A stretch of DNA of 64,000 bases, from positions 142,348 to 206,347 of the forward strand of contig CAVQHC010000017.1 in NCBI GenBank assembly GCA_963712235.1, written 5' to 3'. Source of the stretch: an uncultured delta proteobacterium. GTDB lineage: Bacteria; Myxococcota_A; Polyangia; Polyangiales; Houyiibacteriaceae. Every line of letters starts with the position of its first letter. The stretch's first letter is position 1. The position numbers and the translations under genes are program-made. The notes under the pieces were generated by a model. It had not been told where the DNA came from. It saw only the letters and a program-made list of their open reading frames with translations, and searched no databases. Shown here piece after piece: positions 1-64,000 of this stretch.

Positions 1-1270
1 GAAAGGGAATGACGCCGCGGAGGAGCCAAAGCTTGCGGCGGGTCGTGCTCATGTTGGTGAAGGCATAGATGATCGCGCGCTGAGGCCGATAACTCGCGAC
101 GAGCTGACCAAAGTAACCGCGCCGCGTCATGACGACGATCGCTTTGGCGCCCAAAGAGTCGGCAAGACGGCACGCGCCCTGCGCGATGTGCGCGCGCTGG
201 TTGGTAGGCGCAGCGCGCTGCTTGTAGAAGTCGAGACCAGGCCCCGTCTCGATCCGGCGGGCTATCGTGTCAAGCACTTCGACACATCGGGCGGGGTACT
301 TACCGGCCGCCGTCTCCCCGCTGAGCATGATCGCATCGGCCTGCTCGTAGACGGCGTTCGCAACGTCAGTCACCTCGGCCCGCGTAGGCAGGGGATTGTC
401 GATCATCGATTCGAGCAAGTGAGTCGCCACGATGATGGGTTTGCCGGCAATCGCGCAGCTACGGACCATGTCACGCTGAAGAACGGGCAGTTCTTCGAAG
501 GCGACTTCGACACCGAGGTCGCCTCGCGCGACCATGATGCCGTCCGCTGCCTCGAGGATGGCTTCGAAGTTGTCGACGCCCTCTTGGTTCTCGATTTTCG
601 CGATGAGACGTTGGTGACCGCCCGCGTCGTCGACGATCTTCCGAACCTCCAACACGTCTTGAGCGCCGCGAACGAACGAGAGCGCGATGAAATCGACGTC
701 TTGTTCGAGGGCAAAAGCAATGTCTTCGCGATCCTTCTTCGTGATGGAAGGTAGGTTGACGCGGACCCCGGGCAGGTTGACGTGCTTGCGCGACCCCAAG
801 GTGCCGCCATCGAGGACTCTGCACTTGAGGCGATGCTCCAACACTTCGAGCACTTCGAGATTGATCAGGCCGTTGTCGACCGTCACCCGCTCACCGACGC
901 GTAGATCCTTGACCAAATCTAGATAGTTCACGTGGACGCTGCGCTCCTCGGCATCATCGGCGAGGACCGAGAAGTAGAAGACATCGCCGGCCTTGAGGTC
1001 GAGGCTTTCGGCGAGCTCACCTGTCCGTATCTCGGGGCCCTGGAGGTCCATCAAGATCGAAACGGGATGAGCGAGCTTCTTGCTCAGGCTCTTCAGGTTT
1101 CGGATGACCTGCAGATGAGAAGCATGATCGCCGTGCGACATGTTGAGGCGGGCGAGGTTCATGCCCGCATGGGCCAGGCCGGCGAGCCCATCCCAGGTGC
1201 TCGTCGACGGACCGATGGTACAGACAATCTTGGTGAGCCGTGTTTGGGACGGTTGCGGCGGCAGTTTCAT
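1..1270 (-). CDS. pyk: pyruvate kinase (3' end runs off the window)
   Basis: Reverse translation from the ATG at 1270 gives [24 protein letters not shown]...NMSHGDH...[12 protein letters not shown]...[10 protein letters not shown], a classic pyruvate kinase. The frame stays open to position 1. It is absent from the ORF track because it has no stop in the window. The listed + strand ORF 188..754 is its antisense shadow. Confidence 0.9.
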
Positions 1271-1294
1271 GGCTGCGCGGAGCCTAGGCCAGGG

Positions 1295-2368
1295 CTAAAC
1301 CCCTGACAAACGGCGCCTGAGCAAGACGAAGCCCAGCAGGAGGCCAAGAACCAAAATCGGAGAGCGATCGCCGTGGGTCGACTGGACTGCGGCGCACGCG
1401 CTCGCCCGATGGAGCGAACCTCCTTTGGGAACGCTGATCGGATCGACTCCGTCGGCGAGGAACGAGCGCTCGTTCAAGCCCAAGTCAGCGCCGGGCTGAA
1501 ACCGGCTCCCAGCCGCTTCTGCTATCCAAGGGAGATGGGCAGAAAGCAAAGTGTAGACGCCACCGTCGCCGCAGTCCCGCCTCACATCGGAGCGGCCGCG
1601 GGACACGAGACCCACCAGGAAATCGCCTTCCTCGGTCGGAACGTAGAGCGGGCCGCCGGAATCGCCGTAACAGGAGTCGCCGAACTGATCGAGTCGACGC
1701 GTCAGCAACTCCTTCGGGCCCAGGATGTCGATCACCGCGTCCGAGATGTAGAGCTCGCCGTTTAGGTTTTCGTCGAGGTCGTAAATCCCGTAGCCGGCCA
1801 CGAACCCAATATCTCCGTGACGGATTAGCTCTTGCTCACGCGCTTTGCTGAGGAGCGGCGCGTTGGGGATCCCGTCGAACGGCGAGGCGAGCAACAGCAC
1901 TGCGATGTCGTTGGGCGAACCGATGCCGCCTTGGCCTGCACCGCTGCGATTTCGTCCCATGATGAAGTCGTGGTCGTAGCCGTCGTGGACGTGCACCTCG
2001 AAGACGGGCCGAATCATACCTTCGCGCGCTGAGCGGCTCGAAAGATGGCCGGCGACCACCTCGAGTGTGCCCGGCGCCGAGGCTCGCACGACACCGACTT
2101 CGGGCTCGACCACGGCGCAGTGGGCAGCGGTCACGACGACGCTGGGTGAAATCAGCGCGCCGGAGCAAAAGCCCCAACTCGCACCCGTATGACGGATTTC
2201 GACCGTGGCGAAGATCTGCTGATCGGTGGCCGCCCAGCCCCCAACGACGTTTGCGTGGATTTGGCCGATCTCGTCGTCCCAATCCGCCGTGTTCGGCACG
2301 TCGCCACAGCCAAGGGTTATACCCAAAAGGGTTACAGCTAGGGCTTTGTATGCATTGGCGGGACGCAT
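1295..2368 (-). CDS. secreted trypsin-like (S1) serine protease with MYXO-CTERM-like C-terminal sorting tail
   Basis: Has VVGGW start-of-mature motif, TAAHC (catalytic His), DIAVL (Asp) and GDSGGPL (Ser). There is an N-terminal signal peptide. The C-terminus reads ...ASACAAV...PILVLGLLLGFVLLRRRLSGV, i.e. Cys, a hydrophobic helix, then an Arg cluster. Confidence 0.85.
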   Translation of the reverse strand: MRPANAYKALAVTLLGITLGCGDVPNTADWDDEIGQIHANVVGGWAATDQQIFATVEIRHTGASWGFCSGALISPSVVVTAAHCAVVEPEVGVVRASAPGTLEVVAGHLSSRSAREGMIRPVFEVHVHDGYDHDFIMGRNRSGAGQGGIGSPNDIAVLLLASPFDGIPNAPLLSKAREQELIRHGDIGFVAGYGIYDLDENLNGELYISDAVIDILGPKELLTRRLDQFGDSCYGDSGGPLYVPTEEGDFLVGLVSRGRSDVRRDCGDGGVYTLLSAHLPWIAEAAGSRFQPGADLGLNERSFLADGVDPISVPKGGSLHRASACAAVQSTHGDRSPILVLGLLLGFVLLRRRLSGV

Positions 2369-2530
2369 CGTGAAAGGTAGGTGGGTGTATCATGGGTGCA
2401 TCGGCCTTCATAGAGTGAACGGATGCCGCCGACCTGGGATCTGACCGTTGTGTGAGCTGCCAAACCTTTGGCGGATGCGGAAAATTTGGTGCGGATTGCC
2501 TGGGGGAGGAGAGTCGTTCTCGTGGAAGGC

Positions 2531-3136
2531 ATGAACCGTCGAGCGCGCCGCAAAGAGGAGACTCTGCGGCGGATCGAAGAGGCGGGTTGGCGGCTTTTCA
2601 CGAGCCGAGGCTACGAGGCGACGTCGACCCGCGAGATCGCCGCGGCTGCCGACATCGCCGCGGGAACGCTGTTCAACTATTTCTCCGAGAAGCGCAGTCT
2701 TCTGATCCACTTGATGCAGAGTCGGATCGACACCGCACTGGATGAAGCGTTCACAACGATTCCGGCGTCGACCCTCGAGGCGGAGTTGACCCACGTGTTC
2801 TCGGCCTTGACCGAGTGCTACGCGAGAGAACGGCGCTTGAGCCGAGTGTTCATCAAGGAGTTGCTATTCACCGATGGTCATCGACGCGCCAAGTCCGCAG
2901 CGTGGACGTTCAACTTGGTGAGTCGAGTTGCGAGCTTGGTGAGGAACGCACAGCAACGCGGAGAGCTCGACCTGTCGATCGAGCCGATGGAAGCTGCCCA
3001 GCAGATTTTCAGCACACACTACTTTGGCCTCGTGACCTGGTTGGGAGGCACCATCCCATCGCAAGCCGCCCAGGAGAAGCAATTTAAGGCGTCGTTACGC
3101 CTGCTTCTGCGCGGCCTGCGCCGACGCGCGGCTTAG
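2531..3136 (+). CDS. TetR/AcrR family transcriptional regulator
   Basis: HTH region reads YEATSTREIAAAADIAAGTLFNYFSEKRSLL. The ORF track starts at 2468. I prefer the ATG at 2531 (MNRRARRKEETLRRIEEAG), which gives the usual spacing before the HTH. Confidence 0.85.
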   Translation: MNRRARRKEETLRRIEEAGWRLFTSRGYEATSTREIAAAADIAAGTLFNYFSEKRSLLIHLMQSRIDTALDEAFTTIPASTLEAELTHVFSALTECYARERRLSRVFIKELLFTDGHRRAKSAAWTFNLVSRVASLVRNAQQRGELDLSIEPMEAAQQIFSTHYFGLVTWLGGTIPSQAAQEKQFKASLRLLLRGLRRRAA

Positions 3137-4030
3137 CCGAACGTTGACGTCGAGCACGGCCGCCGCGATTTCTTCAGGCACTTCTTCCTGTAGAAAATGG
3201 CCGGCCTGCGTTTCGGTCACCGGCGGATCGCCAAGGAGCGCTTTGGTGCGCTTCAACGCACGGGCAAGAATGGGATCGCGTCGACCCCAGACCATCGCCT
3301 TCGGCCCATCGAAGCTGCCCGCGAAGGCGGCACACTCTTCGAGGGCAGGGATCGATGGATGACCCATGCGATCGACCGCCATGCGCGCGGTCGCCAAAGG
3401 GGCCACCCGGTCGGCGATGTTTCGAAACGGATAGCGGTAGGCGCGCGCGACGTCACCGCGGATGCTGGACTTGTCGCCCTGCGCGAGGTGCAAGGCGGCC
3501 TGAGGCAAGGGCAGCACGCGAAATGCAAAATCGCTGACGAGCGGAAGATGCGAAAAGCGGTGGAACGCCGTTGGCTTGAAGCCAGGCGACGGCGCGTCGA
3601 GCACCGTATTGAGCACGACCATCCCGCCGAGGCGATCTTGACGGCTGGTGAAGGGGTGTGTCCCGAGCGCACCGCCCCAATCTTGGCAAACGAGAATCAC
3701 ATCGTGAAGGTCGAGCTGGTCGATGAGCGAGCCAAGCCACTTGCTGTGATTACGGATGGTGTGCAGCGCAAAGTCGCGGGGCTTGTCGCTGAATCCAAAG
3801 CCGATCAGGTCCGGCATGATCAAACGAAGCCCCTGTCCCTGGAGGCACATGGCCACCTTGCGGTAGAGGAAGCCCCAGGTGGGGTTGCCGTGCACCATCA
3901 GCACCGGCCTTCCCCGACCCGTCTCCATCACATGCATGTGCAGCCCGTCGCCGACGGCAACGCGATATCGAGTGAAAGGAACCTCCTTCGCGATCCACGC
4001 GGGAAGCTCAGGCGCCGGCAGCTGCTCCAC
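3095..4030 (-). CDS. alpha/beta hydrolase, haloalkane-dehalogenase-like
   Basis: Contains VLMVHGNPTWGFLYRKV and the VCQDWGG nucleophile elbow. The ORF-track ATG at 4204 lies inside the IS element and the intervening residues are repeat-derived. The in-frame GTG at 4030 (VEQLPAPELPAWIAKEVPF...) is the likely start. Confidence 0.8.
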   Translation of the reverse strand: MEQLPAPELPAWIAKEVPFTRYRVAVGDGLHMHVMETGRGRPVLMVHGNPTWGFLYRKVAMCLQGQGLRLIMPDLIGFGFSDKPRDFALHTIRNHSKWLGSLIDQLDLHDVILVCQDWGGALGTHPFTSRQDRLGGMVVLNTVLDAPSPGFKPTAFHRFSHLPLVSDFAFRVLPLPQAALHLAQGDKSSIRGDVARAYRYPFRNIADRVAPLATARMAVDRMGHPSIPALEECAAFAGSFDGPKAMVWGRRDPILARALKRTKALLGDPPVTETQAGHFLQEEVPEEIAAAVLDVNVRLSRASAQAAQKQA

Positions 4031-4071
4031 GAGACGAAGCCTACCGCGTCGAGCCCTTCGCGAAAAGCGGA

Positions 4072-4148
4072 CTGCTGGGGCTGCCGCGGGTGTTGGGGGA
4101 GGCGGTGTTCGGCTTGGGCTCCCGCGGGTGTTTGGGGGGGGTGGTTGA
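4072..4148. repeat. left stub of the GC-rich repeat array, cut off by the IS3 insertion
   Basis: Contains two copies of the sub-repeat GCTGCCGCGGGTGTTGG. It aligns by eye with the reverse complement of 12000-12095 and continues at 5411 after the IS. Confidence 0.75.
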
Positions 4149-4202
4149 TGGAGTTGACCCGGTTTCGTGGACACTCGCCCGCTTTCGGGCAAAGGAGTCC
4201 AC

Positions 4203-4520
4203 ATGCCTCAAAGACACAGGCCAGCGTACCCCGCGGAGTTCCGGGAGCGACTGGTGGAGCTGGTCCGCTCGGGACGCAGCCCGGAGGAGCTCGCGAGGGA
4301 GTTTGAGCCCTCGGCCCAGGCGATACGCAACTGGGTGGCACAGGCCGAGCGCGACACGGGCAAGCGAAGCGACGGTCTGACGACCCAGGAGCGCGAAGAG
4401 CTTCGGCGTCTTCGACGCGAAAACAAGACGCTCAAGGTTGAAAAAGAAATCTTGAAAAAAGCCGCCGCCTGGTTCGCGCAGGAGACCGATTCGGTTCCGC
4501 CCAAGAATTCGAATTCGTGA
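4203..4520 (+). CDS. IS3-family transposase OrfA (HTH)
   Basis: Reads MPQRHRPAYPAEFRERLVELVRSGRSPEELAREFEPSAQAIRNWV, then a leucine-zipper-like REELRRLRRENKTLKVEKEILKKAAAWF. The A6G run at 4455-4461 is the likely -1 slippery site. Confidence 0.85.
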   Translation: MPQRHRPAYPAEFRERLVELVRSGRSPEELAREFEPSAQAIRNWVAQAERDTGKRSDGLTTQEREELRRLRRENKTLKVEKEILKKAAAWFAQETDSVPPKNSNS

Positions 4521-5383
4521 GAGCGCATCAGGCTAAATATCCCGTGCGGACGCTTTGTCGGGTGCTCGGTGTCTCCCCGAGCGGCTACTACGCGTACGTG
4601 AAGCGTCCGGCGTCACGGCGTGCGGTCGAAGACGCGGGGCTCCTCGAGCGCATCGAGCACTTCCATGCGCGCTCTCGGGGTACGTACGGAGCGCCGCGCA
4701 TCCACCGCGACCTCCGCGAGGAGGACGCGGTGCGCGTGGGCCAAAAGCGCGTCGCACGGCTCATGCGGCAAGCCCAAATCGTCGGTATCAGTCGCCGCAA
4801 GCGGCGCGTGACGACGACCCGACGCGACGTCAACGGCCGACCGGCGCCTGACCTTGTCGATCGCGATTTCACGGCGACCGGCCCCGACCAGCTCTGGGTC
4901 GCGGACATCACTTACGTCCCGACCCACGCTGGCTTTTTGTACCTCGCGGTGGTCGTCGATGCGTGGAGCCGGCGCGTGGTCGGCTGGTCGATGGCCCATC
5001 ACCTGCGCACCGAGCTCGTCCTCACGGCGCTCGAGATGGCGCTTCAACAACGGCGGCCGGCCGACGTGATTCATCACTCCGACCAAGGCTGCCAATACAC
5101 GTCGTACGCCTTCGGCAAACGCTGCCGACAAGCGGGCGTCCGACCCTCGATGGGCTCGGTCGGCGACGCCTACGACAACGCCATGTGCGAGAGCTTCTTC
5201 GCCACCCTCGAGTGCGAGCTGCTCGACCGACGGCGCTTCCGCTCTCAGACTGAAGCGCGAATGGCCATCTTCGACTTCGTCGAAGGCTGGTACAATCCCA
5301 AGCGACGCCACTCGGCGCTCGATTACCTCTCACCCCTTCAATTCGAACGAATCAACCGAACCCCAATGCGCGCAAGCGCTTAA
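4517..5383 (+). CDS. IS3-family transposase OrfB (DDE integrase core), expressed as OrfAB by -1 frameshift
   Basis: Contains YPVRTLCRVLGVSPSGYY, WVADITYVPT, HHSDQGCQYTS and NAMCESFFATLECEL (DDE/rve core). The frame is -1 relative to orfA and is open upstream back to the A-run. Confidence 0.9.
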   Translation: MRAHQAKYPVRTLCRVLGVSPSGYYAYVKRPASRRAVEDAGLLERIEHFHARSRGTYGAPRIHRDLREEDAVRVGQKRVARLMRQAQIVGISRRKRRVTTTRRDVNGRPAPDLVDRDFTATGPDQLWVADITYVPTHAGFLYLAVVVDAWSRRVVGWSMAHHLRTELVLTALEMALQQRRPADVIHHSDQGCQYTSYAFGKRCRQAGVRPSMGSVGDAYDNAMCESFFATLECELLDRRRFRSQTEARMAIFDFVEGWYNPKRRHSALDYLSPLQFERINRTPMRASA

Positions 5384-5410
5384 CCGTCCACCGAAGCGGG
5401 TGAACTCCAT

Positions 5411-6007
5411 TGATGGGCTTGGTGGGTGGTTTGGTTTAGTTACACCGCCCGCCCACCCCCACCCGTAATCCTCCCTGGCGCGGCATTCGCTTCGCTCTGC
5501 CTTGCCGGCGCGTTCGCGCCGGGCTTCGCCCTTCGGGCTCGCGCTGCCGCGGGTGTTTGGTAGGGCGGGGGCGGGCGTCGCCGTTCGGCTTGGGTGTCAC
5601 CGTTCGGCTTGTGCTGCCGCGGGTGTTGGGGGGGCGGGTCTTGGGTGGGCGGCGTGGTACGGCTTGTTGACACCGCCCCGCCCACCCCCACCCGTAATCC
5701 TCCCTGGCGCGGCATTCGCTTCGCTCTGCCTTGCCGGCGCTTCGCGCCGGGCTTCGCCCTTCGGGCTCGCGCTGCCGCCTGCCGATTGGGAAGGTTGGTG
5801 GTCCTGTCTCCGTAGGGAGGGGCGCGACAAAAACCCGTCATGGGGTGGAGTCGACGTAACGAGTGACAATCTGCAAGACAGCAGCCACCGCAGATTGGCG
5901 CGAGTTCCGAGGCTCGGCTTGCGTGGTCCAGGCCCCCATGTGCTTCCGACCACATCTGCAAGCCGAGCCGTTCGATGGAACCCCGTGTCGGGTTTTTTCC
6001 GCGCCCC
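5411..6007. repeat. GC-rich composite repeat array (two R units plus a 189-bp hairpin module)
   Basis: R units lie at 5441-5550 and 5669-5778 (CACCCCCACCCGTAATCCTCCCTGGCGCGGCATTCGC...GCCGGCGCGTTCGCGCCGGGCTTCGCCCTTCGGGCTCGCGCTGCCGC). The hairpin module at 5819-6007 has 27-nt terminal inverted repeats. An inverted homologue lies at 11624-12095. Confidence 0.85.
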
Positions 6008-6011
6008 GGTT

Positions 6012-6689
6012 CTAGTCGACCGCTTGCGCTCGCCACTTGCGCAGGATGAGTATGCTGATCGCGGCGATCACGACTGCCGCGAGGATGAGGAAAGGCCAGA
6101 GCTGGTCCCAGGGCCAGGTCGCCACAGGGTGCTCTTCGATCCATTTCGCGACACGAACTCCGACCAGCGTCGTCATCAAGGTGAAGGGCGCGACGCCCAA
6201 GACGGTCGCGGCGAGGAACGGGACGAAGGCGACTCGCGACACGCCCAACGCCCACTGCACGGTGGGGGTCGTGTAGAAGATCAGGCGCAGCAGGAAGACC
6301 GTTCGGAATCCGTTCGTTTGGAGTCGCTCATCGAATCGTCGAATGCGAGGAGGGAGCCGTTGTTGAATCCAATCGCGCGCTACGAATCGCGCGACGAGGA
6401 ACGAAAACAAGCCGGTGCCAATCGTGCCGGCCCAGTTGAGCAGAAACGCCTCGGTCGGAGTCCAGATGAGCGGCGCGCTGAGAAGGAAGACGAGCCCGTT
6501 CACACCAAACGGCTGCAGGCATGTGTACGCTGCGATGAAGAGCACGCCACCCCAGGGCCCGGCCTTCTGAAACCAAATCCGCATCGAGGCAGGGTCGAGC
6601 TCCTGGTAGGCGCCGCTCGCGTAGATCCAGGCAACTGCCCCGGCCAGCAGCGCGGCGAATGCGATCTTCAACAGGCTTGCGCGATCCAC
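6012..6689 (-). CDS. TVP38/TMEM64 (DedA/SNARE-associated superfamily) membrane protein
   Basis: Polytopic membrane protein. Contains the family-typical stretch FLLNWAGTIGTGLFSFLVARFVARDWIQQRLPPRIRRFDERLQTNGFRTVFLLRLIF. Confidence 0.7.
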   Translation of the reverse strand: MDRASLLKIAFAALLAGAVAWIYASGAYQELDPASMRIWFQKAGPWGGVLFIAAYTCLQPFGVNGLVFLLSAPLIWTPTEAFLLNWAGTIGTGLFSFLVARFVARDWIQQRLPPRIRRFDERLQTNGFRTVFLLRLIFYTTPTVQWALGVSRVAFVPFLAATVLGVAPFTLMTTLVGVRVAKWIEEHPVATWPWDQLWPFLILAAVVIAAISILILRKWRAQAVD

Positions 6690-6776
6690 CCGGGGAAGCC
6701 TAGCTCAGGACTTGCGGACAACCCTGGACATCCGGAATTCAGCCGGTTAGAAATGCGCGGTGGCTAGGAGGAAACG

Positions 6777-8157
6777 GTGCAGGACGCTGTAGCGCCCGGT
6801 TTGTCGGCCGCCGCGACCAGGCGACTTCCGGCCGTGCGCACCGAGGAGACGGCGCGCGAGTTTGGGGGCTCCTTTGGGGCTGCCTTCATCATGACGCTCT
6901 CGCATGCCCTGATGCTCTACCTCTGGATCGCGTGGCGCTTTCACGACGGAGCGGTGTTCTATCCGGTCTCGCTCTCCGATCTGGGACCGTTCTTCAGACG
7001 TGATTTGGGAGCAGATCGTGACCTACGCGTCACCGACTTGGAGCACGTTCGGCATCTACGGGGCGTTCCTGCTCGTGGAGGGATGGATGGCGGCTTACCT
7101 GCCGGGGTTGGAAATAAAGGGGCTGCCGATCCCGTCGCGGAACGGCCAACGGCTGGTCTACCGCTGCAACGGCATCACCGCGTGGTACCTCACGCTACTC
7201 GCTATCGCGATTTTGCACCTCAGCGGAGTCTTCCCTCTGGAGACGATCTACCAGCAGTTTGGCGCATTCATGATCACTGCGATGATCATCGCGAACGTCG
7301 TTGCGCTCCTCGTTTACTTCGGAGCCAGGGCAACCGGCAACGCGGAGCGGATGTCGGGGAACTTCCTTTACGACTTCTTCATGGGGGCTTGGCTCAATCC
7401 TCGGATCGGACCCTTGGACCTCAAAATGTGGGCGGAGGTCCGCGTCTCCTGGCTGACCCTCTTCTTGCTGACGGCCAGCGGCGCCGCACACCAATACGCG
7501 ACGTATGGCACGGTGAGCACGCCGATGATCTTCATGGTAGTCGCCCATTTTCTCTACACCAATGCCTGCATGAAGGGCGAGGAGTGCATCCCGACGACCT
7601 GGGACATCTTCTACGAGAAGTGGGGCTGGATGCTCGTCTTCTGGAACCTGGCGGGCGTGCCGTTCGTGTACTGTTTCAGCTCGATGTACATCGCATCGCG
7701 ACCGCCGTTCGAGCACTCTGCTGCGTTTACCGTGTTTTGTTTTCTGCTGCTGTTTGGCTCGTACTACGTCTGGGACACGGCGCAAAGCCAGCGAAACCGC
7801 TTTCGCATGCAGCTCAACGGCTCGTACGTGAAACGGAAGGCGTTCCCACAGTTGCCCTGGGGCACGCTGCACAACCCGCGCTACTTGGAAACCGAAGCCG
7901 GGTCCAAGCTACTCGTCGATGGCTGGTGGCGATACGCCCGAAAGATTCACTACACAGCGGACATTCTGATGGCGTTATCCTGGGGCCTGATTTGCGGCTT
8001 CGACCACTTCTTACCGTACCTCTACGTGACCTTCTTCGTGGTCATGATTCTGCACCGCGCCGGGCGGGACATCCGCAGGTGTAAGAAAAAGTACGGCGCA
8101 GACTGGGAGCGCTACTGTGAAGAAGTCCCCTACTTGTTCATTCCGTACGTGTTCTGA
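6777..8157 (+). CDS. ERG4/ERG24-family sterol reductase (C-14/delta-7 type), interrupted by an apparent +1 frameshift near 6996-7002
   Basis: The C-terminus LLVDGWWRYARKIHYTADILMALSWGLICGFDHFLPYLYVTFFVVMILHRAGRDIRRCKKKYGADWERYCEEVPYLFIPYVF is the family signature (ORF 7000..8157). The expected N-terminal segment REFGGSFGAAFIMTLSHALMLYLWIAWRFHDG is in the other frame (ORF 6777.., real only up to about 7001). Confidence 0.8.
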
Positions 8158-8192
8158 ATGAGTAGAACGAACCACCGAAGGAGATAGCAAGC

Positions 8193-8825
8193 ATGTTGAA
8201 TCGATTCGAAACACGGAGCCTTCTGGCTGCATTGGTCGTGCTGAGCTTGGGATCGGCATTGCCTGTCGTAGGTTGCAGCTCGAGTGGGGGCGGCGTGGGC
8301 AGCGCGTTGTCGCGCGTCTTCGGGCAGGCGTTTGCTCCTGAATCCGGGGGCGACCCGAACAACAGCGTTCCCCTTGCCGATGGGACGGTCGTTTTGCTTC
8401 ACTACGACGAAGACGGGAATCTTCAGAGCGCCGAGGTGGGCACGACCGACGCCGACGGCAACTTCGTCGTCGACGTTCAGGTGCAGGCGGTCGTCGCGGT
8501 CGTCGTCAACGGTACGACGAACGACGGCGCTGTCGATATCTCGGGGCTGTACAACCCGGACGGGATGACGATCGAAAAGGACCTCGATCCGGGGACCTCC
8601 ATCGCCTGTATTGCGGGCATCTCGGCAATCGGAGACGACTCGATTACCGAAGAGCAACTCGACGAAGCGCGCGTCCAAAACCTGGAGGACGCCGCCGCCG
8701 AGTATCTCGTCGCCAACCCTGACTTCGACTTCTACGACCAGCTAGATGTGGATGCGGCTGTGGCCGCGGTTCGCAGCGCGACCAAAGATGGCGCGAACCC
8801 CGCCGCTCCGGGGGCCTTCACGTGA
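8193..8825 (+). CDS. hypothetical lipoprotein (carboxypeptidase-regulatory-like beta-sandwich segment)
   Basis: Signal peptide with lipobox LPVVGC. The segment ADGTVVLLHYDEDGNLQSAEVGTTDADGNFVVDV resembles CarboxypepD_reg-type domains. Confidence 0.5.
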   Translation: MLNRFETRSLLAALVVLSLGSALPVVGCSSSGGGVGSALSRVFGQAFAPESGGDPNNSVPLADGTVVLLHYDEDGNLQSAEVGTTDADGNFVVDVQVQAVVAVVVNGTTNDGAVDISGLYNPDGMTIEKDLDPGTSIACIAGISAIGDDSITEEQLDEARVQNLEDAAAEYLVANPDFDFYDQLDVDAAVAAVRSATKDGANPAAPGAFT

Positions 8826-8836
8826 GCAGTGGCGTC

Positions 8837-9493
8837 CTAAAATAGGTAGGCGATGTTGACCTGCAGCTGCTGGTAGCTCGTTCTGTAGGACGTCTTCGTC
8901 GCGCTGTTGAGGCTGATCGAATAGTTGAAGTCGAAATTGAACATCGCCACGTCGAAGTTCACCCCAACGCGTCCAATCGCTTGGTAGATCGCGAAGTCTA
9001 CCTCCTTGGGTTTGAGCTTGATCGTGGTTTCTGGAATTCCCAAGGCTTCGTTGGATCCAAGCGTAGCGATGATCTTCGTATTGAAGTGGTTTACGAATCC
9101 TGCGTAGAGAAACAGTTTGAAGAGGGGGTTCTTGTACGGGATGTACCCCATGATCAGTGGCAACTCGAAGGAGTTCACCTGCGCTTGGAGACTGAGGACG
9201 TTGCCGTCGTCGTCAGCATCCTGCAGGCCGACCGCCCAGCGATTGAACGAGAACAGAATTTCGATGAATGCTTTGCGGCGTCGGACTCGCGCACCGAATC
9301 CGACCTGCCATCCTCCGAAAATCTCTTGTTCGCGACCCGTTTCGAGCAGGGAAACGTAGTTCGTGACGCTACCTCCGAAGAAGACCTTGATGTCCAGCTT
9401 CGGCTGCTGGGCACTGCTAGCAGAGGGCCATGCGAGAACCAGAACCGGAGCCAAGAAGAACAGTGCTATGAGCCAGCGCTTCGTCATGGTCAT
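8837..9493 (-). CDS. outer-membrane beta-barrel protein
   Basis: Signal peptide MTMTKRWLIALFFLAPVLVLAWPSASSAQ starts at the ATG at 9493; the ORF-track start 9586 is upstream. Shows an alternating amphipathic strand pattern and a C-terminal ...NIAYLF. GC is noticeably lower, about 47-55% in lines I counted. Confidence 0.6.
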   Translation of the reverse strand: MTMTKRWLIALFFLAPVLVLAWPSASSAQQPKLDIKVFFGGSVTNYVSLLETGREQEIFGGWQVGFGARVRRRKAFIEILFSFNRWAVGLQDADDDGNVLSLQAQVNSFELPLIMGYIPYKNPLFKLFLYAGFVNHFNTKIIATLGSNEALGIPETTIKLKPKEVDFAIYQAIGRVGVNFDVAMFNFDFNYSISLNSATKTSYRTSYQQLQVNIAYLF

Positions 9494-11110
9494 GCCGGAA
9501 AGAAGTATTCCTTGCCGTCCAGGACGAAACGCTTGTCCATGATGCGCGGCCAGAGCGGCTTCTTTCGGAGCTCGCTCTTCTGCCACTGCTCGTGCTCCTC
9601 ATGAAGCTTCTCGTAGAGCTCAGGCATCTGCTCTTTGAGATTGATCTGCTCGGACTTGTCGGTTTCGAGGTTGTAGAGCTCGGCCCAGCCGTCACGGGTG
9701 CTCAAGATGAGCTTGTACTTGCCATCGCGAATCGCCCAGATGTGATCGGCGCGCCAGAAGAGTTGCTCATGCGGAACCCCATCGGCCGTCCCCTGGAGGT
9801 ACGGCACCAGATTGACGCCGTCGTAGGGACGGTCGCTTGGAAGAACGCCGCCTGCAGCAGCGACCGAGGTGGCGAAAATATCGGTCGAAGAAACTGGGTT
9901 CTGATAGCGCATCCCAGCGGGGAATTTGCCCCTTCCACTTCATCATGAACGGGACGTTGATCCCGCCTTCGAACTGGGTGAGCTTTCCTCCCTTGAGCGG
10001 ACCGTTGTCCGTCGCGTGCGTGTACGACGCGCCGCCGTTGTCGCTCAGAAGGAAAATGAGCGTGTCGTCCTCGATGCCGGTGTCGATGATGGTCTGATGC
10101 ACTTCGCCGATCGCGTCGTCGAGGGCCGAGATCATCGAGTAGTAGACGCGCTTGTTGTCGTCTTCGACGTAGGCGTACTGGCAGTAGTAGTCGACGGGCG
10201 CTTGGAAAGGCACGTGCGGTGCGCTGAACGCCGCGTAGAGGAAGAACGGCTCGTCCTTGTGCTCCCGGATGAATGCCTTCATCCGGTCTCTGAATGCAAA
10301 GGTCAGGTACTGCTCTTCGCGAACCTCTTTCCCGTTCTCGAGGATCATCGCTTCTTCGCGGCGGCCCATGTTCCACTGGTGCTGCGCGCTAAACGAATCG
10401 TGCTCGTGATTGATGATGCCGGCCCAGTTTCGCTCGGGCGTGTACAGGGAAAAGGCACCGTTGAAACCGTACTGGTAGTCGAAGCCGCGCGCGAGGGGCA
10501 CCTGTTTGCGCGACACCCCCAGGTGCCACTTCCCGACGATTCCCGTCGAATAGCCATACTTCTTGAGAATGTTGGCGAGCGTGATCTCCGTCGGTGGAAC
10601 ACCCTGCTTGTGCGCCTGCCACTCCGCTGGAAACGATGGCTTGGCTTTGACCTTGAACTCGCCTGTGTCGACGATCCAGCGACCAGAGATGTACTCGACC
10701 CAGTTGGTCGGGTAGTGCTCCATGATCTGGGTTTCGAAGCCGTAGCGGTTCTGAACCCGGCCCGTCATGATGCCCGCACGTGACGGCGCGCAGGTCGGGG
10801 CGGTCACGTAGCCTTCCTGGAAGACCACACCCTCGGCGCCAATCCGATCGATGTTGGGCGTCGCGATGTGCTCTGCGCCGTAGGCCGAGACTTCGTACTT
10901 GCCCAGGTCATCGGCGAGCAAGATGACGATATTCGGCTGGCGCTTCGTCTTGGCGATCGCGATAGGAGCATCCATGTACGCCGATTTGCCCGAGCGCATG
11001 GGTTTGTCCTTTTTGATCCGCCACTTCGCCCGAGTGATGGAACAACTCACCAACAACAGGGCGAGGCCCACGAGGAGCGTCGACTCGAGTAATCGCTTCT
11101 TCCTGAACAT
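9490..11110 (-). CDS. arylsulfatase-family lipoprotein, split by a 1-nt frameshift in a homopolymer (9919-9922)
   Basis: MFRKKRLLESTLLVGLALLLVSC signal starts at the ATG at 11110. Contains LLADDLG and the formylglycine motif CAPSRAGIMTGR. ...GGINVPFMMKWKGQIP (ORF 9767..) continues as AGMRYQNPVSSTDIFATSVAAAGG... (ORF 9490..9912) if one C of the coding-strand CCCC is removed. Confidence 0.85.
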
Positions 11111-11172
11111 CCCGGCTCGGGGCAAGTGGTACCGGCTAGGCCCTGTGCCTGGCAAAAAAGACGCACCCGCAG

Positions 11173-11285
11173 GCGGCAGCGCGGGCCCGAAGGGCGAAGC
11201 CCGTCGCGAACGCGCCGGCAAGGCGAAACGCAGCGAACGCCGCGCCAGGGAGGATTACGGGTGGGCGTGGGCGGGCGGTGTAACC
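11173..11285. repeat. partial R-unit copy (inverted orientation)
   Basis: GCGGCAGCGCGGGCCCGAAGGGCGAAGCCCGTCGCGAACGCGCCGGCAAGGCGAAACGCAGCGAACGCCGCGCCAGGGAGGATTACGGGTGGGCGTGGGCGGGCGGTGTAACC is the reverse complement of the units at 5441-5550 and 5669-5778. Confidence 0.85.
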
Positions 11286-11295
11286 AAAACCGACT

Positions 11296-11385
11296 CTGGC
11301 ACTGGCACTGGCACTGGCACTGGCACTGGCGCTGGCACTGGCACTGGCACTGGCGCTGGCGCTGGCGCTGGCGCTGGCGCTGGCC
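11296..11385. repeat. hexanucleotide microsatellite (CTGGCR)x15
   Basis: Fifteen perfect 6-bp units, CTGGCA or CTGGCG, read directly from the sequence. Confidence 0.95.
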
Positions 11386-11622
11386 GATCAGCTCAAGAGA
11401 GCTGCACAGAGCGTGGTGCTAAACATCGCGGAGGCTCGAGGGAACGATGCGGGGAATGCGAGAGCGCGGTTCTCAACCGCTTGCGGTTCTGCAAAAGAAG
11501 TACGGGCCGCCCTAAACGTCGCAAGTGACTGGGGCTACATCGAGAGCCACACGGCAACTCACCTCGACGGGAAGCTCGACGAGGTGTGCGCCATCACATG
11601 GTGCTTGGGCAGAAAGCGCTAA
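11380..11622 (+). pseudogene. N-terminally truncated four-helix-bundle protein (23S rRNA IVS protein / Avd-like family)
   Basis: LADQLKRAAQSVVLNIAEARGNDAGNARARFSTACGSAKEVRAALNVASDWGYIE...LDEVCAITWCL matches helices 2-4 of the family. Helix 1 is missing. In frame, the upstream sequence is the microsatellite (ALALAL...) with no start codon. Confidence 0.55.
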
Positions 11623-11623
11623 C

Positions 11624-12095
11624 GGGGCGCGGAAAAAAGCGCGACACGGGGCTGCGTCGAACGGCTCGGCTTGCAAATGTGGTCGGTTGCACTTGGGAGC
11701 TTGGACCACGCAAGCCTCGCCTCGGCGCGCGCGCCAATCTGGGGTGGTTGCTGTCTTGCAGATTGGCACTTGCGACGTCGACTCCGCCCCATATCGCGCT
11801 TTTTTCCGCGCCCCTCCATACGGAGACAGGACCAACAACCTTCCCAAAAAGCAGGCGGCAGCGCGAGCCGGAACGGCGAAGCCCGGCGCCTTGGCGCCGG
11901 CAAGGCAGAGCGCAGCGAATGCCGCGCCAGGGAGGATTACGGGTGGGGGTGGGCGGGCGGTGTAACTAAACCGAACCACGCCACCCACCCAACACCCCAC
12001 CTCCAAACACCCGCGGCAGCACAAGCCGTACGGCGCCGCCCACCCCCCCCAAACACCCGCGGCAGCACAGGCCGCCCAACCACCCGCACCGCAAG
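11624..12095. repeat. GC-rich composite repeat array, inverted copy (191-bp hairpin module, R unit, tail)
   Basis: The hairpin module at 11624-11814 has 28-nt terminal inverted repeats: GGGGCGCGGAAAAAAGCGCGACACGGGG paired with CCCCATATCGCGCTTTTTTCCGCGCCCC. The R unit is at 11855-11966. The tail carries two copies of CAAACACCCGCGGCAGCACA. Confidence 0.85.
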
Positions 12096-12217
12096 AATCA
12101 CAGGTCTCGAGGCGCAAATGTTTCGCTTTCAGCGGGGGAAAGCACGGGTGTACATTCTTCCTTCGGCGCCCTGCTCCGCCACCCATCGGCGGCCAACCCG
12201 GCGCAGGAAGGAAAACC

Positions 12218-13969
12218 ATGACTCAGATGGTTGGAGGCGAGGCGCTGGCGCGGATGTTGGCGGCCGAAGGTGTCGAAGTCGTGTTCGGCATCGTCGACGG
12301 CACCTACATGGGCTTCTTTGCGAGCTTCGAAAAGCACGGCATCCGGATGGTGTCGCCGCGGCACGAAACGAGCGCGGCACACATGGCGGGCGCCTATGCC
12401 CGGCTGACCGGCAAGCTCGGCGTTTGTATGGCGTCAAACGGACCCGGCGTCGCGAACATTTTGCCGGGAGTGGCCGTCGAGAACGGCGAAGGCAACCGCG
12501 TGCTGCTCATCACGTCGAGCCGTCGCACACCGATCGCGTATCCCGATCGCGGAGGCACCTATCAGTACTTCAACCAGACCGGCGTCACGCGCGCGATGAC
12601 CAAGTGGAGTGGCGCGGTGCCATCGTTCGATCGCCTTCCCGAGTTCTTTCGACGCGCGGCTCGCATCAGTTGGGCCGGTCGGCCGGGCGTGGTTCACCTC
12701 GACGTCCCGGAAACCGTCATGAATGGCGTCTTCGAAGCGGACGGCATCGACCTTCGTTCTCCTCAGGCGTACCGGCGAACCGAGCCCGTCGAGCCTTCGG
12801 CGAGCCAGGTCGCACGCACCGCAGAGCTGCTTCGAAACGCGGAGCGGCCGCATATCCATGCCGGAAGCGGAGTCCTGCATGCTCACGCGTCCGACGCGCT
12901 CGAACGAGTGAGCGAAGCCATCGGCGCTCCTGTCACGACGAGCTGGGCCGGACGCGGCGCCCTGCCGGACAATCACGAGCAATTGCTTCCGATTTGGGCC
13001 ATGGAGCCGATCAACCAGGCCCGCAGCGAAGCTGACGTCGTCCTGGTCGTCGGCTCGCGCCTCGGCGAGACCGACTGGTGGGGCAAACCTCCCTACTGGG
13101 GGAAACCAGACGAGCAGAAGTTGATCCAGGTCGACATCGACGAAGAGATTCTCGGGCTCAACAAGGCTACCGAGCTCGCGATCGTCGGCGACGCCAGCAC
13201 GTTTCTGCCCGCGCTCGGTGCGGAGCTCGAGCGGTCGCCGCTCAGCGGCACGCGACTACAGGCGAACCGCGAACGTACGGCTGGCCTCGCAGAAGCCGTG
13301 GGCAAAGTCCGGAGTCAGCTCGATATGGCGCTTCAGAACACCGCAAGCCCCATGCACAGCGCCCAGGTGCCCGCCGCCTGCCAGCGCTTCTTCGATGACG
13401 ACACGGTTCACGTCTTCGACGGAGGCAACGCCACGGTCTGGGCGAGCTTTTTTTCGGAGATCAATCGACCGGACACGCTTCTGTCGACGTTCAAGTTTGG
13501 TATGTTGGGCGCTGGCGTTTCGCAGGCGCTCGCCGGGCAGATCGCAAAGCCGGATTCGAAAGTCGTCTGCATCATCGGCGATGGCGCGATGGGCTTCCAT
13601 TTCCAAGAGCTCGAGACCGCGCTACGCAACAGTCTGCCCGTGATCTATCTCGTCCTTTGCGACAAGCAGTGGGGCATGGTGAAGCTCACGCAGTCGATTG
13701 CGCTTGGGATGCTGCGCCCCGCCATTGGAACCGATCAGCAGGGCACAATCAACGCCGATTTCAAAGAGATCGAGTTCGACAAGGTTGCCGAAGCGATGGG
13801 TTGCCACGGTGAGCGGGTCGCCGATCCGTCCGAGCTCGAAGCGGCGCTCCAACGCTGTGTCGATTCGGGCAAGCCGTCGGTCATTCACGTCGACGTCGAC
13901 CCCAACATGCACCTGTTCGCGCCGGGGCTTCAGGAGTTCAAGGCGATGCACCAGGAGCCCGGCGCCTGA
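12218..13969 (+). CDS. thiamine-pyrophosphate-dependent enzyme (acetolactate-synthase-like family)
   Basis: N-terminal TPP pyrimidine-binding region (GVEVVFGIVDG...HETSAAHMAGAYARLTG...ASNGPGVANILPGV). C-terminal GDGAMGF...N motif (IIGDGAMGFHFQELETALRNSLPVIYLVLCDKQWG). AGGAAGGA RBS precedes the ATG. Confidence 0.85.
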   Translation: MTQMVGGEALARMLAAEGVEVVFGIVDGTYMGFFASFEKHGIRMVSPRHETSAAHMAGAYARLTGKLGVCMASNGPGVANILPGVAVENGEGNRVLLITSSRRTPIAYPDRGGTYQYFNQTGVTRAMTKWSGAVPSFDRLPEFFRRAARISWAGRPGVVHLDVPETVMNGVFEADGIDLRSPQAYRRTEPVEPSASQVARTAELLRNAERPHIHAGSGVLHAHASDALERVSEAIGAPVTTSWAGRGALPDNHEQLLPIWAMEPINQARSEADVVLVVGSRLGETDWWGKPPYWGKPDEQKLIQVDIDEEILGLNKATELAIVGDASTFLPALGAELERSPLSGTRLQANRERTAGLAEAVGKVRSQLDMALQNTASPMHSAQVPAACQRFFDDDTVHVFDGGNATVWASFFSEINRPDTLLSTFKFGMLGAGVSQALAGQIAKPDSKVVCIIGDGAMGFHFQELETALRNSLPVIYLVLCDKQWGMVKLTQSIALGMLRPAIGTDQQGTINADFKEIEFDKVAEAMGCHGERVADPSELEAALQRCVDSGKPSVIHVDVDPNMHLFAPGLQEFKAMHQEPGA

Positions 13970-14943
13970 TGGGCGCAGGCCCCGCGGTCCTGGTGACCGG
14001 GGCGGCTGGCTATGTCGGTCGCCTCTGCGTCGAGGCCCTCGCGAAGCGTCAAAGCGAGCTTTCGGCGCTGGTCGCGCTCGATTGGACAGAGGTCGAGCCA
14101 GCGGAACGCCTTACAGGTGTCGTCTACGAGCAGGGCGACATCTGCGATCCAGCGCTTGGGGAGCTTTTTCGCAAGCACGGAATCAACACCGTCGTCCACC
14201 TCGCTTCGATCGTTCGTGCACCCAAGGGTGCGCCCGAGGACTTGGCGTACCGGGTCGACGTCCTCGGCACGCAAAACATCCTCGAGGCCTGCGAGGCGGC
14301 CCAGGCGACGAGGCTGATCGTCACCTCGAGCGGCGCGGCATATGGATATCATCGGGACAATCCCGATTGGTTGGACGAAAACGATCCCCTGCGGGGCAAC
14401 GACGAGTTCGAATACTCGAAGCACAAGCGGATTGTCGAAGACATGTTGGCGCGCTGGCGCGAAGAACGTCCCGAGCTACGGCAGATCGTATTCCGGCCCG
14501 GCACCGTCGTGGGCCCCGACGTGCACAGTCCGGTCACCGATCTGTTCGAGAAGCCTGTTATTCTAGGCATCGTGGGCTCGGATTCTCCATTCGTCTTCAT
14601 CTGGGACCAAGACTTGGTCGCCTGCCTTGTCGATGCAGTCTTCTCCGACAAGGTCGGTGTCTACAACCAGGCCGGCGACGGCGCGCTTACGCCCCGCGAG
14701 ATTGCAAAGATGCTCAGAAAGCCGTACCTGCCGTTGCCGGCATCGCTCGTGAAGGCGATTCTCTGGGCGCTCAAGGGCGTTGGCTTGACGGAGAACGGGC
14801 CGGAGCGCGTTAACTTCTTGCGGTATCGACCGGTGCTCTCGAACCGGCGACTCAAAGAGGAGTACGGCTACACCCCGAAGCTGAGTAGTCGCGAGGCGTT
14901 CGAGCTCTACGCCCGTGCACGAGGTCTTCTTGGCTCGGCGTGA
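13969..14943 (+). CDS. NAD-dependent epimerase/dehydratase family (extended SDR)
   Basis: VLVTGAAGYVGRLCVEAL Rossmann motif and YSKHK catalytic Y-x3-K. The start overlaps the upstream stop (TGATG). Confidence 0.8.
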   Translation: MGAGPAVLVTGAAGYVGRLCVEALAKRQSELSALVALDWTEVEPAERLTGVVYEQGDICDPALGELFRKHGINTVVHLASIVRAPKGAPEDLAYRVDVLGTQNILEACEAAQATRLIVTSSGAAYGYHRDNPDWLDENDPLRGNDEFEYSKHKRIVEDMLARWREERPELRQIVFRPGTVVGPDVHSPVTDLFEKPVILGIVGSDSPFVFIWDQDLVACLVDAVFSDKVGVYNQAGDGALTPREIAKMLRKPYLPLPASLVKAILWALKGVGLTENGPERVNFLRYRPVLSNRRLKEEYGYTPKLSSREAFELYARARGLLGSA

Positions 14944-15745
14944 TTTCCGAGGACGCACGGTCGTCATCACCGGAGGCGCGGGCGGAATCGGGCGCGCGCT
15001 TGCCCGAAGCTTTGGCGCTGCAGAGGCCAAAATCGCCATCGTCGACCTGTCCGAAAGCCCTTTGATCGAAACCCGTGAGGAGCTGGACGCACTCGGAATC
15101 GAAGCGGTCGTCCTTCCCTGCGACATCACCGACCCCGCCCAAGTGACCTCGACGATGACCACCGTCCGCGAAGCATTCGGAAGCATCGACGTCTTGATCA
15201 ACAACGCCGGCATCGTGCACCGAAGCGCGTTCGCCGAGACCCGGCCCGAAGTCTTTCGCCGCGTGATGGAAGTCAATCTCTTCGGTGCCATTCATTGCAC
15301 GCAGGCCTGCTTGAACGACCTGCTCGACAACCGTGGCTTGATCATCGCCGTGTCGAGCATCGCGGGGTTGGCGCCGCTCTATGGGCGCAGTGGATACGCA
15401 GCCTCGAAGCACGCCATGCATGGCCTATTCGAAAGCCTGGGCGCCGAGCTGGCCGACCGAGGCGTCGGTGTGCTGATGGTCTGCCCTTCGTTCGTCGAAA
15501 CCGGCCTGGAAGGATCGACGCTCGGGGGCGACGGCAAGCGCCTTTCGCGTCCGCGGTCCAAGGTGGGGAAGCTTGACAACGCGGACGATGTCGCTCGGGA
15601 CGTGTTGAAGGCGGCCGAGGCCGGGCGGAGGCGCCTGGTGCTGACCCCCGTCGGCAAGACCAGCGCGGTTCTCTCGCGCCTCGCCCCAGGGCTCTACGAG
15701 CGTCTGATGATTCGAAGCCTGCGCTCCGAGCTCGATGAAGGCTAA
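14915..15745 (+). CDS. short-chain dehydrogenase/reductase (classical SDR)
   Basis: Contains VVITGGAGGIGRALA, NNAG and YAASKHAMHG. The start is uncertain (GTG 14915 or TTG 14930). Confidence 0.85.
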   Translation: MHEVFLARRDFRGRTVVITGGAGGIGRALARSFGAAEAKIAIVDLSESPLIETREELDALGIEAVVLPCDITDPAQVTSTMTTVREAFGSIDVLINNAGIVHRSAFAETRPEVFRRVMEVNLFGAIHCTQACLNDLLDNRGLIIAVSSIAGLAPLYGRSGYAASKHAMHGLFESLGAELADRGVGVLMVCPSFVETGLEGSTLGGDGKRLSRPRSKVGKLDNADDVARDVLKAAEAGRRRLVLTPVGKTSAVLSRLAPGLYERLMIRSLRSELDEG

Positions 15746-15757
15746 ACGCGCCTTCGC

Positions 15758-16750
15758 TCAGCCCTTGGGTGCCGCCAAGCCCTTGACCGGATGCGCGCGA
15801 TACGGCGCTTCGAGCATCGCGACCTCCTCCGGGCTGAGCTCGATCTCGGCGGCGGCGATCGCATCATCGAGGTGCTTGAGCTTGGTCGCGCCCACGATCG
15901 GCGCGGTCACCGCTGGCTTCGAAAGGAGCCAGGCCAGGGCCACGCGAGCAGCAGGCTCGCCCCGTTCGGCCGCGACCTTCTTGACGGCGTCGACGACATC
16001 CCAGTCCGAGGGCTGATCGTACAGAATCTGATCGAGGCCGTCGCTCGAGGAGCGGCTGGTGGAGCTGTCCCCGAGCTTGCGGCGCGTCCCTGCCAGCATG
16101 CCGCGAGCAAGCGGCGACCAGGGGATGACCCCGATCCCTTCGTCCTCGCAAAGCGGCATCATCTCGCGCTCCTCTTCGCGGTAGACGAGGTTGTAGTGGT
16201 TTTGCATCGTGACGAAGCGCGCCCAGCCGTTGCGCTCGGACATCGACAGCAGTCGCTGAAACTGCCAGGCGTACATCGAGCTCGCGCCGATGTACCGAAC
16301 CTTGCCCTGCGTGACGAGCTGGTCGAGCGCAGCCAGCATCTCCTCCATGGGCGTGTGGGGATCCAGACGGTGAATTTGGTAGAGGTCGATGGTGTCGACG
16401 CCCAGACGGCGGAGGCTGCCCTCGCAGGCCTGCTGGATGTGCTTGCGTGAAAGGCCACCCATGTTGGGGCGGTCGTTCATCGGAAAAAAGACTTTCGTGC
16501 CAATGACGAGCTCATCGAGGTTGCCGTACTCACGAAGCCACTTCCCGGTCACTTCCTCGCCCACGCCGAGCGAGTACATGTCGGCGGTGTCGAAAAAATT
16601 GATGCCCGCTTCGATCGCGCGCTTGAAGAACGGCGCCGACGCCTTCGAGTCGTGGACCCACGGCCGCCAGTCCGGTGTCCCGTAGCTCATGCAGCCGAGA
16701 CAGATCCGCGAAACGGTCACACCCGTTCGACCAAGATGCGTGTACTTCAT
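15758..16750 (-). CDS. aldo/keto reductase
   Basis: MKYTHLGRTGVTVSRICLGCMSYG...INFFDTADMYS...IDLYQIHRLD...RYIGASS is typical of the AKR family. Confidence 0.9.
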   Translation of the reverse strand: MKYTHLGRTGVTVSRICLGCMSYGTPDWRPWVHDSKASAPFFKRAIEAGINFFDTADMYSLGVGEEVTGKWLREYGNLDELVIGTKVFFPMNDRPNMGGLSRKHIQQACEGSLRRLGVDTIDLYQIHRLDPHTPMEEMLAALDQLVTQGKVRYIGASSMYAWQFQRLLSMSERNGWARFVTMQNHYNLVYREEEREMMPLCEDEGIGVIPWSPLARGMLAGTRRKLGDSSTSRSSSDGLDQILYDQPSDWDVVDAVKKVAAERGEPAARVALAWLLSKPAVTAPIVGATKLKHLDDAIAAAEIELSPEEVAMLEAPYRAHPVKGLAAPKG

Positions 16751-16795
16751 CGGGCCGATAGTACCTCATCGGAACCGGCCGGCGCACCAGCCCGT

Positions 16796-17488
16796 TCAGC
16801 TCTTGCCGTACACCGGGACCAGAGCGCCGCGCGTGACGGAATTCTGCGGTGAGGCTAGGAACGCCACGGTTTCTGCGATTTCGGCGGGCTTGGGCCAGGC
16901 GCTGTGATCCGCGTCGGGCATCGCGGCGCGATTCGCCTTCGTGTCGATGATGCTGGGGACGATGGCGTTGACCCAGATCGAAGAGGCCGAGAGCTCCTCG
17001 GCGAGCGAAAGCGTCAGCGCCGAAACGGCGGCCTTCGAAGCCGAGTAGGCCGTCATTTGCCCGGTTGGAATGAGAGCCGGACGCGCCGCGACGTTGACGA
17101 TTCGCCCCTCACGCCCTTCCATCGCCCTGACCGCTTCGCGGCAAGAAAGGAAGCAGGTCGTCGCATTCATCCGCATCAAGTGATCCCAAACGTCGACGCC
17201 GGTGGAGCCGATCGGCCCCATGGCAAACCCGCCTGCAATGTGAATGCTCGCGTAGAGAGCGCGAGGTTCGGCGAAGAGACGAGCGACGTCCGCCTCGACG
17301 CTCATGTCCATCTTCTCGTGAAGCTTCACTGCCGGATCGGCGCGATGGGCAAAACTGTCGAGCTCGTTGGATGCGAAGACAGGGACGTGAACGGTTGCGC
17401 CAGCCGCGATGAGCCGCCCAACGACGGCGCTGCCGAGCGCACCGGTTCCGCCCGTGACGACCGCTTCGCGGCCCGAGAAATCCAGCAT
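16796..17488 (-). CDS. short-chain dehydrogenase/reductase
   Basis: Contains VVTGGTGALGSAVVGRL and YSASKAAVSALT. Confidence 0.85.
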   Translation of the reverse strand: MLDFSGREAVVTGGTGALGSAVVGRLIAAGATVHVPVFASNELDSFAHRADPAVKLHEKMDMSVEADVARLFAEPRALYASIHIAGGFAMGPIGSTGVDVWDHLMRMNATTCFLSCREAVRAMEGREGRIVNVAARPALIPTGQMTAYSASKAAVSALTLSLAEELSASSIWVNAIVPSIIDTKANRAAMPDADHSAWPKPAEIAETVAFLASPQNSVTRGALVPVYGKS

Positions 17489-17498
17489 GGGCTCGAGC

Positions 17499-19502
17499 TT
17501 AGTCTAGGAAGCTGTTGACCTCACGTGTCCGATTCGTGAAATCGAGGCGCAGGGACTGTCCGCGATGCCGGAGCGAGATGACCTCGCCTGGAAAATCCGA
17601 CGTCCCGTATGGATTGTCGTACCGAGGGTAATCGGCAACATCGAGCGGGACTCCGTCCTGCGTGAGCGGGCCGTCCCAGCCCATGACCAGACGCCCTTGG
17701 GAAGGAGACCCGTAGTCGACGGTGAGCGCTTCGGCATCGGCGCTCAGCGGAGCGGCGAGGATGGCCTCCTTGAATGTGTCGAAACTCGCAAAGTCTGCCG
17801 CGCTCCCCAGCTCGCAAATCCAGATGGTCTTTTCGCCGTCGGCGATGATCTCGTGGTCACCTAAGTCATCGTGCTCCGGGTCGTCGTTGATGCTCCAATC
17901 GGCGTCCGGATCCGAAGCCCACAGTCCGAGATACGCGTCCCCGTAGCGCGCGAAGAACCAGCCCCCTTCTTTGTAGGCTTCATCGAAGCGGCTCTTGTCG
18001 AGGAAAGCGTGGGTGTAGAGCGGCTGATCCGGAACGTAGAGCTCGGCTTCGGTGTCGACGTCGTACAGCGAGACGACGACGTTCTTGACCTGAATCGCGC
18101 GCGGCATCGTGCCGTAGCCGGTCCAGTAGCGCGGCGTGTCGCCATCCCAGCTCTCCTTGCCCGGGTGGGTCGTGAACGCGACCGCGTCCTTTGCGAGCGT
18201 CGCCTGCCAGATCGATTGCTGGTCTCCGCCAAAGCCTTTGCGCCAGTCCTGCGCGGTGCTGAGCATGTAGCTCGGTGTTCGATAGGTGTAGATGTTGACC
18301 TCCGGACGCATGTTCCGAGTGATGTCTTTTTCAGCTTCGATAGCGAACGCGCTCCGCACCAGCTCGTTCTCGAGGACTTCGCGGAAAGGCTTGAAAAGCC
18401 TGTAGTCGTCGTGCTCCCACCATTTGTACGCGTTCAGCATCTCAACCCAGAGGCCGATGGTGAGCGGATGCGTGTAGGCCTCGAGCGTCATGAAGGTCAT
18501 CCCGTCCTCGAACCGTGACGTGTCGAGTCCCCATTTGGCGGCTTCTTCGAGCTTGATGCCCATTCGCTGGCGGTTTTCAGACTCCGTGCGATCGACGTCG
18601 TGCGCTATCTCGTAGATGACGCGCGGCAAACGATATGTCGTGCTCAGAGCCAGCGCCGAAGCGCTCATGTTCCCCGGGGCAAACTCGTTCAGGCCGAATA
18701 GGAGCGCGAAGGTCGAGCCGGTGTTGTCCCGGGAGCCGCCCATCTTGTTCTCGTAGGTGCGACCGTGGGTGCTGCCGAAGGCTCCGTCGTACTGGTTCAA
18801 GGCCAGGTCGGCGTGAATGAGGTCGAGGACCATCGCCGCGAGCTGCTTGAGCTCCTCGTCTTCGGCGAGCTCGACAAGCGCGACGAGCCCGGGGATGTCC
18901 TCGTCGTAGTAGACGTTCGAGAGCCACTCGCTGAAGCCGGACTTGTAGCGAAGCTCCAGCCAGCGCATGACGCGCGGTCGAAATGTCGCCATCTTTTCCG
19001 CGCAGGTCTCGCCGCTCGCAGCGAACACTTCGTCCGGATAGAGCTGCCCAGCGAGGTATGCGCTGCTCGCGTACAGGATGAAGTGGTTCTCGGTCAGGTA
19101 GACCATGCTGTCGGTCGCAACCGGATTGGGCTCGGTCAGGAGCTCGTCGGGCCAGAGCTTGTGCCCGAGGATCACGTCTTTGGCATTGCTGAGAATCTCC
19201 GCGCTCAGCAGATCCGAGTCGGAGACCTCGTAGAGCATCCAGAGAAGCCCCGGAAGCTTGAAGTCGGAGGTGTCCTCTCGCCTGGTCAAGCGATCGAGGT
19301 CGAACTGGATCTTGGATTCGTCGGGCGCGACGCCTCGAGTCACCCGCATGACTTCGGAATACGTGTTTCGAGGGGCCGCTTCGATCGTGGCGTCGAAGAA
19401 CGCGTCGACCCGAAGGTCGTACCCTGTTGGCTCGAGCGCTTCGGTCGAGGTCGAACATCCAATCGGCGCGATGCCAAGCACCACAAGAGCGAATCCCGCC
19501 AT
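17499..19502 (-). CDS. large hypothetical lipoprotein (667 aa)
   Basis: Signal plus lipobox (LVVLGIAPIGCSTS). It is a long uninterrupted ORF with good codon bias. I recognise no family motif. Confidence 0.5.
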   Translation of the reverse strand: MAGFALVVLGIAPIGCSTSTEALEPTGYDLRVDAFFDATIEAAPRNTYSEVMRVTRGVAPDESKIQFDLDRLTRREDTSDFKLPGLLWMLYEVSDSDLLSAEILSNAKDVILGHKLWPDELLTEPNPVATDSMVYLTENHFILYASSAYLAGQLYPDEVFAASGETCAEKMATFRPRVMRWLELRYKSGFSEWLSNVYYDEDIPGLVALVELAEDEELKQLAAMVLDLIHADLALNQYDGAFGSTHGRTYENKMGGSRDNTGSTFALLFGLNEFAPGNMSASALALSTTYRLPRVIYEIAHDVDRTESENRQRMGIKLEEAAKWGLDTSRFEDGMTFMTLEAYTHPLTIGLWVEMLNAYKWWEHDDYRLFKPFREVLENELVRSAFAIEAEKDITRNMRPEVNIYTYRTPSYMLSTAQDWRKGFGGDQQSIWQATLAKDAVAFTTHPGKESWDGDTPRYWTGYGTMPRAIQVKNVVVSLYDVDTEAELYVPDQPLYTHAFLDKSRFDEAYKEGGWFFARYGDAYLGLWASDPDADWSINDDPEHDDLGDHEIIADGEKTIWICELGSAADFASFDTFKEAILAAPLSADAEALTVDYGSPSQGRLVMGWDGPLTQDGVPLDVADYPRYDNPYGTSDFPGEVISLRHRGQSLRLDFTNRTREVNSFLD

Positions 19503-19661
19503 CCATTACATTTGACCAACCTCCACCCGAAATCGACCGAGCCTCTAGCGCGACTCAGAGGTCATCTCAAGTGCTGCCAGAGCACATTCCGCAATGAAAG
19601 CCCCCACTTCGGGCCCAATACGGTGTATCCTCTCGGGCCCGTCCGAATAGAGGAGTGACCA

Positions 19662-21329
19662 ATGGCCGAACAGCAACTCGTACTCGACGACGCCTACCAC
19701 TGGGAAAGTTCGACGCCTGACCGGGTATGGATGACCCAGCCCATCGGCAATGGCGAAGTACAAACCTACACCTGGGCCGAAGCGATGGATCAGGTGAGGC
19801 GGATGGCGGCACACCTGAAGTCGCTCGACCTTCCCCCCGGGACCCACATCGGGCTCATCTCCAAGAACTGCGCGCATTTCATCCTAACGGACCTGGCGAT
19901 TTGGATGGCCGGACATGTGAGCGTCGCGCTCTATCCCACGCTCAATGCAGACACGATTCAGTATATTCTCGAGCACAGCGAGTCGAAGCTTCTCTTCGTG
20001 GGCAAGCTCGATGGCTGGGACGAAATCAAAAAGGGCATCCCCGACGACATGCCCTGCATCTCGTTTCCGCTCGCCCCCCCGAACGATTACGAGACCTGGG
20101 ATTCGATCATCGCGAAGACCGAACCGCTGCAAGGAAACCCCTCGCGCAGAGCCGACGAGCTCGCGATCATCGTCTACACCTCCGGAAGCACGGGGCGGCC
20201 CAAGGGCGTGATGCACAGCTTTGGTGCAATCGCGGCATCGGTGAAGGGAGCCGATGAGATCTTTCACTCGACCCCGCAGGACCGAATGTTGTCCTATCTT
20301 CCGCTCGCGCATGTCTTCGAGCGATTTTGCGTGGAGACGCAGGGACTGCACACCGGGATGCAGCTCTTCTTCGCGGAGTCGCTGGACACCTTCGTGGCCG
20401 ACCTGAACCGCGCACAGCCGACGATCTTCGTCTCGGTGCCGCGCTTGTGGTTGAAGTTCCAGCTCGGGATCTTTCACAAGCTCCCGCCAGAAAAGCTCTC
20501 GCGGCTCCTTCGGATCCCGCTGCTCAATCGGGTGATCAAAAAGAAGATCCTGACCGGGCTTGGCCTGCAGCACGTACGAATTGCGGCCAGTGGGTCGGCG
20601 CCGATTCCACCAGATCTGATCCAATGGTACCGCAATCTCGGGCTCGAGCTGCTCGAGGGCTACGGCATGAGCGAGGATTTCGCGTACTCCCATGCTACCT
20701 ACCCCGGCCACGGCCGCGTCGGCTACGTCGGCAGCCCGATGCCCGGAGTCGAGGTGAAAATCAGCGAAGAAGGCGAGATCCTGATCAAGTCACCCGGCAA
20801 CATGATGGGCTACTACAAGCAGCCCGAGATGACGGCCGAGTGCTACACCGCGGACGGCTACTTTCGTACCGGCGACCGCGGCGAGCGCGATGAAGAAGGC
20901 CGACTCAAGATCACCGGCCGCGTGAAAGAGCTCTTTAAGACGAGTAAGGGCAAGTACGTCGCCCCCGTCCCGATCGAGAACATCATCAACAATCACGTCC
21001 ATGTCGAAATGTGCTGCGTCACCGGGTCGGGTCATCCCCAGCCGTTTGCCCTGGTGCTCCTCGGTGAGGAGCTCCGGCCGAAGCTGAGTGACCCGAGTGT
21101 GCGTGAGCAGGTCCAAGCCGAGCTCGAGGCGCTGCTGAAGCAGGTCAACCAAGAGGTCGAGGCCTTCGAGCGGCTTCAGTTCCTGACGGTCGTCAAAGAT
21201 GCTTGGCTGATCGAAAACGGCTTTCTCACGCCGACCATGAAGATGAAGCGAGGCATGCTCGAAGACACCTACGGCCCCAGGATGGAAGAATGGTACAGCG
21301 TGGGTCAGGCGGTGGTCTGGGAGGCCTAG
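19662..21329 (+). CDS. AMP-dependent acyl-CoA ligase (long-chain fatty-acid--CoA ligase-like)
   Basis: AMP-binding motif IIVYTSGSTGRPKGVMHSF, plus YFRTGDRGERDEEGRLKITGRVKELFKTSKGKYVAP. GAGGAG RBS is present. Confidence 0.85.
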   Translation: MAEQQLVLDDAYHWESSTPDRVWMTQPIGNGEVQTYTWAEAMDQVRRMAAHLKSLDLPPGTHIGLISKNCAHFILTDLAIWMAGHVSVALYPTLNADTIQYILEHSESKLLFVGKLDGWDEIKKGIPDDMPCISFPLAPPNDYETWDSIIAKTEPLQGNPSRRADELAIIVYTSGSTGRPKGVMHSFGAIAASVKGADEIFHSTPQDRMLSYLPLAHVFERFCVETQGLHTGMQLFFAESLDTFVADLNRAQPTIFVSVPRLWLKFQLGIFHKLPPEKLSRLLRIPLLNRVIKKKILTGLGLQHVRIAASGSAPIPPDLIQWYRNLGLELLEGYGMSEDFAYSHATYPGHGRVGYVGSPMPGVEVKISEEGEILIKSPGNMMGYYKQPEMTAECYTADGYFRTGDRGERDEEGRLKITGRVKELFKTSKGKYVAPVPIENIINNHVHVEMCCVTGSGHPQPFALVLLGEELRPKLSDPSVREQVQAELEALLKQVNQEVEAFERLQFLTVVKDAWLIENGFLTPTMKMKRGMLEDTYGPRMEEWYSVGQAVVWEA

Positions 21330-21355
21330 GCGGCGTGCGCTAGAGTCCGCCCTCG

Positions 21356-22693
21356 ATGAGAGAACAGCCTATTTACGATGTCGTCATCGCAGGCGCCGGC
21401 CCTGCTGGAGCCACCGCGGCGTATTTTCTCGCCAAGGGCGGAAAGCGCGTCGCCCTTCTCGAGAAGGCGTCCTTTCCTCGGGACAAGCGCTGCGGCGATG
21501 CCTGGTGCGAGCCTGCGCTCGAGATTCTCGAGGAGATGGGGGTCGTCCAGGAGCTCGACGCCGAGGGCGCGGTGCAATGGGTTCGCTCCGGTGGCCTGGT
21601 GTCGCCGTCGGGCCTGAGCTTCACCAGCCCCGATGAAGGCGAGCGCGAGGGCGCGCCGCGGGTGGCCGCCATCCGACGGATGGTCTGTGACGAACGCATT
21701 GCGCGGGCCGCCGCACGTGTCGGCGCCGAGCTGTTCGAGGGCGCATCGGTGCACGATGCCAAGCTCGTCGACGGGCGCTGGACGGTGCGATGCAAGGATG
21801 GGCGAAGGTTTTCCGCTCGATGCCTGATCGCCGCCGACGGAGCGAAGAGTAAGATCGCGCGTGCGCTCGGCGTCGTGACGACGGGCGCCAACAGCGTTGC
21901 GAGCCGGCAGTACATCAAGGGGGGCACACATTGCTTCAGCAGTGACGGCGTCCTGCTTTATCCGCACTATGTGCTTCCGGGGTATGTCGCGCTTTTTCGC
22001 CATTCGAACGGAGATATCGATCTCGGCTGTTACCTCCTTCCCGGAGGCCGAGTTCCGCTGACGAAGCTGAAGTCTCTGCTCCAAACCGAGGTCGCCTCAG
22101 ACCCGTACGTACGCGCAGCGCTAGGCGAACACGCCGAGCCGCTGGAACCTCCGGGCCTGTCTCCTCTTCGCCTTGGAGGCGAGCCCCGGACGCATGGGGA
22201 ACGACTCCTCGTCGTGGGCGATGCGGCAGGACAAACCGATCCACTCACGGGCGAGGGCATTCACACTGCGATGGTCGCCGCGAAAATCGCAGCCCGACTG
22301 CTCGACGAGGCCTTCGCTGCGGGGGACCTCAGTGCGCGGCGGCTATCGGCGTACCATCGCGCCTGGATGAGGCAGTTCGGTCGCGACTTCTCCATATCGG
22401 CCGCTGCCGGCCGGGCAATCCATCGCTTTCCGGTACTGCTGGACACCGCCGCGATTGCGGCCCAGCGCAACGGGGCGAGCTTCATGGACAACTTCGGCGC
22501 GGCCATGACCGGCGTGAAGCCGAAATCGCTTTTCCTGTCTCCGAGCATGTCGATTCCCCTCGTTGCGGCGCTGCTCGGACTCCTGAGCTCGCGAGCACAC
22601 ACCAAGTATGCGTTGGGACCGCGCGGCGAGCCGACGCACGCTTTCAGCTTCGCCATGAACGCCCTCCAAATGAGCACCGGCGGCGCGCTATGA
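21356..22693 (+). CDS. FAD-dependent oxidoreductase, geranylgeranyl-reductase family
   Basis: YDVVIAGAGPAGATAAYFLAKGGKRVALLEKASFPRDKRCGD dinucleotide-binding N-terminus, and a GDAAGQTDPLTGEGI motif. Confidence 0.8.
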   Translation: MREQPIYDVVIAGAGPAGATAAYFLAKGGKRVALLEKASFPRDKRCGDAWCEPALEILEEMGVVQELDAEGAVQWVRSGGLVSPSGLSFTSPDEGEREGAPRVAAIRRMVCDERIARAAARVGAELFEGASVHDAKLVDGRWTVRCKDGRRFSARCLIAADGAKSKIARALGVVTTGANSVASRQYIKGGTHCFSSDGVLLYPHYVLPGYVALFRHSNGDIDLGCYLLPGGRVPLTKLKSLLQTEVASDPYVRAALGEHAEPLEPPGLSPLRLGGEPRTHGERLLVVGDAAGQTDPLTGEGIHTAMVAAKIAARLLDEAFAAGDLSARRLSAYHRAWMRQFGRDFSISAAAGRAIHRFPVLLDTAAIAAQRNGASFMDNFGAAMTGVKPKSLFLSPSMSIPLVAALLGLLSSRAHTKYALGPRGEPTHAFSFAMNALQMSTGGAL

Positions 22694-23822
22694 AGCTCTT
22701 CTTGCTGCGCCTGCTGTTAGGGCTCGCCATTTTGATGGCGACTTTGGCGATTGTCCTCCATCTTCGGTACGGCGGGGGGGAACCGTATCCAGACCTCAGC
22801 GGAGCACCGCTCTTCGATGAACGTGCGCTCGAAGTCGCGGTGACCAGCGCCGAGCCGATCGGCAACGTCGCAGTGTCCGCAGATGGGCGCGTGTTCTACA
22901 CGATTCACCCGGAGAGCCGCCCGAGCGGGGCCAAGTTGCTCGAATGGGTCGACGGCACGCCAAAGCCCTTTCCAAGCGAAGAAGCGCAGGCGCAATTCGA
23001 GACGCCACTCGGGGTCGCCATCGACCAACAAGGTCGGCTTTGGACGATCGACCACGGCAACCACGGCACCGGGCAGGCTAAGCTTTTGGCGTTTGACCTA
23101 GGGACGGGGGGCTCGTCCACGAGCACATGTTCGATTCCTCGGTTGCGCAGCTGGGTTCGTTTCTGCAGGACCTGCAGGTCGATTCTACCGGCACGCATGT
23201 CTTCATCGCCGATGTGAGCTTCTGGCGAAAAAACCCTGGCTTGATCGTCTACGACGTCGAGCGGGGCAAGGCGCGCCGCGTTCTGGACAGCGACCCTTCG
23301 GTGTCCGCGCAGGATTGGCTCATTCGTAACCCGACCAAGGACATGAAGTTTTTCGGCGGTCTAGTGGTGCTCAAGCCTGGTGTAGATGGAATCGCCATCA
23401 GCCGTGACGACAAATGGATCTACTACGGCGCGATGGCGCATGACACGATGTACCGCGTCAAGGTCGCCGACCTACTCGTCGACACGCTGAGCGATGGAGC
23501 ACTGGCAGCGAGGGTTCAAGCGCTTGGTGCGAAGCCACTCAATGATGGGCTGAGCACGGACGACCAAGGGAACCTGCTGATCACGGACGTCGAGCACGGC
23601 GCGGTCATCCGAATGACGCCCGCCGGTGAGCTCACGACGCTGGCTCGAAGCGAGAAGATTCGCTGGGCGGATGCCTTGAGCTACGGCCCCGATGGGTGGC
23701 TCTATGTCGCCGACAGCGCGATTCCCGATCAGATGCTGCGGTCGAAGACGCATATCCAAGCCCACTCTCCGTACTACATCTTCCGCTTCAAGCCAGGCAT
23801 CGACGGAGTGCCTGGGCAATAG
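22690..23822 (+). CDS. membrane-anchored MRJP/yellow-like beta-propeller protein, split by a frameshift in a G6 run (23106-23111)
   Basis: ORF 22690..23217 (...PLGVAIDQQGRLWTIDHGNHGTGQAKLLAFDLGTG) continues as LVHEHMFDSSVAQLGSFLQDLQVD...VDGIAISRDDKWIYYGAMAHDTMYRV in ORF 23127..23822 if one G is added. Confidence 0.6.
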
Positions 23823-23835
23823 CGCGGGGCACACG

Positions 23836-24342
23836 ATGACGCGACGCAGGACACGACCGGATACCTCTGGGAAGCCCGGCTACATCACGCCGGACGGCTA
23901 TAGGCGCTTTGAAGAAGAGGCGGATCGCCTTTGGAACGTCGATCGCCCGAAGATGGCAAAGGCCGTGCAGGTTGCGGCGGCCGAAGGCGACCGATCCGAA
24001 AACGCGGAGTATCAGTACAGCAAGCAGCGCCTCGCTGCGATCGATCGGCGACTTCGTTTCTTGGGGCGTCGGCTCAAGGTGCTGACCATCGTCGACGAGA
24101 TGCCGCCGGATGACGGCCGAGTGTACTTCGGAAGCTGGGTCACGATCGAAGACGAGGACGGCAATACGCAGACTTATCGCATCGTGGGACCCGACGAAAT
24201 CGACGCCGAGAAAAAATGGATCAGTATGGAGTCACCGGTCGGGAAGGCCTTGCTCTCGCGCGAGCAGGGCGACGAAATCACGCTCCGCCGCCCCAAGGGC
24301 GAGGTGCGCTGCGAGATCATCGAAGTGCGCAACACGCCCTAG
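23836..24342 (+). CDS. greB: transcription elongation factor GreB
   Basis: ITPDGYRRFEEEADRLWNVDRP...GDRSENAEYQYSKQRLAAIDRRLRFL...VYFGSWVTIEDEDG...IVGPDEID closely parallels E. coli GreB. The ATG at 23836 is in frame within ORF 23692... Confidence 0.9.
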   Translation: MTRRRTRPDTSGKPGYITPDGYRRFEEEADRLWNVDRPKMAKAVQVAAAEGDRSENAEYQYSKQRLAAIDRRLRFLGRRLKVLTIVDEMPPDDGRVYFGSWVTIEDEDGNTQTYRIVGPDEIDAEKKWISMESPVGKALLSREQGDEITLRRPKGEVRCEIIEVRNTP

Positions 24343-24536
24343 TTTTCGGTTCCCAAAACACCGATGCCGACACGCCAGACCTGCGTCCCGAAGAGGTTGG
24401 TCACGTAGAGCGAGCAGGGATCGTACTCGCCCTGGCCGAACGCAAGGCTTGCGGGCTTGGAGACGCCCTCGACAATGATGGTGACGGTTCCATCCGGGGA
24501 CGTCCTTCCAGAGTCGCGACTCGGGTCGCCGAGCGC
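24339..24536 (-). pseudogene. orphan 3' fragment of a beta-propeller (SMP-30/gluconolactonase/NHL-like) gene
   Basis: The stop-to-stop frame on the minus strand reads ALGDPSRDSGRTSPDGTVTIIVEGVSKPASLAFGQGEYDPCSLYVTNLFGTQVWRVGIGVLGTEN*. This looks like a typical last blade. It has no start codon and nothing upstream. Confidence 0.45.
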
Positions 24537-24795
24537 TTATAACGCAAACCGGCCTGATGACGCAGCGCGCAAAATGTGCACTTCTTTCGCAAGAGAAATT
24601 CAAAGCGCATGATTTGCACTTCCGCTGGTGCCCCAGCGCATCGATCATTCGCGCCACCCAAGCAAGTCGAGAGAGATCATGGGACGTCGGGCGGGTGCAT
24701 CGTTTTGGCACAGAAGCTGCTTATCCGCAGCGTGCCCCTGCGTACCTGCAACTTGCCGCGCATATTCTGCGGGGGGGAAAACGGAAGACCTCTCG

Positions 24796-26463
24796 ATGAC
24801 TCACAGCAGTAGCCTCGACGCGGAATCGCTACGACTCGTTCTCGATTCGCTCGATGATTTCGCCAAAGCAAACCTCAGCGACGAGAAACTCCTCGAGCTC
24901 GATGAGAAGGACATCTTTCCAGAGGAGCTCGTCCGCGCGATCGGCAGCGAAGAGCTCGGAGTGCAGCTGGTGTTCATCCCCGAAGAGCACGGTGGGATGG
25001 GCGGCGGGGCCTTCGACGTGTATCGGGTCTGCGAAGCGATGGCCCGGATCGATGTCGGCCTAGCCACCGGCGTCCTGGCGACCTTTCTCGGCAGCGACCC
25101 CATCGTGTTCGGCGGGACGCCCGAGCAAAAAGAACACTGGCTGAGCCGTATCGCGGAAGAAGGTTTGCTCATGGCTTACGGGGCCACCGAACCAGCTGCC
25201 GGCAGCGACCTTGCCGCGCTCAAGACGGTGGCGGTCCCCGTCGAAAAGGATGGCAGCGTCGTTGGATACGAGATCACCGGGAACAAGCAGTGGATCTCGA
25301 ACGGCGGGTACGCCGATGTGTACACCGTGCTTGCGAAGGCACCGGGTGGTCCCAGCTGGTTTGTCGTCGAACGCGGCGCCGAGGGCTTTTCTGCGGGGAA
25401 ACCCGAGGACAAGCACGGTATCCGGCTGAGCAATACGACCGCCTTGGTTCTCGAAAACGTCTACGTCGACGCCGGTCAGCTCGTGGGGCTCGAGGAAGGC
25501 CAAGGGCTGCAGCAGGCTCAGCTGGTCTTCGGGTTCACGCGACTGATGGTGGCGGCCTTCGGGCTTGGCGCGGGCTGGGCGGCTCTCGACCGGACGATCG
25601 AATACTCGACCGAACGCATTCAAGGTGGGGCGCCGCTCTCGGAAAAGCAGGGCTACACGCACAAGCTCATCGTGCCGCATGCGGTGCGCCTGGAGGCCGC
25701 GCGAGCCTACATCGAGCAAACGGCAGAGGCCATCGACAAGGGCGGCGACGACTTGCTGAACACCGAGGGCGCGATCGCCAAATACCTCGCGAGCGAGGCG
25801 GGCAACGCCGCGGCAGACGCAGCCATTCAAGGGCACGGCGGCTACGGGTACACCAAAGAGTACATGGTCGAGAAGATCAAGCGCGACGTTCGAATCACCA
25901 CGATCTACGAGGGCACCTCCGAAATCATGGAAATGACGATCGGACGCGACCGCTGGCAGCATCACCTCAAGACCCGCGGGCAGCACTATCACGACCTCGG
26001 GCGGCGGCTCGAAGGCGTACACAGCGAGCACCCCAAGGTCGGTGCCGACATCGCGGCGCTGGCCGCACACGCCCTCGCAGAAGTCATGGAACGCGCACGC
26101 GAGAAACGTCTCACGCGCAACCAGCACGTATTGTTTCGAATCGGTGAGCTCGCCTCCTATGTCGAAGGTGCGGCGGCGTTTGCTCGACGCGCAGTCCGTG
26201 CCGAGCTCGATGAGCTCAATCCAAAGTCCCCAAGGCGATTTTCGCCGCCGGCTGTTGCGGCAATGGCGCGGGTTTTCGCGCGTGAAGCCGCGCAGCGCGT
26301 TGCCGTAGACGGCATGCGTTGGGTCATCGGCGCCGAAGCGCCGGGGAGCGCAGACGTCCCGTCGCTCGAAACGAGCGCGGGCCTGTCGAACGTTTATGCA
26401 GCCCAAGCGGGGTTGATCGAAGACATGAATCAGGTGGGGGACGCGCTTTACGAGCGCTCCTGA
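24796..26463 (+). CDS. acyl-CoA dehydrogenase family protein (555 aa, with C-terminal extension)
   Basis: Contains [37 protein letters not shown] and [14 protein letters not shown]. The ATG at 24796 ([12 protein letters not shown]...) is in frame within ORF 24628... Confidence 0.9.
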
Positions 26464-26482
26464 CCAAGCAGGGAGCCCGCAG

Positions 26483-29400
26483 ATGCAAGATCAGGTACAT
26501 CGAGCCATAGCTGTCGTCGGGGTCGGCGCAGTACTTCCGGATGCACAGAACGCCAAGGAGCTCTGGAACAACGTTTCAACCGGGCGCTACAGCATCAGCG
26601 AAACACCCGTCGACCGTTGGGACCCGGCGCTTTATTACGATGCAGACCCAAAGGCCCCCGACAAGACCTATTCGAAGATCGGGGGCTGGGTTCGCGAGTT
26701 CAACTGGGAGCCCCTGAAGTGGAAGCTGCCGATTCCGCCGAAGGTGGCGGAGTCGATGGACCGCACGCAGAAGTGGTCGATCATGTCGGCGCGAGAGGCG
26801 CTTCTCGATTACGGCTATCCAGAGCGCCCGCTCGATGGCGATCGAACCGCGGTGATCCTCGGGAACGCCATGGCAGGCGACCAGCATTACAAGACGGCGC
26901 TTCGCATCTTTTTTCCCGAGTTCTCGCGTGAGCTCGACGGAGCGCCGAGCTTTCAAGCGCTCCCAGGGGACGTCAAAGCCGCAATCGTCGAAGAAACGAT
27001 GGGACGCATGCGGGAGCACTTTCCGACCATCACCGAGGACACGATGCCCGGCGAGCTCGCGAACATCATCGCCGGCCGTGTGGCGGCGGTCTTCAACTTT
27101 CACGGTCCCAACTTCACGGCAGATGCGGCCTGTGCGTCGGCCATGGCCGCCTTCAGCGCTGCCATCTCGGGGCTCGAAGAAGGGGACTACGACGCCGTGC
27201 TCACCGGCGGCATCGACAGCAACATGAGCGCGCCGAGCTACACGAAGTTCTGCAAGATTGGCGCGCTCTCGGCCACCGGGACGCGGCCTTACGACGAAGG
27301 CGCCGACGGTTTCGTGATGGGCGAAGGCGCGGCGGTCTTTCTTCTAAAGCGTTTGGAAGACGCCGAGGAAGCGGGCGACAAGATCTACGCCGTGGTTCGG
27401 GGAATCGGCGGGTCGAGCGACGGCAAAGGCAAGGGGATCACCGCGCCCAACCCGATCGGACAGAAGCTCGCGATCGAGCGCGCATGGGCTCATGCCGGCG
27501 AGGATTTGGCGACGGTGAGCCTGATTGAGGGCCACGGCACGTCGACGCGGGTTGGCGATGTGGTCGAGGTGCAAAGTATGGTCGACGCGTTCGCCGATGC
27601 GGGGCTGCCCAATTCGAGCGTTCCAATCGGCTCGGTCAAGTCGAACATCGGTCACCTCAAGGGAGCCGCTGGCGCCGCCGGCCTGCTCAAAGCCACCCTC
27701 GCACTGCACCACAAGCAGCTGCCCCCGAGCATCGGATTCCAGACACCCAACCCGAAGATCGGGTTCGGTCACATCCCGTTTTACGTCAACACCGAGCTCA
27801 GGCCTTGGGATGACTTCAAAGAAGTTCGGCGAGCGGGCGTCAGCGCATTCGGTTTCGGAGGGACGAATTTCCATGCCGTCCTCGAAGAGCACGTGCCTGG
27901 GAGGATTCAACGAAAGAAGCGGACCTCGGTATCGGTGCCCTCCGGCTCCTCGACGCCAACGGCGACCGGCGCCGTTGCGATGGCTGACAAGGCCCCGATG
28001 CGCGGTTCTTTGGTCCTGGGCGCCGGCTCGACTAAGGAGTTGGCGATCAAGCTCGATGCGGTGCTCGAAGACGCGAAGGCCGGGCGCGCGCCCAATCGCC
28101 AGCCGCCAGCCGCTTCGGATCTCCATGCCGCGGGAAGGCTGGCGATCGACTTCGGTGACGCAGCCGAGCTCGCCAAGAAGGCGACGAATGCCGCCAAGGG
28201 GCTTCGCGCCGACAACGCGGCGATGTGGAAGGCGCTGCGAGCGCAGGGCATCTTTTACCGAACGGGGGCCGCACCAAAAACAGCGTTCCTTTTCACGGGC
28301 CAGGGTTCGCAATACGTGAACATGCTGCGAGAGCTTCGCGAGGTGGAGCCGATCGTGGCTGACACTTTCCGAGAAGCCGACGACGTGATGAAGCCACTGC
28401 TCGGTCAGCCGCTGAGCGAAATCATCTTCGTCGATCCGAACGACAAAGCAGCGGTCGCCGAAGCGGACGAGGCGCTTCGGCAGACCGCGATCACCCAGCC
28501 GGCGGTGCTCGCAACCGACCTTGCGCTGACGCGGCTTCTGGCCGCTTATGGCACGACCCCTGACATGGTCATGGGACATAGCCTCGGAGAGTACGGTGCC
28601 TTGGTGGCGAGTGGGGCGCTCGGCTTTCGCGAGGCGCTCGAGGCGGTCAGCGCGCGCGGACGGGAGATGACCAAGGTCTCGGTCGACGACAACGGCTTGA
28701 TGGCCGCCGTCCTCGCGCCGATTGATGAGGTGCAGGCGATTGTGAGCTCGGTCGATGGATACGTGGTCATCGCCAACATCAACAGCTTCGGCCAGTCTGT
28801 GATTGGTGGTTCGACCCCGGGTGTGACGGCGGCGATTGAGGCGATCGCGAAGGCCGGCCACCAGGCTATCCCGCTCCCGGTCAGTCACGCGTTTCACACC
28901 GAGGTCGTTGCCCCAGCAAGCGGCCCGCTCAAAAAAGAGATCGCACGGCTCGGCATCGAATCGCCGAAGATTCCAATCGTCGCCAACGTCAGCGGTGAGT
29001 TCTACCCGATGGGGCCGAACGTCGCCGAAGAGATGATCGAGCTCCTCGGTCGGCAAATCGCCTCGCCGGTGCAATTCGTGAAGGGGCTCGAGACTTTGTA
29101 CGACGCGGGGGCACGGGTCTTCGTCGAAGTCGGTCCGAAGTCCGCTCTGGCGCGATTTGCCGAAGATGTGCTTGGCAGCAAGGCCGACTCCCTGTCCCTG
29201 TTCACCAACCACCCGAAGATCGGGGACGTCGCGGCCTTCAACGCAGCGCTCACCGGGCTCTATGCGAGCGGGCACGGCGCGCCCAAGAGCGAGCGCAGAT
29301 TGCAAGAGCTGAGCAGCAACGGAGCAGCGACCCGCGTGGCTGCTGCAGCGGCTCCGGCCGTGCCCCCGACGCTTACCGTTTCGGCGCGTCGGGCGCCCCA

Positions 29401-32400
29401 ACGGGCATCATCCGCCGTGGGAGGCGATCGCTATGCCCAACTCGGCCGCTTGTTTGCCGATTTCCTCGACCAAGGGATGGAGATCTATCGCGGCGGGACC
29501 GCCGTCGATTCCGGAGAGCCGGTGGTCGTCACCGGAGCGACCATCGGACTGCCCGGCGGGGAGAAGGTCTTTGCGGACGAAAACGTCGACCGGATGCTGC
29601 ACGGTCAGAGCTTCATCGACGCGATCCCGGTGGGGCTTCGTCGTGCGATGGCGGACAAGAAGATCACCCGCCTCGTGAAATCGGAAAAAGGCGGGGCGCG
29701 CTTCGAAACGATCGACTCGCCCGCCGACGTGATCAAGCTCGCCGGCCGGGCTGGCGACATCGCCTTGTCGAGCGATTTCGGCATTCCCGAGGAGCGCGCG
29801 GCCGCGATGGACTCGACGACACGAATGGCCGTTGCCGCAGGAGTGGAGGCGCTACGCGACGCGGGGATTCCGCTCGTGATGCACTACAAGACGACGACCA
29901 AGGGAACGAAGCTTCCCGACCGCTGGGGCTTACCCGCGGAGATGCAAGACGAGACCGGCGTCATCTTCGGTTCGGCGTTCCCCGGCTCCGACATGTTCAT
30001 GGGCGAGGCTCGGCGATACTACGAGAGCGAGACGCAGGAGAGACTGCTCGATGAGCTGCGCAGCTTAAGGGCGCGCATGGCAAGCAACGGCGGCGACCCG
30101 CTAGGCGCAGAAATCGACCGTCGAATCGCGGAAATCGAAAGCGACCGTCAGCGCGATCCGTACACGTTCGACCGGCGCTTCCTGTTCAAAGCGCTGTCGA
30201 TGGGCCACTCTCAGCTCGCGGAGTACATCGGCGCGCGCGGGCCGAACACCCAAATCAACTCGGCGTGTGCCAGTGGAACGCAGGCTGTGGCGCTAGCCGA
30301 GGATTGGATCATGCGCGGTCGGTGCAGGCGCGTCGTGGTCGTCACCGCGGACAACGTGACGAGCAACAATTTGATGGAATGGATCGGTGCGGGTTTCCTG
30401 GCCAGCGGCGCCGCGGCGACGGACGAGGTACTCGAGGACGCCGCCCTTCCCTTCGATCGTCGACGTCACGGCCTCATCCTTGGAATGGGCGCTTCGGGCA
30501 TGGTCATCGAAAGCGCGGACGCGGCCCGCGAACGCGGTCTGAGGCCAATCGCACAGGTGCTCGGTACGGTGACCGCCAACAGCGCCTATCACGGCAGCCG
30601 TTTGAACATCGAGCACATTCAGGGTTTGATGGAAAAGCTGGTCGCAGACTGTGAGGCGCGGCACGGCATCGATCGCGCGGCGATCGCGCCGAACACGGTA
30701 TTCGTTTCACACGAGACGTACACACCGGCACGCGGCGGTAGCGCTCAGGCGGAGATCAGCGCGCTTCGCAAGGTCTTTGGCGCCAACGCGGACAGCATCG
30801 TAATCGCAAACACGAAGGGCATGACGGGTCATGCGATGGGTGCGGGGGTGGAAGACGCGACCGCCATGAAGATTCTCGAGACGGGTTTGGTCCCGCCGGT
30901 GGCAAACTTCAAAGAGGTGGACCCGGAGCTAGGTGCGCTAAACCTCTCGAGAGGCGGGAGCTACCCCGTTCAGTATTCACTTCGACTGGGCGCTGGGTTC
31001 GGCTCCCAGATTAGCCTGTCGCTCTGCCGTTGGGTCCCGAGCCCAGACGGGCGTCGACCGGCGCCAAGGGAGCTGGGCTACACGACTCGGGTCGAGGATC
31101 GAGCGCTCTTCGAACGCTGGGTTGCGTCCGCCACCGGCTACGCCTCGCCGGAGTTGGAAGTGGTGAATCGGACCCTGCGGGTGAAGGATCAGGGTCCCTC
31201 GGCCGCAGTCGCGGTGTCAGCGTCAACGGCAGTGTCAGCGTCAGTGCCAGCGTCAGTGCCAGCGTCAGCGCCAGTGCCGGCGTCAGCGCCAGTGCCGGCG
31301 CCGGCGCCGGCCATCGACCCCGTGACGGCGAAGGTCTTGTCGATCGTCTCCGAGCAGACGGGATATCCCTCCGACATGCTCGACCTCGAGCTCGACCTCG
31401 AGGCCGACCTCGGGATCGACACCGTCAAGCAGGCGGAGACCTTTGCTGCAGTGCGCGAGGCGTACGATATCGAGCGCGAGGACAATCTCGAGCTTCGGGC
31501 GTTCCCGACGCTCGGGCACGTGGTTCAGTTCGTCCGCGACCGCCGACCAGACTTGATGGCCGCGCCATTGCCAGCGCCAGCGTCAGCGCCAGCGTCAGTG
31601 TCAGTGCCAGTGCCAGTGCCAGTGCCGGCAATCGACCCCGTGACGGCGAAGGTCTTGTCGATCGTGTCCGAGCAGACTGGGTATCCCTCCGACATGCTCG
31701 ACCTCGAGCTCGATCTCGAAGCAGACCTCGGGATCGACACCGTCAAACAAGCAGAGACCTTTGCTGCAGTGCGCGAGGCGTACGATATCGAGCGCGAGGA
31801 CAATCTCGAGCTTCGGGCGTTCCCGACCCTCGGGCACGTGGTTCAGTTCGTCCGCGACCGCCGACCAGACTTGGCGGCAGCGCCAGTGTCAGCGCCAGCG
31901 CGAGTGTCAGCGTCAGTGCCAGCGCCAGCGCAGCGACCCGGTGACCGCGAAGGTACTCGCGATCGTGTCCGAGCAGACTGGGTATCCCTCCGACATGCTC
32001 GACCTCGAGCTCGACCTCGAAGCGGACCTCGGGATCGACACCGTCAAGCAGGCCGAGACCTTTGCCGCCGTGCGCGAGGCGTACGATATCGAGCGCGAGG
32101 ACAATCTCGAGCTTCGCGACGTTCCCGACCCTCGGGCACGTGGTGCAGTTCGTCCGCGACCGCCGCCCGGATCTGGTGCCAGCGCCAGCGCCAGCGTCAG
32201 TGCCAGCGTCAGTGCCAGCGCCGGCGTCAGAAGATTTGATCACCCAGAAGGTGCTCGAAGTCGTCGCGTCGGTCACCGGCTACCCGCCCGTAATGCTCGA
32301 GCTCGACCTGGACCTCGAGGCGGACCTCGGAATCGACACGGTCAAGCAAGCCGAGACTTTTGCCGCCGTGCGCGAAGCGTATGGAATTCCTCGCGACGAC

Positions 32401-35022
32401 AAGCTCGAGCTTCGAAATTTCCCGACGCTCCATCACGTCATCGCCTGGGTGAAAGAATCCATTCCCGAGGCTGCGGCGTCGGCAGCCGCTCAGGCCGAAG
32501 CCGCCGACGCTTCACCTGCCGCAGTGGCAGCGCACGAACCGGCGGAAGGGCTGCGCCGTGTTCCCGTGGCCGTGCTCAGGCCTCCGCTATCCGCCTGCAA
32601 GCCGACCGGCGTCAATTTCGTCGAAGGGGCACGCGTCGTCGTGATGGCCGATCGGGGACCGGTCGGAAAGGCGCTGGTCAAGCAGTTGAAGAAGCTCGGC
32701 GTCGAGCTGCTCGTCGTCGACGACACACCTTCTGCGGAAGAGCTCAGTCTGAGGCTCGAAGGCTGGATGAAGGACGGTCCGATCCTCGGCGTTTACTGGC
32801 TCCCGGGGCTCGATCGAGAAGACCCAATCGCCGATCTCTCCCCGGACGACTGGACCAGCGCGGTCCAAAGGCGCGCCAAGCTCTTGTTCACGACGATGCG
32901 CACGCTTTACGAGCAGATCTCGGGGCCGGGCAGGTTCCTGATGTCGGCGACGCGCTTTGGCGGGAAGCACGGCTTCGACGAGCCTGGCGCGGTGGCGCCA
33001 CTTGGAGGCGCCGTTGGCGGCTTCACCAAGACTTACAAACGCGAGAAACCCGAGGCGACGGTCAAGGTCGTCGACTTCGAGGCGAAAGTGAAGGCAAGCA
33101 CCGTCGCCGAACGACTCATCGCGGAGACCTTGTCGGACCCCGGGGCATGCGAGCTTGGCTACACCGGAGACGAACGCTGGGCGATCACGGCATCTTTTGA
33201 AGCGGCGCCGACCTCGCGCCCGTTCGCACTCGGGCAAGACAGCGTCTTTGCGATCACTGGCGCTGCCGGGTCGATCGTGTCTGCGATTGTCCAGGACCTG
33301 GCCAAGGCGTCGGCTGGAACCTTCCATCTGCTCGACCTCACGCCCGAGCCGGATGCCGACGACCCCGACCTTCAACGCTTCGCGAGCGACCGCGATGGCC
33401 TTCAGCGTGAGCTCTTCGAGCGGCTGAAGCAGAGCGGAGAGAAGGCGACGCCGGTAGCGGTGCAACGCCTGCTCAGCGAGCTCGAGCGAAAGCACGCTGC
33501 GCTCCGGGCCATCGAATCGGTTCGCGCTGCGGGCGGCAAGGTGCACTATCATTCCGTAAATCTGCTGGATCGCGAGGCGGTCGCTGCGACGATCGAGGTC
33601 ATTCGGGAGCAGAGCGGACGTATCGATGCCCTGGTGCACGCGGCCGGGCTCGAGATCAGTCACTTCCTACCCGACAAGAAACCGTCGGAGTTCGATTTGG
33701 TCTTCGATGTTAAGGCGACCGGCTGGTATCACCTCTTGTCGTCGATCGGAGACATGCCGCTCGGCGCCGCGGTGGTCTTCAGCTCGATTGCGGGTCGATT
33801 CGGCAATGGCGGTCAAACCGATTACAGCGCCGCCAACGAGCTTCTGGCCAAGTCGGTTTCGAGCTTCCGAAACGCGCGGCCAGGCACGCGGGGCATCGTC
33901 GTCGACTGGACCGCCTGGGCAGACATCGGCATGGCATCCCGCGGATCCATCCCCAAGATGATGGAGTTGGCCGGCATCGACATGTTGAAGCCTGCGGACG
34001 GCCTTCCGGTCGTACGTACCGAGCTCGAAGCGGGCACATCCGGTGAGGTCGTGATTGGCGGCGCGCTCGGAATCCTCATGCAGGAATGGGACGAAACCGG
34101 CGGGCTCGACCCGAGGAACCTTCAAGCGGTCCGTCGAGGCCCGATGAGCACGCATCTGGTCTCGATGGGCATTCATTCCGGTCTCCAGGTCGAGACTACG
34201 CTGGACCCGCGGGAGCAGCCTTTCCTCTACGACCACAAGATCGGCGGTACGGCCGTCTTGCCGGGTGTGATGGGGCTCGAGGGCTTCGGTGAGATCAGTG
34301 AGGCGCTTTTTCCCGACTGGCACGTCCGAGCTATTGAAGGCGTCGATTTCCTCGCGCCGTTCAAGTTCTATCGGGACGAGCCCAGAACGCTAACGCTGAC
34401 CGCGCAGTTCACCACCGACGGCAACGAGCTGCTGGCGCGCTGCCGCTTGATCGGCACGCGACCGATCCTGGGTAGAGACGAGGTGAAGACCCATTTCGCC
34501 GCAACCGTCCGGCTCGCGCGCGAGCCCGTCGACAGACACAGATCGGAAGCCCCCCCTCACGCCTCCGACGCGAGCGTGGCCGACAAGGACATCTACCAGG
34601 TTTACTTTCATGGCCCGGCCTATCAGGTGTTGGACACCGCATGGCGTGACAATGGCGTGGTGGTCGGCCGAATGCGCGAGCAACTCCCCGACGATCGCCA
34701 GCCAGCGGACCTCGAAATGGTGACGGAGCCACGGCTGGTCGAGCTCTGCTTCCAGACCGCAGGTGTATGGCAGATCGGCACGACCGGCCGGATGGGACTG
34801 CCGCAACACATCGACGAGCTCGAATGCGTTCGGTCCGCCGATGCGGTCGAAGGGCGGCTGCACGCCGTGGTGAGTCCGCGGGATGGTGGAAAATCGTTCG
34901 ACGCGCATGTGACGGATGAAGCCGGCAACCTCTACGTGGTACTCCGTGGATACCAGACGGCGGAGCTCCCCGAGGACGTGGACCCAGAAAAGCGGAAGCC
35001 TCTCCGCGCGGCGATGGACTGA
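26483..35022 (+). CDS. iterative-type type I polyketide/fatty-acid megasynthase, KS-AT-KS-ACPx4-KR-DH, carrying two +1 frameshifts around ACP3
   Basis: KS1 spans 26498-27890 (Cys codon 27131 in DAACASA; His 27533 and 27653). AT spans 28284-29160 (GQGSQ; GHSLGEY, Ser codon 28580). KS2 spans 29515-31035 (INSACASG, Cys codon 30266; [20 protein letters not shown]). The ACP array spans 31316-32460. KR spans about 32610-34060 (ITGAAGSIV; Tyr codon 33823). The hot-dog DH spans about 34140-35019 ([14 protein letters not shown], His codon 34234). ORF pieces: 26483..32239, 31761.. (ACP3 body) and 32062..35022. Confidence 0.9.
31316..32460 (+). repeat. tandem array of four carrier-protein (ACP-like) coding repeats with Pro/Ala/Ser/Val linkers
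   Basis: The unit [79 protein letters not shown] is repeated with offsets of 318, 301 and 298 nt. Copies 1-3 are nearly identical in DNA. Copy 4 has diverged. Confidence 0.9.
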
Positions 35023-35028
35023 ACGAAG

Positions 35029-38000
35029 ATGGGCAATATGACCTTCACGCGAATTGCAATCGTAAACCGCGGCGAACCTGCGATGCGATTCATCATCGCC
35101 GCGCGGGAGTACACGCAGGAGCATCGCGAGGCGCTTCACACGATCGCGCTTTACACGGATCCCGACCGCCGAGCGATGTTCGTACGCGAGGCCGACGAAG
35201 CGTACGCGCTCGGCCCTGCAACCTTCGTGACCAAGGACGGCCATCGCAAGTCGAGCTACCTCGACTACGACCGCCTCGAGCGCGCCCTCATCGAAACACG
35301 TGCCGAAGCGGTTTGGCCAGGATGGGGCTTCGTGGCCGAGCACCCCAGGTTTGCAGACCTCTGCGAACGACTCGGGCTCGTCTTCATCGGGCCGACGGGG
35401 GACATGATGCGCAAGCTGGGCGACAAGATCGCCTCCAAGCAGCTCGCAGAAAAGGCGGAGGTTCCGGTCGCACCCTGGAGCGGTGGTGAGGTGGCGACGC
35501 TCGACGATGCGCGTACGCACGCGGCGCGCCTCGGCTACCCTCTGATGATCAAGGCGACCGCAGGTGGCGGAGGCCGTGGGATCCGCCGCGTACAAAGCGA
35601 GTCCGAGCTGGCTGACGCGTTTCAAAGCGCGAGATCGGAGGCCGAGAAGTCTTTCGGAGACCCTGCGGTGTTCCTAGAGCGAATGGTGACTGGGGCGCGC
35701 CACGTCGAGGTTCAGATTATCGCGGACGACGAAGGAACGACTTGGGCGCTGGGCGTGCGCGACTGTACCGTCCAACGGCGCAACCAGAAGATTCTCGAAG
35801 AGACCCCTTCGCCGGCGCTGAGCGAGGAGCAACAGACTGAGCTCGAGCAAGCCGCAATCCGGCTGACCCAAGCGATCGGCTATCGAAACGCGGGAACGGT
35901 GGAATTCCTTTATCACCAGCCGACGCGGCAGTTCTCGTTCATGGAGGTCAACGCGCGGCTGCAGGTCGAGCACCCGGTCTCGGAGATTGTCACCGGCGCC
36001 GACCTCGTGAAGCTACAGATCCACGTCGCGCGAGGCGGCCGACTGGACGCGGTACCCCCCGTCAAGCGTGGGTACGCGATCGAAGCGCGGCTGAACGCCG
36101 AGGATCCGGAAGACAACTTCGCGCCCTCGCCTGGGCTCGTCGAACAACTTCGGCTGGCGAGCGGCCCCGGCCTGCGGGTCGATACCGGCATTGCGGAAGG
36201 CGATCGAATCCCGTCCGAATTCGATTCGATGATCGCCAAGATCATCGCCCACGGGCGCACGCGTGAGGAGGCGCTCGCCCGGCTTCGGCGGGCGCTCCTC
36301 GAAAGCGAGGTCGTGATTCGCGGGGGCGCCTCCAACAAGGGCTTTCTTCTCGGCTTGGTGGACAATCCAGCGGTTCGCTCTGGCGAGGTCGATGTGGGCT
36401 GGGTCGACCGCCTCGTCGCTGAGGGGAGGCACCTGCCCCGCGAGGGAGCGGAACTCGCCCTCCTGCAGGCTGCAATTGAAACCTATGACGCAGAGCTCGA
36501 TGTGGAGCGCGCGCAGTTCTACACCGCCGCGGCGCGAGGGCGTCCGCAGGTGGAAGACACACACGGACAGGCGATGGAGCTCACCCATGCCGGACATACC
36601 TACGAGCTCACCGTCTTTCGCCTGGGCCCAGACCGCTACCGGATCGACGTCGATGCGCAGCGCATCGAAGTCGTGGTGGAACGCTTCGAAGGCGCAGAGC
36701 GTCGGCTCCGGATCGGCAATCGGCACGCGCGAATTCAGTCGGTCGACCAGGGGCTGAGTGTCCTCGTGGAGGTCGACGGTGTGCCGCACCGCATCTCTCG
36801 AGACCGTGGCGGCCTCGTCCGTGCACCATCGCCAGCAGTCGTGGTCAATGTGCTCGTTTCGGAGGGCCAAGACGTCGCGGTTGGAGATGGGCTCGTCGTC
36901 CTCGAAGCGATGAAAATGGAAATGGTCATCGGCGCGAAGTTTGCCGGCAAGGTGCGCGAGGTCATGGTGATGAACAACGTGCAGATCGCGATCGGCGCGC
37001 CGATGTTGCTCATCGAGCCGAGCGGTGGCGAAGCCGCTTCTGCGTCGGACGAGCGCTTGAGCTTTTCCACCCTCTCGGTCGAGCAGGATCAAGACTATTC
37101 GGTCTACCGGCACAATCTAATCGAGCTCAAACGCCTAATCATGGGCTTCGACGCGGACCGTGTGGAGCTTTCGCGTGAAATCGAGGATGGCAACATCGTT
37201 ACCGCAAGCGTGGCGCCCGACGATTCTGGACGCCTTGCGCTCGAAGACCAGATCCTCAACGTCTTCGTGGATCTGTGCTCTTTGTTCCGCCGGCAGTCGC
37301 GCTACGAGGACGGGTCTGAAGACTTCGGAAAACACACCGCCGAAGAGTATTTGTTCACGTTCCTCCGCGACCTCGTCGTTCGTCGTGAAGAGGAGCTCCC
37401 GGCATCGTTCGTCTCCAAGCTTCGTAGGGCCATTGGCCACTTCGGTCTGGCCGAAATTCAGCGCAACGCCGAGCTGCAAGGGGTGCTGTTTCGGATCTGC
37501 AAAGGAAACAAGCGGATCGACGAACAGGTCGCACCAGTGCTGAGCTTGCTGCAGGGCCGCCTCGATAACATCGGCACGCTTCGCGAGGCGGTTGGAGACG
37601 ACTTCCGCGAGCTCTTGTCTCGAATGATCATCGAGACTCAGGATCGCTACCCCGCCATCCATGATCTGGCACGCGAGCTGCAGTATCACTACTTCGAGCG
37701 CCCAATTCAGGAGCGCGTCGAAAAAGAGACACTAGCCAAGGTCGATCGGATTCTCGCGCAGCTAGTCGCGGACCCGCAGGGCCCGGACAGAGCCGCACGC
37801 ATCGCAGAGCTCGTCGCCGTTCCCCAACCTCTCAAGGGGTTCATGTCGCGGCGGCTGGAGCAGGCGAGCCATGACGAACGTCTGATCATGCTCGAGACCC
37901 TCGCCCGCCGATACTACAAGATGTGCGATCTGAGGGACTTCGAACTGCTCTCCGACGGCGGAATTGACATTTCCAAGTGCTGGTATGAGTACGAAGGCAA

Positions 38001-40590
38001 GAAGATTCACTTCTTCGCCACGCACGTCGCCGGCGAGCAGCTGCCCGATGCGATTTCCGAGCTGAAGCGTCACGTCGAAGCTGCTCCAGAAGCCGACGAC
38101 GTCGTCGTAGATTTCTATGTGTTGCATCGCGACCAGCTCGAGAGCCCAGACAAGACGTCAGAGGGGCTTACGCGCCTGCTCGGAACGTTCGAGCCCGCAA
38201 GACCGATCCGTCGCGTCATCGTCTCCGTAACTGGAAGTGAAACCGGGCTCGGAGCAAACGAGTTGCAGGCGTTCACGTTTCGAATGGGTGAAGATGGCTT
38301 TCGCGAGGAGCTGATTTACCGCGGCATGCACTCTATGCTGAGCAAACGTCTGCTCTTGTGGCGCCTAAAAGACCTGAGCACAGAGCGAGTCGATTCGGCA
38401 GAAGACGTGAATCTCTATCGTGTGACCGGAAAGGACGAGCGTCTGATTTGCCTCGCCGAGGTGCGCGATCTGACGCCGGTCCGTGACGCCTCGGGCCGCG
38501 TAGTCGCCCTCCCCAACCTCGAGCGAACGCTTTCGAAGTGCCTAATTGCCATTCGACGCGAGCAGAGCACGAGAACCTCGGGAAGGCGCTTTCAATGGAA
38601 CCGAGTTCACCTCTTCCTCTGGCCGCCGCTGGACCTGAGCCAAGAAGAGATCAACGGCATCATTCACAAGCTCGCACCGGAGACGACCGGACTTGGACTC
38701 GAGCGAATCGTCGTCCAGGGGACCATTCGCAACCCAGCAAGCGGCAAGCTCGAGGAGAAGCTGCTCGACGTGTCGAATCGTGGCCGCCAGGGACTCAGCG
38801 TCCGGCTTCGCGACCTTCCAACCCATCCGATGCGGCCCCGCAGCGCGTACGAGCAAAACGTCGTCCGGTTGAGCCAGCGGGGTTTGATGCACCCGTACGA
38901 GATCATCTCCATGCTCACGCCTGGAGAGGACAGTGACGTTCAGTCGGATTTCCCGCATGGCGAGTTTCGCGAGCTCGACCTCGACGAGGCCAATCAGCTC
39001 GTCCCCGTGGAAAGGCCCCCTGGAAACAACAGCGCCAACATCATCGTCGGCCTGCTAACCAGCTTCACCGACAAGTATCCCGAAGGAATGACGCGCGTTG
39101 CGCTCTTGGGAGACCCGAGTCGAGGCATGGGCGCTCTCGCCGAACCCGAGTGCCGCCGCATCATTGCCGGCCTCGACCTCGCCGAGCAGATGCGGGTACC
39201 CTTGGAATGGTACGCAGTCTCCGCGGGCGCCAAGATTTCCATGGAAAGCGGTACGGAGAACATGGACTGGATCTCGGCGGTCTTGCGACGACTGATCGAG
39301 TTCACGCAGGCAGGGTCCGAGGTGAACGTCCTGGTCTGCGGCATCAACGTTGGCGCCCAGCCGTACTGGAACGCCGAGGCCACGATGCTCATGCACACCA
39401 AGGGCATCCTCATCATGTGCCCGGGCAGTGCGATGGTGCTCACCGGCAAGCAGGCGCTCGACTACTCGGGGGGCGTATCGGCCGAAGACAACACCGGAAT
39501 CGGCGGATACGATCGAATCATGGGGCCCAATGGTCAGGCGCAATACGCTGCGCGCGACCTCGCGGACGGCTGCCACATTCTTCTTCGTCACTACGACCAC
39601 AGCTACGTCATGCCCGGCGAACGTTTTCCGCGGCGCGCCGCGACGAAGGATGCAATCGACCGGGACGTTTGCGATTCGCCGCACGGCCATATCGGTGCTT
39701 CGACCTTTGCGACCGTGGGCGAGGTCTTCAATCCAATGACCAATCCAGGCCGAAAACGCCCCTTCGACATTCGCAAGGTAATGCGTGCCGCGACGGACCA
39801 GGACCACGACGTGCTCGAGCGATGGTATGGGATGCGCGACGCGGAGACCGCCGTGGTCTGGGACGCTCACATCGGCGGGTTTCCAGTCTGTCTGATTGGA
39901 CTCGAATCACAGCCCTTGTCCCGCCTCGGCTTCGTCCCGGCGGATGGGCCCGCAGTTTGGACGGCGGGAACCTTGTTCCCGATGTCTTCGAAGAAGGTGG
40001 CCCGAGCAATCAACGCAGCAAGCAACAACCGGCCCGTGGTCGTACTGGCGAACTTGTCCGGCTTTGACGGCTCTCCAGAGTCGTTGAGGCAGCTTCAGCT
40101 CGAGTACGGGGCCGAGATTGGCCGCGCCGTGGTCAACTTCAAGGGGCCGATGGTGTTCTTGGTGATCTCACGATACCACGGTGGGGCCTTCGTTGTGTTC
40201 TCCACCAAGTTGAATCCGTCGTTGGAAGTGTCGGCGCTCGAGCATACCTATGCCTCGGTCATCGGCGGCGCGCCGGCAGCGGCGGTGGTGTTTGCCGGTT
40301 CCGTGCGCAAGCGAACCCTCTCGGACGAGCGGATCATGGCGCTGCAGCAGGAGCTCGATCGGGCTGTCGGTGCCGAACGCGTGGCGCTCCGGGATCGCCT
40401 CGGCAAAATGGAGAAGGTCGTGCACTCGGAGAAGCTGCGCGAGGTGGCCGAGGAATTCGACAGCGTCCACAGTGTGCATCGAGCGCAAGAGGTCGGCTCC
40501 GTCCACCGAATCATTCCTGCCAGCACTCTGCGGCCGTACTTGGTGGACGCGATCGAGCGCGGGATTCAACGCGAGCAGTCTCAGGGATGA
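35029..40590 (+). CDS. single-polypeptide biotin-dependent acyl-CoA carboxylase (BC - BCCP - central region - CT), 1853 aa
   Basis: The N-terminal biotin carboxylase/ATP-grasp domain reads FTRIAIVNRGEPAMRFI...GYPLMIKATAGGGGRGIR...MEVNARLQVEHPV. The biotinyl motif is VVLEAMKMEMV (Lys codon 36913). The C-terminal carboxyltransferase reads ...GMGALAEPECRRI...VCGINVGAQPYWNAEATM...GFDGSPESLRQLQLEYGAEI... Confidence 0.9.
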   Translation: MGNMTFTRIAIVNRGEPAMRFIIAAREYTQEHREALHTIALYTDPDRRAMFVREADEAYALGPATFVTKDGHRKSSYLDYDRLERALIETRAEAVWPGWGFVAEHPRFADLCERLGLVFIGPTGDMMRKLGDKIASKQLAEKAEVPVAPWSGGEVATLDDARTHAARLGYPLMIKATAGGGGRGIRRVQSESELADAFQSARSEAEKSFGDPAVFLERMVTGARHVEVQIIADDEGTTWALGVRDCTVQRRNQKILEETPSPALSEEQQTELEQAAIRLTQAIGYRNAGTVEFLYHQPTRQFSFMEVNARLQVEHPVSEIVTGADLVKLQIHVARGGRLDAVPPVKRGYAIEARLNAEDPEDNFAPSPGLVEQLRLASGPGLRVDTGIAEGDRIPSEFDSMIAKIIAHGRTREEALARLRRALLESEVVIRGGASNKGFLLGLVDNPAVRSGEVDVGWVDRLVAEGRHLPREGAELALLQAAIETYDAELDVERAQFYTAAARGRPQVEDTHGQAMELTHAGHTYELTVFRLGPDRYRIDVDAQRIEVVVERFEGAERRLRIGNRHARIQSVDQGLSVLVEVDGVPHRISRDRGGLVRAPSPAVVVNVLVSEGQDVAVGDGLVVLEAMKMEMVIGAKFAGKVREVMVMNNVQIAIGAPMLLIEPSGGEAASASDERLSFSTLSVEQDQDYSVYRHNLIELKRLIMGFDADRVELSREIEDGNIVTASVAPDDSGRLALEDQILNVFVDLCSLFRRQSRYEDGSEDFGKHTAEEYLFTFLRDLVVRREEELPASFVSKLRRAIGHFGLAEIQRNAELQGVLFRICKGNKRIDEQVAPVLSLLQGRLDNIGTLREAVGDDFRELLSRMIIETQDRYPAIHDLARELQYHYFERPIQERVEKETLAKVDRILAQLVADPQGPDRAARIAELVAVPQPLKGFMSRRLEQASHDERLIMLETLARRYYKMCDLRDFELLSDGGIDISKCWYEYEGKKIHFFATHVAGEQLPDAISELKRHVEAAPEADDVVVDFYVLHRDQLESPDKTSEGLTRLLGTFEPARPIRRVIVSVTGSETGLGANELQAFTFRMGEDGFREELIYRGMHSMLSKRLLLWRLKDLSTERVDSAEDVNLYRVTGKDERLICLAEVRDLTPVRDASGRVVALPNLERTLSKCLIAIRREQSTRTSGRRFQWNRVHLFLWPPLDLSQEEINGIIHKLAPETTGLGLERIVVQGTIRNPASGKLEEKLLDVSNRGRQGLSVRLRDLPTHPMRPRSAYEQNVVRLSQRGLMHPYEIISMLTPGEDSDVQSDFPHGEFRELDLDEANQLVPVERPPGNNSANIIVGLLTSFTDKYPEGMTRVALLGDPSRGMGALAEPECRRIIAGLDLAEQMRVPLEWYAVSAGAKISMESGTENMDWISAVLRRLIEFTQAGSEVNVLVCGINVGAQPYWNAEATMLMHTKGILIMCPGSAMVLTGKQALDYSGGVSAEDNTGIGGYDRIMGPNGQAQYAARDLADGCHILLRHYDHSYVMPGERFPRRAATKDAIDRDVCDSPHGHIGASTFATVGEVFNPMTNPGRKRPFDIRKVMRAATDQDHDVLERWYGMRDAETAVVWDAHIGGFPVCLIGLESQPLSRLGFVPADGPAVWTAGTLFPMSSKKVARAINAASNNRPVVVLANLSGFDGSPESLRQLQLEYGAEIGRAVVNFKGPMVFLVISRYHGGAFVVFSTKLNPSLEVSALEHTYASVIGGAPAAAVVFAGSVRKRTLSDERIMALQQELDRAVGAERVALRDRLGKMEKVVHSEKLREVAEEFDSVHSVHRAQEVGSVHRIIPASTLRPYLVDAIERGIQREQSQG

Positions 40591-41255
40591 CGATACGCTG
40601 GAGGCTCCTTGCTGCATCCGAGCTGCCACAAGGGGACGGCTGGCTCATAGCAGAAGAGCGGAAGGTCCTAGCGGGACTCCGGTTTCAAAAGAGGCGCGCT
40701 GACTGGCGACTCGGACGGTTGGTAGCGAAGCGTACCGTGTCTTCAGTCGTCGGGGTCGATGACCTAAATCGGATTCACATCCTCGCGGCAAAAGACGGCG
40801 CCCCCGAAGCGTGGATCGACGGACAAAGGCTCGACTCGGAAATCTCGATCAGCCATCGCAACGGGCTGGCCGCGTGCGCGATTGCGCCGGGCGCTGGCGT
40901 CGGCTGCGACCTGGAGGCCGTCGAGCCGCGGAGCTCACGCTTCGTGAATGACTTCTTCACCGAGCGCGAACGCAGGGTGGTTGGGACGACGGCCGAGGCT
41001 CATCGAGATCGTGTCGTTGCCTTGACCTGGAGCGCCAAGGAAAGCGCACTGAAGGTTTTGCGGGTGGGTCTGCGGCGGGACACGCGTAGCGTCGAAGTGG
41101 TACTCGACCATGTCGAAGCGGCTGAAGCCGGCTGGCATCCATTGCGCGCCGCTGTCAGGCCAGAGGGCCAAAACTTTCGAGGTTGGTGGCGCCAAGAAGC
41201 CGGGATCGTGTTGACGATCATGAGCGACGAGGAAACCCAATCCATCGCCAACTAG
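40587..41255 (+). CDS. Sfp-type 4'-phosphopantetheinyl transferase
   Basis: Contains ISISHRNGLAACA, GVGCDLE and WSAKESALKVL motifs. The start overlaps the carboxylase stop (ATGA at 40587-40590). Confidence 0.85.
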   Translation: MTIRWRLLAASELPQGDGWLIAEERKVLAGLRFQKRRADWRLGRLVAKRTVSSVVGVDDLNRIHILAAKDGAPEAWIDGQRLDSEISISHRNGLAACAIAPGAGVGCDLEAVEPRSSRFVNDFFTERERRVVGTTAEAHRDRVVALTWSAKESALKVLRVGLRRDTRSVEVVLDHVEAAEAGWHPLRAAVRPEGQNFRGWWRQEAGIVLTIMSDEETQSIAN

Positions 41256-41260
41256 CCGAA

Positions 41261-41536
41261 TCAGGACTTGCTGAACCAGCCGCGCAGTCGGCTCAAAATG
41301 CCGCCCTTTTCTTTCGCGATCTGTTTTTGAATCTTCCCGAGCGTCCTCGATGAGGTTTCGAGCGGATCAAAGCTCGAAGCGAGCGCAGCAATCGAATCTT
41401 GAAAGTCTTTGACGACTTGGGCGAGGCTGGGGTCGGCCGCGAGGAGCGCTTCGAGCTCTTTTTCGTCTTCCTCTGAGGCCGCACCGGCCGCATGGAGCGC
41501 CGCTAGGAGCTCCGCTCGTTCTCGCTCTTCGTTCAT
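41261..41536 (-). CDS. small soluble anti-sigma-factor-like protein (RskA N-terminal-like, no TM segment)
   Basis: ELLAALHAAGAASEEDEKELEALLAADPSLAQVVKDFQDSIAALA resembles anti-sigma N-terminal domains. The start overlaps the ECF sigma stop by 4 nt. Confidence 0.45.
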   Translation of the reverse strand: MNEERERAELLAALHAAGAASEEDEKELEALLAADPSLAQVVKDFQDSIAALASSFDPLETSSRTLGKIQKQIAKEKGGILSRLRGWFSKS

Positions 41537-42120
41537 GTCTTCATCGCCCTGTGAATGATGGGGAGAGTGGTGCGCAGCGAGCGCATGCCCGCGAGGATTC
41601 GAGACTTGACCGTGCCGACGGGTAACTTGAGCGTGTCGGCGATCTGGCCGTGCGACATCCCTTGGAAATACGAGAGCTCGAGCACGGCCCGCTGCTCTGC
41701 ATCGAGGCGCTGAAACGCTTGCCTGAGGGCCTGGTGCCAGCGCGTCGATGAGGCCATCACATCGGGACGTTTTCGCTCGGTCATCAGAGCATCCCCTTCC
41801 TGGTACTCGAATTGCCGATCGCCATGGCGGCGCTTGCGCGCGCGAAGTGAATCCAGGGCACGGCTTCGGGCGACGGTGACAACCCAGGCGATGACGCTGC
41901 CTCTAGAGCTGTCGAATTGAGAGGCGCGCCGCCAGAGCTCCACGAACACGTCCTGTAGGAGCTCCTCTGCCTCCGCAGGAGAACCAAGCATCTTCGTCAG
42001 GAGTGCAAGAACGGTGCTCGCATACTGCTCGTAGAACGCGCTCAAGGCTCGATCCGAATCGCCCGCCGCCATCGCCGCGACGAGCTCCTCCGGGTCTTGG
42101 GGACGTGCTTCGGTCATCAT
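41533..42120 (-). CDS. ECF-type RNA polymerase sigma-70 factor
   Basis: Region 2 reads LLQDVFVELWRRASQFDSSRGSVIAWVVTVARSRALDSLR. Region 4 reads LSYFQGMSHGQIADTLKLPVGTVKSRILAGMRSLR. Confidence 0.9.
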   Translation of the reverse strand: MMTEARPQDPEELVAAMAAGDSDRALSAFYEQYASTVLALLTKMLGSPAEAEELLQDVFVELWRRASQFDSSRGSVIAWVVTVARSRALDSLRARKRRHGDRQFEYQEGDALMTERKRPDVMASSTRWHQALRQAFQRLDAEQRAVLELSYFQGMSHGQIADTLKLPVGTVKSRILAGMRSLRTTLPIIHRAMKT

Positions 42121-43877
42121 GGATCTGTAAAGGCCGGCTTGGCGTGAATGGTCCCGAGATTGCCAAATTCCGAGTCGAGCTCTCTGTGTACCTTAATCTC
42201 TTCGCCAAAGGTCTCCCACCATTGCGCAGCCTGCTGCTGCGACCATGGCGCGATTGGCAAGGCTTGAAGCCGCTCGGCGATTTCGACGCAGGAAGCGGGT
42301 CGCTCGCCGGGCTTCTTTTCCAAGCACTGAATGATGAGCTGTTCGAGATCCTCATTCAGAACGCGGTCCGCCCTCGATGAAGGCGGCTCGGGGGCCGTGC
42401 TGACGTGCTGCGCACAGATCTCGATCGCATTCGTCCCTTCGAATACGAAACAGCCGCTGAGCAGGAAGTAGCCCACCGCGCCCAGGGAGTAGACGTCCGA
42501 GCGCGCGTCGACCGCCGGCGGGTCGAGGATCTGCTCTGGGCTCATGAAACGCGGGGTACCGATGATCGCTTCGGTCCAGGTTCTGGTGGCATCGAGATTG
42601 GAGTCGACGTTCTTTACCAGGCCGAAGTCCAAGACTTTCGTCACGTCGTGCGCGCCTCCCTGTTGGGTCAGCATGATGTTGTTCGGCTTGATATCCCTAT
42701 GAACGAGACCCATCGAATGCGCCTCGTGGAGCGCCATGGCGCATTGAGCCAGAATGTGAATCACCCGCGACTCCGGCATGGGACCCTCGTTTCGTACGAT
42801 CTCCACCAGGGTCACCCCATCGAGGAGCTCCATCGCATAATAGAATGCCCCTTCGTCGGTTCGTCCGTAGTCGTAGATCGTCACCGTATTCGGGTGCTTC
42901 AGCTTCGCAGTCATCTGCACTTCACGTCGAAACCGATCGAGGTCTTCAGGAGCGTTTAGCTCCGGGCTCAGGACTTTGATGGCGGTCGGTCGCTTGAGGA
43001 GGCCATGCTGTGCGCGGTACACCGTACCCATCCCTCCCTCGCCTAGCTTCTTTTCGATGAAATACTGGCCGAGCTTCTTGGCGTCGCGCGCGTCTTTGCG
43101 AAGTCCGTAGATGACGCGCGTTGCCCACGCCGCGAGAAGGGTCGTAAGCGCCCAGGCGAATCCGATCTGAATCGACTGACTGCGCGCTAGGGTGCTCGTG
43201 TCTTCGATCTTTCGGAAGAACCCGTGACTGTTCCAGACTTCAATGTCGACGGTGAGGAAGTTCAAGTAGACCGCGATGACGAGAGGGATCCCGATTGCCA
43301 AGCCGAGCCAGGCGGTATGGCTCGCAGTGCTGGGAACGAAGATCGCACGCGCGATGAGTCCGAAAGACAAGGCGTACGCCGTCGTCGTCGCAGCACCCGC
43401 GGCTGCTGGGAGATAGCCGCCCATCACGACAAGACCCACGCTCGTCAATACCAATCCAATGCCTTCGACGAGTTGGATGGTTCGTGTTTCGAGCTGGCGC
43501 GAACGACAGATGAGCCAGACGCATGCAACGGGAAGCCAGGCTGCCGCGTGTGCCCAGAACGAGGGATGCCCGAGCTCGCCCAATAGATACCCGAACGCCA
43601 GGCCTAGAATGACCCGGCTGAGCAGGGACAGGAGGAGGATCACCGCGACGGCAAAGCCAAACGCGGCAACGCGCTGCTGCAAGAACTCCGGGCTATCGGT
43701 GCTTTGGCCTACTCCGGTAGTCACGCAACCTCGGCCGCATATTGCGTCGAGCAAGCGATTTCGCCAAGAGATTATCGAGCCGGCGCGGTCAGTTGCAGTC
43801 GCCCGGGCCGTCTTCCCGGCCGCCGATGTCCGGGCTGCTCCCATTGAAGTCGCCGGCGGCATCGCCGTTGAGGTCAT
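42117..43877 (-). CDS. Ser/Thr protein kinase with polytopic N-terminal membrane domain
   Basis: About six hydrophobic helices by eye, then a Hanks kinase domain (LGEGGMGTVYRA, AIKVL, HRDIKPNNIML, DFGL, GTPRFMSPE). The ORF-track start at 43877 overlaps the upstream gene. An internal start (TTG 43754 or GTG 43724) is likely. Confidence 0.85.
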   Translation of the reverse strand: MTSTAMPPATSMGAARTSAAGKTARATATDRAGSIISWRNRLLDAICGRGCVTTGVGQSTDSPEFLQQRVAAFGFAVAVILLLSLLSRVILGLAFGYLLGELGHPSFWAHAAAWLPVACVWLICRSRQLETRTIQLVEGIGLVLTSVGLVVMGGYLPAAAGAATTTAYALSFGLIARAIFVPSTASHTAWLGLAIGIPLVIAVYLNFLTVDIEVWNSHGFFRKIEDTSTLARSQSIQIGFAWALTTLLAAWATRVIYGLRKDARDAKKLGQYFIEKKLGEGGMGTVYRAQHGLLKRPTAIKVLSPELNAPEDLDRFRREVQMTAKLKHPNTVTIYDYGRTDEGAFYYAMELLDGVTLVEIVRNEGPMPESRVIHILAQCAMALHEAHSMGLVHRDIKPNNIMLTQQGGAHDVTKVLDFGLVKNVDSNLDATRTWTEAIIGTPRFMSPEQILDPPAVDARSDVYSLGAVGYFLLSGCFVFEGTNAIEICAQHVSTAPEPPSSRADRVLNEDLEQLIIQCLEKKPGERPASCVEIAERLQALPIAPWSQQQAAQWWETFGEEIKVHRELDSEFGNLGTIHAKPAFTDP

Positions 43878-46513
43878 AGGAGACCAGATCGTCGCCGCCG
43901 TCGATCAGCGTAGACGCGCCGAGGCAGTAGAGGTCCGGATCCCCGGGCGTGGCGCTGGTGTAGAGCGGGTCGACGCTGTACTCCCAGAACGATCCGGGAG
44001 GGAGACAGGCGCAGGCAAGGCACTCGTCACCACCGCAGGAGCCGCCGCTGTTGTTGAAGTCGTTGTTGCCGTAGGACGTGGAGGGTGACAAGGGCGCACG
44101 ACACGACGAGCTGGTGTCGAACGTGACGACCTTGTCGCCGTTGCAGACCGAAATCCGCGTTACCGGTGACGTTGTTGTTGCGGAGGCAAACCTCGAAAGA
44201 GTCGTCCCCGTAGAACTTGAGGCCGGAGCCGCCGTTGTCGGCGATCGTGTTGTGATCGACCATGAGCCCTGTAACCTTGCGGATTTGCACTCCGTCCATC
44301 GCGTTGAGCCCCACCGTGTTGCCGGCGACGACCGAGCCGAGTCGAATCCTTGATGATGATGGCCGCGACTTCGTCGGTTGGCGACATTCATCCCACCGGT
44401 AATGACGTTGTCCAGAATCTGAGCGCTGTCCCCGCCATCGACGTAAGATCCCGCGGCGCTCGAACCCTTCGAACACGCAGTTCCGCACGGTGTTGTTGTC
44501 GCCCTGTGATCAGCGCGATGTCCTCGGCGTTCAACACGTTCACCACGTGCACGCCGTCGATCACATTGTTGTCCCCGCTGACTTCGAAGACCAAGCGATC
44601 GCCACCGGAGTTCGACCGTCAGAGTCGCGCCCGCGAGCTGCCGAATGGTCAGCGCCCGCATCGTCATCGAGCTTGGGTGCGCCAGTGGTCATGGTGAAGT
44701 CACCTAGAACGATGTAGTCGTCGCCCTGCTGTACTGTTGGCTGAGTCGAGCGCCGTCTCGTACGACGCTTCGCTGGTCGCCACGAGACACCGAGACCCAC
44801 CGCTGTTCGGGTTGGTTCCGCAGAAGGTCTCGAAGCAGTCGACTTGGGGGTCACCATCGGAATTCGTCGTGCAATCGAGATCGCAAGTCGGAACCGCATC
44901 GTCACAATCGCTATCGGTGCAGTAGCCGTCTGCATCAACATCGGTACAGACGGCTGCGCAGAGCGGCTTGTCGTCATCGCAATCGCCCAGCGCGCAGGTT
45001 CCGTCCCCGTCGGCGTCCAGGCCGTCATTGCAGGGATCGAACACGGTGACGGCGCAGTCGTCGCAGCTGTCGCCATCCGTATCCGCGCAGACCGAGCCGT
45101 CCCCGTCGTTCGAGTCGGTCGTCGTGTCGACGCAGCCCACGTTGCCCCCGGTTGCCGTCGCCCAGACCATCGCCGTCGGCGTCGACGCAATCATCACCGC
45201 TGTCGCAAATACCGTCCGCGTCGCTGTCTACACCGTCGTCCAGCGGATCGAAGGAGCCCGCGCTGCAGTCATCGCAGCCGTCGCCATCGGTGTCGGCGCA
45301 GATGGTGGCTACGCCGACGTTCGAATCGGTCGTCGCGCTGGCACAGCCCACGTTGCCCCCGGTGCCATCACCCAGGCCATCGCCATCCGTATCGACGCAG
45401 ACGTCGCCGGCGTCGCAAATGCCGTCGCTGTCGGTGTCCGTGCCATCGTCCAGCGGATCGAAAGATCCACTGCTGCAGTCGTCGCAGCTATCGCCATCGG
45501 TATCGGCGCAGACCGCTCCGTCCCCGTCGTTGGAATCCGTCGTGGTGTCGACGCAGCCTGCATTGCCCCCGGTGCCATCACCCAGGCCATCGTCGTCCGA
45601 ATCGACGCAGACGTCGCCGGCGTCGCAAATGCCGTCGCTGTCGGTGTCCGTGCCGTCGTCCAGCGGATCGAAAGGTCCACTGCTGCAGTCGTCGCAGCTA
45701 TCGCCATCGGTATCGGCACAGACCGCTCCGTCCCCGTCGTTGGAATCTGTCGTGGTGTCGACGCAGCCTGCGTTGCCCAGCGTGCCATTTCCCAGTCCGT
45801 CGCCATCGCCATCGACGCAGACGTCGCCGGCATCGCAAATGCCGTCCGCGTCGCTGTCTACGCCGTCGTCCAGCGGGTCAAAAGACCCACTGCTGCAGTC
45901 GTCACAGCTATCGCCATCGGTGTCGGCACAGACCATGCCGTCGTCATCATTCGAGTCGGTCGTCGCATTGACGACAGCCCGTATTGCCCAAGGTGCCGTC
46001 GCCCAGGCCGTCGGAGTCGAGGTCTACGCAATCGCCATTTCCACCGGAACACTCGCCGGTTTCGATCGAACACTGTTGGTTCGCAAAGCAACCTTCGCCG
46101 GAGAACGCGCCGAGCTCGACGAAGTAGCTATCGAGAGGCGCGGCGTCGATGCTCACATCGTCACAGCCTGCGCCGACCACTGCACAGTTGGAATCCTGGG
46201 CAACGGCGTAAAGCCCGTATTGGCCGGGTTCGGGGATGCCGATCGCTGGCCCTGCACTTCCATCGCGGAGAACGAACATGCTGTCGAGGGCGTCGCCGGG
46301 GCGGTCTCCCATCACGACCGAATCGCAGGAACCCAGCAGGTACACCTCGACGCGAACGGCTTCGTCGCGAGCTGCCCGGGGCACTCCGGGTGCGAAGGTC
46401 ACGTCCACACTGAGCCCCTCTGAGCCCGCTTCGCCGCCGCAGCCCGCTGTGACCAACGCCAGCAGGCCGATCGTAGCGGCTGCGATGCGTAAGTTATGGA
46501 AGGACGTATTCAC
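43789..46513 (-). pseudogene. lipoprotein with thrombospondin-type-3-like Ca-binding repeats and a C-terminal parallel beta-helix region, broken by about nine frame changes
   Basis: The signal plus lipobox is LALVTAGCGG. 70-aa repeats read DTDGDSCDDCSSGSFDPLDDGTDTDSDGICDAGDVCVD.DGDGLGDGT.GN.GC. Beta-helix segments (NTVGLNAMDGVQIRKVTGLMVDHNTIADNGGSGLKFY; VFEVSGDNNVIDGVHVVNVLN; SYVDGGDSAQILDNVITGG) are scattered over all three minus frames. These are ORFs 45947..46513, 45025..45936, 44700..45197, 44561.., 44388..44594, 44027..44488 and 43789..44667. Confidence 0.6.
44975..46020. repeat. 210-bp tandem coding repeats (about 5 units) of the TSP3-like protein
   Basis: The unit start GACGCAGACGTCGCCGG recurs at 45394, 45604 and 45814, an exact 210-nt period. 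More diverged units flank these. Confidence 0.85.
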
Positions 46514-47391
46514 CAGCTCACCGTGACGCCGCCCGCTGAGGGCTGGCTCTGCTTAGAGCTCTTGGAGATCAGGACACCCGCGGTGACCCCGCCCGCGACC
46601 ACAACGGCAGCGGCGGCCACGATCCAGGGCCACTTCTTTTTCTTCTTCGCGCTGGGCTCATCGACGGGGCCCCTGTACTCGGGCATCTGAAAGACGCTTG
46701 GCGATTGCGCTGGCACCGGGGTTGGCAGCGGCGGCGGGGGTGGCTCCGCTGCCACCGGAAGCGGCTTCAGAAGCGTGCCCTCGATGCTTGCGCTGAACAA
46801 CACGGTACCCCGCCTGGTCTCGGCCTTGGCGTCGCAGCCTTGGTGTTCGCCCGAATTGGGAAGCGCAAGTTTCGCCCTGGTTCCCTGGGCGGTGCGGGCC
46901 ATGAGTCTGCCGTCCGGCTGGACTCTGCACTGCAAAGCGACACGGTAAACGAGATCCGTCGGAACCCGTTCGACGCGGGCCACGACGAATGGCTTCCCGT
47001 CCAATGCTTTCTCTTCCACCAGGAGCTCGACACCCAGTGTTCCGCCGTTTGCCGCGAGCATATCGTCGAACGCTTCGCGCACCGGGGGGGGCGCGAGCCC
47101 GCTGAGCTCATGGCCCGGGCGAAGCGCGCCGACGCGCTCCAGGTCCCGGAGCATCGCCGTCTTGTTGCCCATCGCGTGATGAACCAGTGCTCTCATTTCA
47201 AAGAGCAGGAGAAGCTCCTCCACCGAGAGGTCCGCGTCCCTGGCGGCGAGGTTGAAAGTACGAAGCGCCGCCTGGAAGTCGGCGTCCTCATAGGACGCGA
47301 TCGCGTCGTCTAAGAGGTAGTGGGCCTTTGCCTCGTTCGAAAGAAGGCAAAGAACGACCAAAAGCCCCATGATTCCGAGTTTTGTAGACAT
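46510..47391 (-). CDS. hypothetical signal-peptide protein with C-terminal membrane anchor
   Basis: N-terminal signal MSTKLGIMGLLVVLCLLSNEAKA. A Pro-rich linker, a KKKKK stretch and a TM helix (WPWIVAAAAVVVAGGVTAGVLI) follow. The stop overlaps the start of the downstream TSP3 gene by 4 nt. Confidence 0.45.
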   Translation of the reverse strand: MSTKLGIMGLLVVLCLLSNEAKAHYLLDDAIASYEDADFQAALRTFNLAARDADLSVEELLLLFEMRALVHHAMGNKTAMLRDLERVGALRPGHELSGLAPPPVREAFDDMLAANGGTLGVELLVEEKALDGKPFVVARVERVPTDLVYRVALQCRVQPDGRLMARTAQGTRAKLALPNSGEHQGCDAKAETRRGTVLFSASIEGTLLKPLPVAAEPPPPPLPTPVPAQSPSVFQMPEYRGPVDEPSAKKKKKWPWIVAAAAVVVAGGVTAGVLISKSSKQSQPSAGGVTVSW

Positions 47392-47439
47392 ATGACCTGG
47401 TCCAGATAAGTTAGCAAAAGTGCAGTATCAATCAAAACT

Positions 47440-47470
47440 TTTACTAATAACGGCTGAGCTGCGCTATAAA
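47440..47470 (+). promoter_or_regulatory. possible sigma-70-like promoter in an AT-rich divergent intergenic region
   Basis: TTTACT (47440-47445), a 19-nt spacer, then TATAAA (47465-47470). It sits in the only strongly AT-rich stretch of this region, 14 nt before the GTG at 47484. The spacing is suboptimal, so support is weak. Confidence 0.2.
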
Positions 47471-47483
47471 AGAGTGGGGAATC

Positions 47484-49163
47484 GTGAGCTTGAGCACTAA
47501 AGAAGCGGAGGCCGGGGAGGGACGGGAATCAGCTCCCCCGGGACCGATGGCAGAGACCATCCCGCCGGAGCTGGCGACGCCGGGGCGGATCGGCCGCTAT
47601 GAGCTCCGCTTTGAGCTCGCGTCGGGCGGCATGGGCTCGGTCTACCTTGCGAGGCTCGATGGGACGGCAGGATTCGAGAAGCTGGTCGCGCTCAAACGGA
47701 TCCACCCTCACCTTGCAAAGGAAGCCGACTGCATCGAGATGTTTCTCGACGAGGCGAAGATAGCCTCGCGCATCACGCATCCGAACGTGTGCAGCGTCTT
47801 CGACTTCGGCCAAGCAGACGGTGAGTACTACATCGCGATGGAGTATCTCGTCGGCGAGCCCTTGGCACGCCTCTTTACGCAGGTCGCCAAGCTCCCAGAG
47901 CAGCGCCGGAGCCCGCTGCTGCCCCTGCGAATGGCTCGGATCATTGCGGACGCTTGCGAGGGGCTGCACGCGGCGCACGAGCTCAAGGATGCCAGTGGGG
48001 ATCTGCTCAACGTCGTGCACCGCGACGTCTCTCCACGAAACCTGTTCATCACATACGACGGAGCAGTGCAGCTGGTCGATTTCGGAGTGGCCAGTGCGCG
48101 GGAGCGCTTACACAAGACGTCCACGGGGGATGTAAAGGGGACCATCGCATATATGGCGCCAGAGCAACTCAAGGCGGGCAGCATCGACCGAAGGATCGAT
48201 ATCTGGGCCCTGGGCGCCGCGCTTTGGGAGGCGCTGGCCGTCAAACGGCTATTCAAACGTGACACGACGGCGAATACGATGTTCGCGTTGCTCTACGAAG
48301 AGATCGACCCGCCGTCGAAGTACCGTCCCCAGGTCCCCAAGGAGCTCGATGAGATCGCATTGAAAGCGCTTGCACGTGACCCGAACGGACGCTGGCAATC
48401 CGCGCGGGAGATGGGACAGGCGCTGCGGCGTTTCTTGAGCAGGCACGAAGAGCTGATCGGCCCGGCGGAGCTCTCCCAGTGGATGAGCGAGCTCTTTCCC
48501 CAGGGGGAGGCGCGTAAGAATCAGCTCATGGAGCTCGCGCGGATGCAACGTGCTCCGGTGCTATCGATCCCAGTGGCCGACGAGTTCGACATGACCCAGG
48601 CCCCAACTCTCGCAGGGACTGCTCCGCTAGACCGCAGAGGTGGACGGTCGCGAACCATGGTCATCGCGCTGGTCGCTGGCCTCGTCGCCATCGGCGGCAC
48701 CGTTGCCGCCGCGCTGTACTCCGGGCATTCGAGAGAGAATGACGAACCGTCGGCAGCCATCATCGCGGAAGCCTCGCCCGTGAAAGCGGTGCCTGCGCCT
48801 GAGGCCCTGCCCGCACCCGAGCCGGAGGTCGCAGCGGTCGCGCCCGAACCGGTCGATGAGATCCCCGCTGCACTACCGCCCGTGGAGTCCAAGGTCAAAG
48901 CCGCGGCACCTGCCCGCAGGCGCCGTGCGCGTTCAAAACCGCAGCCGAGCGGCAAGCCTGGCACCGTCAACCTCGTCACGCGCGGGGGCTGGGCCGAGGT
49001 ATTCAAGGACGGTAAGTCCTTGGGGAGCACGCCGAGACGACTGACCCTTCCTGCCGGACGTCACAAGCTGGTGCTGAAGCGCTCGGGGAACGGGCCCCCG
49101 AAACGGATCTTCGTCGACGTCAAAGCAGACACGACGAAGCAAGTCTCGATCGACCTCAAGTGA
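47484..49163 (+). CDS. Ser/Thr protein kinase with TM segment and C-terminal PEGA domain
   Basis: Kinase motifs LASGGMGSVYLARL, VALKRI, HRDVSPRNLFI, DFGVA and GTIAYMAPE. The C-terminus GTVNLVTRGGWAEVFKDGKSLGSTPRRLTLPAGRHKLVLKR is PEGA-like. Confidence 0.9.
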   Translation: MSLSTKEAEAGEGRESAPPGPMAETIPPELATPGRIGRYELRFELASGGMGSVYLARLDGTAGFEKLVALKRIHPHLAKEADCIEMFLDEAKIASRITHPNVCSVFDFGQADGEYYIAMEYLVGEPLARLFTQVAKLPEQRRSPLLPLRMARIIADACEGLHAAHELKDASGDLLNVVHRDVSPRNLFITYDGAVQLVDFGVASARERLHKTSTGDVKGTIAYMAPEQLKAGSIDRRIDIWALGAALWEALAVKRLFKRDTTANTMFALLYEEIDPPSKYRPQVPKELDEIALKALARDPNGRWQSAREMGQALRRFLSRHEELIGPAELSQWMSELFPQGEARKNQLMELARMQRAPVLSIPVADEFDMTQAPTLAGTAPLDRRGGRSRTMVIALVAGLVAIGGTVAAALYSGHSRENDEPSAAIIAEASPVKAVPAPEALPAPEPEVAAVAPEPVDEIPAALPPVESKVKAAAPARRRRARSKPQPSGKPGTVNLVTRGGWAEVFKDGKSLGSTPRRLTLPAGRHKLVLKRSGNGPPKRIFVDVKADTTKQVSIDLK

Positions 49164-49199
49164 GGGGACGGGACACGGTAGACTCGGACCCGGCGAAAA

Positions 49200-50636
49200 T
49201 CAGGGCTTGAGCTTGATGGTCATGTCGATCAGGCGTTCCTGCTTGCCCGTGTACGGCGGATAGAACCAGTGCAGGAGCGAAAACCACGGGTTTGTGAAGA
49301 CGGGGCGCATTTTGCTGAACTCCACGAAGCCCTCGTAGCCGTGGTAGTGGCCGATGCCGCTCGCGCCGACGCCACCAAACGGTAGGTCGTGTTGGGCGAC
49401 GTGGATGATGCAGTTGTTGATGGTGACGCCACCTGAAATCGTGCTGTAGAGGAGCTTGTGCTTCCGCGCGCGATCGTTGGTGAACACATAGAATCCGAGC
49501 GGCCGGTCTCGATGGGTCACGTACTCGATGGTCTCGTCCAGATCCTTGTACGTCATCACCGGGAAAAGAGGCCCGAAGATCTCTTCCTTCATGATCATCA
49601 TATCCTCGGTCACGTTGAGCACGAGGTACGGCGGGAACTTGCGGAGCACATCGTTGAACGACGCATTGGGGACCAGCGGGACGAGCTTTGCCCCCTTTGC
49701 CTCGGCATCTTCGAGCGTCATGCGCAAACGCCGATAGGCCTTGTCATCGATGACCGAGGTGTAGCTGTCGTCGTTCGTATCCGGATAGCGCTCCGCGACG
49801 AGGCGTTGTGCTGTAGAAACGAATCGATCCTCGGTGCCCTCCGGCAGGAAGAGGTAGTCGGGCGCCAAGCAGGTCTGGCCAGCGTTGACGAGCTTCGCGT
49901 ACATGATTCGCGAGGCTGCCTCGTCGATGTCGAAATCGTCACAGACGATCGTCGGCGACTTGCCGCCGAGCTCGAGCGTGACCGGCGTCAGATTCTCGGC
50001 GGCCGATTGCATGACCGTACGACCCACGTCCGCGGAGCCCGTGAAGATGATGTGGTCGTACGGCAGCGTGGAGAAGTCCTGAGCGCGAACGCCCGGCAGA
50101 ATCGCGATGACCTCTTCTGGAAACACCTCGCCAAACTTGTCGGCGAGCAGGCGGCAAAGGTGCTGCGAGTTGCTTGCCATCTTGATCATCGCCCGGTTGC
50201 CGGCGGCCAAGACGCTGACGAGAGGACTCAAGGTGAGGAACAGCGGGTAGTTCCAAGGCGAGACGATCCCCACGACGCCCTTGGGCTGTGGGATGAGTCG
50301 GTTGGAGCCGGTCGCAAAGAGCCACGAAATAGGCCGGCGCTGCGGCTTCATCCATTTGCGAAGCTTCTTCCGCGTGTGACGCAGCCCGTCGATGACGGGA
50401 AAGATCTCGAGGATCTTCGACTCTTCGGCACAGCGGTGCCCAAAGTCCTGGGAAATCGCCTCGACGATCGCGTCGGTGTTTTCCAGCAGGATTCGCTCGA
50501 GCGCGTCCAGGCGCGCCTTTCGTTCCTGGAGACTCGGGTATGGGTCGCGCAAGTACGCTTCGCGTTGGAGTTTGTAGACGCGCTGCGCCTCGTTTTCGAT
50601 GGACTGGATCGAGCGGATTTGAGCGGTTTGGGCCAT
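49200..50636 (-). CDS. aldehyde dehydrogenase (class-3 / coniferyl-aldehyde-dehydrogenase-like)
   Basis: Contains VSPWNYP, ELGGKSP and the catalytic Cys in NAGQTCLAPDY, plus EEIFGPLFPV. Confidence 0.9.
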   Translation of the reverse strand: MAQTAQIRSIQSIENEAQRVYKLQREAYLRDPYPSLQERKARLDALERILLENTDAIVEAISQDFGHRCAEESKILEIFPVIDGLRHTRKKLRKWMKPQRRPISWLFATGSNRLIPQPKGVVGIVSPWNYPLFLTLSPLVSVLAAGNRAMIKMASNSQHLCRLLADKFGEVFPEEVIAILPGVRAQDFSTLPYDHIIFTGSADVGRTVMQSAAENLTPVTLELGGKSPTIVCDDFDIDEAASRIMYAKLVNAGQTCLAPDYLFLPEGTEDRFVSTAQRLVAERYPDTNDDSYTSVIDDKAYRRLRMTLEDAEAKGAKLVPLVPNASFNDVLRKFPPYLVLNVTEDMMIMKEEIFGPLFPVMTYKDLDETIEYVTHRDRPLGFYVFTNDRARKHKLLYSTISGGVTINNCIIHVAQHDLPFGGVGASGIGHYHGYEGFVEFSKMRPVFTNPWFSLLHWFYPPYTGKQERLIDMTIKLKP

Positions 50637-50701
50637 AGCCGACTAGTTGTAGCGTTACCCTACGGTCGACCGCAAGCCCCACCCTCGGGGACTCGATCGG
50701 G

Positions 50702-52603
50702 TCACCCGTCAGCGACTTTGGACTCGAGCTCCATCCAGCGCGTCATCATTTGGTCGATCTGCGCTTGGAGCTTGCCCTGGCGCGCCACGATCGCCGGGAC
50801 TTCTTCAGCGCGATCGGCGTATAGCGCCGGGTCGTTCAGGAGGGCTTCGACCTCCCCGGCCTCCGTTTCGGCTCGTTCGATCTCACCCGGGAGCCGCTGG
50901 AGCTCCTGCTTTTCCTTGTATGAGAGCTTGATGCCTTTGCCGGTCGAAACGCTTTTGGGCTTGGGGCCAGCCTTGTCGGCGCTTCGCTTACGCTCTGCCC
51001 GACCTGCCGCGCGCTGATCCCGATAGTCGCTGTAGTTCCCCGCATAGGCGATGACCCGGCCGTCTCCTTCGAAGGCGAGAATCTTCGTGGCGACGCGGTC
51101 GAGGAAATACCGATCGTGGCTGACGATGAGCGCGGTTGAATCGGAGGCCACCAGCATTTCTTCGAGCGCCGCGAGCGTGGCCACATCGAGGTCGTTCGTA
51201 GGTTCGTCGAGGACGAGTACGTTGGCCGGCGCGAGCAACAACTTTGCCAAGGCGACGCGCGCTCGCTCACCTCCGGACAGCGAGGACACCTTGTCCCGCG
51301 TGCGATGTGGCGCGAAGAGGAAGCGCTTCAGATAGCTCCGGATGTCGATCGAGCGGCCTTGGAAAGTCACTTGCGGCCTGTCGGGCGCAACGTTCTGCTG
51401 AACGGATTCATCTTCGATGAGACCGCTTCTGCCCTGGTCGAAGTAGGCGAGCTTCGTATTCGCTCCAATGACGACGCGTCCCTGCGTAGGTTCGAGCTCG
51501 CCTAGGAGGACGCGCAGCAAGGTGGTCTTACCGGCGCCGTTCGGACCGACAATCCCGAGACGATCCCCGCGCGACAAGATCAGGTCCAGGGAGTGGACGA
51601 GCTCGAGCTCGCCGAGCTGCACCCCGAGGCCGTGCGCTTCGAGCACGGTTCCGCCGAGCCGTTTGTTCTGCGCCGCGAATCTTGCGACCTGCTCGGCCTT
51701 GGGACCGGTGGCATCGCGAAGCGCCTCGGCACGACCGACGCGCGCTTTCGACTTGCTGGTTCGGGCCTTGGGAGACCGGCGGAGCCATTCGAGCTCGGTG
51801 CGGAGGAGGTTCTGACGGTTTGCCTCGGCGCGATCGGCATGGGCCAATCTGTCTGCTTTGGCCTCCAAATACGCGTGCCACCCGCCGTCGTAGCTGTACA
51901 CCTTGCCTTGATCGATTTCGAGGGTTCGGTTGACCACTCGATCGAGGACGTAGCGGTCATGCGTGATCAGAACGAGCGCACCGCGGTATTGTTCGCGCAG
52001 GTAGGTCTCGAGCCATTCGATGGTGTCGGCGTCGAGGTGGTTGGTCGGCTCATCGAGAATCGCCAAGCTGGGCTCCTCGACCAGGAGCCGCGCGAGCGCA
52101 ACGCGTCGCCGCTCGCCGCCGCTCATCTCATCGACGCTCCGATTCATTTCAACGAGGCCGAGTTGCTGGAGGAGCACATCGACGCGAAGGCTGTTTTCCC
52201 AGCCGCCAAGACGTTCGACTTCCTGGGCAGCGGCCGCCTGTGGCTCCGTGTACGCTTCCCATCCCGGTTCTTGCGCGGCGATCAGCCGGCTGAGCTCCTC
52301 GTGTCTCTCGAAGGCCTCGGCCCAGGCACCGAGCCCGTCGAGGACGACGTCCCTCGCATTGCGGCCGCCAGGCAGGTCGGGTTCTTGCGATAAATAGCGA
52401 ATGGTCGCTTCGCGGCGGCGGGCGACACGCCCCGCGTCAGCCTGCTCTTCACCGACCAAGATGCGCGCCAAAGTCGACTTGCCCGAGCCGTTGTTCCCGA
52501 CGAGCCCAACTCGCTCCCCTTCGTGAACCGAAAGGCCGACGCCATCGAGAAGTCGGGTCTCGCCGTAGGCCTTGCAAAGGCCTTCAGCCACCAAGATAGG
52601 CAT
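50702..52603 (-). CDS. ABC-F family ATPase (Uup-like), two ABC domains
   Basis: Two Walker A motifs (GNNGSGKST; GPNGAGKTT), two LSGGE signatures and a C-terminal coiled coil. The ATG at 52603 (MPILVAEGL...) is preferred over the ORF-track start at 52774. Confidence 0.9.
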   Translation of the reverse strand: MPILVAEGLCKAYGETRLLDGVGLSVHEGERVGLVGNNGSGKSTLARILVGEEQADAGRVARRREATIRYLSQEPDLPGGRNARDVVLDGLGAWAEAFERHEELSRLIAAQEPGWEAYTEPQAAAAQEVERLGGWENSLRVDVLLQQLGLVEMNRSVDEMSGGERRRVALARLLVEEPSLAILDEPTNHLDADTIEWLETYLREQYRGALVLITHDRYVLDRVVNRTLEIDQGKVYSYDGGWHAYLEAKADRLAHADRAEANRQNLLRTELEWLRRSPKARTSKSKARVGRAEALRDATGPKAEQVARFAAQNKRLGGTVLEAHGLGVQLGELELVHSLDLILSRGDRLGIVGPNGAGKTTLLRVLLGELEPTQGRVVIGANTKLAYFDQGRSGLIEDESVQQNVAPDRPQVTFQGRSIDIRSYLKRFLFAPHRTRDKVSSLSGGERARVALAKLLLAPANVLVLDEPTNDLDVATLAALEEMLVASDSTALIVSHDRYFLDRVATKILAFEGDGRVIAYAGNYSDYRDQRAAGRAERKRSADKAGPKPKSVSTGKGIKLSYKEKQELQRLPGEIERAETEAGEVEALLNDPALYADRAEEVPAIVARQGKLQAQIDQMMTRWMELESKVADG

Positions 52604-52616
52604 GTGCTTCGGTTCC

Positions 52617-53699
52617 TCAGGGGTTTGTGAATAGGTCGTCGCCGAAGCTCGCGGAGACGGGGACGCACCATACGCTGATGCCGTCGAGATCGTCGAATGT
52701 CCGGTTCTCTGGAAGTTGGGCGTAGACTGATTCCGAGCCATCGTAGCCGCCGGCGCGGCGCAAATCCTCTTCACTCATCGAAAAGCCACCGGTGTAGTCA
52801 CCAGCGAGGCCGCCGTAAAAACGGACATCGATGCCGGTACCATCGTAGACGAAATCGTCCACACGCACTGTGCAGTCGTCGACGATCACCGCTGTGCCCG
52901 AGACCTGGTGAGCGAAGGTTCGAAGCTCCGCGACCTGTCCAATCTTGCTGTGGGTGGCGTCGCATGGACGCAGCCCGCTGGTCCCACCCCCGCCTCCGGT
53001 GCCGCCCGTCCCCCCTTCGTTTGCAAGTACGAATGCGACGAGGTCGACGAGCTCTTCATCGCTGAGCCGATCTTCGGCCCAAAAGGGCATCCGGCCGCCC
53101 GTGAGTCCTTCGTAGACGGCACTGTTGCTGGCACCGCTGGTTCTCACGCGACGCCCAATCGTCTCGGCGTCTAGAAGTGAGCCGCGAAGGGCGAGCGCAC
53201 GTTCGGTTCCGCTGGCGTCGACGCCGTGGCAGACGACGCAAGATGCGTTGAACAAGTCTTGGCCCGCCATTTCGTCGCCGCCGCCGAGCTCCGTCGGCGG
53301 GCTGACGATTTGATAACTCAGCGGAGGCGCGGGCGAGCTCCCGGCCGCATCCGTCAGGTATTCCGACAGGGCGAGCCACCGTGGGTCCGAGTCGCTGAAT
53401 GCCGGAGCCGCCATCCATTCCACGCGACAGCTATTGACGGCATCGAGCAGCGCATCGAGCTGGCCGTTTTTGAATGACGGTCGATTCGCCGCGTCCCCGA
53501 TAGGGTGGCCGGGGCGCCGAATCCCGTCTGGGGTGGGCTCCTCGAGCGCGTGGCAGCTTGCGCAGGCGAAGGTGTTTCCGTCGCTGTGCGGCTCGAGGTA
53601 GAGCGCCTCGCCTGACACTGGGGAGTCGGTTCCGGAATCGCTGCAGCCCAGGATCCCGGTCGCCACCATCAAGAACAGTGGTAAACCAAAGCGTTTCAT
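52617..53699 (-). CDS. lipoprotein: diheme c-type cytochrome fused to a DM13-like domain
   Basis: Signal MKRFGLPLFLMVATGILGC (ATG 53699). Two CxxCH motifs (CASCH, CVVCH). The C-terminus ...FAHQVSGTAVIVDDCTVRVDDFVYDGTGIDVRFYGG...LDGISVWCVPVSASFGD resembles DM13. Confidence 0.7.
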   Translation of the reverse strand: MKRFGLPLFLMVATGILGCSDSGTDSPVSGEALYLEPHSDGNTFACASCHALEEPTPDGIRRPGHPIGDAANRPSFKNGQLDALLDAVNSCRVEWMAAPAFSDSDPRWLALSEYLTDAAGSSPAPPLSYQIVSPPTELGGGDEMAGQDLFNASCVVCHGVDASGTERALALRGSLLDAETIGRRVRTSGASNSAVYEGLTGGRMPFWAEDRLSDEELVDLVAFVLANEGGTGGTGGGGGTSGLRPCDATHSKIGQVAELRTFAHQVSGTAVIVDDCTVRVDDFVYDGTGIDVRFYGGLAGDYTGGFSMSEEDLRRAGGYDGSESVYAQLPENRTFDDLDGISVWCVPVSASFGDDLFTNP

Positions 53700-54057
53700 G
53701 AGGCGACCGTACCCACGATTTCGCACGATCGGCAAGGCCGCCCATCCGGCGAGTCCTCTGTTGACGAGGCGTATCATAGGCGAACGCCGGGGGTCGTGCC
53801 GACGCTTCCGGCTGCACAGCAGGGGGATACCCTCCTCGTCGGGTGTCCACTGATTCAGAGCCGGTTCCGTCAATGCCTTGAACCATGAAATTGGTTCGAT
53901 CTCGTACCGCAACCGCCCTGTTAATCTCTAGGCATAATCCACGTAGAATGGCCTATCGGATGCCAGGAGATTGAGCCGCCATTGTCCTTGAACATCGATC
54001 CCGGGACATCCTATGCTGCGGAGTCAAGACGAACATTGAACAGGAGTCTCATGTCTT

Positions 54058-55281
54058 ATGATCACTAACACGCTACACCTGACGCCACGCAATTTCGTTT
54101 CGCTCATGGTCCTGATCCTGCTGTCGGCCTGCTCGAGTAATGATGGCGATAACTCACTCACCGTTACCTCCTACAATATGGGGCTAGCACTGAATTTCGT
54201 TCCCTACACACAGGAGCGGCTGGTCGCCAATGAAACCCTCGTCCAGACTCTTGAAAGCGACGTAATCTGCTTTCAGGAAGTGTGGCTGGACGAGCAAGTC
54301 GACGCGATAATCAACGCCATCTCGGATGATTTTCCTTATGTCTATCTTGTTGACCCTGAGCAAATATTTTCAGAGACGGCAGCATGTACCAACGCCGAGG
54401 TCGCGGATCTCGCAGATTGTGCCAACACAGAGTGCCCCGGCCAGTCAGGCTCCGACCTGGTAGGCTGCGTGACCGCAAGCTGCGGCTCCTTCTTCGCCGC
54501 CCTCAGCGCAACATGCTTTGATGCTATCATCGGCAGTGTCGGTATTCCGAATATCACTGTTGAAGCGCTGGTGGCGGCGGTCACCCAGCCTGCCGGAAAA
54601 TTTGCCTTTGACGGCTCGCTCGGGCTGATCCTCGCTTCACGTTACGAATTAAGGAATACGGAGTTCCAGGACTTCATCGATAACTCCACTGGTAACCATC
54701 GTGGCGCCCTCTATGCAGAAATTGAGGTCAATCAACAAACACAGGTTCTGGGCTGCACACACCCTACGGCCAACCTGTCAGCGACTATTGATTACCCAAG
54801 CTCGGGGAATTTCGACTCCTGGGAGGCTGAGAACCGCTTCATGCAGGAACAGATGATCGCCTTTGTTGACAACAAGGCCGGCGACAATCCGATCTACTTC
54901 GCAGGTGACTTCAATTGCAGTATTGGCAATGCCAGCAACGGAGTCGATGAGGATTTTCCCGACAACTGCCAGTTGTGGTTGGATGACGGTTTCGCAGACC
55001 CCGTTGCCGAACAACTAGGCTGCTCTTTCTGTTCGGAAGAAAACCTGGTCCTCAACCCGCAACAGGTTGCCGGCGGCGGCGGCGGAGAAGGCAATACCCT
55101 CCTCGACCACATTTTCGTGAAGAATGTCGAGAATGCGAGCGCGATAACTGCCGAACGCGTTTTTGATGAGCCGTTGGAGATCGAGGCGCTTGACCCTCCA
55201 CAGGAGTTGCCCGTCGAGGAGTCGCCGTTGCTGACTCACCCCTCCGATCACTTTGGGGTACGGATAGCTGTTCCTCTATAG
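54058..55281 (+). CDS. endonuclease/exonuclease/phosphatase (EEP) family lipoprotein
   Basis: Signal plus lipobox LILLSAC. Contains LTVTSYNMG...DVICFQEVW and a C-terminal PSDHFGV. The gene is about 50-53% GC in lines I counted, well below its neighbours. Confidence 0.75.
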   Translation: MITNTLHLTPRNFVSLMVLILLSACSSNDGDNSLTVTSYNMGLALNFVPYTQERLVANETLVQTLESDVICFQEVWLDEQVDAIINAISDDFPYVYLVDPEQIFSETAACTNAEVADLADCANTECPGQSGSDLVGCVTASCGSFFAALSATCFDAIIGSVGIPNITVEALVAAVTQPAGKFAFDGSLGLILASRYELRNTEFQDFIDNSTGNHRGALYAEIEVNQQTQVLGCTHPTANLSATIDYPSSGNFDSWEAENRFMQEQMIAFVDNKAGDNPIYFAGDFNCSIGNASNGVDEDFPDNCQLWLDDGFADPVAEQLGCSFCSEENLVLNPQQVAGGGGGEGNTLLDHIFVKNVENASAITAERVFDEPLEIEALDPPQELPVEESPLLTHPSDHFGVRIAVPL

Positions 55282-55299
55282 GAAGGCTGCCCTAGCGCC

Positions 55300-55695
55300 T
55301 CAGGTGAAGATCCGAAGCGCAACGGCGATCTGAGCGCCGAAGCCGGCGAGATACGCGACGGTTCGAATTCCTGGCAGGCCGAAGGTGATCGCGGGGAAGT
55401 GAACGAGTCGTGCCCAGAAATAGACTTGGGTCGCGGCCAAGATGCCGGGCTCCTCGCCCTTGCCCATCGCGAAGGCCACGAGGACCAAGGTCGCGAAGAC
55501 GACGAGGTTCTCGACAGCGTTGTAGTGCCCGCGCTTCGCTCGACGCGCCCAAAGGGCCTGCCGGAGCTCGTCTTCGGGGTCGACTGGTTTCAAGGCTCCC
55601 AAAATGCCCAAGGACACCATGCGCTCCAAGACGTACGGAACCCAAAACAGGGCCGTCATCAGTGCCGAAGCTGCTAGCCATTCGAGTGCGCTCAT
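55300..55695 (-). CDS. MAPEG-family membrane protein (microsomal glutathione-S-transferase-like)
   Basis: 131 aa with four hydrophobic helices. The RAKRGHYNAVENLVVFA motif region is typical of MAPEG. Confidence 0.65.
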   Translation of the reverse strand: MSALEWLAASALMTALFWVPYVLERMVSLGILGALKPVDPEDELRQALWARRAKRGHYNAVENLVVFATLVLVAFAMGKGEEPGILAATQVYFWARLVHFPAITFGLPGIRTVAYLAGFGAQIAVALRIFT

Positions 55696-55774
55696 CGAAA
55701 CCTCCCGTTCAAAATGCCTGCGGCAGCGCCCACGCTATCCCAGCCGAGACCTGGGTGGCAAGGCTGCTCAGGCC

Positions 55775-57199
55775 CTAAAACGGATACGACTGCAGGGTGT
55801 CGAGGGCCATGGTCATGAGCATCTGCACCGCTTCGGGGCTGTCGAGGGGGATGCCTGCAGCGCCGCCCCCGTAGATCGCGGAGCTTTGCGGCTTGGCGTC
55901 GCGGTGCTCGTGGGCGTAGGCGACCGCCTCCGCGAGGTCCACTGCGAAGGCGTCGGCAATTCCGGTCCGTGTTTGGGGCCGGGTCACGCACATGTGAATT
56001 GCGGACGGGTGCTGCTGCCCGTTGAATCGCCAGCCACGGGTCTTCATGAAGTCGTTGACGTGGTAGATGTCGAATTCATCCGACCGAAACGAGAAGCAGA
56101 ATGTCGGTGAGCCCATCAACGCAAGCTCGGGGAAGCTCTTGACTGAGCCCTGCATCTCGAACGAGGTTTCGAAGATCTGCTTGGCGTAGCGCAGATACCC
56201 TTCTTTGCCATAGCGCACCATGGCGGCCCAGGTCGCCGCGATGAGGCCGCCGGAACGGCTGCCGGCCAGCCCATTGGACGCGTAGATACCGCCCTTCCAG
56301 CTCGGCTCGATGTAGTACTGATGCTTGCGGAAAGTCGCGTCGCGGTAGACCACGACCGAGGTGCCCTTGAGGCCGTAGCCGTACTTGTGGGTGTCGGCGG
56401 AGATCGAGGTCACGCCTGGCAAACGGAAATCAAAGGCGGGGATGTCATAGCCGAGCGCTTCGCCCCACGGCAGGATGAAACCGCCAAGACAGCCGTCGAC
56501 GTGCAGGCCGATGCCGTGCTGCACCGCCAAGTCCGAGAGTGCATCGATGGGGTCGATGGTGCCGTACGGGTAATTGCCCGCCGAGCCGACGAGGGCGATG
56601 GTCCTGTCGTCGATCTGGTCGCGCACGAAGTCCACGTCGACCAGGGTGCTGACGGGATCGGTCGGTGCGTGGACGACCTCGATCCCGAGCAGTTGCGCGC
56701 CTTTGCGGAAGGCCGGGTGAGCGGTGTCCGGGACGATGACCTTGGGACGATCGATGTCACGCTCCTCGCGAGCCTTGTCGCGGTAGATGAGCAAGGGGTT
56801 GATGATGCTCTCGGTGCCGCCAAAACCGACGGCGCCGCAAGCCTCGTGAGCGGGGTTCTGCTTTTTGACCTCGTCGCCGTGCATCAGGTCGAGGGTCATC
56901 GCGATGATGTCCGACTCGAACCGCGTCATGCTGGGGCAGATGTCGCGCTGCAGCGAGTTCACGTAAGAAAAAAGCGCGCAGACCGCGTTCAGGAAATCGT
57001 AGTGCTCGTGGTCGCCGCTGTACATCGTGCCCGAGCATCGGCCGTTTTCCCAGGCTTCGTCCTCTTTGGCCGCGACGGAGCGGAGCTCTTCGAGGATCGC
57101 CTCGGTCGAACGCCCCAACGAGGGGAAGTCGCGGATCACACCGTGGCTTTCCGCGTAGGGGTAGAGGCCTCGCATCAAGGATTCAATCGTGTCGGTCAT
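55775..57199 (-). CDS. PLP-dependent sphingosine-1-phosphate-lyase-like enzyme (group II decarboxylase fold)
   Basis: GFGGTESI and VTSISADTHKYGYGLKGTSVVVYRD...PSWKGGIYASNGLAGSRSGG parallel the eukaryotic S1P lyase active-site region (SADTHKYG..KG... GGIYASP..AGSRPG). Confidence 0.85.
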   Translation of the reverse strand: MTDTIESLMRGLYPYAESHGVIRDFPSLGRSTEAILEELRSVAAKEDEAWENGRCSGTMYSGDHEHYDFLNAVCALFSYVNSLQRDICPSMTRFESDIIAMTLDLMHGDEVKKQNPAHEACGAVGFGGTESIINPLLIYRDKAREERDIDRPKVIVPDTAHPAFRKGAQLLGIEVVHAPTDPVSTLVDVDFVRDQIDDRTIALVGSAGNYPYGTIDPIDALSDLAVQHGIGLHVDGCLGGFILPWGEALGYDIPAFDFRLPGVTSISADTHKYGYGLKGTSVVVYRDATFRKHQYYIEPSWKGGIYASNGLAGSRSGGLIAATWAAMVRYGKEGYLRYAKQIFETSFEMQGSVKSFPELALMGSPTFCFSFRSDEFDIYHVNDFMKTRGWRFNGQQHPSAIHMCVTRPQTRTGIADAFAVDLAEAVAYAHEHRDAKPQSSAIYGGGAAGIPLDSPEAVQMLMTMALDTLQSYPF

Positions 57200-58758
57200 G
57201 GCTCACTCCCAACGTTCAGCGCTCGAAACACGGAACGATTCTTCCTGAACGCGCGGACGAACTGCGCAAACATCGAATCATAGCGCGCGGCGAGCTCTGG
57301 CCGCGGCGCATAGGTCGCCGCAACCGGTACGCTCGCCTGCATCTCTTCCAGGCTGAGCTCGCCTAGATGGTGAAAGCCGAGCAGCGCAAGTCCGCGGCAT
57401 GCGGCGTACTCCGGCTCGCGGAGTTGCTCTACTGGAAGCTGGAGGATGTCGGCAAAGATCTGCGCCCAGATCGACGAGAGTGCGCCTCCGCCGTAAAACC
57501 GGATGCGCGAAATGTCCCGCTTGGCAAAGCGAGCGACCCGCCCTTGAACCCATCGGAGGTTGAAGGCCACACCCTCGAGCACCGCCCGGCCTAGATGCTC
57601 GCGTGTCGTTTGAAGGGAAAGATTCAAAAAGCCGCCGCGTACCTTGCCGTCTTCGGCGGGCGTCACCGAACCGGTCAGCCAGGGTAGAAAGAGGACGCCG
57701 CCACTGCCCGGGTCGATCGCCGCGACCGCGCGAGCCAAAACCGAGAACGGCTCGGCGAGGCTATGGTCACCGAAGTCGTCCTTCGCGAAGACGAGACGCT
57801 CGAGGAAGTAGTCCAAGGCGCCGCCACCGATTCCCGCTTCGGCCATGACGAAGTATCGGCCGGGGAACGGGGATGGCATGCTCACCAGCGAGTTCAGGGT
57901 ATCGGTTCTCTTGAAGTCGACGTGGGTGACACAGACTCCGGTCGTGCCGATCGAGATGCCGGCGTGGTCGCCGGCAAATGCCGCTGCGCCAACGCCGCCG
58001 GCCTGCGTGTCGTTGATCGAAGGAAAGACGAGCGTGTCTTCTGCAAGCCCGAGCCGTTCGGCGACCTCGGGGAGCACCGGCCCGAGCGGCTCGTCGACGG
58101 GAACGAGCTTCGGCAGCTTTCGGGGATCGAGGCCGGACCATTCGAGCAAGGTCGGGTGGTAGACCACATCGGAACGCCGGTTGTCGGTCAGCAACATCAG
58201 GAAGCTGGAGCAACGGTTGGTGACCGGCCGGCCCGATAGGCGCATCGCCACATAGTCCATGGGCTCGACGAACGTTGCCGTCCGTTCGTAGACGTCGGGG
58301 CGCGCGAGCTTGAGCCAGCGCATGTGGGCAAGGGAGTCCGCGCCCGAGTCGAGCGGAGGGATGCCGTGAATCTGCACCCAGCGCCCCATTTGATAGAGAT
58401 TCGGCTTCATGCGCTGGCCGCCCGGCAGCTTCTTCAGGCGCGCCGGCGCGCCGCGCTGATCCATCCACACGACCATGTTGGCGGTGGGACGACCGTCGCG
58501 GTCTACTGGAACGATCGAGGAGTATTGGCTCGCGCAGGCGATGCCGCGGACCTCGCGCCGGTTCGGCAGGGATGCGAGTGCCTGGTCGGCGGCATCGAGG
58601 ACGGTCTGCCAGACCTGCTCTGCATCTTGCTCGGCGCCGCCGTCTGGGGTGTGAATGGTCTCAATCGATCCGCTTCCGGTGCCGAGCAGCGTCCCGTGGC
58701 GATCGACGACGGCTGCCTTGACGTTCGAGGTGCCAAGATCGATGGCTAGAATCGGCAA
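57196..58758 (-). CDS. FGGY-family kinase (xylulokinase/glycerol-kinase-like)
   Basis: The N-terminus ILAIDLGTSNVKAAVVD plus a GGGALS region. TTG start with a GGAGGTGG RBS. The stop overlaps the lyase start (ATGA at 57196-57199). Confidence 0.85.
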   Translation of the reverse strand: MPILAIDLGTSNVKAAVVDRHGTLLGTGSGSIETIHTPDGGAEQDAEQVWQTVLDAADQALASLPNRREVRGIACASQYSSIVPVDRDGRPTANMVVWMDQRGAPARLKKLPGGQRMKPNLYQMGRWVQIHGIPPLDSGADSLAHMRWLKLARPDVYERTATFVEPMDYVAMRLSGRPVTNRCSSFLMLLTDNRRSDVVYHPTLLEWSGLDPRKLPKLVPVDEPLGPVLPEVAERLGLAEDTLVFPSINDTQAGGVGAAAFAGDHAGISIGTTGVCVTHVDFKRTDTLNSLVSMPSPFPGRYFVMAEAGIGGGALDYFLERLVFAKDDFGDHSLAEPFSVLARAVAAIDPGSGGVLFLPWLTGSVTPAEDGKVRGGFLNLSLQTTREHLGRAVLEGVAFNLRWVQGRVARFAKRDISRIRFYGGGALSSIWAQIFADILQLPVEQLREPEYAACRGLALLGFHHLGELSLEEMQASVPVAATYAPRPELAARYDSMFAQFVRAFRKNRSVFRALNVGSEP

Positions 58759-58770
58759 ACCACCTCCGGA

Positions 58771-59421
58771 CTACTGTTCGATGCAATAGAGGCCTAGCAA
58801 AGTGGAGCAGGCCGGAGTGATGTTCTCGGTCCAGGTCGACGTCGTCGAGTTGCTCGCGCCGCATAGGGCGACGACGGCCATGGAGTCCGTCGTGAAAGCT
58901 GCGCAGTCACTGCTGGGATACGAGTCGCCCGTGGCGAGGGTTCCGGTCCAAATCTCGCCGCGGCGGAACACGCCGTTCGCGTCCAGGTCGATCGGAGCGA
59001 GGATCGAGCCGTCGACGAGATCGGCCCAGTCGTCGGCCACCCTGGTCCCGTCCACGAGGACGTACGGGCCGCTGGCTTGGGTTACGCGATTCGCGACAGG
59101 CGAGGCGATCGTCGAGAGCCAGGCTTTGAACTCGCCGTCGAGACCTGCGGCCAGGGCTTGCGCCGCGCAGATCGCATCGGCGCCGGCGATGCCGCCGAGG
59201 TTCGCGCTCTGGTTGGTGTCGGTTCGAAAGATCCGCCGCTCGGCCGTGCCGGCGTCAGGGCCAGCGTCAGGGCCAGCGTCAGGGCCAGCGTCAGGGCCGG
59301 CGTCAGGGCCAGCGTCAGTGGCTGCGTCAGGCCCAGCGCCGGTGACGGCATCTGTGCCCGTACAGGCGGGGGATGCGGTCATGGCAAGGGCGAGAAGGAG
59401 GTTGAGCACGCTGCGTTTCAT
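58771..59421 (-). CDS. lipoprotein with (DAGP)n linker and endostatin-like / DUF1554-type domain
   Basis: Signal [20 protein letters not shown] (ATG 59421). [29 protein letters not shown]...SDCAAFTT...[13 protein letters not shown] aligns by eye with endostatin ([32 protein letters not shown]...SYCETWRT...SCHHAYIVLCIEN), including all four Cys. Confidence 0.6.
   Translation of the reverse strand: [216 protein letters not shown]
59249..59330. repeat. 12-bp tandem repeat (GCGTCAGGGCCR) encoding (DAGP)n on the minus strand
   Basis: Read directly: GGCGTCAGGGCCAGCGTCAGGGCCAGCGTCAGGGCCAGCGTCAGGGCCGGCGTCAGGGCCAGCGTCAG... Confidence 0.9.
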
Positions 59422-59464
59422 TCGTGTCCTTTCGCACGCTACGTGCTTCGGAACAACCACCGGC

Positions 59465-59917
59465 CTAGCCGAGCGGGTCCACTCGTAGGCGCGTGAGCTT
59501 GAGCTTGCTGATGCGCCAGCTGCCCTTCTCTTTGCGGTACTCCTCGTGGTAGTGGCCGTAGCCGCGGATGCCGCGTGAGGGTTTGAACTCGACGTAGTCT
59601 TCCATGGCCCAGACCCCTTGCGCGTCGCTTGGGCTGAGCAGCTCGATCTCGGGCATGTGGCCGTGGTGGACGGTGGTCGCTCTGCCGACGGCCTTGCGAA
59701 TGAAGTCCACGACTTCCGCCCGGCCCACAATGGTGCCACCGGGAGCGTGCTTGTCGTGCGAGACGTCGACGACGACGTCGTCGGTGAATACCTGCGAGAA
59801 CGGCAGCCACTGCTTGGTATCCATCAATCGGAAGTAGCGAGCCTTGAGCTGCTTTATCGCCTCGAGCTCCAGGAGTTGCTCGGCGGGGGAGAGAGCCAGG
59901 TTTTCTGGGTCTGACAT
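59465..59917 (-). CDS. NTF2-like / SnoaL-like superfamily protein
   Basis: 150 aa. The N-terminal helix LLELEAIKQLKARYFRLMDTKQW and overall size are typical of SnoaL_4-type proteins. Confidence 0.55.
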   Translation of the reverse strand: MSDPENLALSPAEQLLELEAIKQLKARYFRLMDTKQWLPFSQVFTDDVVVDVSHDKHAPGGTIVGRAEVVDFIRKAVGRATTVHHGHMPEIELLSPSDAQGVWAMEDYVEFKPSRGIRGYGHYHEEYRKEKGSWRISKLKLTRLRVDPLG

Positions 59918-60005
59918 AGGACGAGATTACAGCAGACGGTTGCGCTTTGGGAGCGCGGTCTCTGCTCCCGGTGCTGAGACAGAAGGTGAAGAAGCGGATT
60001 TCGGG

Positions 60006-60437
60006 CTAGTTGTCGTCTCGTCGAACGCGGGCTCGGTGTTTCTTCTTCTCACTTTGACGGCGCTTGTCTTGAAGCCGGCGACGCTTCTGGGACTTCGATG
60101 GCTTCGTCGCGACGCGACGCTTGGGAACGACGAGCGCTTTGAGAATCAATCGACGCAGGCTTGCGCGCGCCCGCTCGAGATTCTGGCGCTGCGAGCGTTC
60201 GGCCTGAGCGCTGATCAGAATTCCTCCTTCGGCGTCCAGGCGACGACCTGCAAGCTTGCGCAGGCGCCGCTTCTGAGCTTGGGTCAACGCAGCCGTTCCA
60301 TCGAGGTCAAAGCGAAGAATGACCTTCGTCGCAACCTTATTCACGTTCTGGCCGCCAGGGCCGGACGAGCGGGCAGCGTTCCACGAGAGGTCGCCGCTGG
60401 GAATGCTCAGCTGGTCATGGATCGCGAGGCCCTTCAT
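60006..60437 (-). CDS. arfB: alternative ribosome-rescue factor ArfB (peptidyl-tRNA hydrolase, GGQ)
   Basis: Contains SSGPGGQNVNKVATKV, followed by a Lys/Arg-rich C-terminal tail (KRRRLQDKRRQSEKKKHRARVRRDDN). Confidence 0.85.
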   Translation of the reverse strand: MKGLAIHDQLSIPSGDLSWNAARSSGPGGQNVNKVATKVILRFDLDGTAALTQAQKRRLRKLAGRRLDAEGGILISAQAERSQRQNLERARASLRRLILKALVVPKRRVATKPSKSQKRRRLQDKRRQSEKKKHRARVRRDDN

Positions 60438-60467
60438 GCTTGCCCCGCTCGATATGCCTCGCCGTGC

Positions 60468-61607
60468 TCAGGGTCGCCAGCTCAGGGCGATCTGGTTTGG
60501 GACCTGCGCGAGGGTGTTGTAGGCGTCTCGGTAGAGCTTCAGGTCGCGCGCCGGCGAGGACCTGTGCATTGATTTGCAAGGCCAAACCCGGGCGGGGTCG
60601 CGCGCGAGCGATGCCCCGGGTGTCGCGACCCAAACTAGGGTGCCGCGTAGGTGTACAGTCGCCGTCGTGCCCGGGGGCCTGAGCTCGAGCCAGAGGGTGG
60701 CGTTCTTTGGCGGCGGGTCGAGCGTTCGCACATAGATCCCGGTCTGGCTCATGTTGTAGGTCAGGCCGTACTCGGGGGAGAACTCACCCTCCGTTCGAAA
60801 GCTGCAGATCGTATCGAACAAGTATCGGGGCGACTGCCGTCCCTGACGGCAACCGTCTCTCAGCAAGTCGTTTGCCAAAAAGAGCAGGTGGTCGTGAGGG
60901 GCGTTTTCCGAGATGGTGGCCGAGTGCGGGAACTCGGCGTCCAGCATGATTCGAGTCGACGCCGTCGCTGAGACAACGACAAAACGCGTCTTCGGCGCAC
61001 TGGCCGCCCGCCTGGCTTCTTCAATCTTAGTCACAGGCAGGAGCTGGTCGGACACGACGACCAGATCTGGCTCCAGCTCCGATGCCATGGCGGCTATGAT
61101 TTCGTTCGCATCGACCGCAAAGTGCACATCGAAGCAGGCCTGGCGAAGCACGCGTCCGAGAAGCCGTCGATATTCGTCGACGTGATGACTGATCACAACA
61201 CGACCTCGGGAGACCGGTGGACGCGCAGTCGGATCAAAATTTTGAAGGTTCGCGATGCGGCGGGTGACGCCCCCAACGTTCGAACGCAGGATCACATCGT
61301 CCGCTCCCTTTCGGTACGCTTGCACGAAGGAGGCATCGCGGAGGTCCGTGACCATCGCGATCACCGGTGTCGGAAACAGGAAAGGATCCTCGCGAATCCA
61401 GGTCGTCGTCGTCTCGAGCTCCCCGGTCTCACCATCGACGAAAATACACTTCGGACGCAGCTCGGAAATATCGTCTTGCGAACCTACGATGGTCCTCGAC
61501 ACGTAGGAACCGGAGTTCGCTCGCTCGACGGCCCTTCGAAGCATGGCGCCCTGCGCGCGATCGAACGTTCCGATCAAAGCAGGGCTTCCGAAGTCTCGCG
61601 CTTCCAT
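60468..61607 (-). CDS. PilZ-domain protein with two degenerate receiver-like N-terminal domains
   Basis: The C-terminal PilZ motifs are RQSPR (RxxxR) and NMSQTG ((D/N)xSxxG), within ...ICSFRTEGEFSPEYGLTYNMSQTGIYVRT. The upstream flavodoxin-like segments lack clear phospho-acceptor motifs. Confidence 0.55.
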   Translation of the reverse strand: MEARDFGSPALIGTFDRAQGAMLRRAVERANSGSYVSRTIVGSQDDISELRPKCIFVDGETGELETTTTWIREDPFLFPTPVIAMVTDLRDASFVQAYRKGADDVILRSNVGGVTRRIANLQNFDPTARPPVSRGRVVISHHVDEYRRLLGRVLRQACFDVHFAVDANEIIAAMASELEPDLVVVSDQLLPVTKIEEARRAASAPKTRFVVVSATASTRIMLDAEFPHSATISENAPHDHLLFLANDLLRDGCRQGRQSPRYLFDTICSFRTEGEFSPEYGLTYNMSQTGIYVRTLDPPPKNATLWLELRPPGTTATVHLRGTLVWVATPGASLARDPARVWPCKSMHRSSPARDLKLYRDAYNTLAQVPNQIALSWRP

Positions 61608-61913
61608 ACCCCCAGACTAACGGAGCCGTCGCCCCCCCTCCAAACGGACGCCAGAAGGCAGGGGCCCGTCCTTCGGAGACAAGATCCGGCCAGCAACGCT
61701 TTGGTCGATTTTCGGACCTAAAACGACCGAAGCGGCGGGACGGGCCTGGTGCGGTGGAAAGCGTGGCCGAGGGCGAGGTCGCCGCGCAGATCGGACGTCT
61801 GGGGGCATTCTTGCCGCGCGGAGCTTTTCTGCATTGACCGGGTAAACGTCGACGTTTCATTCTGCGCGTCGCTTCGGTCGTTGAGCGGGTTGGAGCCCTG
61901 GAAGGAGACGAGG

Positions 61914-62357
61914 ATGCAGACGACAGAGCTCACGATGACGCTCGACGGGACGACATTCCGCGGGCGCGTCCGTCGCTCGACGAACGAGACAAGCTCTCAG
62001 CGCGGCTCGGAAATCCGACCGCGAGAGCGACGCGCCTTCGACGCGAAAGTCGCGCAGAGCATTTTCGTCCACAAGCTTTGTGGGCCCGAAGCGTTTAAGT
62101 TCTGCAGGCTCTTCTGCGCGATGAGCGTCGAGACCATCGCCGGCCTACTTCAAGTCGACCCGAGCACCGTGCAACGGTGGGAGAACCAGGAGAGCGAGAC
62201 CCCCGCGTGGGCGATGCTGTTGGTGTCGAAGATCGGGGAAGAGAGCTCCAGGGGGCGCACCTCGACGCATACCTGGCTCCGGCAGCTCGCGGACGACACG
62301 GGGAGGCCGACGGAGATCGACGTCGATTCCTTGCGATCAGCGACGCTCGAGCGATAG
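61914..62357 (+). CDS. hypothetical protein with XRE-like helix-turn-helix
   Basis: ATG at 61914 preceded by GAAGGAGACGAGG. The HTH-like segment is MSVETIAGLLQVDPSTVQRWENQE. Confidence 0.35.
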   Translation: MQTTELTMTLDGTTFRGRVRRSTNETSSQRGSEIRPRERRAFDAKVAQSIFVHKLCGPEAFKFCRLFCAMSVETIAGLLQVDPSTVQRWENQESETPAWAMLLVSKIGEESSRGRTSTHTWLRQLADDTGRPTEIDVDSLRSATLER

Positions 62358-62456
62358 CCCGTCGCGGACGCGCGCGATCGACCAATGGAGTCGATATTCG
62401 GGGTGCACTCGAGATGGCTAGCGGGTAACTTCTGGCTCCGGAGGGAGCTGTAGCTG

Positions 62457-62953
62457 ATGTTCAACCCGAAAAGAATCATTCCGAACTTGGCCGTGGCGGC
62501 CTTGGCCCTGACCGGTTGCGGCGAAACAGACAGCCTGGACGGGTTCGGTCTACTGGCGGGACTGGCGGCACTGCGGGGACCGGGGGCACTGCAGGGACCG
62601 GCGGAACTGTGGGGACCGGCGGAACTGTGGGGACCGGCGGGACGGGTGGCTCGAACGGTACAGGCGGAACGAGCGGAACCGGGGGCACGAATGGGACGAC
62701 CCTGGCCAGCTCGCTGCAAGCATTTTGCATGAAACTGATCGAGTGTTTTCCCGGCTACTACGACAACACCGAAGACTGCGTCAGCTACCTGACCACGGCC
62801 TATTACTTAGACGGACCCATCAGCAGCGAATGCGAAGCCGCGGCCATCAGCTACTTCCAATGCGGCGCGCCGCTGACCTGTCAGGAGCTCGCAAACCCCG
62901 AAGGAAACAGCTGCGACGACGAGTTCAACGCCGCAGCCCAGGCGTGCAGCTAG
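62457..62953 (+). CDS. lipoprotein with Gly/Thr-rich linker and Cys-rich C-terminal domain, with an apparent frameshift near 62520-62550
   Basis: The signal plus lipobox MFNPKRIIPNLAVAALALTGC is in frame 0 (ORF 62457..). GGTGGTAGTGG...SSLQAFCMKLIECFPGYYDNTEDCVSYL...NSCDDEFNAAAQACS is in the -1 frame (ORF 62516..62953), which has no signal peptide of its own. Confidence 0.45.
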
Positions 62954-62972
62954 GAGCGCAGCCGGACGCTCG

Positions 62973-63839
62973 ATGATCATCGTCACCGGCACGAAACGCT
63001 CGGGCACCTCGATGTGGATGCAGCTCCTCACGGCCGCAGGCTTTCCTCCCATCGGCGACGCGTTCCCTCGCAACTGGGAGACCACCCTGAAGGATGCGAA
63101 TCCCGGTGGCTTCTGGGAGTCCGAGCTGCGCCGTGGGATCTTCTACCAGACCAACCCTGACCCGAAGACAGGGACGTACCTCTTTCCGGAGCAGACGGAG
63201 CGGCACGCAGTCAAAGTGTTCATTCCTGGGCTCCTCAAGACCGACCGCGCGTTCATTGGCAAAGTCGTCGCAACGATTCGCCCCTGGCGGCAGTATGTCA
63301 GCTCCGTCAATCGGCTCTACGCGATCGAGATCGAAGCGAAGCAAGCCGCACGCAAGGACACGAGCAAGCCACTGCCGCCCCCCGTAGTCATGTCGCCGAT
63401 TGTCGAGTGGTGGGTCGAGAATTTTTCGTTGATCAGTGACATCGTGACGCGTCGCTATCCGTTCTACATGGTGGCCTACGACTCGGTGCTGGACGCTCCC
63501 GAAGAGACGCTGCATGCAATCTTCCACTGGCTTGGAGAGGGCGACGCCAAGGCCGCGATCCAAAAGGTCGAGCCCAGGCTGCGGACACAGGATCGCGAAT
63601 CCCCCCCAGAGGTACGCGAAGAAGAAGACAGCCTGCAGCCCGAAGTCATCGAGGTCTTCGACGCGCTCTACGACCTCGTCTTGAAGCAGGCTCCGCTCGA
63701 ACAGGCCTTTGTCGATCGCCTCAACGAGACCAACGAAGCGCTCGGCTCGAAAATCGAAGAAGCCGTGAAGGAGGTTGCAGCGGCGCGGCTCGAACGAAAA
63801 CGCTTCTTGGAAGAGCTACGCAAGCCTGGAATTGACTAG
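62973..63839 (+). CDS. sulfotransferase-family protein (putative)
   Basis: The N-terminal IIVTGTKRSGTSMW resembles the 5'-PSB loop (PKSGTTW). ...MVAYDSVLDAPEETLHAIFHWLG is typical of bacterial sulfotransferase C-terminal regions. Confidence 0.5.
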   Translation: MIIVTGTKRSGTSMWMQLLTAAGFPPIGDAFPRNWETTLKDANPGGFWESELRRGIFYQTNPDPKTGTYLFPEQTERHAVKVFIPGLLKTDRAFIGKVVATIRPWRQYVSSVNRLYAIEIEAKQAARKDTSKPLPPPVVMSPIVEWWVENFSLISDIVTRRYPFYMVAYDSVLDAPEETLHAIFHWLGEGDAKAAIQKVEPRLRTQDRESPPEVREEEDSLQPEVIEVFDALYDLVLKQAPLEQAFVDRLNETNEALGSKIEEAVKEVAAARLERKRFLEELRKPGID

Positions 63840-63865
63840 CGGCGGTCCCCCGGTAGCATCCTGTA

Positions 63866-64000
63866 TGCGACCGTCGAGGCCTCCCTCAGAGCCCGTGAAC
63901 TGGCCCGACGACGCCGGGCGCGATCGTCTCATTGGCGATTGGCACATATTTCAGCGTTCGGGGGGACATCGCACCAGTACAGACGACCTGGTCACGGCTT
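63866..64000 (+). CDS. SAM-dependent methyltransferase, 5' fragment (tRNA m6A37 YfiC/TrmN6-like)
   Basis: IGDWHIFQRSGGHRTSTDDLVTA resembles the conserved N-terminal Q..GGxRFSxDxxLLA region. The gene is truncated by the window end. Confidence 0.4.

Follow-up and report, generated by a model that had tools for sequence, protein, structure and literature searches.

A predicted eukaryote-type single-chain acetyl-CoA carboxylase in a PfaA-like polyketide synthase cassette of a Polyangiales-like myxobacterium

The gene at 35029..40590 on the + strand of the window, by which we mean the whole stretch of 64,000 nucleotides that was analysed, probably encodes a functional biotin-dependent acetyl-CoA carboxylase (ACC) of the bacterial eukaryote-type single-chain family. 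Judging from its sequence and that of its neighbours, the enzyme would most likely serve the synthase encoded next to it, with its malonyl-specific acyltransferase (AT), as a malonyl-CoA source of its own. It appears to be the third gene of a tightly packed and horizontally mobile cassette in a Polyangiales-like myxobacterium, where an acyl-CoA dehydrogenase (ACAD) family gene, a PfaA-like iterative polyketide synthase (PKS), the ACC and a 4'-phosphopantetheinyl transferase (PPTase) follow each other.

Results

The carboxylase gene starts with ATG and codes for 1853 amino acids (aa), and a biotin carboxylase (BC) domain, a biotinyl (BCCP) domain, a central region and a carboxyltransferase (CT) domain follow in that order in one uninterrupted polypeptide, just as the first-pass annotation of this DNA had read it from the ORF and as translation and Pfam matches bear out. 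The BC domain (residues 6-460; 35044..36408, + strand) is matched by Biotin_carb_N, CPSase_L_D2 and Biotin_carb_C (Pfam PF00289, PF02786 and PF02785), has the glycine-rich loop GGGGRG at residues 179-184 and EVNARLQVEHP at 306-316, and finds biotin carboxylases in the PDB with E of about 1e-114 to 1e-90. In the BCCP domain (residues 597-661; 36817..37011, + strand; Biotin_lipoyl, PF00364) the motif EAMKME occupies residues 626-631, and the DNA, read directly, places the biotinyl lysine K629 on the codon AAA at 36913-36915, where it had been predicted. Carboxyl_trans (PF01039) matches residues 1365-1843, and alignment to the yeast CT sets the start of the domain near residue 1308, so that the CT domain covers roughly residues 1308-1853 (38950..40587, + strand) and the middle region (37012..38949, + strand) is about 640 aa long, in line with the ~600 aa estimated earlier. 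The CT family motifs are GINVGAQ (1438-1444), NAEATMLMHT (1448-1457), ANLSGFDG (1674-1681) and SRYHGGAF (1714-1721). Against three relatives the gene has a dN/dS of 0.07-0.08, which means strong purifying selection. The gene is not that of a canonical multi-subunit ACC (AccA/AccD with AccB and AccC), all activities being fused in the one ORF.

Eukaryotic ACCs are the best and almost the sole PDB matches for the central region and the CT domain. Searched as a single sequence, the central region gave nothing significant in the PDB; as an 18-sequence profile (A2) it matched only eukaryotic ACC central-domain structures (5i6e, 5csa, 5csk, 5i6h and 6g2d; E = 5e-16 to 1e-11), and a PF08326 (ACC_central) match is present in many homologues, which makes this a non-catalytic central domain by homology. 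The CT profile matched eukaryotic ACC CTs with E of 1e-32 to 1e-23, whereas any beta-subunit CT had E of at least 7e-9, AccD5, AccD6 and PCC beta subunits were weak at about 1e-5 or worse, and an AccD-type CT (2f9i) had E = 1.3; there was no long-chain acyl-CoA carboxylase (LCC) among its PDB matches. The eukaryotic cytosolic enzymes (yeast Acc1, human ACC1/2) have the same domain order, but they are longer, about 2200-2400 aa against 1853, and the CT identity is 27-30%. The gene of the window is bacterial and placed in an operon, and the regulatory phosphorylation loops of the eukaryotic enzymes are not expected in it.

Closer relatives are bacterial. Over its full length the protein is 51% identical to P0313 of Saccharopolyspora indica, which is a SACE_4237 orthologue at the genus level; we compared with SACE_4237 through such Saccharopolyspora orthologues and not through the S. 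erythraea protein itself, and three of them (P0313, P0297 and P0309) share about 80% identity with L080, a stand-alone enzyme from Pseudonocardiaceae. The CT domain has ~68% identity to that of the stand-alone actinomycete clade with all CT motifs unchanged, and PKS-linked and stand-alone relatives do not differ in these motifs. SACE_4237 is a characterised bacterial homodimeric multidomain ACC/PCC, whose family is group V of Livieri et al. 2019, the year in which the bacterial single-chain architecture was described (PMC6491548). It carboxylates acetyl- and propionyl-CoA and is inactive on palmitoyl-CoA, has a lower Km for propionyl-CoA than for acetyl-CoA, contributes methylmalonyl-CoA in vivo, complements E. 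coli accB(ts) and is the essential housekeeping ACC in Saccharopolyspora (PMC6491548). Like the ACC of the window, SACE_4237 and its actinomycete orthologues are single chains of about 200 kDa with BC, BCCP, central domain and CT, the central domain being homologous to that of eukaryotic ACC. The window protein is thus a further member of a characterised family and its architecture is not new; that such single-chain ACCs are rare in bacteria, as the annotation implied, was overstated, since relatives are encoded in at least 585 species genomes. From the CT identity and the unchanged motifs we infer a similar substrate range, acetyl- and propionyl-CoA and not palmitoyl-CoA, with propionyl-CoA probably as the second substrate.

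The cassette begins with the ACAD family gene (24628..26463, + strand; Pfam Acyl-CoA_dh_N/M/1/2), whose real start is perhaps further downstream than the GTG, homologues being about 555 aa long. The PKS (26483..35022, + strand; Pfam and NCBIfam) starts 19 nt further on, and its stop codon (35020-35022) is 6 nt from the ATG of the ACC gene. The stop TGA of the ACC gene (40588-40590) overlaps the ATG of the PPTase gene (40587) by 4 nt as ATGA, a spacing that suggests translational coupling of the two. The PPTase itself (40587..41255, + strand; PF01648 and PF17837) is of the Sfp/HetI type, and the catalytic motifs GCDLE and WSAKESALK are kept in 56 cassette PPTases. The position of the ACC between a PKS and its PPTase had been recognised correctly, but the ACAD was wrongly placed directly upstream of the ACC: it is the ACP-KR-DH part of the PKS that adjoins, and the ACAD precedes the PKS. 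A scan of 23.5-42.5 kb gave no sigma-70-like promoter (fewer than in shuffles) and terminator-like matches at chance level only, and the operon boundaries therefore rest on gene spacing and strand. Rfam had no matches in the window.

The PKS has the domain order KS, AT, a second KS-like domain that retains its Cys, four tandem ACPs, KR and DH, and Pfam found no TE. With the PfaA model TIGR02813 the N-terminal half scores 726 bits and the KR region 227 bits, while the Pks13 model NF040607 reaches 390 bits against a cut-off of 2100. The first KS has the motifs DAACAS/HGTST/NIGH, and the AT carries the malonyl signature, GHSLG and HAFH, and resembles FabD. The four ACP motifs are found at nt 31409, 31727, 32028 and 32326. 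In the window two +1 frame changes within the ACP repeats, near 31930 and 32124, split the PKS into two ORFs (26483..32239 and about 32122..35022); we mapped these changes by tblastn with an intact homologue of 2748 aa (L001). Either the cassette may be defective in this genome or there may be sequence errors in the ACP repeats. In the ACP repeats of the cassette PKSs, all 192 of 192 have Thr at the position of the phosphopantetheinyl Ser, the intact PKSs of the cassette have no Ser-type carrier, and we found no precedent for Thr-type carrier domains in the literature.

Upstream of the cassette, the acyl-CoA ligase noted earlier at 19662..21329 is by its domain match a real AMP-binding ligase. 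We set it aside as a part of the system: a FAD monooxygenase, a beta-propeller protein and GreA lie between it and the cassette, and its homologues occur only sporadically near other cassettes.

The arrangement is widely conserved. At least 54 of the 74 loci where this could be assessed have the KR-DH part of the PKS directly upstream of the ACC, at least 59 of 81 have the PPTase directly downstream of it, and ACC genes flanked by PKS and PPTase were found across Myxococcota, Acidobacteriota, Chloroflexota, Dormibacteraeota, Actinomycetota, Rhodothermales, KSB1 and a Xanthomonadales metagenome-assembled genome (MAG). An ACAD gene stands upstream of the PKS wherever the flank extends that far, among others directly upstream in L001, L002 and L005, and a Korobacter MAG (L047) has the gene order of the window. 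The stand-alone ACC genes of cultured actinomycetes lack PKS or PPTase neighbours in all nine loci. In the trees, which are neighbour-joining trees with relatives of the query over-represented in the sample, the window ACC falls in the PKS-linked part and not in the stand-alone actinomycete clade; rooted on eukaryotic CTs, that clade is monophyletic in 100 of 100 bootstraps and nested among PKS-linked lineages. The tree of the cassette is incongruent with taxonomy, with a Limnocylindrales sequence inside Acidobacteriota and Rhodothermales next to myxobacteria. One MAG has two copies of the cassette (L037/L038), and it is also present in a Mycobacterium. Canonical accA/accD genes, searched with E. 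coli AccA/AccD, were absent from ~1.7 Mb of flanks, which is only about 20 kb per genome.

By domain and gene order the cassette matches the Type R secondary lipid synthase cluster, in which a PfaA homologue with KS-MAT-CLF-ACP(3-6)-KR is followed by a PPTase (Shulse & Allen 2011, PMC3098273). The Type R cluster of Koribacter versatilis Ellin345 has an ACC gene between the PfaA homologue and the PPTase, as has the window; the survey of 2011 called this gene 'part of the ACC complex' and saw in it an exceptional case, the ACC being absent from four of the five Type R genomes (PMC3098273). The PKS of the window has the KS, AT, KS-like domain, four ACPs and KR of such a synthase, but with an extra DH and with a 'CLF' that retains Cys. 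In contrast to the description of 2011, the ACC is here a complete single chain, the arrangement is the rule in dozens of genomes, and an ACAD is placed upstream. In the literature we found no subsequent study that characterises the Type R/ACC cassette, nor anything on the acc genes of Koribacter.

Discussion

The first-pass annotation had proposed two roles for the carboxylase, a dedicated malonyl-CoA supply and, as a speculative alternative, the carboxylation of longer acyl-CoA for a condensation of the mycolate kind. The eukaryote-type CT of the SACE_4237 class, the HAFH signature of the AT and a PKS that is PfaA-like and not Pks13-like make the former the best reading and disfavour the latter, and the gene order PKS, ACC, PPTase that is kept across phyla also supports the dedicated supply. 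The BC domain would carboxylate biotin on K629, and the BCCP domain would then swing the carboxybiotin to the CT, which would convert acetyl-CoA to malonyl-CoA, with the central domain as a non-catalytic scaffold as in eukaryotic ACC. The active enzyme is presumably a homodimer. Malonyl-CoA made in this manner for a co-translated synthase would escape the control of the housekeeping ACC, which we expect to be a separate enzyme. The logic is shared with the PrmP3/SACE_0026-type CT subunits, which belong to carboxylases with genes inside polyketide clusters, of group IV type and multi-subunit (Livieri et al., PMC6491548): a carboxylase encoded in the cluster boosts the supply of extender units, although in the window it is one eukaryote-type polypeptide. 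A PKS equipped with a complete ACC strongly hints at a lipid that is made at high flux.

An unlikely competing explanation, though the most probable of them, is that the ACC is the primary housekeeping enzyme, as SACE_4237 is in Saccharopolyspora, and that its place in one operon with a lipid synthase means no more than that the synthase, too, uses malonyl-CoA. Sharing a family with an essential housekeeping ACC puts such a role within its capability, and the purifying selection on the gene is strong. It had been suggested beforehand that a CT clustering with housekeeping ACCs, in a genome without any other ACC, would make this the primary enzyme; the first half of this was found, in that the CT groups with eukaryotic and other enzymes that are housekeeping ACCs elsewhere, while for the second half the window, where we saw no other ACC genes, says with its 64 kb next to nothing on what the genome contains elsewhere. 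Yet SACE_4237-type genes stand alone, whereas the ACC of the window is in a PKS-ACC-PPTase operon and in a different, PKS-linked part of the trees. The cassette is patchy, incongruent with taxonomy and duplicated in one MAG, and it occurs in Mycobacterium and Gammaproteobacteria, which have an ACC of their own; in the lineages of this Mycobacterium and of the Xanthomonadales MAG the housekeeping ACC is multi-subunit (for AccD6, PMC5311964). Tree incongruence, duplicate copies, presence in lineages with multi-subunit ACC and the Type R clusters that lack the gene all point to an accessory character of the ACC.

It is quite improbable that the enzyme mainly carboxylates propionyl-CoA or another short acyl-CoA, so that the PKS would receive methylmalonyl-CoA or a similar branched extender. 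The lower Km of SACE_4237 on propionyl-CoA and its contribution of methylmalonyl-CoA in vivo, together with CT motifs identical to those of the SACE_4237-type clade, speak for such a preference; but the sole AT of the PKS has the malonyl signature and resembles FabD, and malonyl units are what PfaA-type synthases use.

Hardly more credit, and if anything slightly less, can be given to a decaying cassette, in which the PKS would be a pseudogene and the ACC a remnant that has lost its original partner. The two frame changes are what suggests it, but they are ~195 nt apart in near-identical tandem repeats, a typical place for assembly or consensus errors, and the close L001 homologue is an intact ORF. 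Against it also stand the intact state of KR-DH part, ACC and PPTase and the low dN/dS of the ACC.

Very improbable indeed is the long-chain alternative, where an alkylmalonyl unit made by the ACC from a long-chain acyl-CoA would enter a Claisen condensation of the mycolate kind, carried out by the PKS. A carboxylase near a PKS and a ligase is a general idea shared with the AccD4/Pks13/FadD32 system. The AMP-binding ligase and the ACAD nearby and the sub-threshold Pks13 match of the N-terminal half of the PKS favour this alternative, but the ligase is separated from the cassette and not consistently linked to it elsewhere, the Pks13 score is far short of its cut-off and below that for PfaA, and a PKS with KR, DH, tandem ACPs and a malonyl-type AT and without TE does not fit the architecture (ACP-KS-AT-ACP-TE) or AT specificity of Pks13. 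LCC is also a single-chain biotin carboxylase, but Tran et al. in 2015 reportedly gave it about 120 kDa and the order BC-CT-BCCP, as opposed to BC, BCCP, central domain and CT here, and the CT profile has no LCC match and only weak ones to AccD5, AccD6 and PCC. LCC belongs to group III and not to group V of Livieri et al., and the relative SACE_4237 is inactive on palmitoyl-CoA (PMC6491548).

The interest of the finding would be in its conserved context of ACAD, PKS, ACC and PPTase, which is under-described and recurs in soil phyla that are abundant but have been little studied (Acidobacteriota, Myxococcota, Dormibacteraeota, Chloroflexota and uncultured Actinomycetota). The cassette is also a convenient self-sufficient unit for heterologous expression. 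Its distribution also broadens the question of how the eukaryote-type ACC arose, beyond the actinobacterial source that was put forward in 2019.

A wider hypothesis, which we regard as doubtful though less so than any of the competing explanations above, is that the bacterial eukaryote-type ACC is primarily part of a self-contained and horizontally mobile lipid module. Such a module, made up of the ACAD, a PfaA-like PKS with Thr-type ACPs, the ACC and a dedicated PPTase, could have its own malonyl-CoA supply and possibly Thr-directed carrier activation, and would thereby be insulated from primary metabolism; the stand-alone SACE_4237-type ACC would then be a secondary derivative. What suggests this is the nesting of the monophyletic stand-alone clade among PKS-linked lineages and the Thr found throughout the ACP repeats. 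If the invariant Thr is indeed the attachment site, the carrier-protein chemistry of these synthases would be of an unusual kind.

An intact carboxylase of eukaryotic type

As the first-pass annotation had it, the open reading frame at 35029..40590 (+) encodes 1853 amino acids, and Pfam places a complete biotin carboxylase (BC, residues 6-460), a biotinyl domain (BCCP, residues 597-661) and a carboxyltransferase (CT, residues 1365-1843) in one chain together with a middle region; the motif EAMKME falls at residues 626-631, with the lysine codon AAA at 36913-36915 (K629). The dN/dS against three relatives is 0.07-0.08, and this is therefore a constrained, functional gene. Judged from its sequence, the product is an intact BC-BCCP-central-CT enzyme of the ACC/PCC class.

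When the CT is compared with ACC, PCC and long-chain carboxylases, it sides with the eukaryotic ACCs. A CT-domain profile matched 20 eukaryotic ACC CT sequences in the PDB at E = 1e-32 to 1e-23, whereas the beta-subunit carboxyltransferases (acyl-CoA carboxylase beta, 12S, GCC, PCC, AccD5, AccD6) appeared more than 14 orders of magnitude later, at E >= 7e-9, and the single-chain long-chain acyl-CoA carboxylase was not matched by this profile in the PDB. A search with a single CT sequence gave the same order. The middle region found no match as a single sequence, and the sole matches of an 18-sequence profile of it were central-domain structures of eukaryotic ACCs (yeast 5i6e, 5csa and 5csk, Chaetomium 5i6h, human 6g2d; E = 5e-16 to 1e-11). 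Because of these two profile results, the window ACC can be placed in the eukaryote-type homomeric group V of Livieri et al. 2019 on every feature that a sequence can test.

With this enzyme, a known and characterised family gains a new member. Such fused ACCs had been implied to be rare in bacteria, which they are not: with the full-length protein as query, over 100 proteins of 1830-1920 aa were found at 100% coverage, from Polyangiales MAGs at 71-96% identity to Haliangium, Terriglobia, Bryobacteraceae and Limnocylindrales at about 57-59%, and since the central and CT portion found 802 representatives of 50%-identity clusters (E <= 1e-30), with relatives in at least 585 species when one genome per species was scanned, the fused architecture forms a large bacterial family. 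Its member SACE_4237 of Saccharopolyspora erythraea, a BC-BCCP-central-CT protein of about 200 kDa, is active as a homodimer, with a kcat/Km of 0.85 for acetyl-CoA and 0.52 for propionyl-CoA, and does not act on palmitoyl-CoA; the protein is essential and can complement E. coli accB(ts) (Livieri et al. 2019, PMC6491548). Our comparison to SACE_4237 was made through Saccharopolyspora proteins of three species, which share about 80% identity with the stand-alone enzyme of the Pseudonocardiaceae locus L080. For the full-length alignment we used P0313, the S. indica genus-level orthologue, with which the window ACC aligns end to end at 51% identity. Against the stand-alone actinomycete clade the identity is about 61% in the BC, 32% in the central domain and 68% in the CT, and the conserved CT motifs GINVGAQPYWNAEATMLMHT, ANLSGFDGSPES, SRYHGGA(F/Y)VVFS and ASVIGGAPAAAVVF are identical in the two groups.

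A conserved polyketide synthase context

The ACC does lie between a PKS and a PPTase as claimed, but the ACAD that had been put directly upstream of it precedes the PKS instead. The ACAD (24628..26463, +) is the first gene of a tight co-directional block and is followed after 19 nt by a PfaA-like PKS (26483..35022, +), whose ACP-KR-DH end is the true neighbour; the ACC begins 6 nt later and overlaps by 4 nt, stop on start (ATGA), with a Sfp/HetI-type PPTase gene (+). On the 5' side there is a 285-nt gap and then GreA, and on the 3' side are convergent genes, one for an ECF sigma factor and one for a Ser/Thr kinase; these two also follow the cassette in the homologous locus L001. The PKS comprises a catalytically complete KS (DAACAS, HGTST, NIGH), a malonyl-type AT (GHSLG, HAFH) and, alongside a second KS-like domain, four tandem ACPs, a KR and a DH. 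Among the NCBIfam models PfaA scores highest with 726 bits; Pks13, which has a cut-off of 2100 bits, gives 390. The second KS-like domain (window 29300-31000, PKS residues ~1000-1500) keeps the active-site cysteine (INSACASG) and both histidine motifs, and this domain, termed 'CLF' for Type R clusters in 2011, may be a second active ketosynthase and no chain-length factor.

We fetched 85 homologous loci and scored all of them for neighbours with the proteins of the window. The PKS KR-DH end is directly upstream of the ACC in at least 54 of 74 assessable loci and a PPTase directly downstream in at least 59 of 81; 15 of 71 loci lack both. The downstream PPTase is on the opposite strand in six loci of Actinomycetota type (L043, L064, L066, L067, L069, L071). 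The order ACAD-PKS-ACC-PPTase recurs on a 1.95-Mb contig (84% identity) and on contigs of 3.1 and 2.2 Mb (57%), a Limnocylindrales MAG has PKS-ACC-PPTase-GMC oxidoreductase, and a Haliangium MAG has ACC-PPTase with no adjacent PKS. The carriers comprise Myxococcota, many Acidobacteriota, Chloroflexota, Dormibacteraeota, Acidimicrobiia and other uncultured Actinomycetota, a Mycobacterium sp., Rhodothermales, KSB1 and a Xanthomonadales MAG. In Acidobacteriota and Chloroflexota two genes that the window lacks often extend the cassette after the PPTase (L002, L004, L005, L013, L021, L024, L025, L027, L031 and L034, among others); they encode an alpha/beta-hydrolase (Abhydrolase_3) and an oxidoreductase of the GMC family, which are candidates for release or tailoring. 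Locus L020 of a Polyangiaceae MAG (3313-11695) has the order PKS-PPTase-ACC. In the Dormibacteraeota loci L056 and L059 the upstream PKS matches the KS-AT and middle parts, with no KR-DH match before the ACC, and may be a shortened or divergent version.

The arrangement has a precedent in the Type R secondary-lipid clusters, in which one PfaA homologue, KS-MAT-CLF-ACP(3-6)-KR, is followed by a PPTase; they were found in Koribacter, Solibacter, Elusimicrobium and Roseiflexus, their product was unknown in 2011, and their genomes are not among the exceptions without a complete FAS II (Shulse & Allen 2011, PMC3098273). Between the PfaA homologue and the PPTase of Koribacter versatilis stands a gene for 'part of the ACC complex', which the other four clusters lack (PMC3098273). 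The PKS-ACC association has thus been noticed once; in the searchable literature we found no later work on an ACC-bearing Type R cassette, and neither the breadth of the association nor the identity of the ACC as a complete single-chain enzyme is described there. It is this broadly conserved context, together with the odd carrier domains next door, that is moderately interesting.

All four ACP repeats (window 31409, 31727, 32028 and 32326; motif DLG[IV]DTVKQAE) have threonine where the phosphopantetheine-accepting serine is expected, and this register is confirmed by the carrier domains of PigH and by structures of type II ACPs, whose 'dlgvdS' and 'dSl' align with 'dlgidT'. Threonine is found in 192 of 192 repeats from about 60 homologous PKSs of several phyla (loci L001-L082), and the intact PKSs of L001, L002 and L005 have no serine-type carrier motif. 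The PPTases encoded with these PKSs show the usual catalytic motifs of the Sfp type. We found no precedent for such carriers in the searchable literature, and it is a speculation that they could explain the constant presence of a dedicated PPTase.

Phylogeny

In a full-length neighbour-joining tree of 67 sequences, the window ACC groups with Polyangiales MAGs, followed by Haliangium/Polyangiaceae, Rhodothermales and a large clade of Acidobacteriota, essentially all of them linked to a PKS or PPTase; a single clade holds the stand-alone ACCs of cultured actinomycetes (Nocardia, Nonomuraea, Asanoa, Actinoplanes, Qaidamihabitans). A CT tree was rooted with yeast, mammalian and Chaetomium fragments from the PDB alignments (27-30% identical to the window CT), and there the bacterial sequences are one tight group. 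The stand-alone clade is monophyletic in 100 of 100 bootstraps, is placed as sister to the rest of the bacterial sequences in only 1 of 100 and is nested among PKS-linked Actinomycetota, which points to PKS linkage as the older state within the sampled family. This is a lead and not a result, because the method is neighbour-joining, the outgroup branch is long and the sample is biased towards the query. The ACC tree is incongruent with taxonomy, with Limnocylindrales inside Acidobacteriota and Rhodothermales beside myxobacteria, and this and two copies in one MAG fit an accessory, transferable module. The latter is the Acidobacteriaceae MAG MFD05705.bin.3.155, with a full PKS-ACC-PPTase on each of two contigs (L037, L038); either the cassette is duplicated there or the bin is mixed.

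Role of the carboxylase

The dedicated malonyl-CoA supply preferred in the first-pass annotation is supported by the ACC/PCC class of the enzyme, the malonyl-type AT of the adjacent iterative synthase and the tight, conserved operon with the PPTase. The ACC would convert acetyl-CoA, ATP and bicarbonate to malonyl-CoA for the co-expressed synthase, and the cassette would be supplied independently of the regulated housekeeping ACC; we consider this reading rather probable. The main rival, that this is the primary ACC of the organism, appears unlikely. Genus-level knowledge speaks for another ACC in at least some carriers: Gammaproteobacteria rely on AccABCD. Mycobacteria likewise rely on AccA3/AccD6 (PMC5311964). 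We found no accA or accD in the flanks of the loci, which means little for the rest of the genomes. A supply of methylmalonyl units would fit the promiscuity of SACE_4237 but is at odds with the HAFH motif of the AT, and is improbable.

That the cassette is decaying in this genome is hinted at only by two +1 shifts in the PKS (~31930 and ~32124, about 195 nt apart), which split the ~2850-aa protein into the frames 26483..32239 and ~32122..35022, while the close homologue in L001 is a single intact frame of 2748 aa. Real pseudogenisation is possible, but the shifts lie within near-identical ACP repeats and are probably assembly or consensus errors, and we give decay a similarly low probability. 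The mycolate-like, long-chain role, once raised as an alternative, fails on the class of the CT, the inactivity of SACE_4237 on palmitoyl-CoA, the architecture of the PKS and its AT type, and is highly improbable.

Two other reading frames of the window may be mentioned. A 667-aa frame at 17499..19502 (-), with a coding-type GC3 (0.80), adjoins the acyl-CoA ligase gene and has no Pfam match at E <= 1e-4. At 7000..8157 (+) a 385-aa frame is a very strong match to the ERG4/ERG24 sterol reductase family (Pfam E = 2e-122), which places a eukaryote-like enzyme of the sterol pathway in a window of myxobacterial type.

Follow-up and report, generated by a model that had tools for sequence, protein, structure and literature searches.

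Among the closest described relatives of the system considered here are the S1P lyases of Burkholderia. S1PL2021 has S1P-cleaving activity in vitro, which is lost on K271A substitution (PMC5234717), and the S1PL orthologues of B. thailandensis rescue a yeast dpl1 mutant (PMC5234717; PMC6148460). The Burkholderia enzyme is slow on S1P, with a kcat of 0.015 s-1, and the depositors of structure 5k1r describe a hydrophobic substrate funnel (PMC5234717). Secretion and roles in virulence have been reported for these lyases (PMC5234717; PMC6148460). A bacterial sphingosine kinase is absent from the discussion in a 2018 review, and none was found in the other literature searched; because of this, the origin of the phosphorylated substrate of bacterial S1P lyases has stayed unexplained. 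No mention of a kinase next to the Burkholderia lyases was found in the accessible literature on these enzymes. Likewise, no connection between FGGY kinases and either S1P lyase or sphingoid bases was found in the full text searched (including PMC5234717, PMC12134224, PMC6148460 and PMC5150637), a body of text in which subscription journals are mostly uncovered.

We analyzed a stretch of 64,000 nucleotides from an uncultured delta proteobacterium (GCA_963712235.1, CAVQHC010000017.1:142348-206347), hereafter the window. It carries a gene for an FGGY kinase that overlaps a gene for an S1P-lyase-type enzyme (Table 1), and this operon, which recurs in bacteria of at least eight phyla, suggests that sphingosine-like amino alcohols are phosphorylated and then cleaved by a bacterial route so far undescribed.

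Table 1. Features of the kinase-lyase locus and its surroundings, in positions of the window.
Feature	Position	Strand	Description
ALDH, class-3-like	49200..50636	-	structure matches 1ad3, 4qgk
EEP lipoprotein (endonuclease/exonuclease/phosphatase family)	54058..55281	+	LLSAC lipobox; Pfam Exo_endo_phos
MAPEG-family membrane protein	55695..55300	-	131 aa; own GGGAGG; Pfam MAPEG
S1P-lyase-type PLP enzyme	57199..55775	-	474 aa; ATG start; short soluble Burkholderia type
ATGA overlap, kinase TGA / lyase ATG	57196..57199	-	read from sequence
FGGY kinase	58758..57196	-	520 aa; TTG start; Pfam FGGY_N + FGGY_C
GGAGG ribosome-binding site	58767-58763	-	4 nt before kinase TTG; read from sequence
Secreted Endostatin/DUF1554-like protein	59421..58771	-	non-canonical lipobox (SPAC), (GPDA)n linker; translation + Pfam

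The coordinates given in a preliminary description all hold on re-reading. The same is true of the shared ATGA, which indicates translational coupling of kinase and lyase, and of the distance between the lyase stop and the MAPEG gene, which is exactly 79 nt. The EEP gene is convergent with the MAPEG gene, as had been claimed, with 18 nt between their ends, and its lipobox is canonical. The Endostatin/DUF1554-like gene had been overlooked; only 12 nt separate its end from the kinase start. A signal peptide is absent from both the kinase and the lyase. A promoter and terminator scan gave counts at the level of shuffled sequence, and no serine-palmitoyltransferase-like or alpha-oxoamine synthase gene was found among those ORFs of the window that were scanned.

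The lyase is 63% identical over its full length to B. pseudomallei S1PL2021 (5k1r, E = 1.3e-204). It also matches the SPL of Symbiobacterium (3mad, E = 1e-120), human SGPL1 (4q6r, E = 1e-96) and yeast Dpl1 (3mc6, E = 4e-87). In alignment A1, Y60 is invariant, and so is the SADTHKYGYGLKG motif, which includes K272 and K278. K272, the PLP Schiff-base lysine of the SxDTHK motif, aligns with K271 of S1PL2021, and K278 lies six residues further. By analogy with StSPL and Dpl1p, we take K278 to be the second active-site lysine and Y60 the active-site tyrosine. The close match to the active site of S1P lyases noted in the preliminary description is borne out by these residues, and the protein can be assigned by its sequence to the S1P-lyase type (EC 4.1.2.27, PLP fold type I). 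A search of a plasmid collection with the lyase protein returned only matches at no more than 35% identity, and hence no annotated Burkholderia neighbourhood.

The kinase contains both FGGY domains (FGGY_N, 114.6 bits against a cut-off of 28.8; FGGY_C, 86.9 bits against 27), and a DAGK-type catalytic domain is not among its Pfam domains. It was correctly described as an FGGY protein and not one of the DAG-kinase fold. Automatic annotations label it "xylulokinase". Its best NCBIfam equivalog is indeed XylB, at 240.5 bits and below the cut-off of 380.25, and it also falls under the curated cut-offs for GntK, GlpK, LsrK, FucK, AraB and RhaB. The Burkholderia orthologue likewise scores below the cut-offs of the characterised FGGY equivalogs. 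An AF2 model of the window kinase (pLDDT 85.9) was compared with solved structures using Foldseek. All of its neighbours were sugar or glycerol kinases, with a TM of 0.82 to 3ll3 and 3gbt (xylulokinase/gluconate kinase) at 21-24% identity; identity to any solved structure does not exceed 24%. The catalytic Asp and the phosphate and adenosine motifs (DxGT..K, NDT, GGG) are present. Both kinase alignments (A3, A5) show D7, G9, K14, D250 and G424-G425 without variation; G423 is invariant in A3 only, and T10 is invariant in A5 and almost invariant in A3. Two motifs, SQYSSxVPVD and DNR, are conserved in the subfamily. Against the window kinase, the lyase-paired kinases score 264-850 bits and the best characterised FGGY structure 124 bits. 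The protein represents a distinct FGGY subfamily with the full FGGY fold and no characterised equivalog. It would work like a long-chain-base kinase and not be a member of the DAG-kinase-fold family. Lipids and amino alcohols are not known as substrates of any FGGY kinase.

The co-occurrence of the two genes, which the preliminary description had put forward for survey, was analyzed from both sides. Pairs were counted by tblastn, neighbours were annotated by our own GC3-weighted gene calls in MAG contigs, and the taxon labels in both surveys were taken from record titles. Among 80 species genomes carrying the lyase, a kinase of the same FGGY subfamily was adjacent in 63 and absent in 8, and 9 were untestable because of contig ends (63/71 testable loci). 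The kinase was on the lyase strand in 62 of the 63, and the two possible gene orders are both represented (39 and 23). Of 80 metagenome contigs carrying the kinase, 56 had the lyase as a neighbour, 4 lacked it and 20 were untestable (56/60); this set includes long StSPL-type lyases, 39-47% identical to that of the window. The junctions are tight, with a 4-nt overlap in 24 of about 118 pairs and a gap of 0-30 nt in 39 more. Taxa with the pair include Myxococcota, Actinomycetota, Chloroflexota, Acidobacteriota, Hydrogenedentota, Binatota, Desulfobacterota and Gammaproteobacteria. No fewer than eight phyla are represented, as are two clades of the lyase, and the pair is widespread in free-living lineages of soil, sediment and water. 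In B. thailandensis the order is FGGY-S1PL-x-x-S1PL, and the kinase is 50% identical to that of the window. No DAG-kinase-type or other kinase was found beside the lyase in the loci without an FGGY gene, where a non-orthologous displacement would have lent strong support.

Since the pairing is conserved in both surveys, it is far beyond chance. Based on the survey counts, the varying gene order, the spread over at least eight phyla and the location of the Burkholderia S1PLs beside the kinase, a coupling of kinase to lyase is well supported. The earlier proposal of a non-canonical FGGY kinase supplying the lyase draws strong support from comparative genomics, the pairing being kept across phyla and in Burkholderia and the junctions being tight; that the lyase receives its substrate from the kinase, and which compound this is, we infer.

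The genes recurring around the pair elsewhere fit amino-alcohol-phosphate and lipid chemistry. A HisN-like gene of the histidinol-phosphatase family is located between kinase and lyase in many loci of the proteobacterial type, where MFS transporters are recurrent neighbours as well. Further recurrent neighbours encode ALDH, acyl-CoA dehydrogenases (ACAD), acyl-CoA synthetase, a DUF1302/DUF1329/RND/BNR set and PvdQ-like long-chain N-acyl amidases. No sugar or polyol transporter and no isomerase, xylose isomerase included, recurs among the neighbours of the pair. The lack of a conserved transporter would be compatible with a membrane-permeant amphiphile as the substrate.

The MAPEG gene, the two genes for secreted proteins and the ALDH gene of the window are lineage-specific. 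The MAPEG protein (Pfam 60.2 bits against a cut-off of 23.4, residues 6-130; weakly similar to MGST1, E = 7e-4) had been counted as part of the module. It does follow the lyase here, but elsewhere this arrangement is confined to the closest Polyangiales relatives (loci L007, L018, L092, L093 and L094), and in L092 an opposite-strand gene lies between lyase and MAPEG. The EEP lipoprotein (Exo_endo_phos, 41 bits) is situated as described, but it keeps this place only in close Polyangiales relatives (L018, L092 and L093). It is possibly sphingomyelinase-like: when its profile (A4) was compared with the PDB, the Bacillus cereus sphingomyelinase 2ddr came first at a non-significant E = 0.058, followed by 2uyr at E = 0.1, and the single-sequence AF2 model reached a pLDDT of only 32.7. 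The Endostatin/DUF1554-like gene precedes the kinase only in the close relatives L007, L092, L093, L094 and L100. The class and position of the ALDH about 5 kb away were given correctly (270 bits to the class-3 ALDH 1ad3, 258 bits to human fatty aldehyde dehydrogenase 4qgk), but none of the relatives has it in synteny with the lyase, and it was rejected as a module member. Other ALDHs are found inside the pair in five loci (four of Acidimicrobiia, one of Paraburkholderia). The MAPEG protein, the two flanking secreted proteins and the distant ALDH stand outside the conserved mechanism.

We suggest the following pathway. Its core would be a cytoplasmic module of two gene products, the kinase and the lyase. 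Using ATP, the FGGY kinase, a member of a dedicated subfamily, would place a phosphate on the primary hydroxyl group (C1) of a free 2-amino-1,3-diol, acting as a non-homologous replacement for the eukaryotic sphingosine kinases of the DAG-kinase fold. The coupled PLP-dependent lyase would then break the C2-C3 bond, and the resulting fatty aldehyde and phosphoethanolamine would pass into general metabolism. The substrate is most likely a sphingoid long-chain base (sphinganine, phytosphingosine or sphingosine) and less likely another 2-amino-1,3-diol. Taken as a whole, this pathway with a long-chain base as its most probable substrate seems to us reasonably probable.

The same two steps could act on a different compound, namely a water-soluble or short-chain 2-amino-1,3-diol or amino-polyol (serinol-like and threoninol-like compounds or an amino-deoxy-alditol), giving phosphoethanolamine and a short aldehyde. 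We regard this as less likely. Several observations count against a long-chain base. The characterised FGGY kinases all act on sugars or polyols, which are small polar substrates. The HisN-like phosphatase, of a type acting on small amino-alcohol phosphates, and the MFS transporters suit a soluble substrate equally well. With a turnover as slow as that of the Burkholderia S1PL, the native substrate may be something other than C18 S1P. It should also be noted that the partner gene is not nearby in the 8 lyase loci and 4 kinase loci mentioned above. Against a short-chain substrate, the orthologous lyases take C18 S1P and have the funnel described by the depositors, no sugar or polyol transporter or isomerase recurs beside the pair, and the additional neighbours, where there are any, belong to lipid or aldehyde metabolism (ALDH, ACAD, acyl-CoA synthetase, the PvdQ-like acylase and the DUF1302/DUF1329/RND set).

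The remaining explanations separate the two proteins or change the role of the lyase. The kinase could be an ordinary sugar kinase (xylulokinase or gluconokinase) that merely lies beside the lyase and shares no pathway with it, as the automatic labels and the best match to XylB would suggest. But the XylB score is far under its cut-off, the adjacency holds across phyla in both gene orders and with overlapping stop and start codons, and neither xylose isomerase nor a sugar transporter recurs, so this explanation is close to refuted. It is similarly improbable that the lyase is a secreted effector destroying host S1P, as has been proposed for Burkholderia and Legionella, in which case no bacterial kinase would be needed. 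The published secretion and virulence of the Burkholderia enzymes speak for such a role (PMC5234717; PMC6148460). However, the window organism is an environmental bacterium of the Polyangiales type, its lyase is without a signal peptide, the pair is widespread in free-living lineages, and the Burkholderia lyase genes also keep the kinase alongside. The least probable explanation is that the lyase-like protein is a group II amino-acid decarboxylase. It does match Pfam Pyridoxal_deC and, more weakly, the NCBIfam models for MfnA and glutamate decarboxylase, but the latter matches are below the cut-off (209 bits against 299) and proven S1P lyases match far better, up to the full-length similarity to S1PL2021.

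Returning to the phosphorylation and cleavage of a long-chain base, a broader proposal may be made, whose chances we consider evenly balanced. The FGGY subfamily would be the missing bacterial sphingoid-base kinase, and together with the S1P-lyase homologues it would form a widespread and ancient pathway for the degradation or detoxification of free long-chain bases. The "virulence" S1PLs of Burkholderia would then be parts of a cytoplasmic pathway and not primarily host-directed effectors. Bacterial S1P lyases have already been crystallised and tied to virulence, and the operon-linked FGGY kinase is a concrete candidate for the source of their substrate. If the proposal is true, a lipid or amino-alcohol specificity would be added to a family known for sugars and polyols only, and thousands of "xylulokinase" and "decarboxylase" annotations would be corrected. 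The gene pair could also serve as a marker of microbial sphingoid-base turnover in soils, sediments and waters, and the contribution of the Burkholderia S1P lyases to infection would need re-examination.

Compared with known systems, the proposed route follows the logic of the eukaryotic exit pathway, in which Lcb4/Lcb5 or SPHK1/2 phosphorylate C1 and Dpl1 or SGPL1 then cleave C2-C3. The lyases are homologous. In contrast, the kinases are not, with an actin-like ATPase fold of the FGGY type here and the DAG-kinase fold there; moreover, the window lyase is soluble, without the ER membrane anchor of its eukaryotic counterpart, and the two genes form an operon. The kinase resembles XylB, the FGGY-type gluconokinase and GlpK in its two Pfam domains, its fold, its catalytic Asp and its ATP-binding motifs. 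It differs from them in its low identity to the solved members and in its partner, which is a PLP lyase and not an isomerase or dehydrogenase. At the substrate-contacting region, where XylB has GQMHG and GlpK has NQRET, its subfamily has SQYSS. The SphR/SphA/SphBCD/ceramidase system of Pseudomonas aeruginosa likewise handles free sphingoid bases in a bacterium (PMC5150637). Its enzymes are unrelated and a kinase or lyase step is not described for it; the route proposed here would be chemically different. Close counterparts are S1PL2021 and S1PL2025 of Burkholderia, which belong to the same short lyase clade, conserve the PLP lysine and adjoin a kinase of the same FGGY subfamily. They differ in that there are two lyase genes in Burkholderia, separated by two unrelated ones, and in having been read as secreted virulence factors.

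On the minus strand of the window, four genes are arranged head to tail and encode a secreted protein, an FGGY kinase, a PLP enzyme of the S1P-lyase type and a MAPEG protein. A 12-nt gap separates the first gene from the kinase start, and the TGA of the kinase overlaps the ATG of the lyase (ATGA at 57196-57199). The kinase, lyase and MAPEG genes lie exactly where the preliminary description had placed them. For the secreted protein, the mechanical ORF runs to 59739, but translation likely begins at ATG 59421, which gives a signal peptide; its (GPDA)n linker is a perfect low-complexity repeat followed by the Endostatin/DUF1554-like domain. The best matches of both core proteins were MAG proteins labelled Polyangiales or Myxococcota, and the remaining window is myxobacterial in look (Ser/Thr kinases, a PEGA domain and a TIGR02266 PilZ protein). 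The window also includes a PKS- or PUFA-synthase-like cluster (24628-40590, plus strand), near which no alpha-oxoamine synthase was found among the window ORFs scanned.

Coordinates of the genes discussed (window positions, unless a surveyed locus is named)
Feature	Position	Strand	Remarks
Secreted protein	59421..58771	-	possible non-canonical lipobox SPAC; (GPDA)n linker; Endostatin/DUF1554-like domain
FGGY kinase	58758..57196	-	TTG start, GGAGG four bases upstream
PLP enzyme (S1P-lyase-type), 474 aa	57199..55775	-	
MAPEG protein, 131 aa	55695..55300	-	79 nt past lyase; own GGGAGG
EEP-family lipoprotein	54058..55281	+	convergent on MAPEG; 18 nt between stops
Cytochrome c protein fused to DM13 domain	52617-53912	-	no evident link to module or ALDH
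ABC-F (Uup/EttA-like) ATPase	50702-52774	-	no evident link to module or ALDH
Class-3-like ALDH	49200..50636		
Acyl-CoA dehydrogenase	24628-26463	+	PKS/PUFA-synthase-like cluster
KS-AT-KS/CLF-ACP protein, 1918 aa	26483-32239	+	PKS/PUFA-synthase-like cluster
KR-DH protein	32062-35022	+	PKS/PUFA-synthase-like cluster
Biotin carboxylase + BCCP + carboxyltransferase fusion, 1853 aa	35029-40590	+	PKS/PUFA-synthase-like cluster; unusual
PvdQ-like penicillin-amidase-family amidases	L021:11445-13757; L073:10907-13366		two different phyla

Both FGGY_N and FGGY_C of the window kinase scored well over the Pfam cut-offs, and all NCBIfam equivalogs were missed (e.g., XylB, 240 bits versus 380). The AF2 model of the kinase, from an alignment of 27 homologues, was confident (pLDDT 85.9); its superposition on the sugar and glycerol kinases (xylulokinase, gluconate kinase, glycerol kinase) gave TM 0.75-0.82 at an identity of only 19-24%. 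Invariant in the kinase alignments were the catalytic residue D250 (Asp, in NDTQAG), the phosphate-1 motif DLGT..K and the adenosine motif GGG. The subfamily also conserves the motifs SQYSSxVPVD and DNR, in the place of the substrate-site motifs GQMHG of XylB and NQRET of GlpK. The protein is predicted to be an active FGGY kinase without a characterized specificity. It had 1476 matches at E <= 1e-30 among 1.84 billion representative proteins, only about 70 of them above roughly 260 bits, the score range of lyase-linked kinases.

The closest solved relative of the window lyase was S1PL2021 of B. pseudomallei (5k1r; E = 1.3e-204), followed by the Symbiobacterium, human, Trypanosoma, yeast and Legionella S1P lyases. 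Y60 and the segment SADTHKYGYGLKG, which contains K272 and K278, did not vary in an alignment of twelve diverse homologues; K272 aligns with K271 of S1PL2021, whose K271A mutant is inactive (PMC5234717). The Burkholderia lyases cleave S1P with a KM of about 50 uM and a kcat of 0.008-0.015 s-1, and a yeast dpl1 mutant is complemented by the orthologues from B. thailandensis (PMC5234717; PMC6148460). The window protein belongs to the S1P-lyase family and is a putative S1P lyase.

To survey the pairing, GTDB was searched with the lyase alignment at one genome per species, the best 80 loci were kept, and the partner gene was scored by tblastn. Of the module put forward as a candidate from the window alone, the kinase-lyase pair proved to be conserved: an FGGY kinase was beside the lyase in 63 of the 80 loci, absent in 8 (with flanks of at least 3.5 kb present) and untestable in 9. 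From the kinase side, where the kinase alignment was run against metagenome contigs, the lyase was adjacent in 56 of 80 loci kept, absent in 4 and untestable at contig ends in 20. All but one of the 63 lyase-survey pairs (62) were co-stranded and 52 were no more than 150 nt apart, with a variable gene order (kinase-first in 39, lyase-first in 23). Across about 118 pairs, 24 had a 4-nt stop/start overlap and 39 had gaps of 0-30 nt, and most larger gaps contained an inserted gene. According to the labels in the sequence records, mostly of MAGs, the pairs belong to Myxococcota, Actinomycetota (mostly Acidimicrobiia), Chloroflexota, Acidobacteriota, Hydrogenedentota, Binatota, Desulfobacterota and Gammaproteobacteria. 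About twenty kinase-side partners were long lyases (500-518 aa) that share only 39-47% identity with the window lyase and have, like the Symbiobacterium enzyme, an N-terminal extension and the motif SGAVYHGD; the pairing therefore covers two lyase clades. Of three kinases that share about 57% identity with the window kinase, two were again paired with a lyase, in surroundings that were otherwise unrelated, and one had no partner.

In B. thailandensis (L087:5175-11422, CP004382.1), an FGGY kinase (549 aa, 50% identity to the window kinase) precedes the two published S1P lyase genes in the order FGGY, S1PL, two unrelated opposite-strand genes, S1PL; the second of the lyases shares 90% identity with 5k1r. 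The intervening genes encode a 119-aa ORF and a secreted 299-aa protein with no Pfam match and, by our own reading, bulb-lectin-like QxDGxLVxY repeats. The cluster of Paraburkholderia oxyphila (L089) comprises a HisN-like phosphatase, lyase, MFS, ALDH, AraC, FGGY, DUF1329 and DUF1302, and that of Burkholderia paludis (L090) FGGY, a HisN-like phosphatase, DUF1329, DUF1302, RND/MMPL, BNR, lyase, MFS and acyl-CoA synthetase. The DUF1329, DUF1302, RND/MMPL and BNR set, here inside the kinase-lyase cluster, is associated with the uptake of hydrophobic substrates. The neighbouring FGGY kinase is not mentioned in the openly accessible Burkholderia S1P lyase literature searched. Peters et al. (2025, PMC12134224) point out that Burkholderia has PKS-type sphingolipid genes and might produce S1P besides degrading it; no kinase is named there.

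Besides the partner gene, no broadly conserved neighbour was found across the surveyed loci. Many proteobacterial-type loci, and some myxococcal ones, have a HisN-like IMPase-family phosphatase (267 bits against TIGR02067, under the cut-off of 275) inserted between the pair. It was located between or right beside the pair in L022, L024, L025, L028, L031, L104-L108, L116, L117, L124, L134, L135, L089 and L090, being the third recurring component of the proteobacterial-type loci and absent from the window; it may hydrolyze phosphoethanolamine or the base-1-phosphate. PvdQ-like long-chain N-acyl amidases immediately 3' of the lyase in one Hydrogenedentota and one Acidimicrobiales locus may serve as deacylases of ceramide or N-acyl amines that supply the pathway. 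Four Acidimicrobiia loci, and that of P. oxyphila, have an ALDH inside the pair; acyl-CoA dehydrogenases, SDRs, TetR regulators and alpha/beta hydrolases also recur. In one Binatia locus without an adjacent kinase (L036:11599-13104), genes for a TetR regulator and a member of the fatty-acid-hydroxylase family (PF04116) come after the lyase; sphingolipid C4-hydroxylases belong to that family.

The MAPEG, upstream lipoprotein and EEP lipoprotein genes recur in the closest relatives only (kinase identity of at least 78%; L007, L018, L092-L094, L100) and are missing in most relatives at 70-83% (L008-L013, L095-L103). In L092, an opposite-strand 335-aa gene separates lyase and MAPEG, so their co-transcription is not obligatory. 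The suggestion that MAPEG detoxifies the 2-enal product is speculative. A profile search of the PDB with the EEP protein ranked B. cereus sphingomyelinase first, at an E value of only 0.058. The ALDH is class-3-like as first described, but its proposed link to the module did not hold, as the ABC-F and cytochrome c/DM13 genes intervene and relatives have no syntenic counterpart. Four related Acidimicrobiia loci (L067, L070, L074, L076) are kinase-less; an EEP gene lies upstream of the lyase in the first three and, in L076, about 9 kb off on the other strand. The stop of the lyase overlaps a DinB/mycothiol-S-transferase-like gene of 200 aa. Curiously, this arrangement parallels, without homology, that of the EEP and MAPEG (thiol transferase family) genes of the window.

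Beyond gene anatomy and homology, all readings here are comparative. We are highly confident that the kinase and lyase act in one pathway; by our own estimate, chance adjacency would be well under 1% if a genome has only several FGGY genes in a total of a few thousand. A coincidental sugar kinase is very improbable, and the Pfam census of 75 operon-like neighbours included no sugar transporters or isomerases. The kinase probably makes the phosphorylated substrate of the lyase, because no other role explains a dedicated kinase beside an enzyme requiring a 1-phosphate. The window lyase has neither signal peptide nor membrane anchor. A purely secreted effector is hardly to be expected. It is just as doubtful that the protein is a decarboxylase: the S1P-lyase likeness noted at the outset is borne out by 63% identity to S1PL2021, and decarboxylases appear only from E = 1e-26, after the S1P lyases named above.

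As to the substrate, a sphingoid long-chain base is slightly favoured because orthologous lyases have proven activity, the accessory genes are lipid-flavoured and no transporter would be required. A 2-amino-1,3-diol or amino-polyol that is soluble or short-chain is the main rival and appears rather unlikely.

An FGGY-fold kinase as a conserved operon partner of bacterial S1P lyases was not found in the openly accessible literature searched. The succession of a kinase and then an S1P lyase is classical in eukaryotes. The bacterial module would follow the same logic, whereas here the kinase has the FGGY fold and is the conserved operon partner of the lyase.

What the first reader, a model, noticed from the sequence alone, without database searches (positions are those of the whole stretch)
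58771..59421. A bacterial lipoprotein with an endostatin-like (collagen XV/XVIII C-terminal, DUF1554-type) domain
After the signal, lipobox and a (DAGP)n linker, the ~170-aa domain aligns by eye with human endostatin along its length. [31 protein letters not shown] aligns with [41 protein letters not shown] aligns with SYCETWRT. It ends [13 protein letters not shown] against SCHHAYIVLCIEN, so all four Cys of the two endostatin disulfides are in register. It is the first gene upstream of the FGGY/lyase pair, 12 nt from it on the same strand.
Basis: partly seen in the sequence, partly recalled or inferred. Interest (0 to 1): 0.55.

Follow-up and report, generated by a model that had tools for sequence, protein, structure and literature searches.

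The report
Myxobacterial lipoprotein with endostatin-fold domain
This gene encodes a small exported, probably lipid-anchored bacterial protein whose folded part is a true relative of animal endostatin, but the domain is already catalogued and very common in bacteria, so the find is correct and fairly ordinary.

Summary
Window 58771..59421 (minus strand) encodes a 216-aa protein: a signal peptide ending in Cys20, a (DAGP)n-type acidic linker, and a ~157-aa domain.

Evidence that the domain is endostatin-like:
- It passes Pfam's Endostatin threshold over the whole model (35.1 bits against 29.4).
- A family profile finds only endostatins in the PDB (E=1.5e-12).
- The AlphaFold model's top five PDB matches are all endostatins (TM 0.73).
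- All four endostatin cysteines are in register.

It is not special. The domain occurs in more than 17,000 50%-identity clusters, often as up to 13 tandem copies in giant proteins. These overlap Pfam DUF1554, the family of the Leptospira Len endostatin-like lipoproteins described in 2007.

It lacks endostatin's functional marks. It has no histidine, the zinc ligand Asp76 is Gly here, and its pI is 4.1 against 9.3.

The 12-nt link to the FGGY kinase and PLP-enzyme genes is real. It is kept only among close relatives and lost at 63% identity or below, so it reads as inherited synteny.

The most likely role is a tethered, disulfide-stabilised envelope or surface binding module (inferred).

One unexplained detail is a fifth cysteine (C187) that is invariant in this clade only.

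Verdict: a new member of a known kind, of low to moderate interest.

The parts
58771..59421 (-). Whole gene, 216 codons plus TAG stop. Order: signal peptide, linker, endostatin-fold domain.
   Evidence: The ATG start is supported by homolog N-termini and by AAGGA 6 nt upstream (read).
59362..59421 (-). Signal peptide with lipobox-like end ([20 protein letters not shown]20). The putative lipidated Cys20 is at 59362-59364.
   Evidence: Sequence. An N-terminal Cys is present in 98 of 101 full-length homologs, and 74 of 101 pass a PROSITE-type lipobox rule. This copy fails it only because of Pro at -2.
59245..59361 (-). Acidic low-complexity tether, residues 21-59 ([19 protein letters not shown](DAGP)n...). 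It is encoded partly by a 12-nt tandem repeat at 59248-59338.
   Evidence: period 12, 7.6 copies. pLDDT is below 50 for residues 5-57. The Cys-to-domain distance among homologs is 8 to 183 aa, median 46.
58774..59244 (-). Endostatin/DUF1554-fold domain, residues 60-216. The Pfam Endostatin match covers residues 68-215 (58777-59220). It ends in CIEQ.
59167..59169 (-). Cys85, equivalent to endostatin Cys33. Expected partner is Cys213.
   Evidence: Cys in 99% of 446 domain copies.
58903..58905 (-). Cys173, equivalent to endostatin Cys135. Expected partner is Cys205.
   Evidence: 97% conserved.
58861..58863 (-). Cys187, a fifth Cys with no endostatin equivalent and no identified partner. It is specific to this clade.
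   Evidence: Invariant in 30 of 30 close homologs. Present in only 18 of 446 domain copies family-wide.
58807..58809 (-). Cys205, equivalent to endostatin Cys165.
   Evidence: 95% conserved.
58783..58785 (-). Cys213, equivalent to endostatin Cys173, in the C-terminal CIEQ motif.
   Evidence: 96% conserved. CVEQ is the conserved end of the Leptospira Len motif (PMC2063517).
58759..58770 (-). 12-nt intergenic spacer, TCCGGAGGTGGT. It holds a GGAGG ribosome-binding site for the TTG start of the FGGY kinase gene.
   Evidence: Read. It leaves no room for a promoter or terminator, so co-transcription is likely (inference).
57196..58758 (-). Downstream neighbour: FGGY-family sugar kinase, subtype unassigned. 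This is context, not shown to be a functional partner.
   Evidence: Adjacent only in close relatives.
55775..57199 (-). Next downstream neighbour: group II PLP-dependent decarboxylase/lyase-type enzyme. It overlaps the FGGY stop by 4 nt. Context only.
59465..59917 (-). Upstream neighbour: SnoaL_4-domain protein, 43 nt upstream on the same strand. Context only.
   Evidence: Syntenic in the same close relatives.

Best explanation
The gene encodes an exported protein of a Polyangiales-type myxobacterium. It is most likely lipid-anchored at Cys20 after signal-peptide cleavage. A flexible, acidic (DAGP)n tether of about 40 residues holds a compact domain of about 157 residues away from the membrane.

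That domain is a true homolog of the endostatin domain of animal collagens XV/XVIII, which is a C-type-lectin-like fold. It belongs to the very large bacterial Endostatin/DUF1554 superfamily. It is expected to be locked by the same two nested disulfides as endostatin (C85-C213 and C173-C205).

It has no catalytic signature. It lacks endostatin's zinc site and its basic heparin-binding surface. It therefore most likely acts as a non-enzymatic binding module at the cell envelope or surface, in adhesion or ligand capture, as the Leptospira Len proteins do. Its ligand is unknown and is probably not polyanionic.

Shown here: homology, fold, cysteine register, family size, and absence of the zinc and heparin determinants. 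Inferred: lipidation, disulfide pairing, localisation, and the binding function.
For: Homology and fold:
- Pfam Endostatin scores 35.1 bits against a gathering score of 29.4, over profile positions 7-166 of 170.
- All 30 aligned homologs hit both Endostatin and DUF1554.
- The family profile hits only endostatins in the PDB: 1koe at 1.5e-12, 1bnl at 7.7e-10, collagen XV 1dy2 at 3.7e-8.
- The AF2 domain blocks are mostly pLDDT 81-96 outside residues 170-200.
- Foldseek's top five are endostatins, E=1.5e-9, TM 0.73, rmsd 3.0. A second model reproduces this.
- The four endostatin Cys are 95-99% conserved over 446 domain copies.

Export and anchoring:
- The N-terminus has a charged region (K2, R3) followed by a hydrophobic stretch.
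- 98 of 101 homologs have an N-terminal Cys, and 74 of 101 pass a lipobox rule. The commonest box is LLAC. The +2 residue is never Lys.

Tether: the N-terminus is predicted disordered and the linker length varies among homologs.

Binding-module role:
- The same domain is strung in up to 13 copies in proteins of 1,000-3,000 aa, together with Cys-rich repeats (DUF4215, Dicty_CTDC). This is typical of extracellular adhesin-like proteins.
- The Leptospira Len lipoproteins of the same superfamily bind laminin, fibronectin and factor H (PMC2063517; PMC2387172).
- The protein diverges faster than its neighbours in the same loci: 65-87% identity against 84-98% for the kinase and PLP enzyme. This pattern fits an exposed protein.
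Against: - The lipobox of this copy (S-P-A-C) has Pro at -2 and fails the PROSITE-type rule. Cleavage by signal peptidase I and release as a soluble periplasmic or secreted protein cannot be excluded.
- No ligand, localisation or expression data exist for any myxobacterial member. None was found in the paper library.
- The model is weakest (pLDDT 50-58) across residues 170-200, which holds C173 and the extra C187. The disulfide map is therefore assumed from endostatin.
- The fifth invariant Cys has no role in this explanation.
- Len-type host-matrix binding cannot be transferred directly to a free-living myxobacterium, and NCBIfam Len models score far below their cut-offs.
Confidence: 0.65

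Rival explanations
1. The lipoprotein is a functional part of an operon with the FGGY kinase and the PLP-dependent enzyme. For example, it might capture or present the substrate that these enzymes metabolise.
For: - Same strand, with a 12-nt gap holding only a ribosome-binding site, so co-transcription is likely.
- The same order, with a 12-15 nt gap, occurs in L004, L005, L006, L010, L012, L013, L014 and L020.
Against: - In those loci the kinase and PLP enzyme are 84-98% identical to the window's, and ArfB, SnoaL_4 and the PilZ-like gene are syntenic too. They are close relatives, not independent observations.
- In L007, and apparently L011 and L015, about 550 nt separate the genes. In L007 this gap holds an opposite-strand glyoxalase gene.
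- In L021 (70% identity) no kinase lies within 6 kb.
- In L029 the pair is 3.6 kb away on the other strand.
- At 63% identity or below the neighbours are unrelated (HXXSHH/PSD proteins, sulfate transporter, glycosyltransferase).
- The kinase and PLP enzyme are cytoplasmic and the lipoprotein is exported.
Confidence: 0.1
2. It is a soluble periplasmic or secreted protein cleaved by signal peptidase I (after A-S-P-A), not a lipoprotein.
For: - Pro at -2 breaks the PROSITE-type lipobox rule in this copy. APAC occurs in five homologs and LPAC in one.
- S-P-A before Cys20 fits the small-x-small rule for signal peptidase I (established knowledge).
Against: - The Cys directly after the hydrophobic segment is kept in 98 of 101 homologs.
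- Most homologs carry canonical boxes (LLAC in 30, plus SLAC, ALAC, LVAC and others). Conservation of that Cys has no reason under signal peptidase I cleavage.
- A long disordered tether after the Cys is a typical lipoprotein build.
Confidence: 0.2
3. The resemblance to endostatin is chance or convergence in a Cys-containing, low-complexity protein, or a recent acquisition from an animal.
For: - Pairwise identity to endostatin is only 21-24%.
- The top raw phmmer hits in the PDB were circumsporozoite repeats, caused by the DAGP linker.
Against: - The circumsporozoite hits have no valid aligned domain.
- With the linker removed, only endostatins are hit, end to end, at 1e-12.
- The fold search is independent of sequence and agrees.
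- More than 17,000 bacterial and metagenomic 50%-identity clusters carry the domain, across Myxococcota, Binatia, Acidobacteriota, Nitrospirales, Gammaproteobacteria and Spirochaetes. This rules out a recent transfer from animals into this genome.
Confidence: 0.01

Closest known systems
Endostatin domain of collagens XVIII and XV (Pfam PF06482; PDB 1koe, 1bnl, 1dy0-2)
   Same: - Same fold (TM 0.73).
- Full-length profile match.
- The same four Cys positions.
- Shared signature: G-x-x-GAD-x-x-C ... GL-x-G-x-F-x-A-[WF]-LS ... R ... VW-[TH]-G-[TS] ... G ... C-x-x-[WF] ... C ... C-IE.
   Different: - It is not at the end of a collagen. It is a stand-alone bacterial domain on a period-4 (DAGP)n tether, not Gly-X-Y.
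- It starts after endostatin's N-terminal zinc-binding His1, His3 and His11. It contains no His at all, and Asp76 corresponds to Gly125 (ligand identities from my own knowledge of 1bnl).
- It is acidic (pI 4.1; 8 K+R) whereas endostatin is basic (pI 9.3; 20 K+R), so the Arg-based heparin site is absent.
- Several loops are shorter (157 against 183 aa).
- It has an extra Cys187.
Leptospira interrogans Len proteins (LenA-F), the endostatin-like outer-membrane lipoproteins (Stevenson et al. 2007, PMC2063517); Pfam DUF1554 (PF07588)
   Same: - Bacterial lipoprotein build with one or two endostatin-like motifs ending in C-[VI]-E-Q (CIEQ here).
- Same Pfam superfamily: DUF1554 E=6.4e-6 and a weak LenA/B hit at E=3.8e-4.
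- PMC2387172 ties DUF1554 to the 1koe fold.
   Different: - It is not an ortholog. NCBIfam LenA/B scores 19.9 bits against a cut-off of 300, and LenF scores 13.4 against 400.
- The DUF1554 model matches only the N-terminal half and falls 1 bit below threshold.
- The host is a free-living, environmental myxobacterium rather than a mammalian pathogen, so the Len ligands (laminin, fibronectin, factor H) are not expected.
Multi-copy DUF1554/Endostatin giant proteins of Myxococcota and other phyla (for example P0121, 2,442 aa with 12 copies)
   Same: The same domain with the same four Cys. These are the top hits of the family profile, with E down to 1e-135.
   Different: Those are arrays of 2-13 copies with other Cys-rich repeats. 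This is a single copy on a lipid tether, and it belongs to the minority clade with a fifth Cys (18 of 446 copies).

Membership tests
Pfam Endostatin (PF06482) / endostatin fold | Score above the curated gathering threshold over the whole domain | tested here: met
   35.1 bits against 29.4, residues 68-215 on profile positions 7-166 of 170. 30 of 30 homologs match.
Pfam Endostatin (PF06482) / endostatin fold | Three-dimensional fold superposes on solved endostatin | tested here: met
   AF2 model against the PDB: the top five are all endostatins, E=1.5e-9, TM 0.73 (target-normalised), rmsd 3.0. Repeated with a second model. This rests on a predicted model, not an experimental structure.
Pfam Endostatin (PF06482) / endostatin fold | Four Cys in the positions of the two nested disulfides (Cys33-Cys173, Cys135-Cys165) | tested here: met
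   C85, C173, C205 and C213 align to the four endostatin Cys and are 95-99% conserved. Actual bonding is not testable here.
Endostatin as a functional entity (collagen XVIII fragment) | N-terminal zinc site (His1, His3, His11, Asp76) | tested here: not met
   The domain has no His, the aligned region starts after residue 19 of endostatin, and Asp76 aligns with Gly125.
Endostatin as a functional entity (collagen XVIII fragment) | Basic, Arg-rich heparin/heparan-sulfate binding surface | tested here: not met
   pI 4.1 with 18 D+E and 8 K+R, against pI 9.3 with 20 K+R for human endostatin.
Endostatin as a functional entity (collagen XVIII fragment) | C-terminal part of a collagen NC1 domain, released by proteolysis of a hinge | tested here: not met
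   It is a stand-alone 216-aa bacterial protein. The linker has a period of 4 residues (DAGP), not Gly-X-Y.
Pfam DUF1554 (PF07588) | Score above the curated gathering threshold | tested here: inconclusive
   26.5 bits against 27.5, covering only profile positions 3-69 of 136. All 30 homologs hit it at E<=1e-3. Multi-copy relatives hit it strongly, for example 122 bits.
Leptospira Len family (LenA/B, LenF; NCBIfam NF047482, NF047483) | Equivalog model score above cut-off | tested here: not met
   19.9 bits against 300, and 13.4 against 400.
Leptospira Len family | Binding of host laminin, fibronectin and factor H | not testable with these tools
   This is a biochemical property (PMC2063517).
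Bacterial lipoprotein (signal peptidase II substrate) | Positive n-region, hydrophobic h-region, then a lipobox [LVI][ASTVI][GAS]C or the PROSITE PS51257-type pattern | tested here: inconclusive
   The n- and h-regions are present ([16 protein letters not shown]). The box S-P-A-C fails both regular expressions because of Pro at -2. 74 of 101 homologs pass the PROSITE-type rule and 98 of 101 keep the Cys. No dedicated predictor such as LipoP or SignalP was available.

The most novel reading that the evidence does not exclude
The evidence does not exclude two linked ideas.

First, the clade-specific, invariant, unpaired Cys187 may make this single-domain lipoprotein a covalent device. It could form a disulfide-linked dimer or become attached to another envelope or matrix component.

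Second, the animal endostatin domain may have been recruited into collagens XV/XVIII from this much larger and more diverse bacterial superfamily. On that reading, a hallmark animal matrix and angiogenesis module would be bacterial in origin.

Neither idea was tested here beyond showing how conserved the Cys is and how large the bacterial family is.
Probability: 0.12. Interest if true: 0.55.

Novelty: new member of a known kind. Interest (0 to 1): 0.25.

Why it matters
The gene adds one more uncharacterised member to a catalogued domain superfamily (Pfam Endostatin/DUF1554). Its only studied bacterial representatives are the Leptospira Len adhesins.

Three points have some modest value:
- A family profile finds no solved structure of any bacterial member. 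The PDB holds only the animal endostatins.
- The family is very large in environmental bacteria, with more than 17,000 clusters at 50% identity, and its function there is unknown.
- The myxobacterial single-domain clade is small, easy to express, and carries an unexplained invariant fifth cysteine.

It opens no long-standing question, and the metabolic neighbours are probably coincidental.

Tried and rejected
1. Raw phmmer against the PDB put circumsporozoite proteins first. I rejected these as low-complexity artefacts of the DAGP linker, because no valid aligned domain was reported. Removing the linker left only endostatins.
2. I tested a functional link to the FGGY/PLP pair on 9 looked-up contigs and 80 genome loci. 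Adjacency tracks overall relatedness and disappears at 63% identity or below, so I rejected it as evidence of function.
3. I looked for further copies of the domain in the window with the family HMM against all six-frame ORFs. There are none besides this gene.
4. A second AF2 run on the domain alone, with 22 sequences, was worse (mean pLDDT 64.4). It still hit endostatin first.
6. The promoter and terminator scan of 55400-62200 found no promoter-like site. Terminator-like sites were no more frequent than in shuffles (8 against 4.9 +/- 2.3), so the transcription unit is unresolved.
7. Literature searches for endostatin with myxobacterial names found nothing relevant.
8. Model coordinates are not exposed, so I could not measure Cys-Cys distances or the surroundings of C187.

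Full report
**What is there**

The minus strand of window 58771..59421 holds a 216-codon gene. The mechanical ORF list extends it to a GTG at 59739. That extension overlaps the upstream SnoaL_4 gene. It is also not supported by homologs, which start MKRS... or MNRIS... at the position of the ATG at 59421. An AAGGA lies 6 nt upstream of this ATG.

The product reads [20 protein letters not shown]20, followed by [19 protein letters not shown](DAGP)n...GTA. A domain of about 157 residues ending in ...LYCIEQ follows.

The linker is encoded by a 12-nt tandem repeat: 7.6 copies, 87% matches, at 59248-59338. AlphaFold predicts it to be disordered, with pLDDT below 50 for residues 5-57.

**Is the endostatin resemblance real?**

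Yes, by four independent routes.

1. Pfam Endostatin (PF06482) scores 35.1 bits, above the curated 29.4. The match covers residues 68-215 on profile positions 7-166 of 170. DUF1554 (PF07588) scores 26.5 bits, 1 bit below its threshold, and only over the N-terminal half.
2. The single sequence finds mouse endostatin 1koe at E=1.2e-5, end to end. The higher-ranked circumsporozoite entries in that search have no valid aligned domain and are artefacts of the DAGP repeat.
3. A profile of 22 linker-free homologous domains (A2) finds only four distinct PDB sequences, all endostatins:
   - 1koe at 1.5e-12
   - 1dy0 at 2e-12
   - human 1bnl at 7.7e-10
   - collagen XV 1dy2 at 3.7e-8
4. An AlphaFold2 model has domain blocks mostly at pLDDT 81-96 and is weak over residues 170-200. 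Searched against the PDB with Foldseek, it gives endostatins as its top five. The best hit has E=1.5e-9, target-normalised TM 0.73, rmsd 3.0 Å and 24% identity. The next hits are non-significant. A second, poorer model of the domain alone again ranks the five endostatins first, followed by a long tail of non-significant C-type lectin-like domains. This fits endostatin's known place in that superfold.

**Cysteines**

The four endostatin Cys align with C85, C173, C205 and C213. I extracted 446 domain copies from 149 family representatives. In these, the four positions are Cys in 99, 97, 95 and 96% of copies, and 366 of the 446 copies have exactly four Cys.

C187, just before a Gly that is 90% conserved, is invariant in all 30 close homologs. 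It occurs in only 18 of the 446 copies family-wide, mostly in short proteins that carry one copy. After lipidation of C20, the mature protein would have an odd number of Cys. No partner is evident. The model is least confident in exactly this region.

**How common is it?**

It is very common. The linker-free profile finds 17,352 clusters (50% identity) at E<=1e-3 and 12,285 at E<=1e-10. The best-scoring hits are proteins of 1,000-3,000 aa with up to 13 copies. Pfam calls these DUF1554 plus Endostatin, sometimes with DUF4215 or Dicty_CTDC Cys-rich repeats.

The word-indexed search found 162 close relatives. The named ones come from Myxococcales or Polyangiales metagenome-assembled genomes (MAGs) and are labelled 'hypothetical'. 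Most of the listed ones carry precomputed PF06482 or PF07588 hits.

A scan of one genome per species found 192 loci. Most are from Myxococcota (Polyangiales, Sandaracinaceae, Nannocystaceae including cultured Nannocystis and Paraliomyxa). Others come from Binatia, Acidobacteriota, Nitrospirales, Gammaproteobacteria, Spirochaetaceae and a few further MAGs. The best match is 87% identical over the domain, from a Myxococcales MAG, so the window's own genome is not in that set.

**What it lacks compared with endostatin**

- The aligned region begins after endostatin residue 19, so the N-terminal His1, His3 and His11 zinc ligands have no counterpart.
- The domain has no histidine at all.
- The fourth zinc ligand, Asp76, aligns with Gly125, which is Gly in 79% of bacterial copies.
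- The domain is acidic (pI 4.1; 18 D+E, 8 K+R), whereas human endostatin is basic (pI 9.3; 20 K+R). The Arg-rich heparin site is therefore absent.

The identities of the zinc and heparin residues come from my own knowledge of the endostatin literature. It agrees with the 1bnl alignment printed.

**Export and anchoring**

The N-terminus has a charged n-region and a hydrophobic h-region, followed by S-P-A-C20. Among 101 full-length homologs:
- 98 keep a Cys at this place.
- 74 satisfy a PROSITE-type lipobox rule.
- The commonest box is LLAC (30 homologs).

This copy fails the rule only because of Pro at -2, as do six homologs: five with APAC and one with LPAC. The +2 residue is S, T, G or A, and never Lys. 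From my own knowledge, Lys at +2 is the inner-membrane retention signal reported for Myxococcus.

I therefore regard lipidation as likely (about 0.75) but not shown. Cleavage by signal peptidase I remains a live alternative.

**Neighbourhood**

The stop codon is followed by 12 nt (TCCGGAGGTGGT), then the TTG start of a 520-aa FGGY-family kinase. That gene overlaps by 4 nt a 474-aa group II PLP-dependent decarboxylase/lyase-type enzyme. Upstream on the same strand lie a SnoaL_4 protein (43 nt away), ArfB, and a protein with a weak match to a PilZ-related family. The spacer contains only a GGAGG ribosome-binding site, so co-transcription is plausible.

The arrangement recurs with the kinase gene directly downstream in L004, L005, L006, L010, L012, L013, L014 and L020. 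In those loci, however, the kinase and PLP enzyme are 84-98% identical to the window's, and the wider neighbourhood is syntenic as well. These are close relatives, not independent evidence.

With more divergence the link breaks:
- In L007, L011 and L015 there is a gap of about 550 nt. In L007 it holds an opposite-strand glyoxalase gene.
- In L021 (70% identity) there is no kinase within 6 kb.
- In L029 (60% identity) the pair lies 3.6 kb away on the other strand.
- In homologs at 63% identity or below the neighbours are unrelated.

I read this as decaying synteny. In the same loci the lipoprotein is consistently less conserved than its neighbours (65-87% against 84-98%), as exposed proteins often are.

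**Most likely mechanism**

The protein is probably a lipid-tethered, disulfide-stabilised binding module of the C-type-lectin-like class. A flexible acidic spacer would hold it off the membrane. It would act in adhesion or ligand capture at the envelope or surface.

The support is indirect:
- There is no catalytic signature.
- The same module is used in multi-copy, adhesin-like giant proteins.
- The only studied bacterial relatives, the Leptospira Len lipoproteins, bind matrix proteins and complement regulators. Their Len motif ends in CVEQ, as this domain ends in CIEQ (PMC2063517; PMC2387172).

The ligand is unknown. Given the negative charge, it is unlikely to be heparin-like.

**Comparison and novelty**

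The protein is a member of Pfam Endostatin by the curated test, and it belongs to the Endostatin/DUF1554 superfamily. It is not a Len ortholog: the NCBIfam equivalog models score 13-20 bits against cut-offs of 300-400. It is not a functional endostatin either, because the zinc, heparin and collagen-context features all fail.

Bacterial lipoproteins with endostatin-like domains have been described since 2007. I found no paper on myxobacterial members. A family profile finds no solved structure of a bacterial member.

The finding is correct, but it is a new member of a known kind. The only unexplained feature is the clade-specific fifth cysteine. Interest: 0.25.

Noticed in passing
window 62457..62953 (+): A second lipoprotein-like gene appears to be split by a frameshift. 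ATG at 62457 opens a signal peptide with a canonical lipobox (MFNPKRIIPNLAVAALALTGC). The (GGT)n linker and a Cys-rich C-terminal domain continue in another frame (ORF 62516..62953). There is no Pfam hit for the C-terminal part. It has the same signal, low-complexity linker and Cys-rich domain build as the gene studied.
   Followed up: partly
window 58861..58863 (-), residue C187: A fifth cysteine is invariant in 30 of 30 close homologs but present in only 18 of 446 domain copies of the wider family. It has no identifiable partner and lies in the least confident part of the model.
   Followed up: partly
window 55775..58758 (-), and loci L004-L007, L010-L015, L018, L020, L029: The FGGY-family kinase and the group II PLP decarboxylase/lyase-type enzyme are a tightly coupled pair with a 4-nt overlap. 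They are very conserved (84-98% identity) across Polyangiales-type MAGs and stay together even where the lipoprotein is elsewhere (L029). Both score below every NCBIfam equivalog cut-off, so the substrate is unassigned. In related loci the nearby genes are often lipid-related: WS_DGAT, LCAT, MAPEG, Exo_endo_phos.
   Followed up: partly
P0106 (345 aa, homolog from a 276-kb contig), alignment A1 columns 1-200: One homolog carries a long N-terminal Cys-rich extension with a GGTGGTAGTGG stretch ahead of the endostatin-fold domain. It is reminiscent of the Cys-rich ORF at window 62516..62953.
   Followed up: no
L060 (Aenigmatarchaeota MAG) and L077 (Paceibacter, CPR MAG): Domain homologs at 37% identity sit on contigs binned to a DPANN archaeon and a CPR bacterium. 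This could reflect real spread or mis-binning.
   Followed up: no
window 59248..59338 and homologs in alignment A1: The linker repeat varies greatly in copy number and composition among close homologs ([12 protein letters not shown], GGTG types; 8 to 183 aa between the Cys and the domain). This suggests rapid repeat expansion and contraction.
   Followed up: partly
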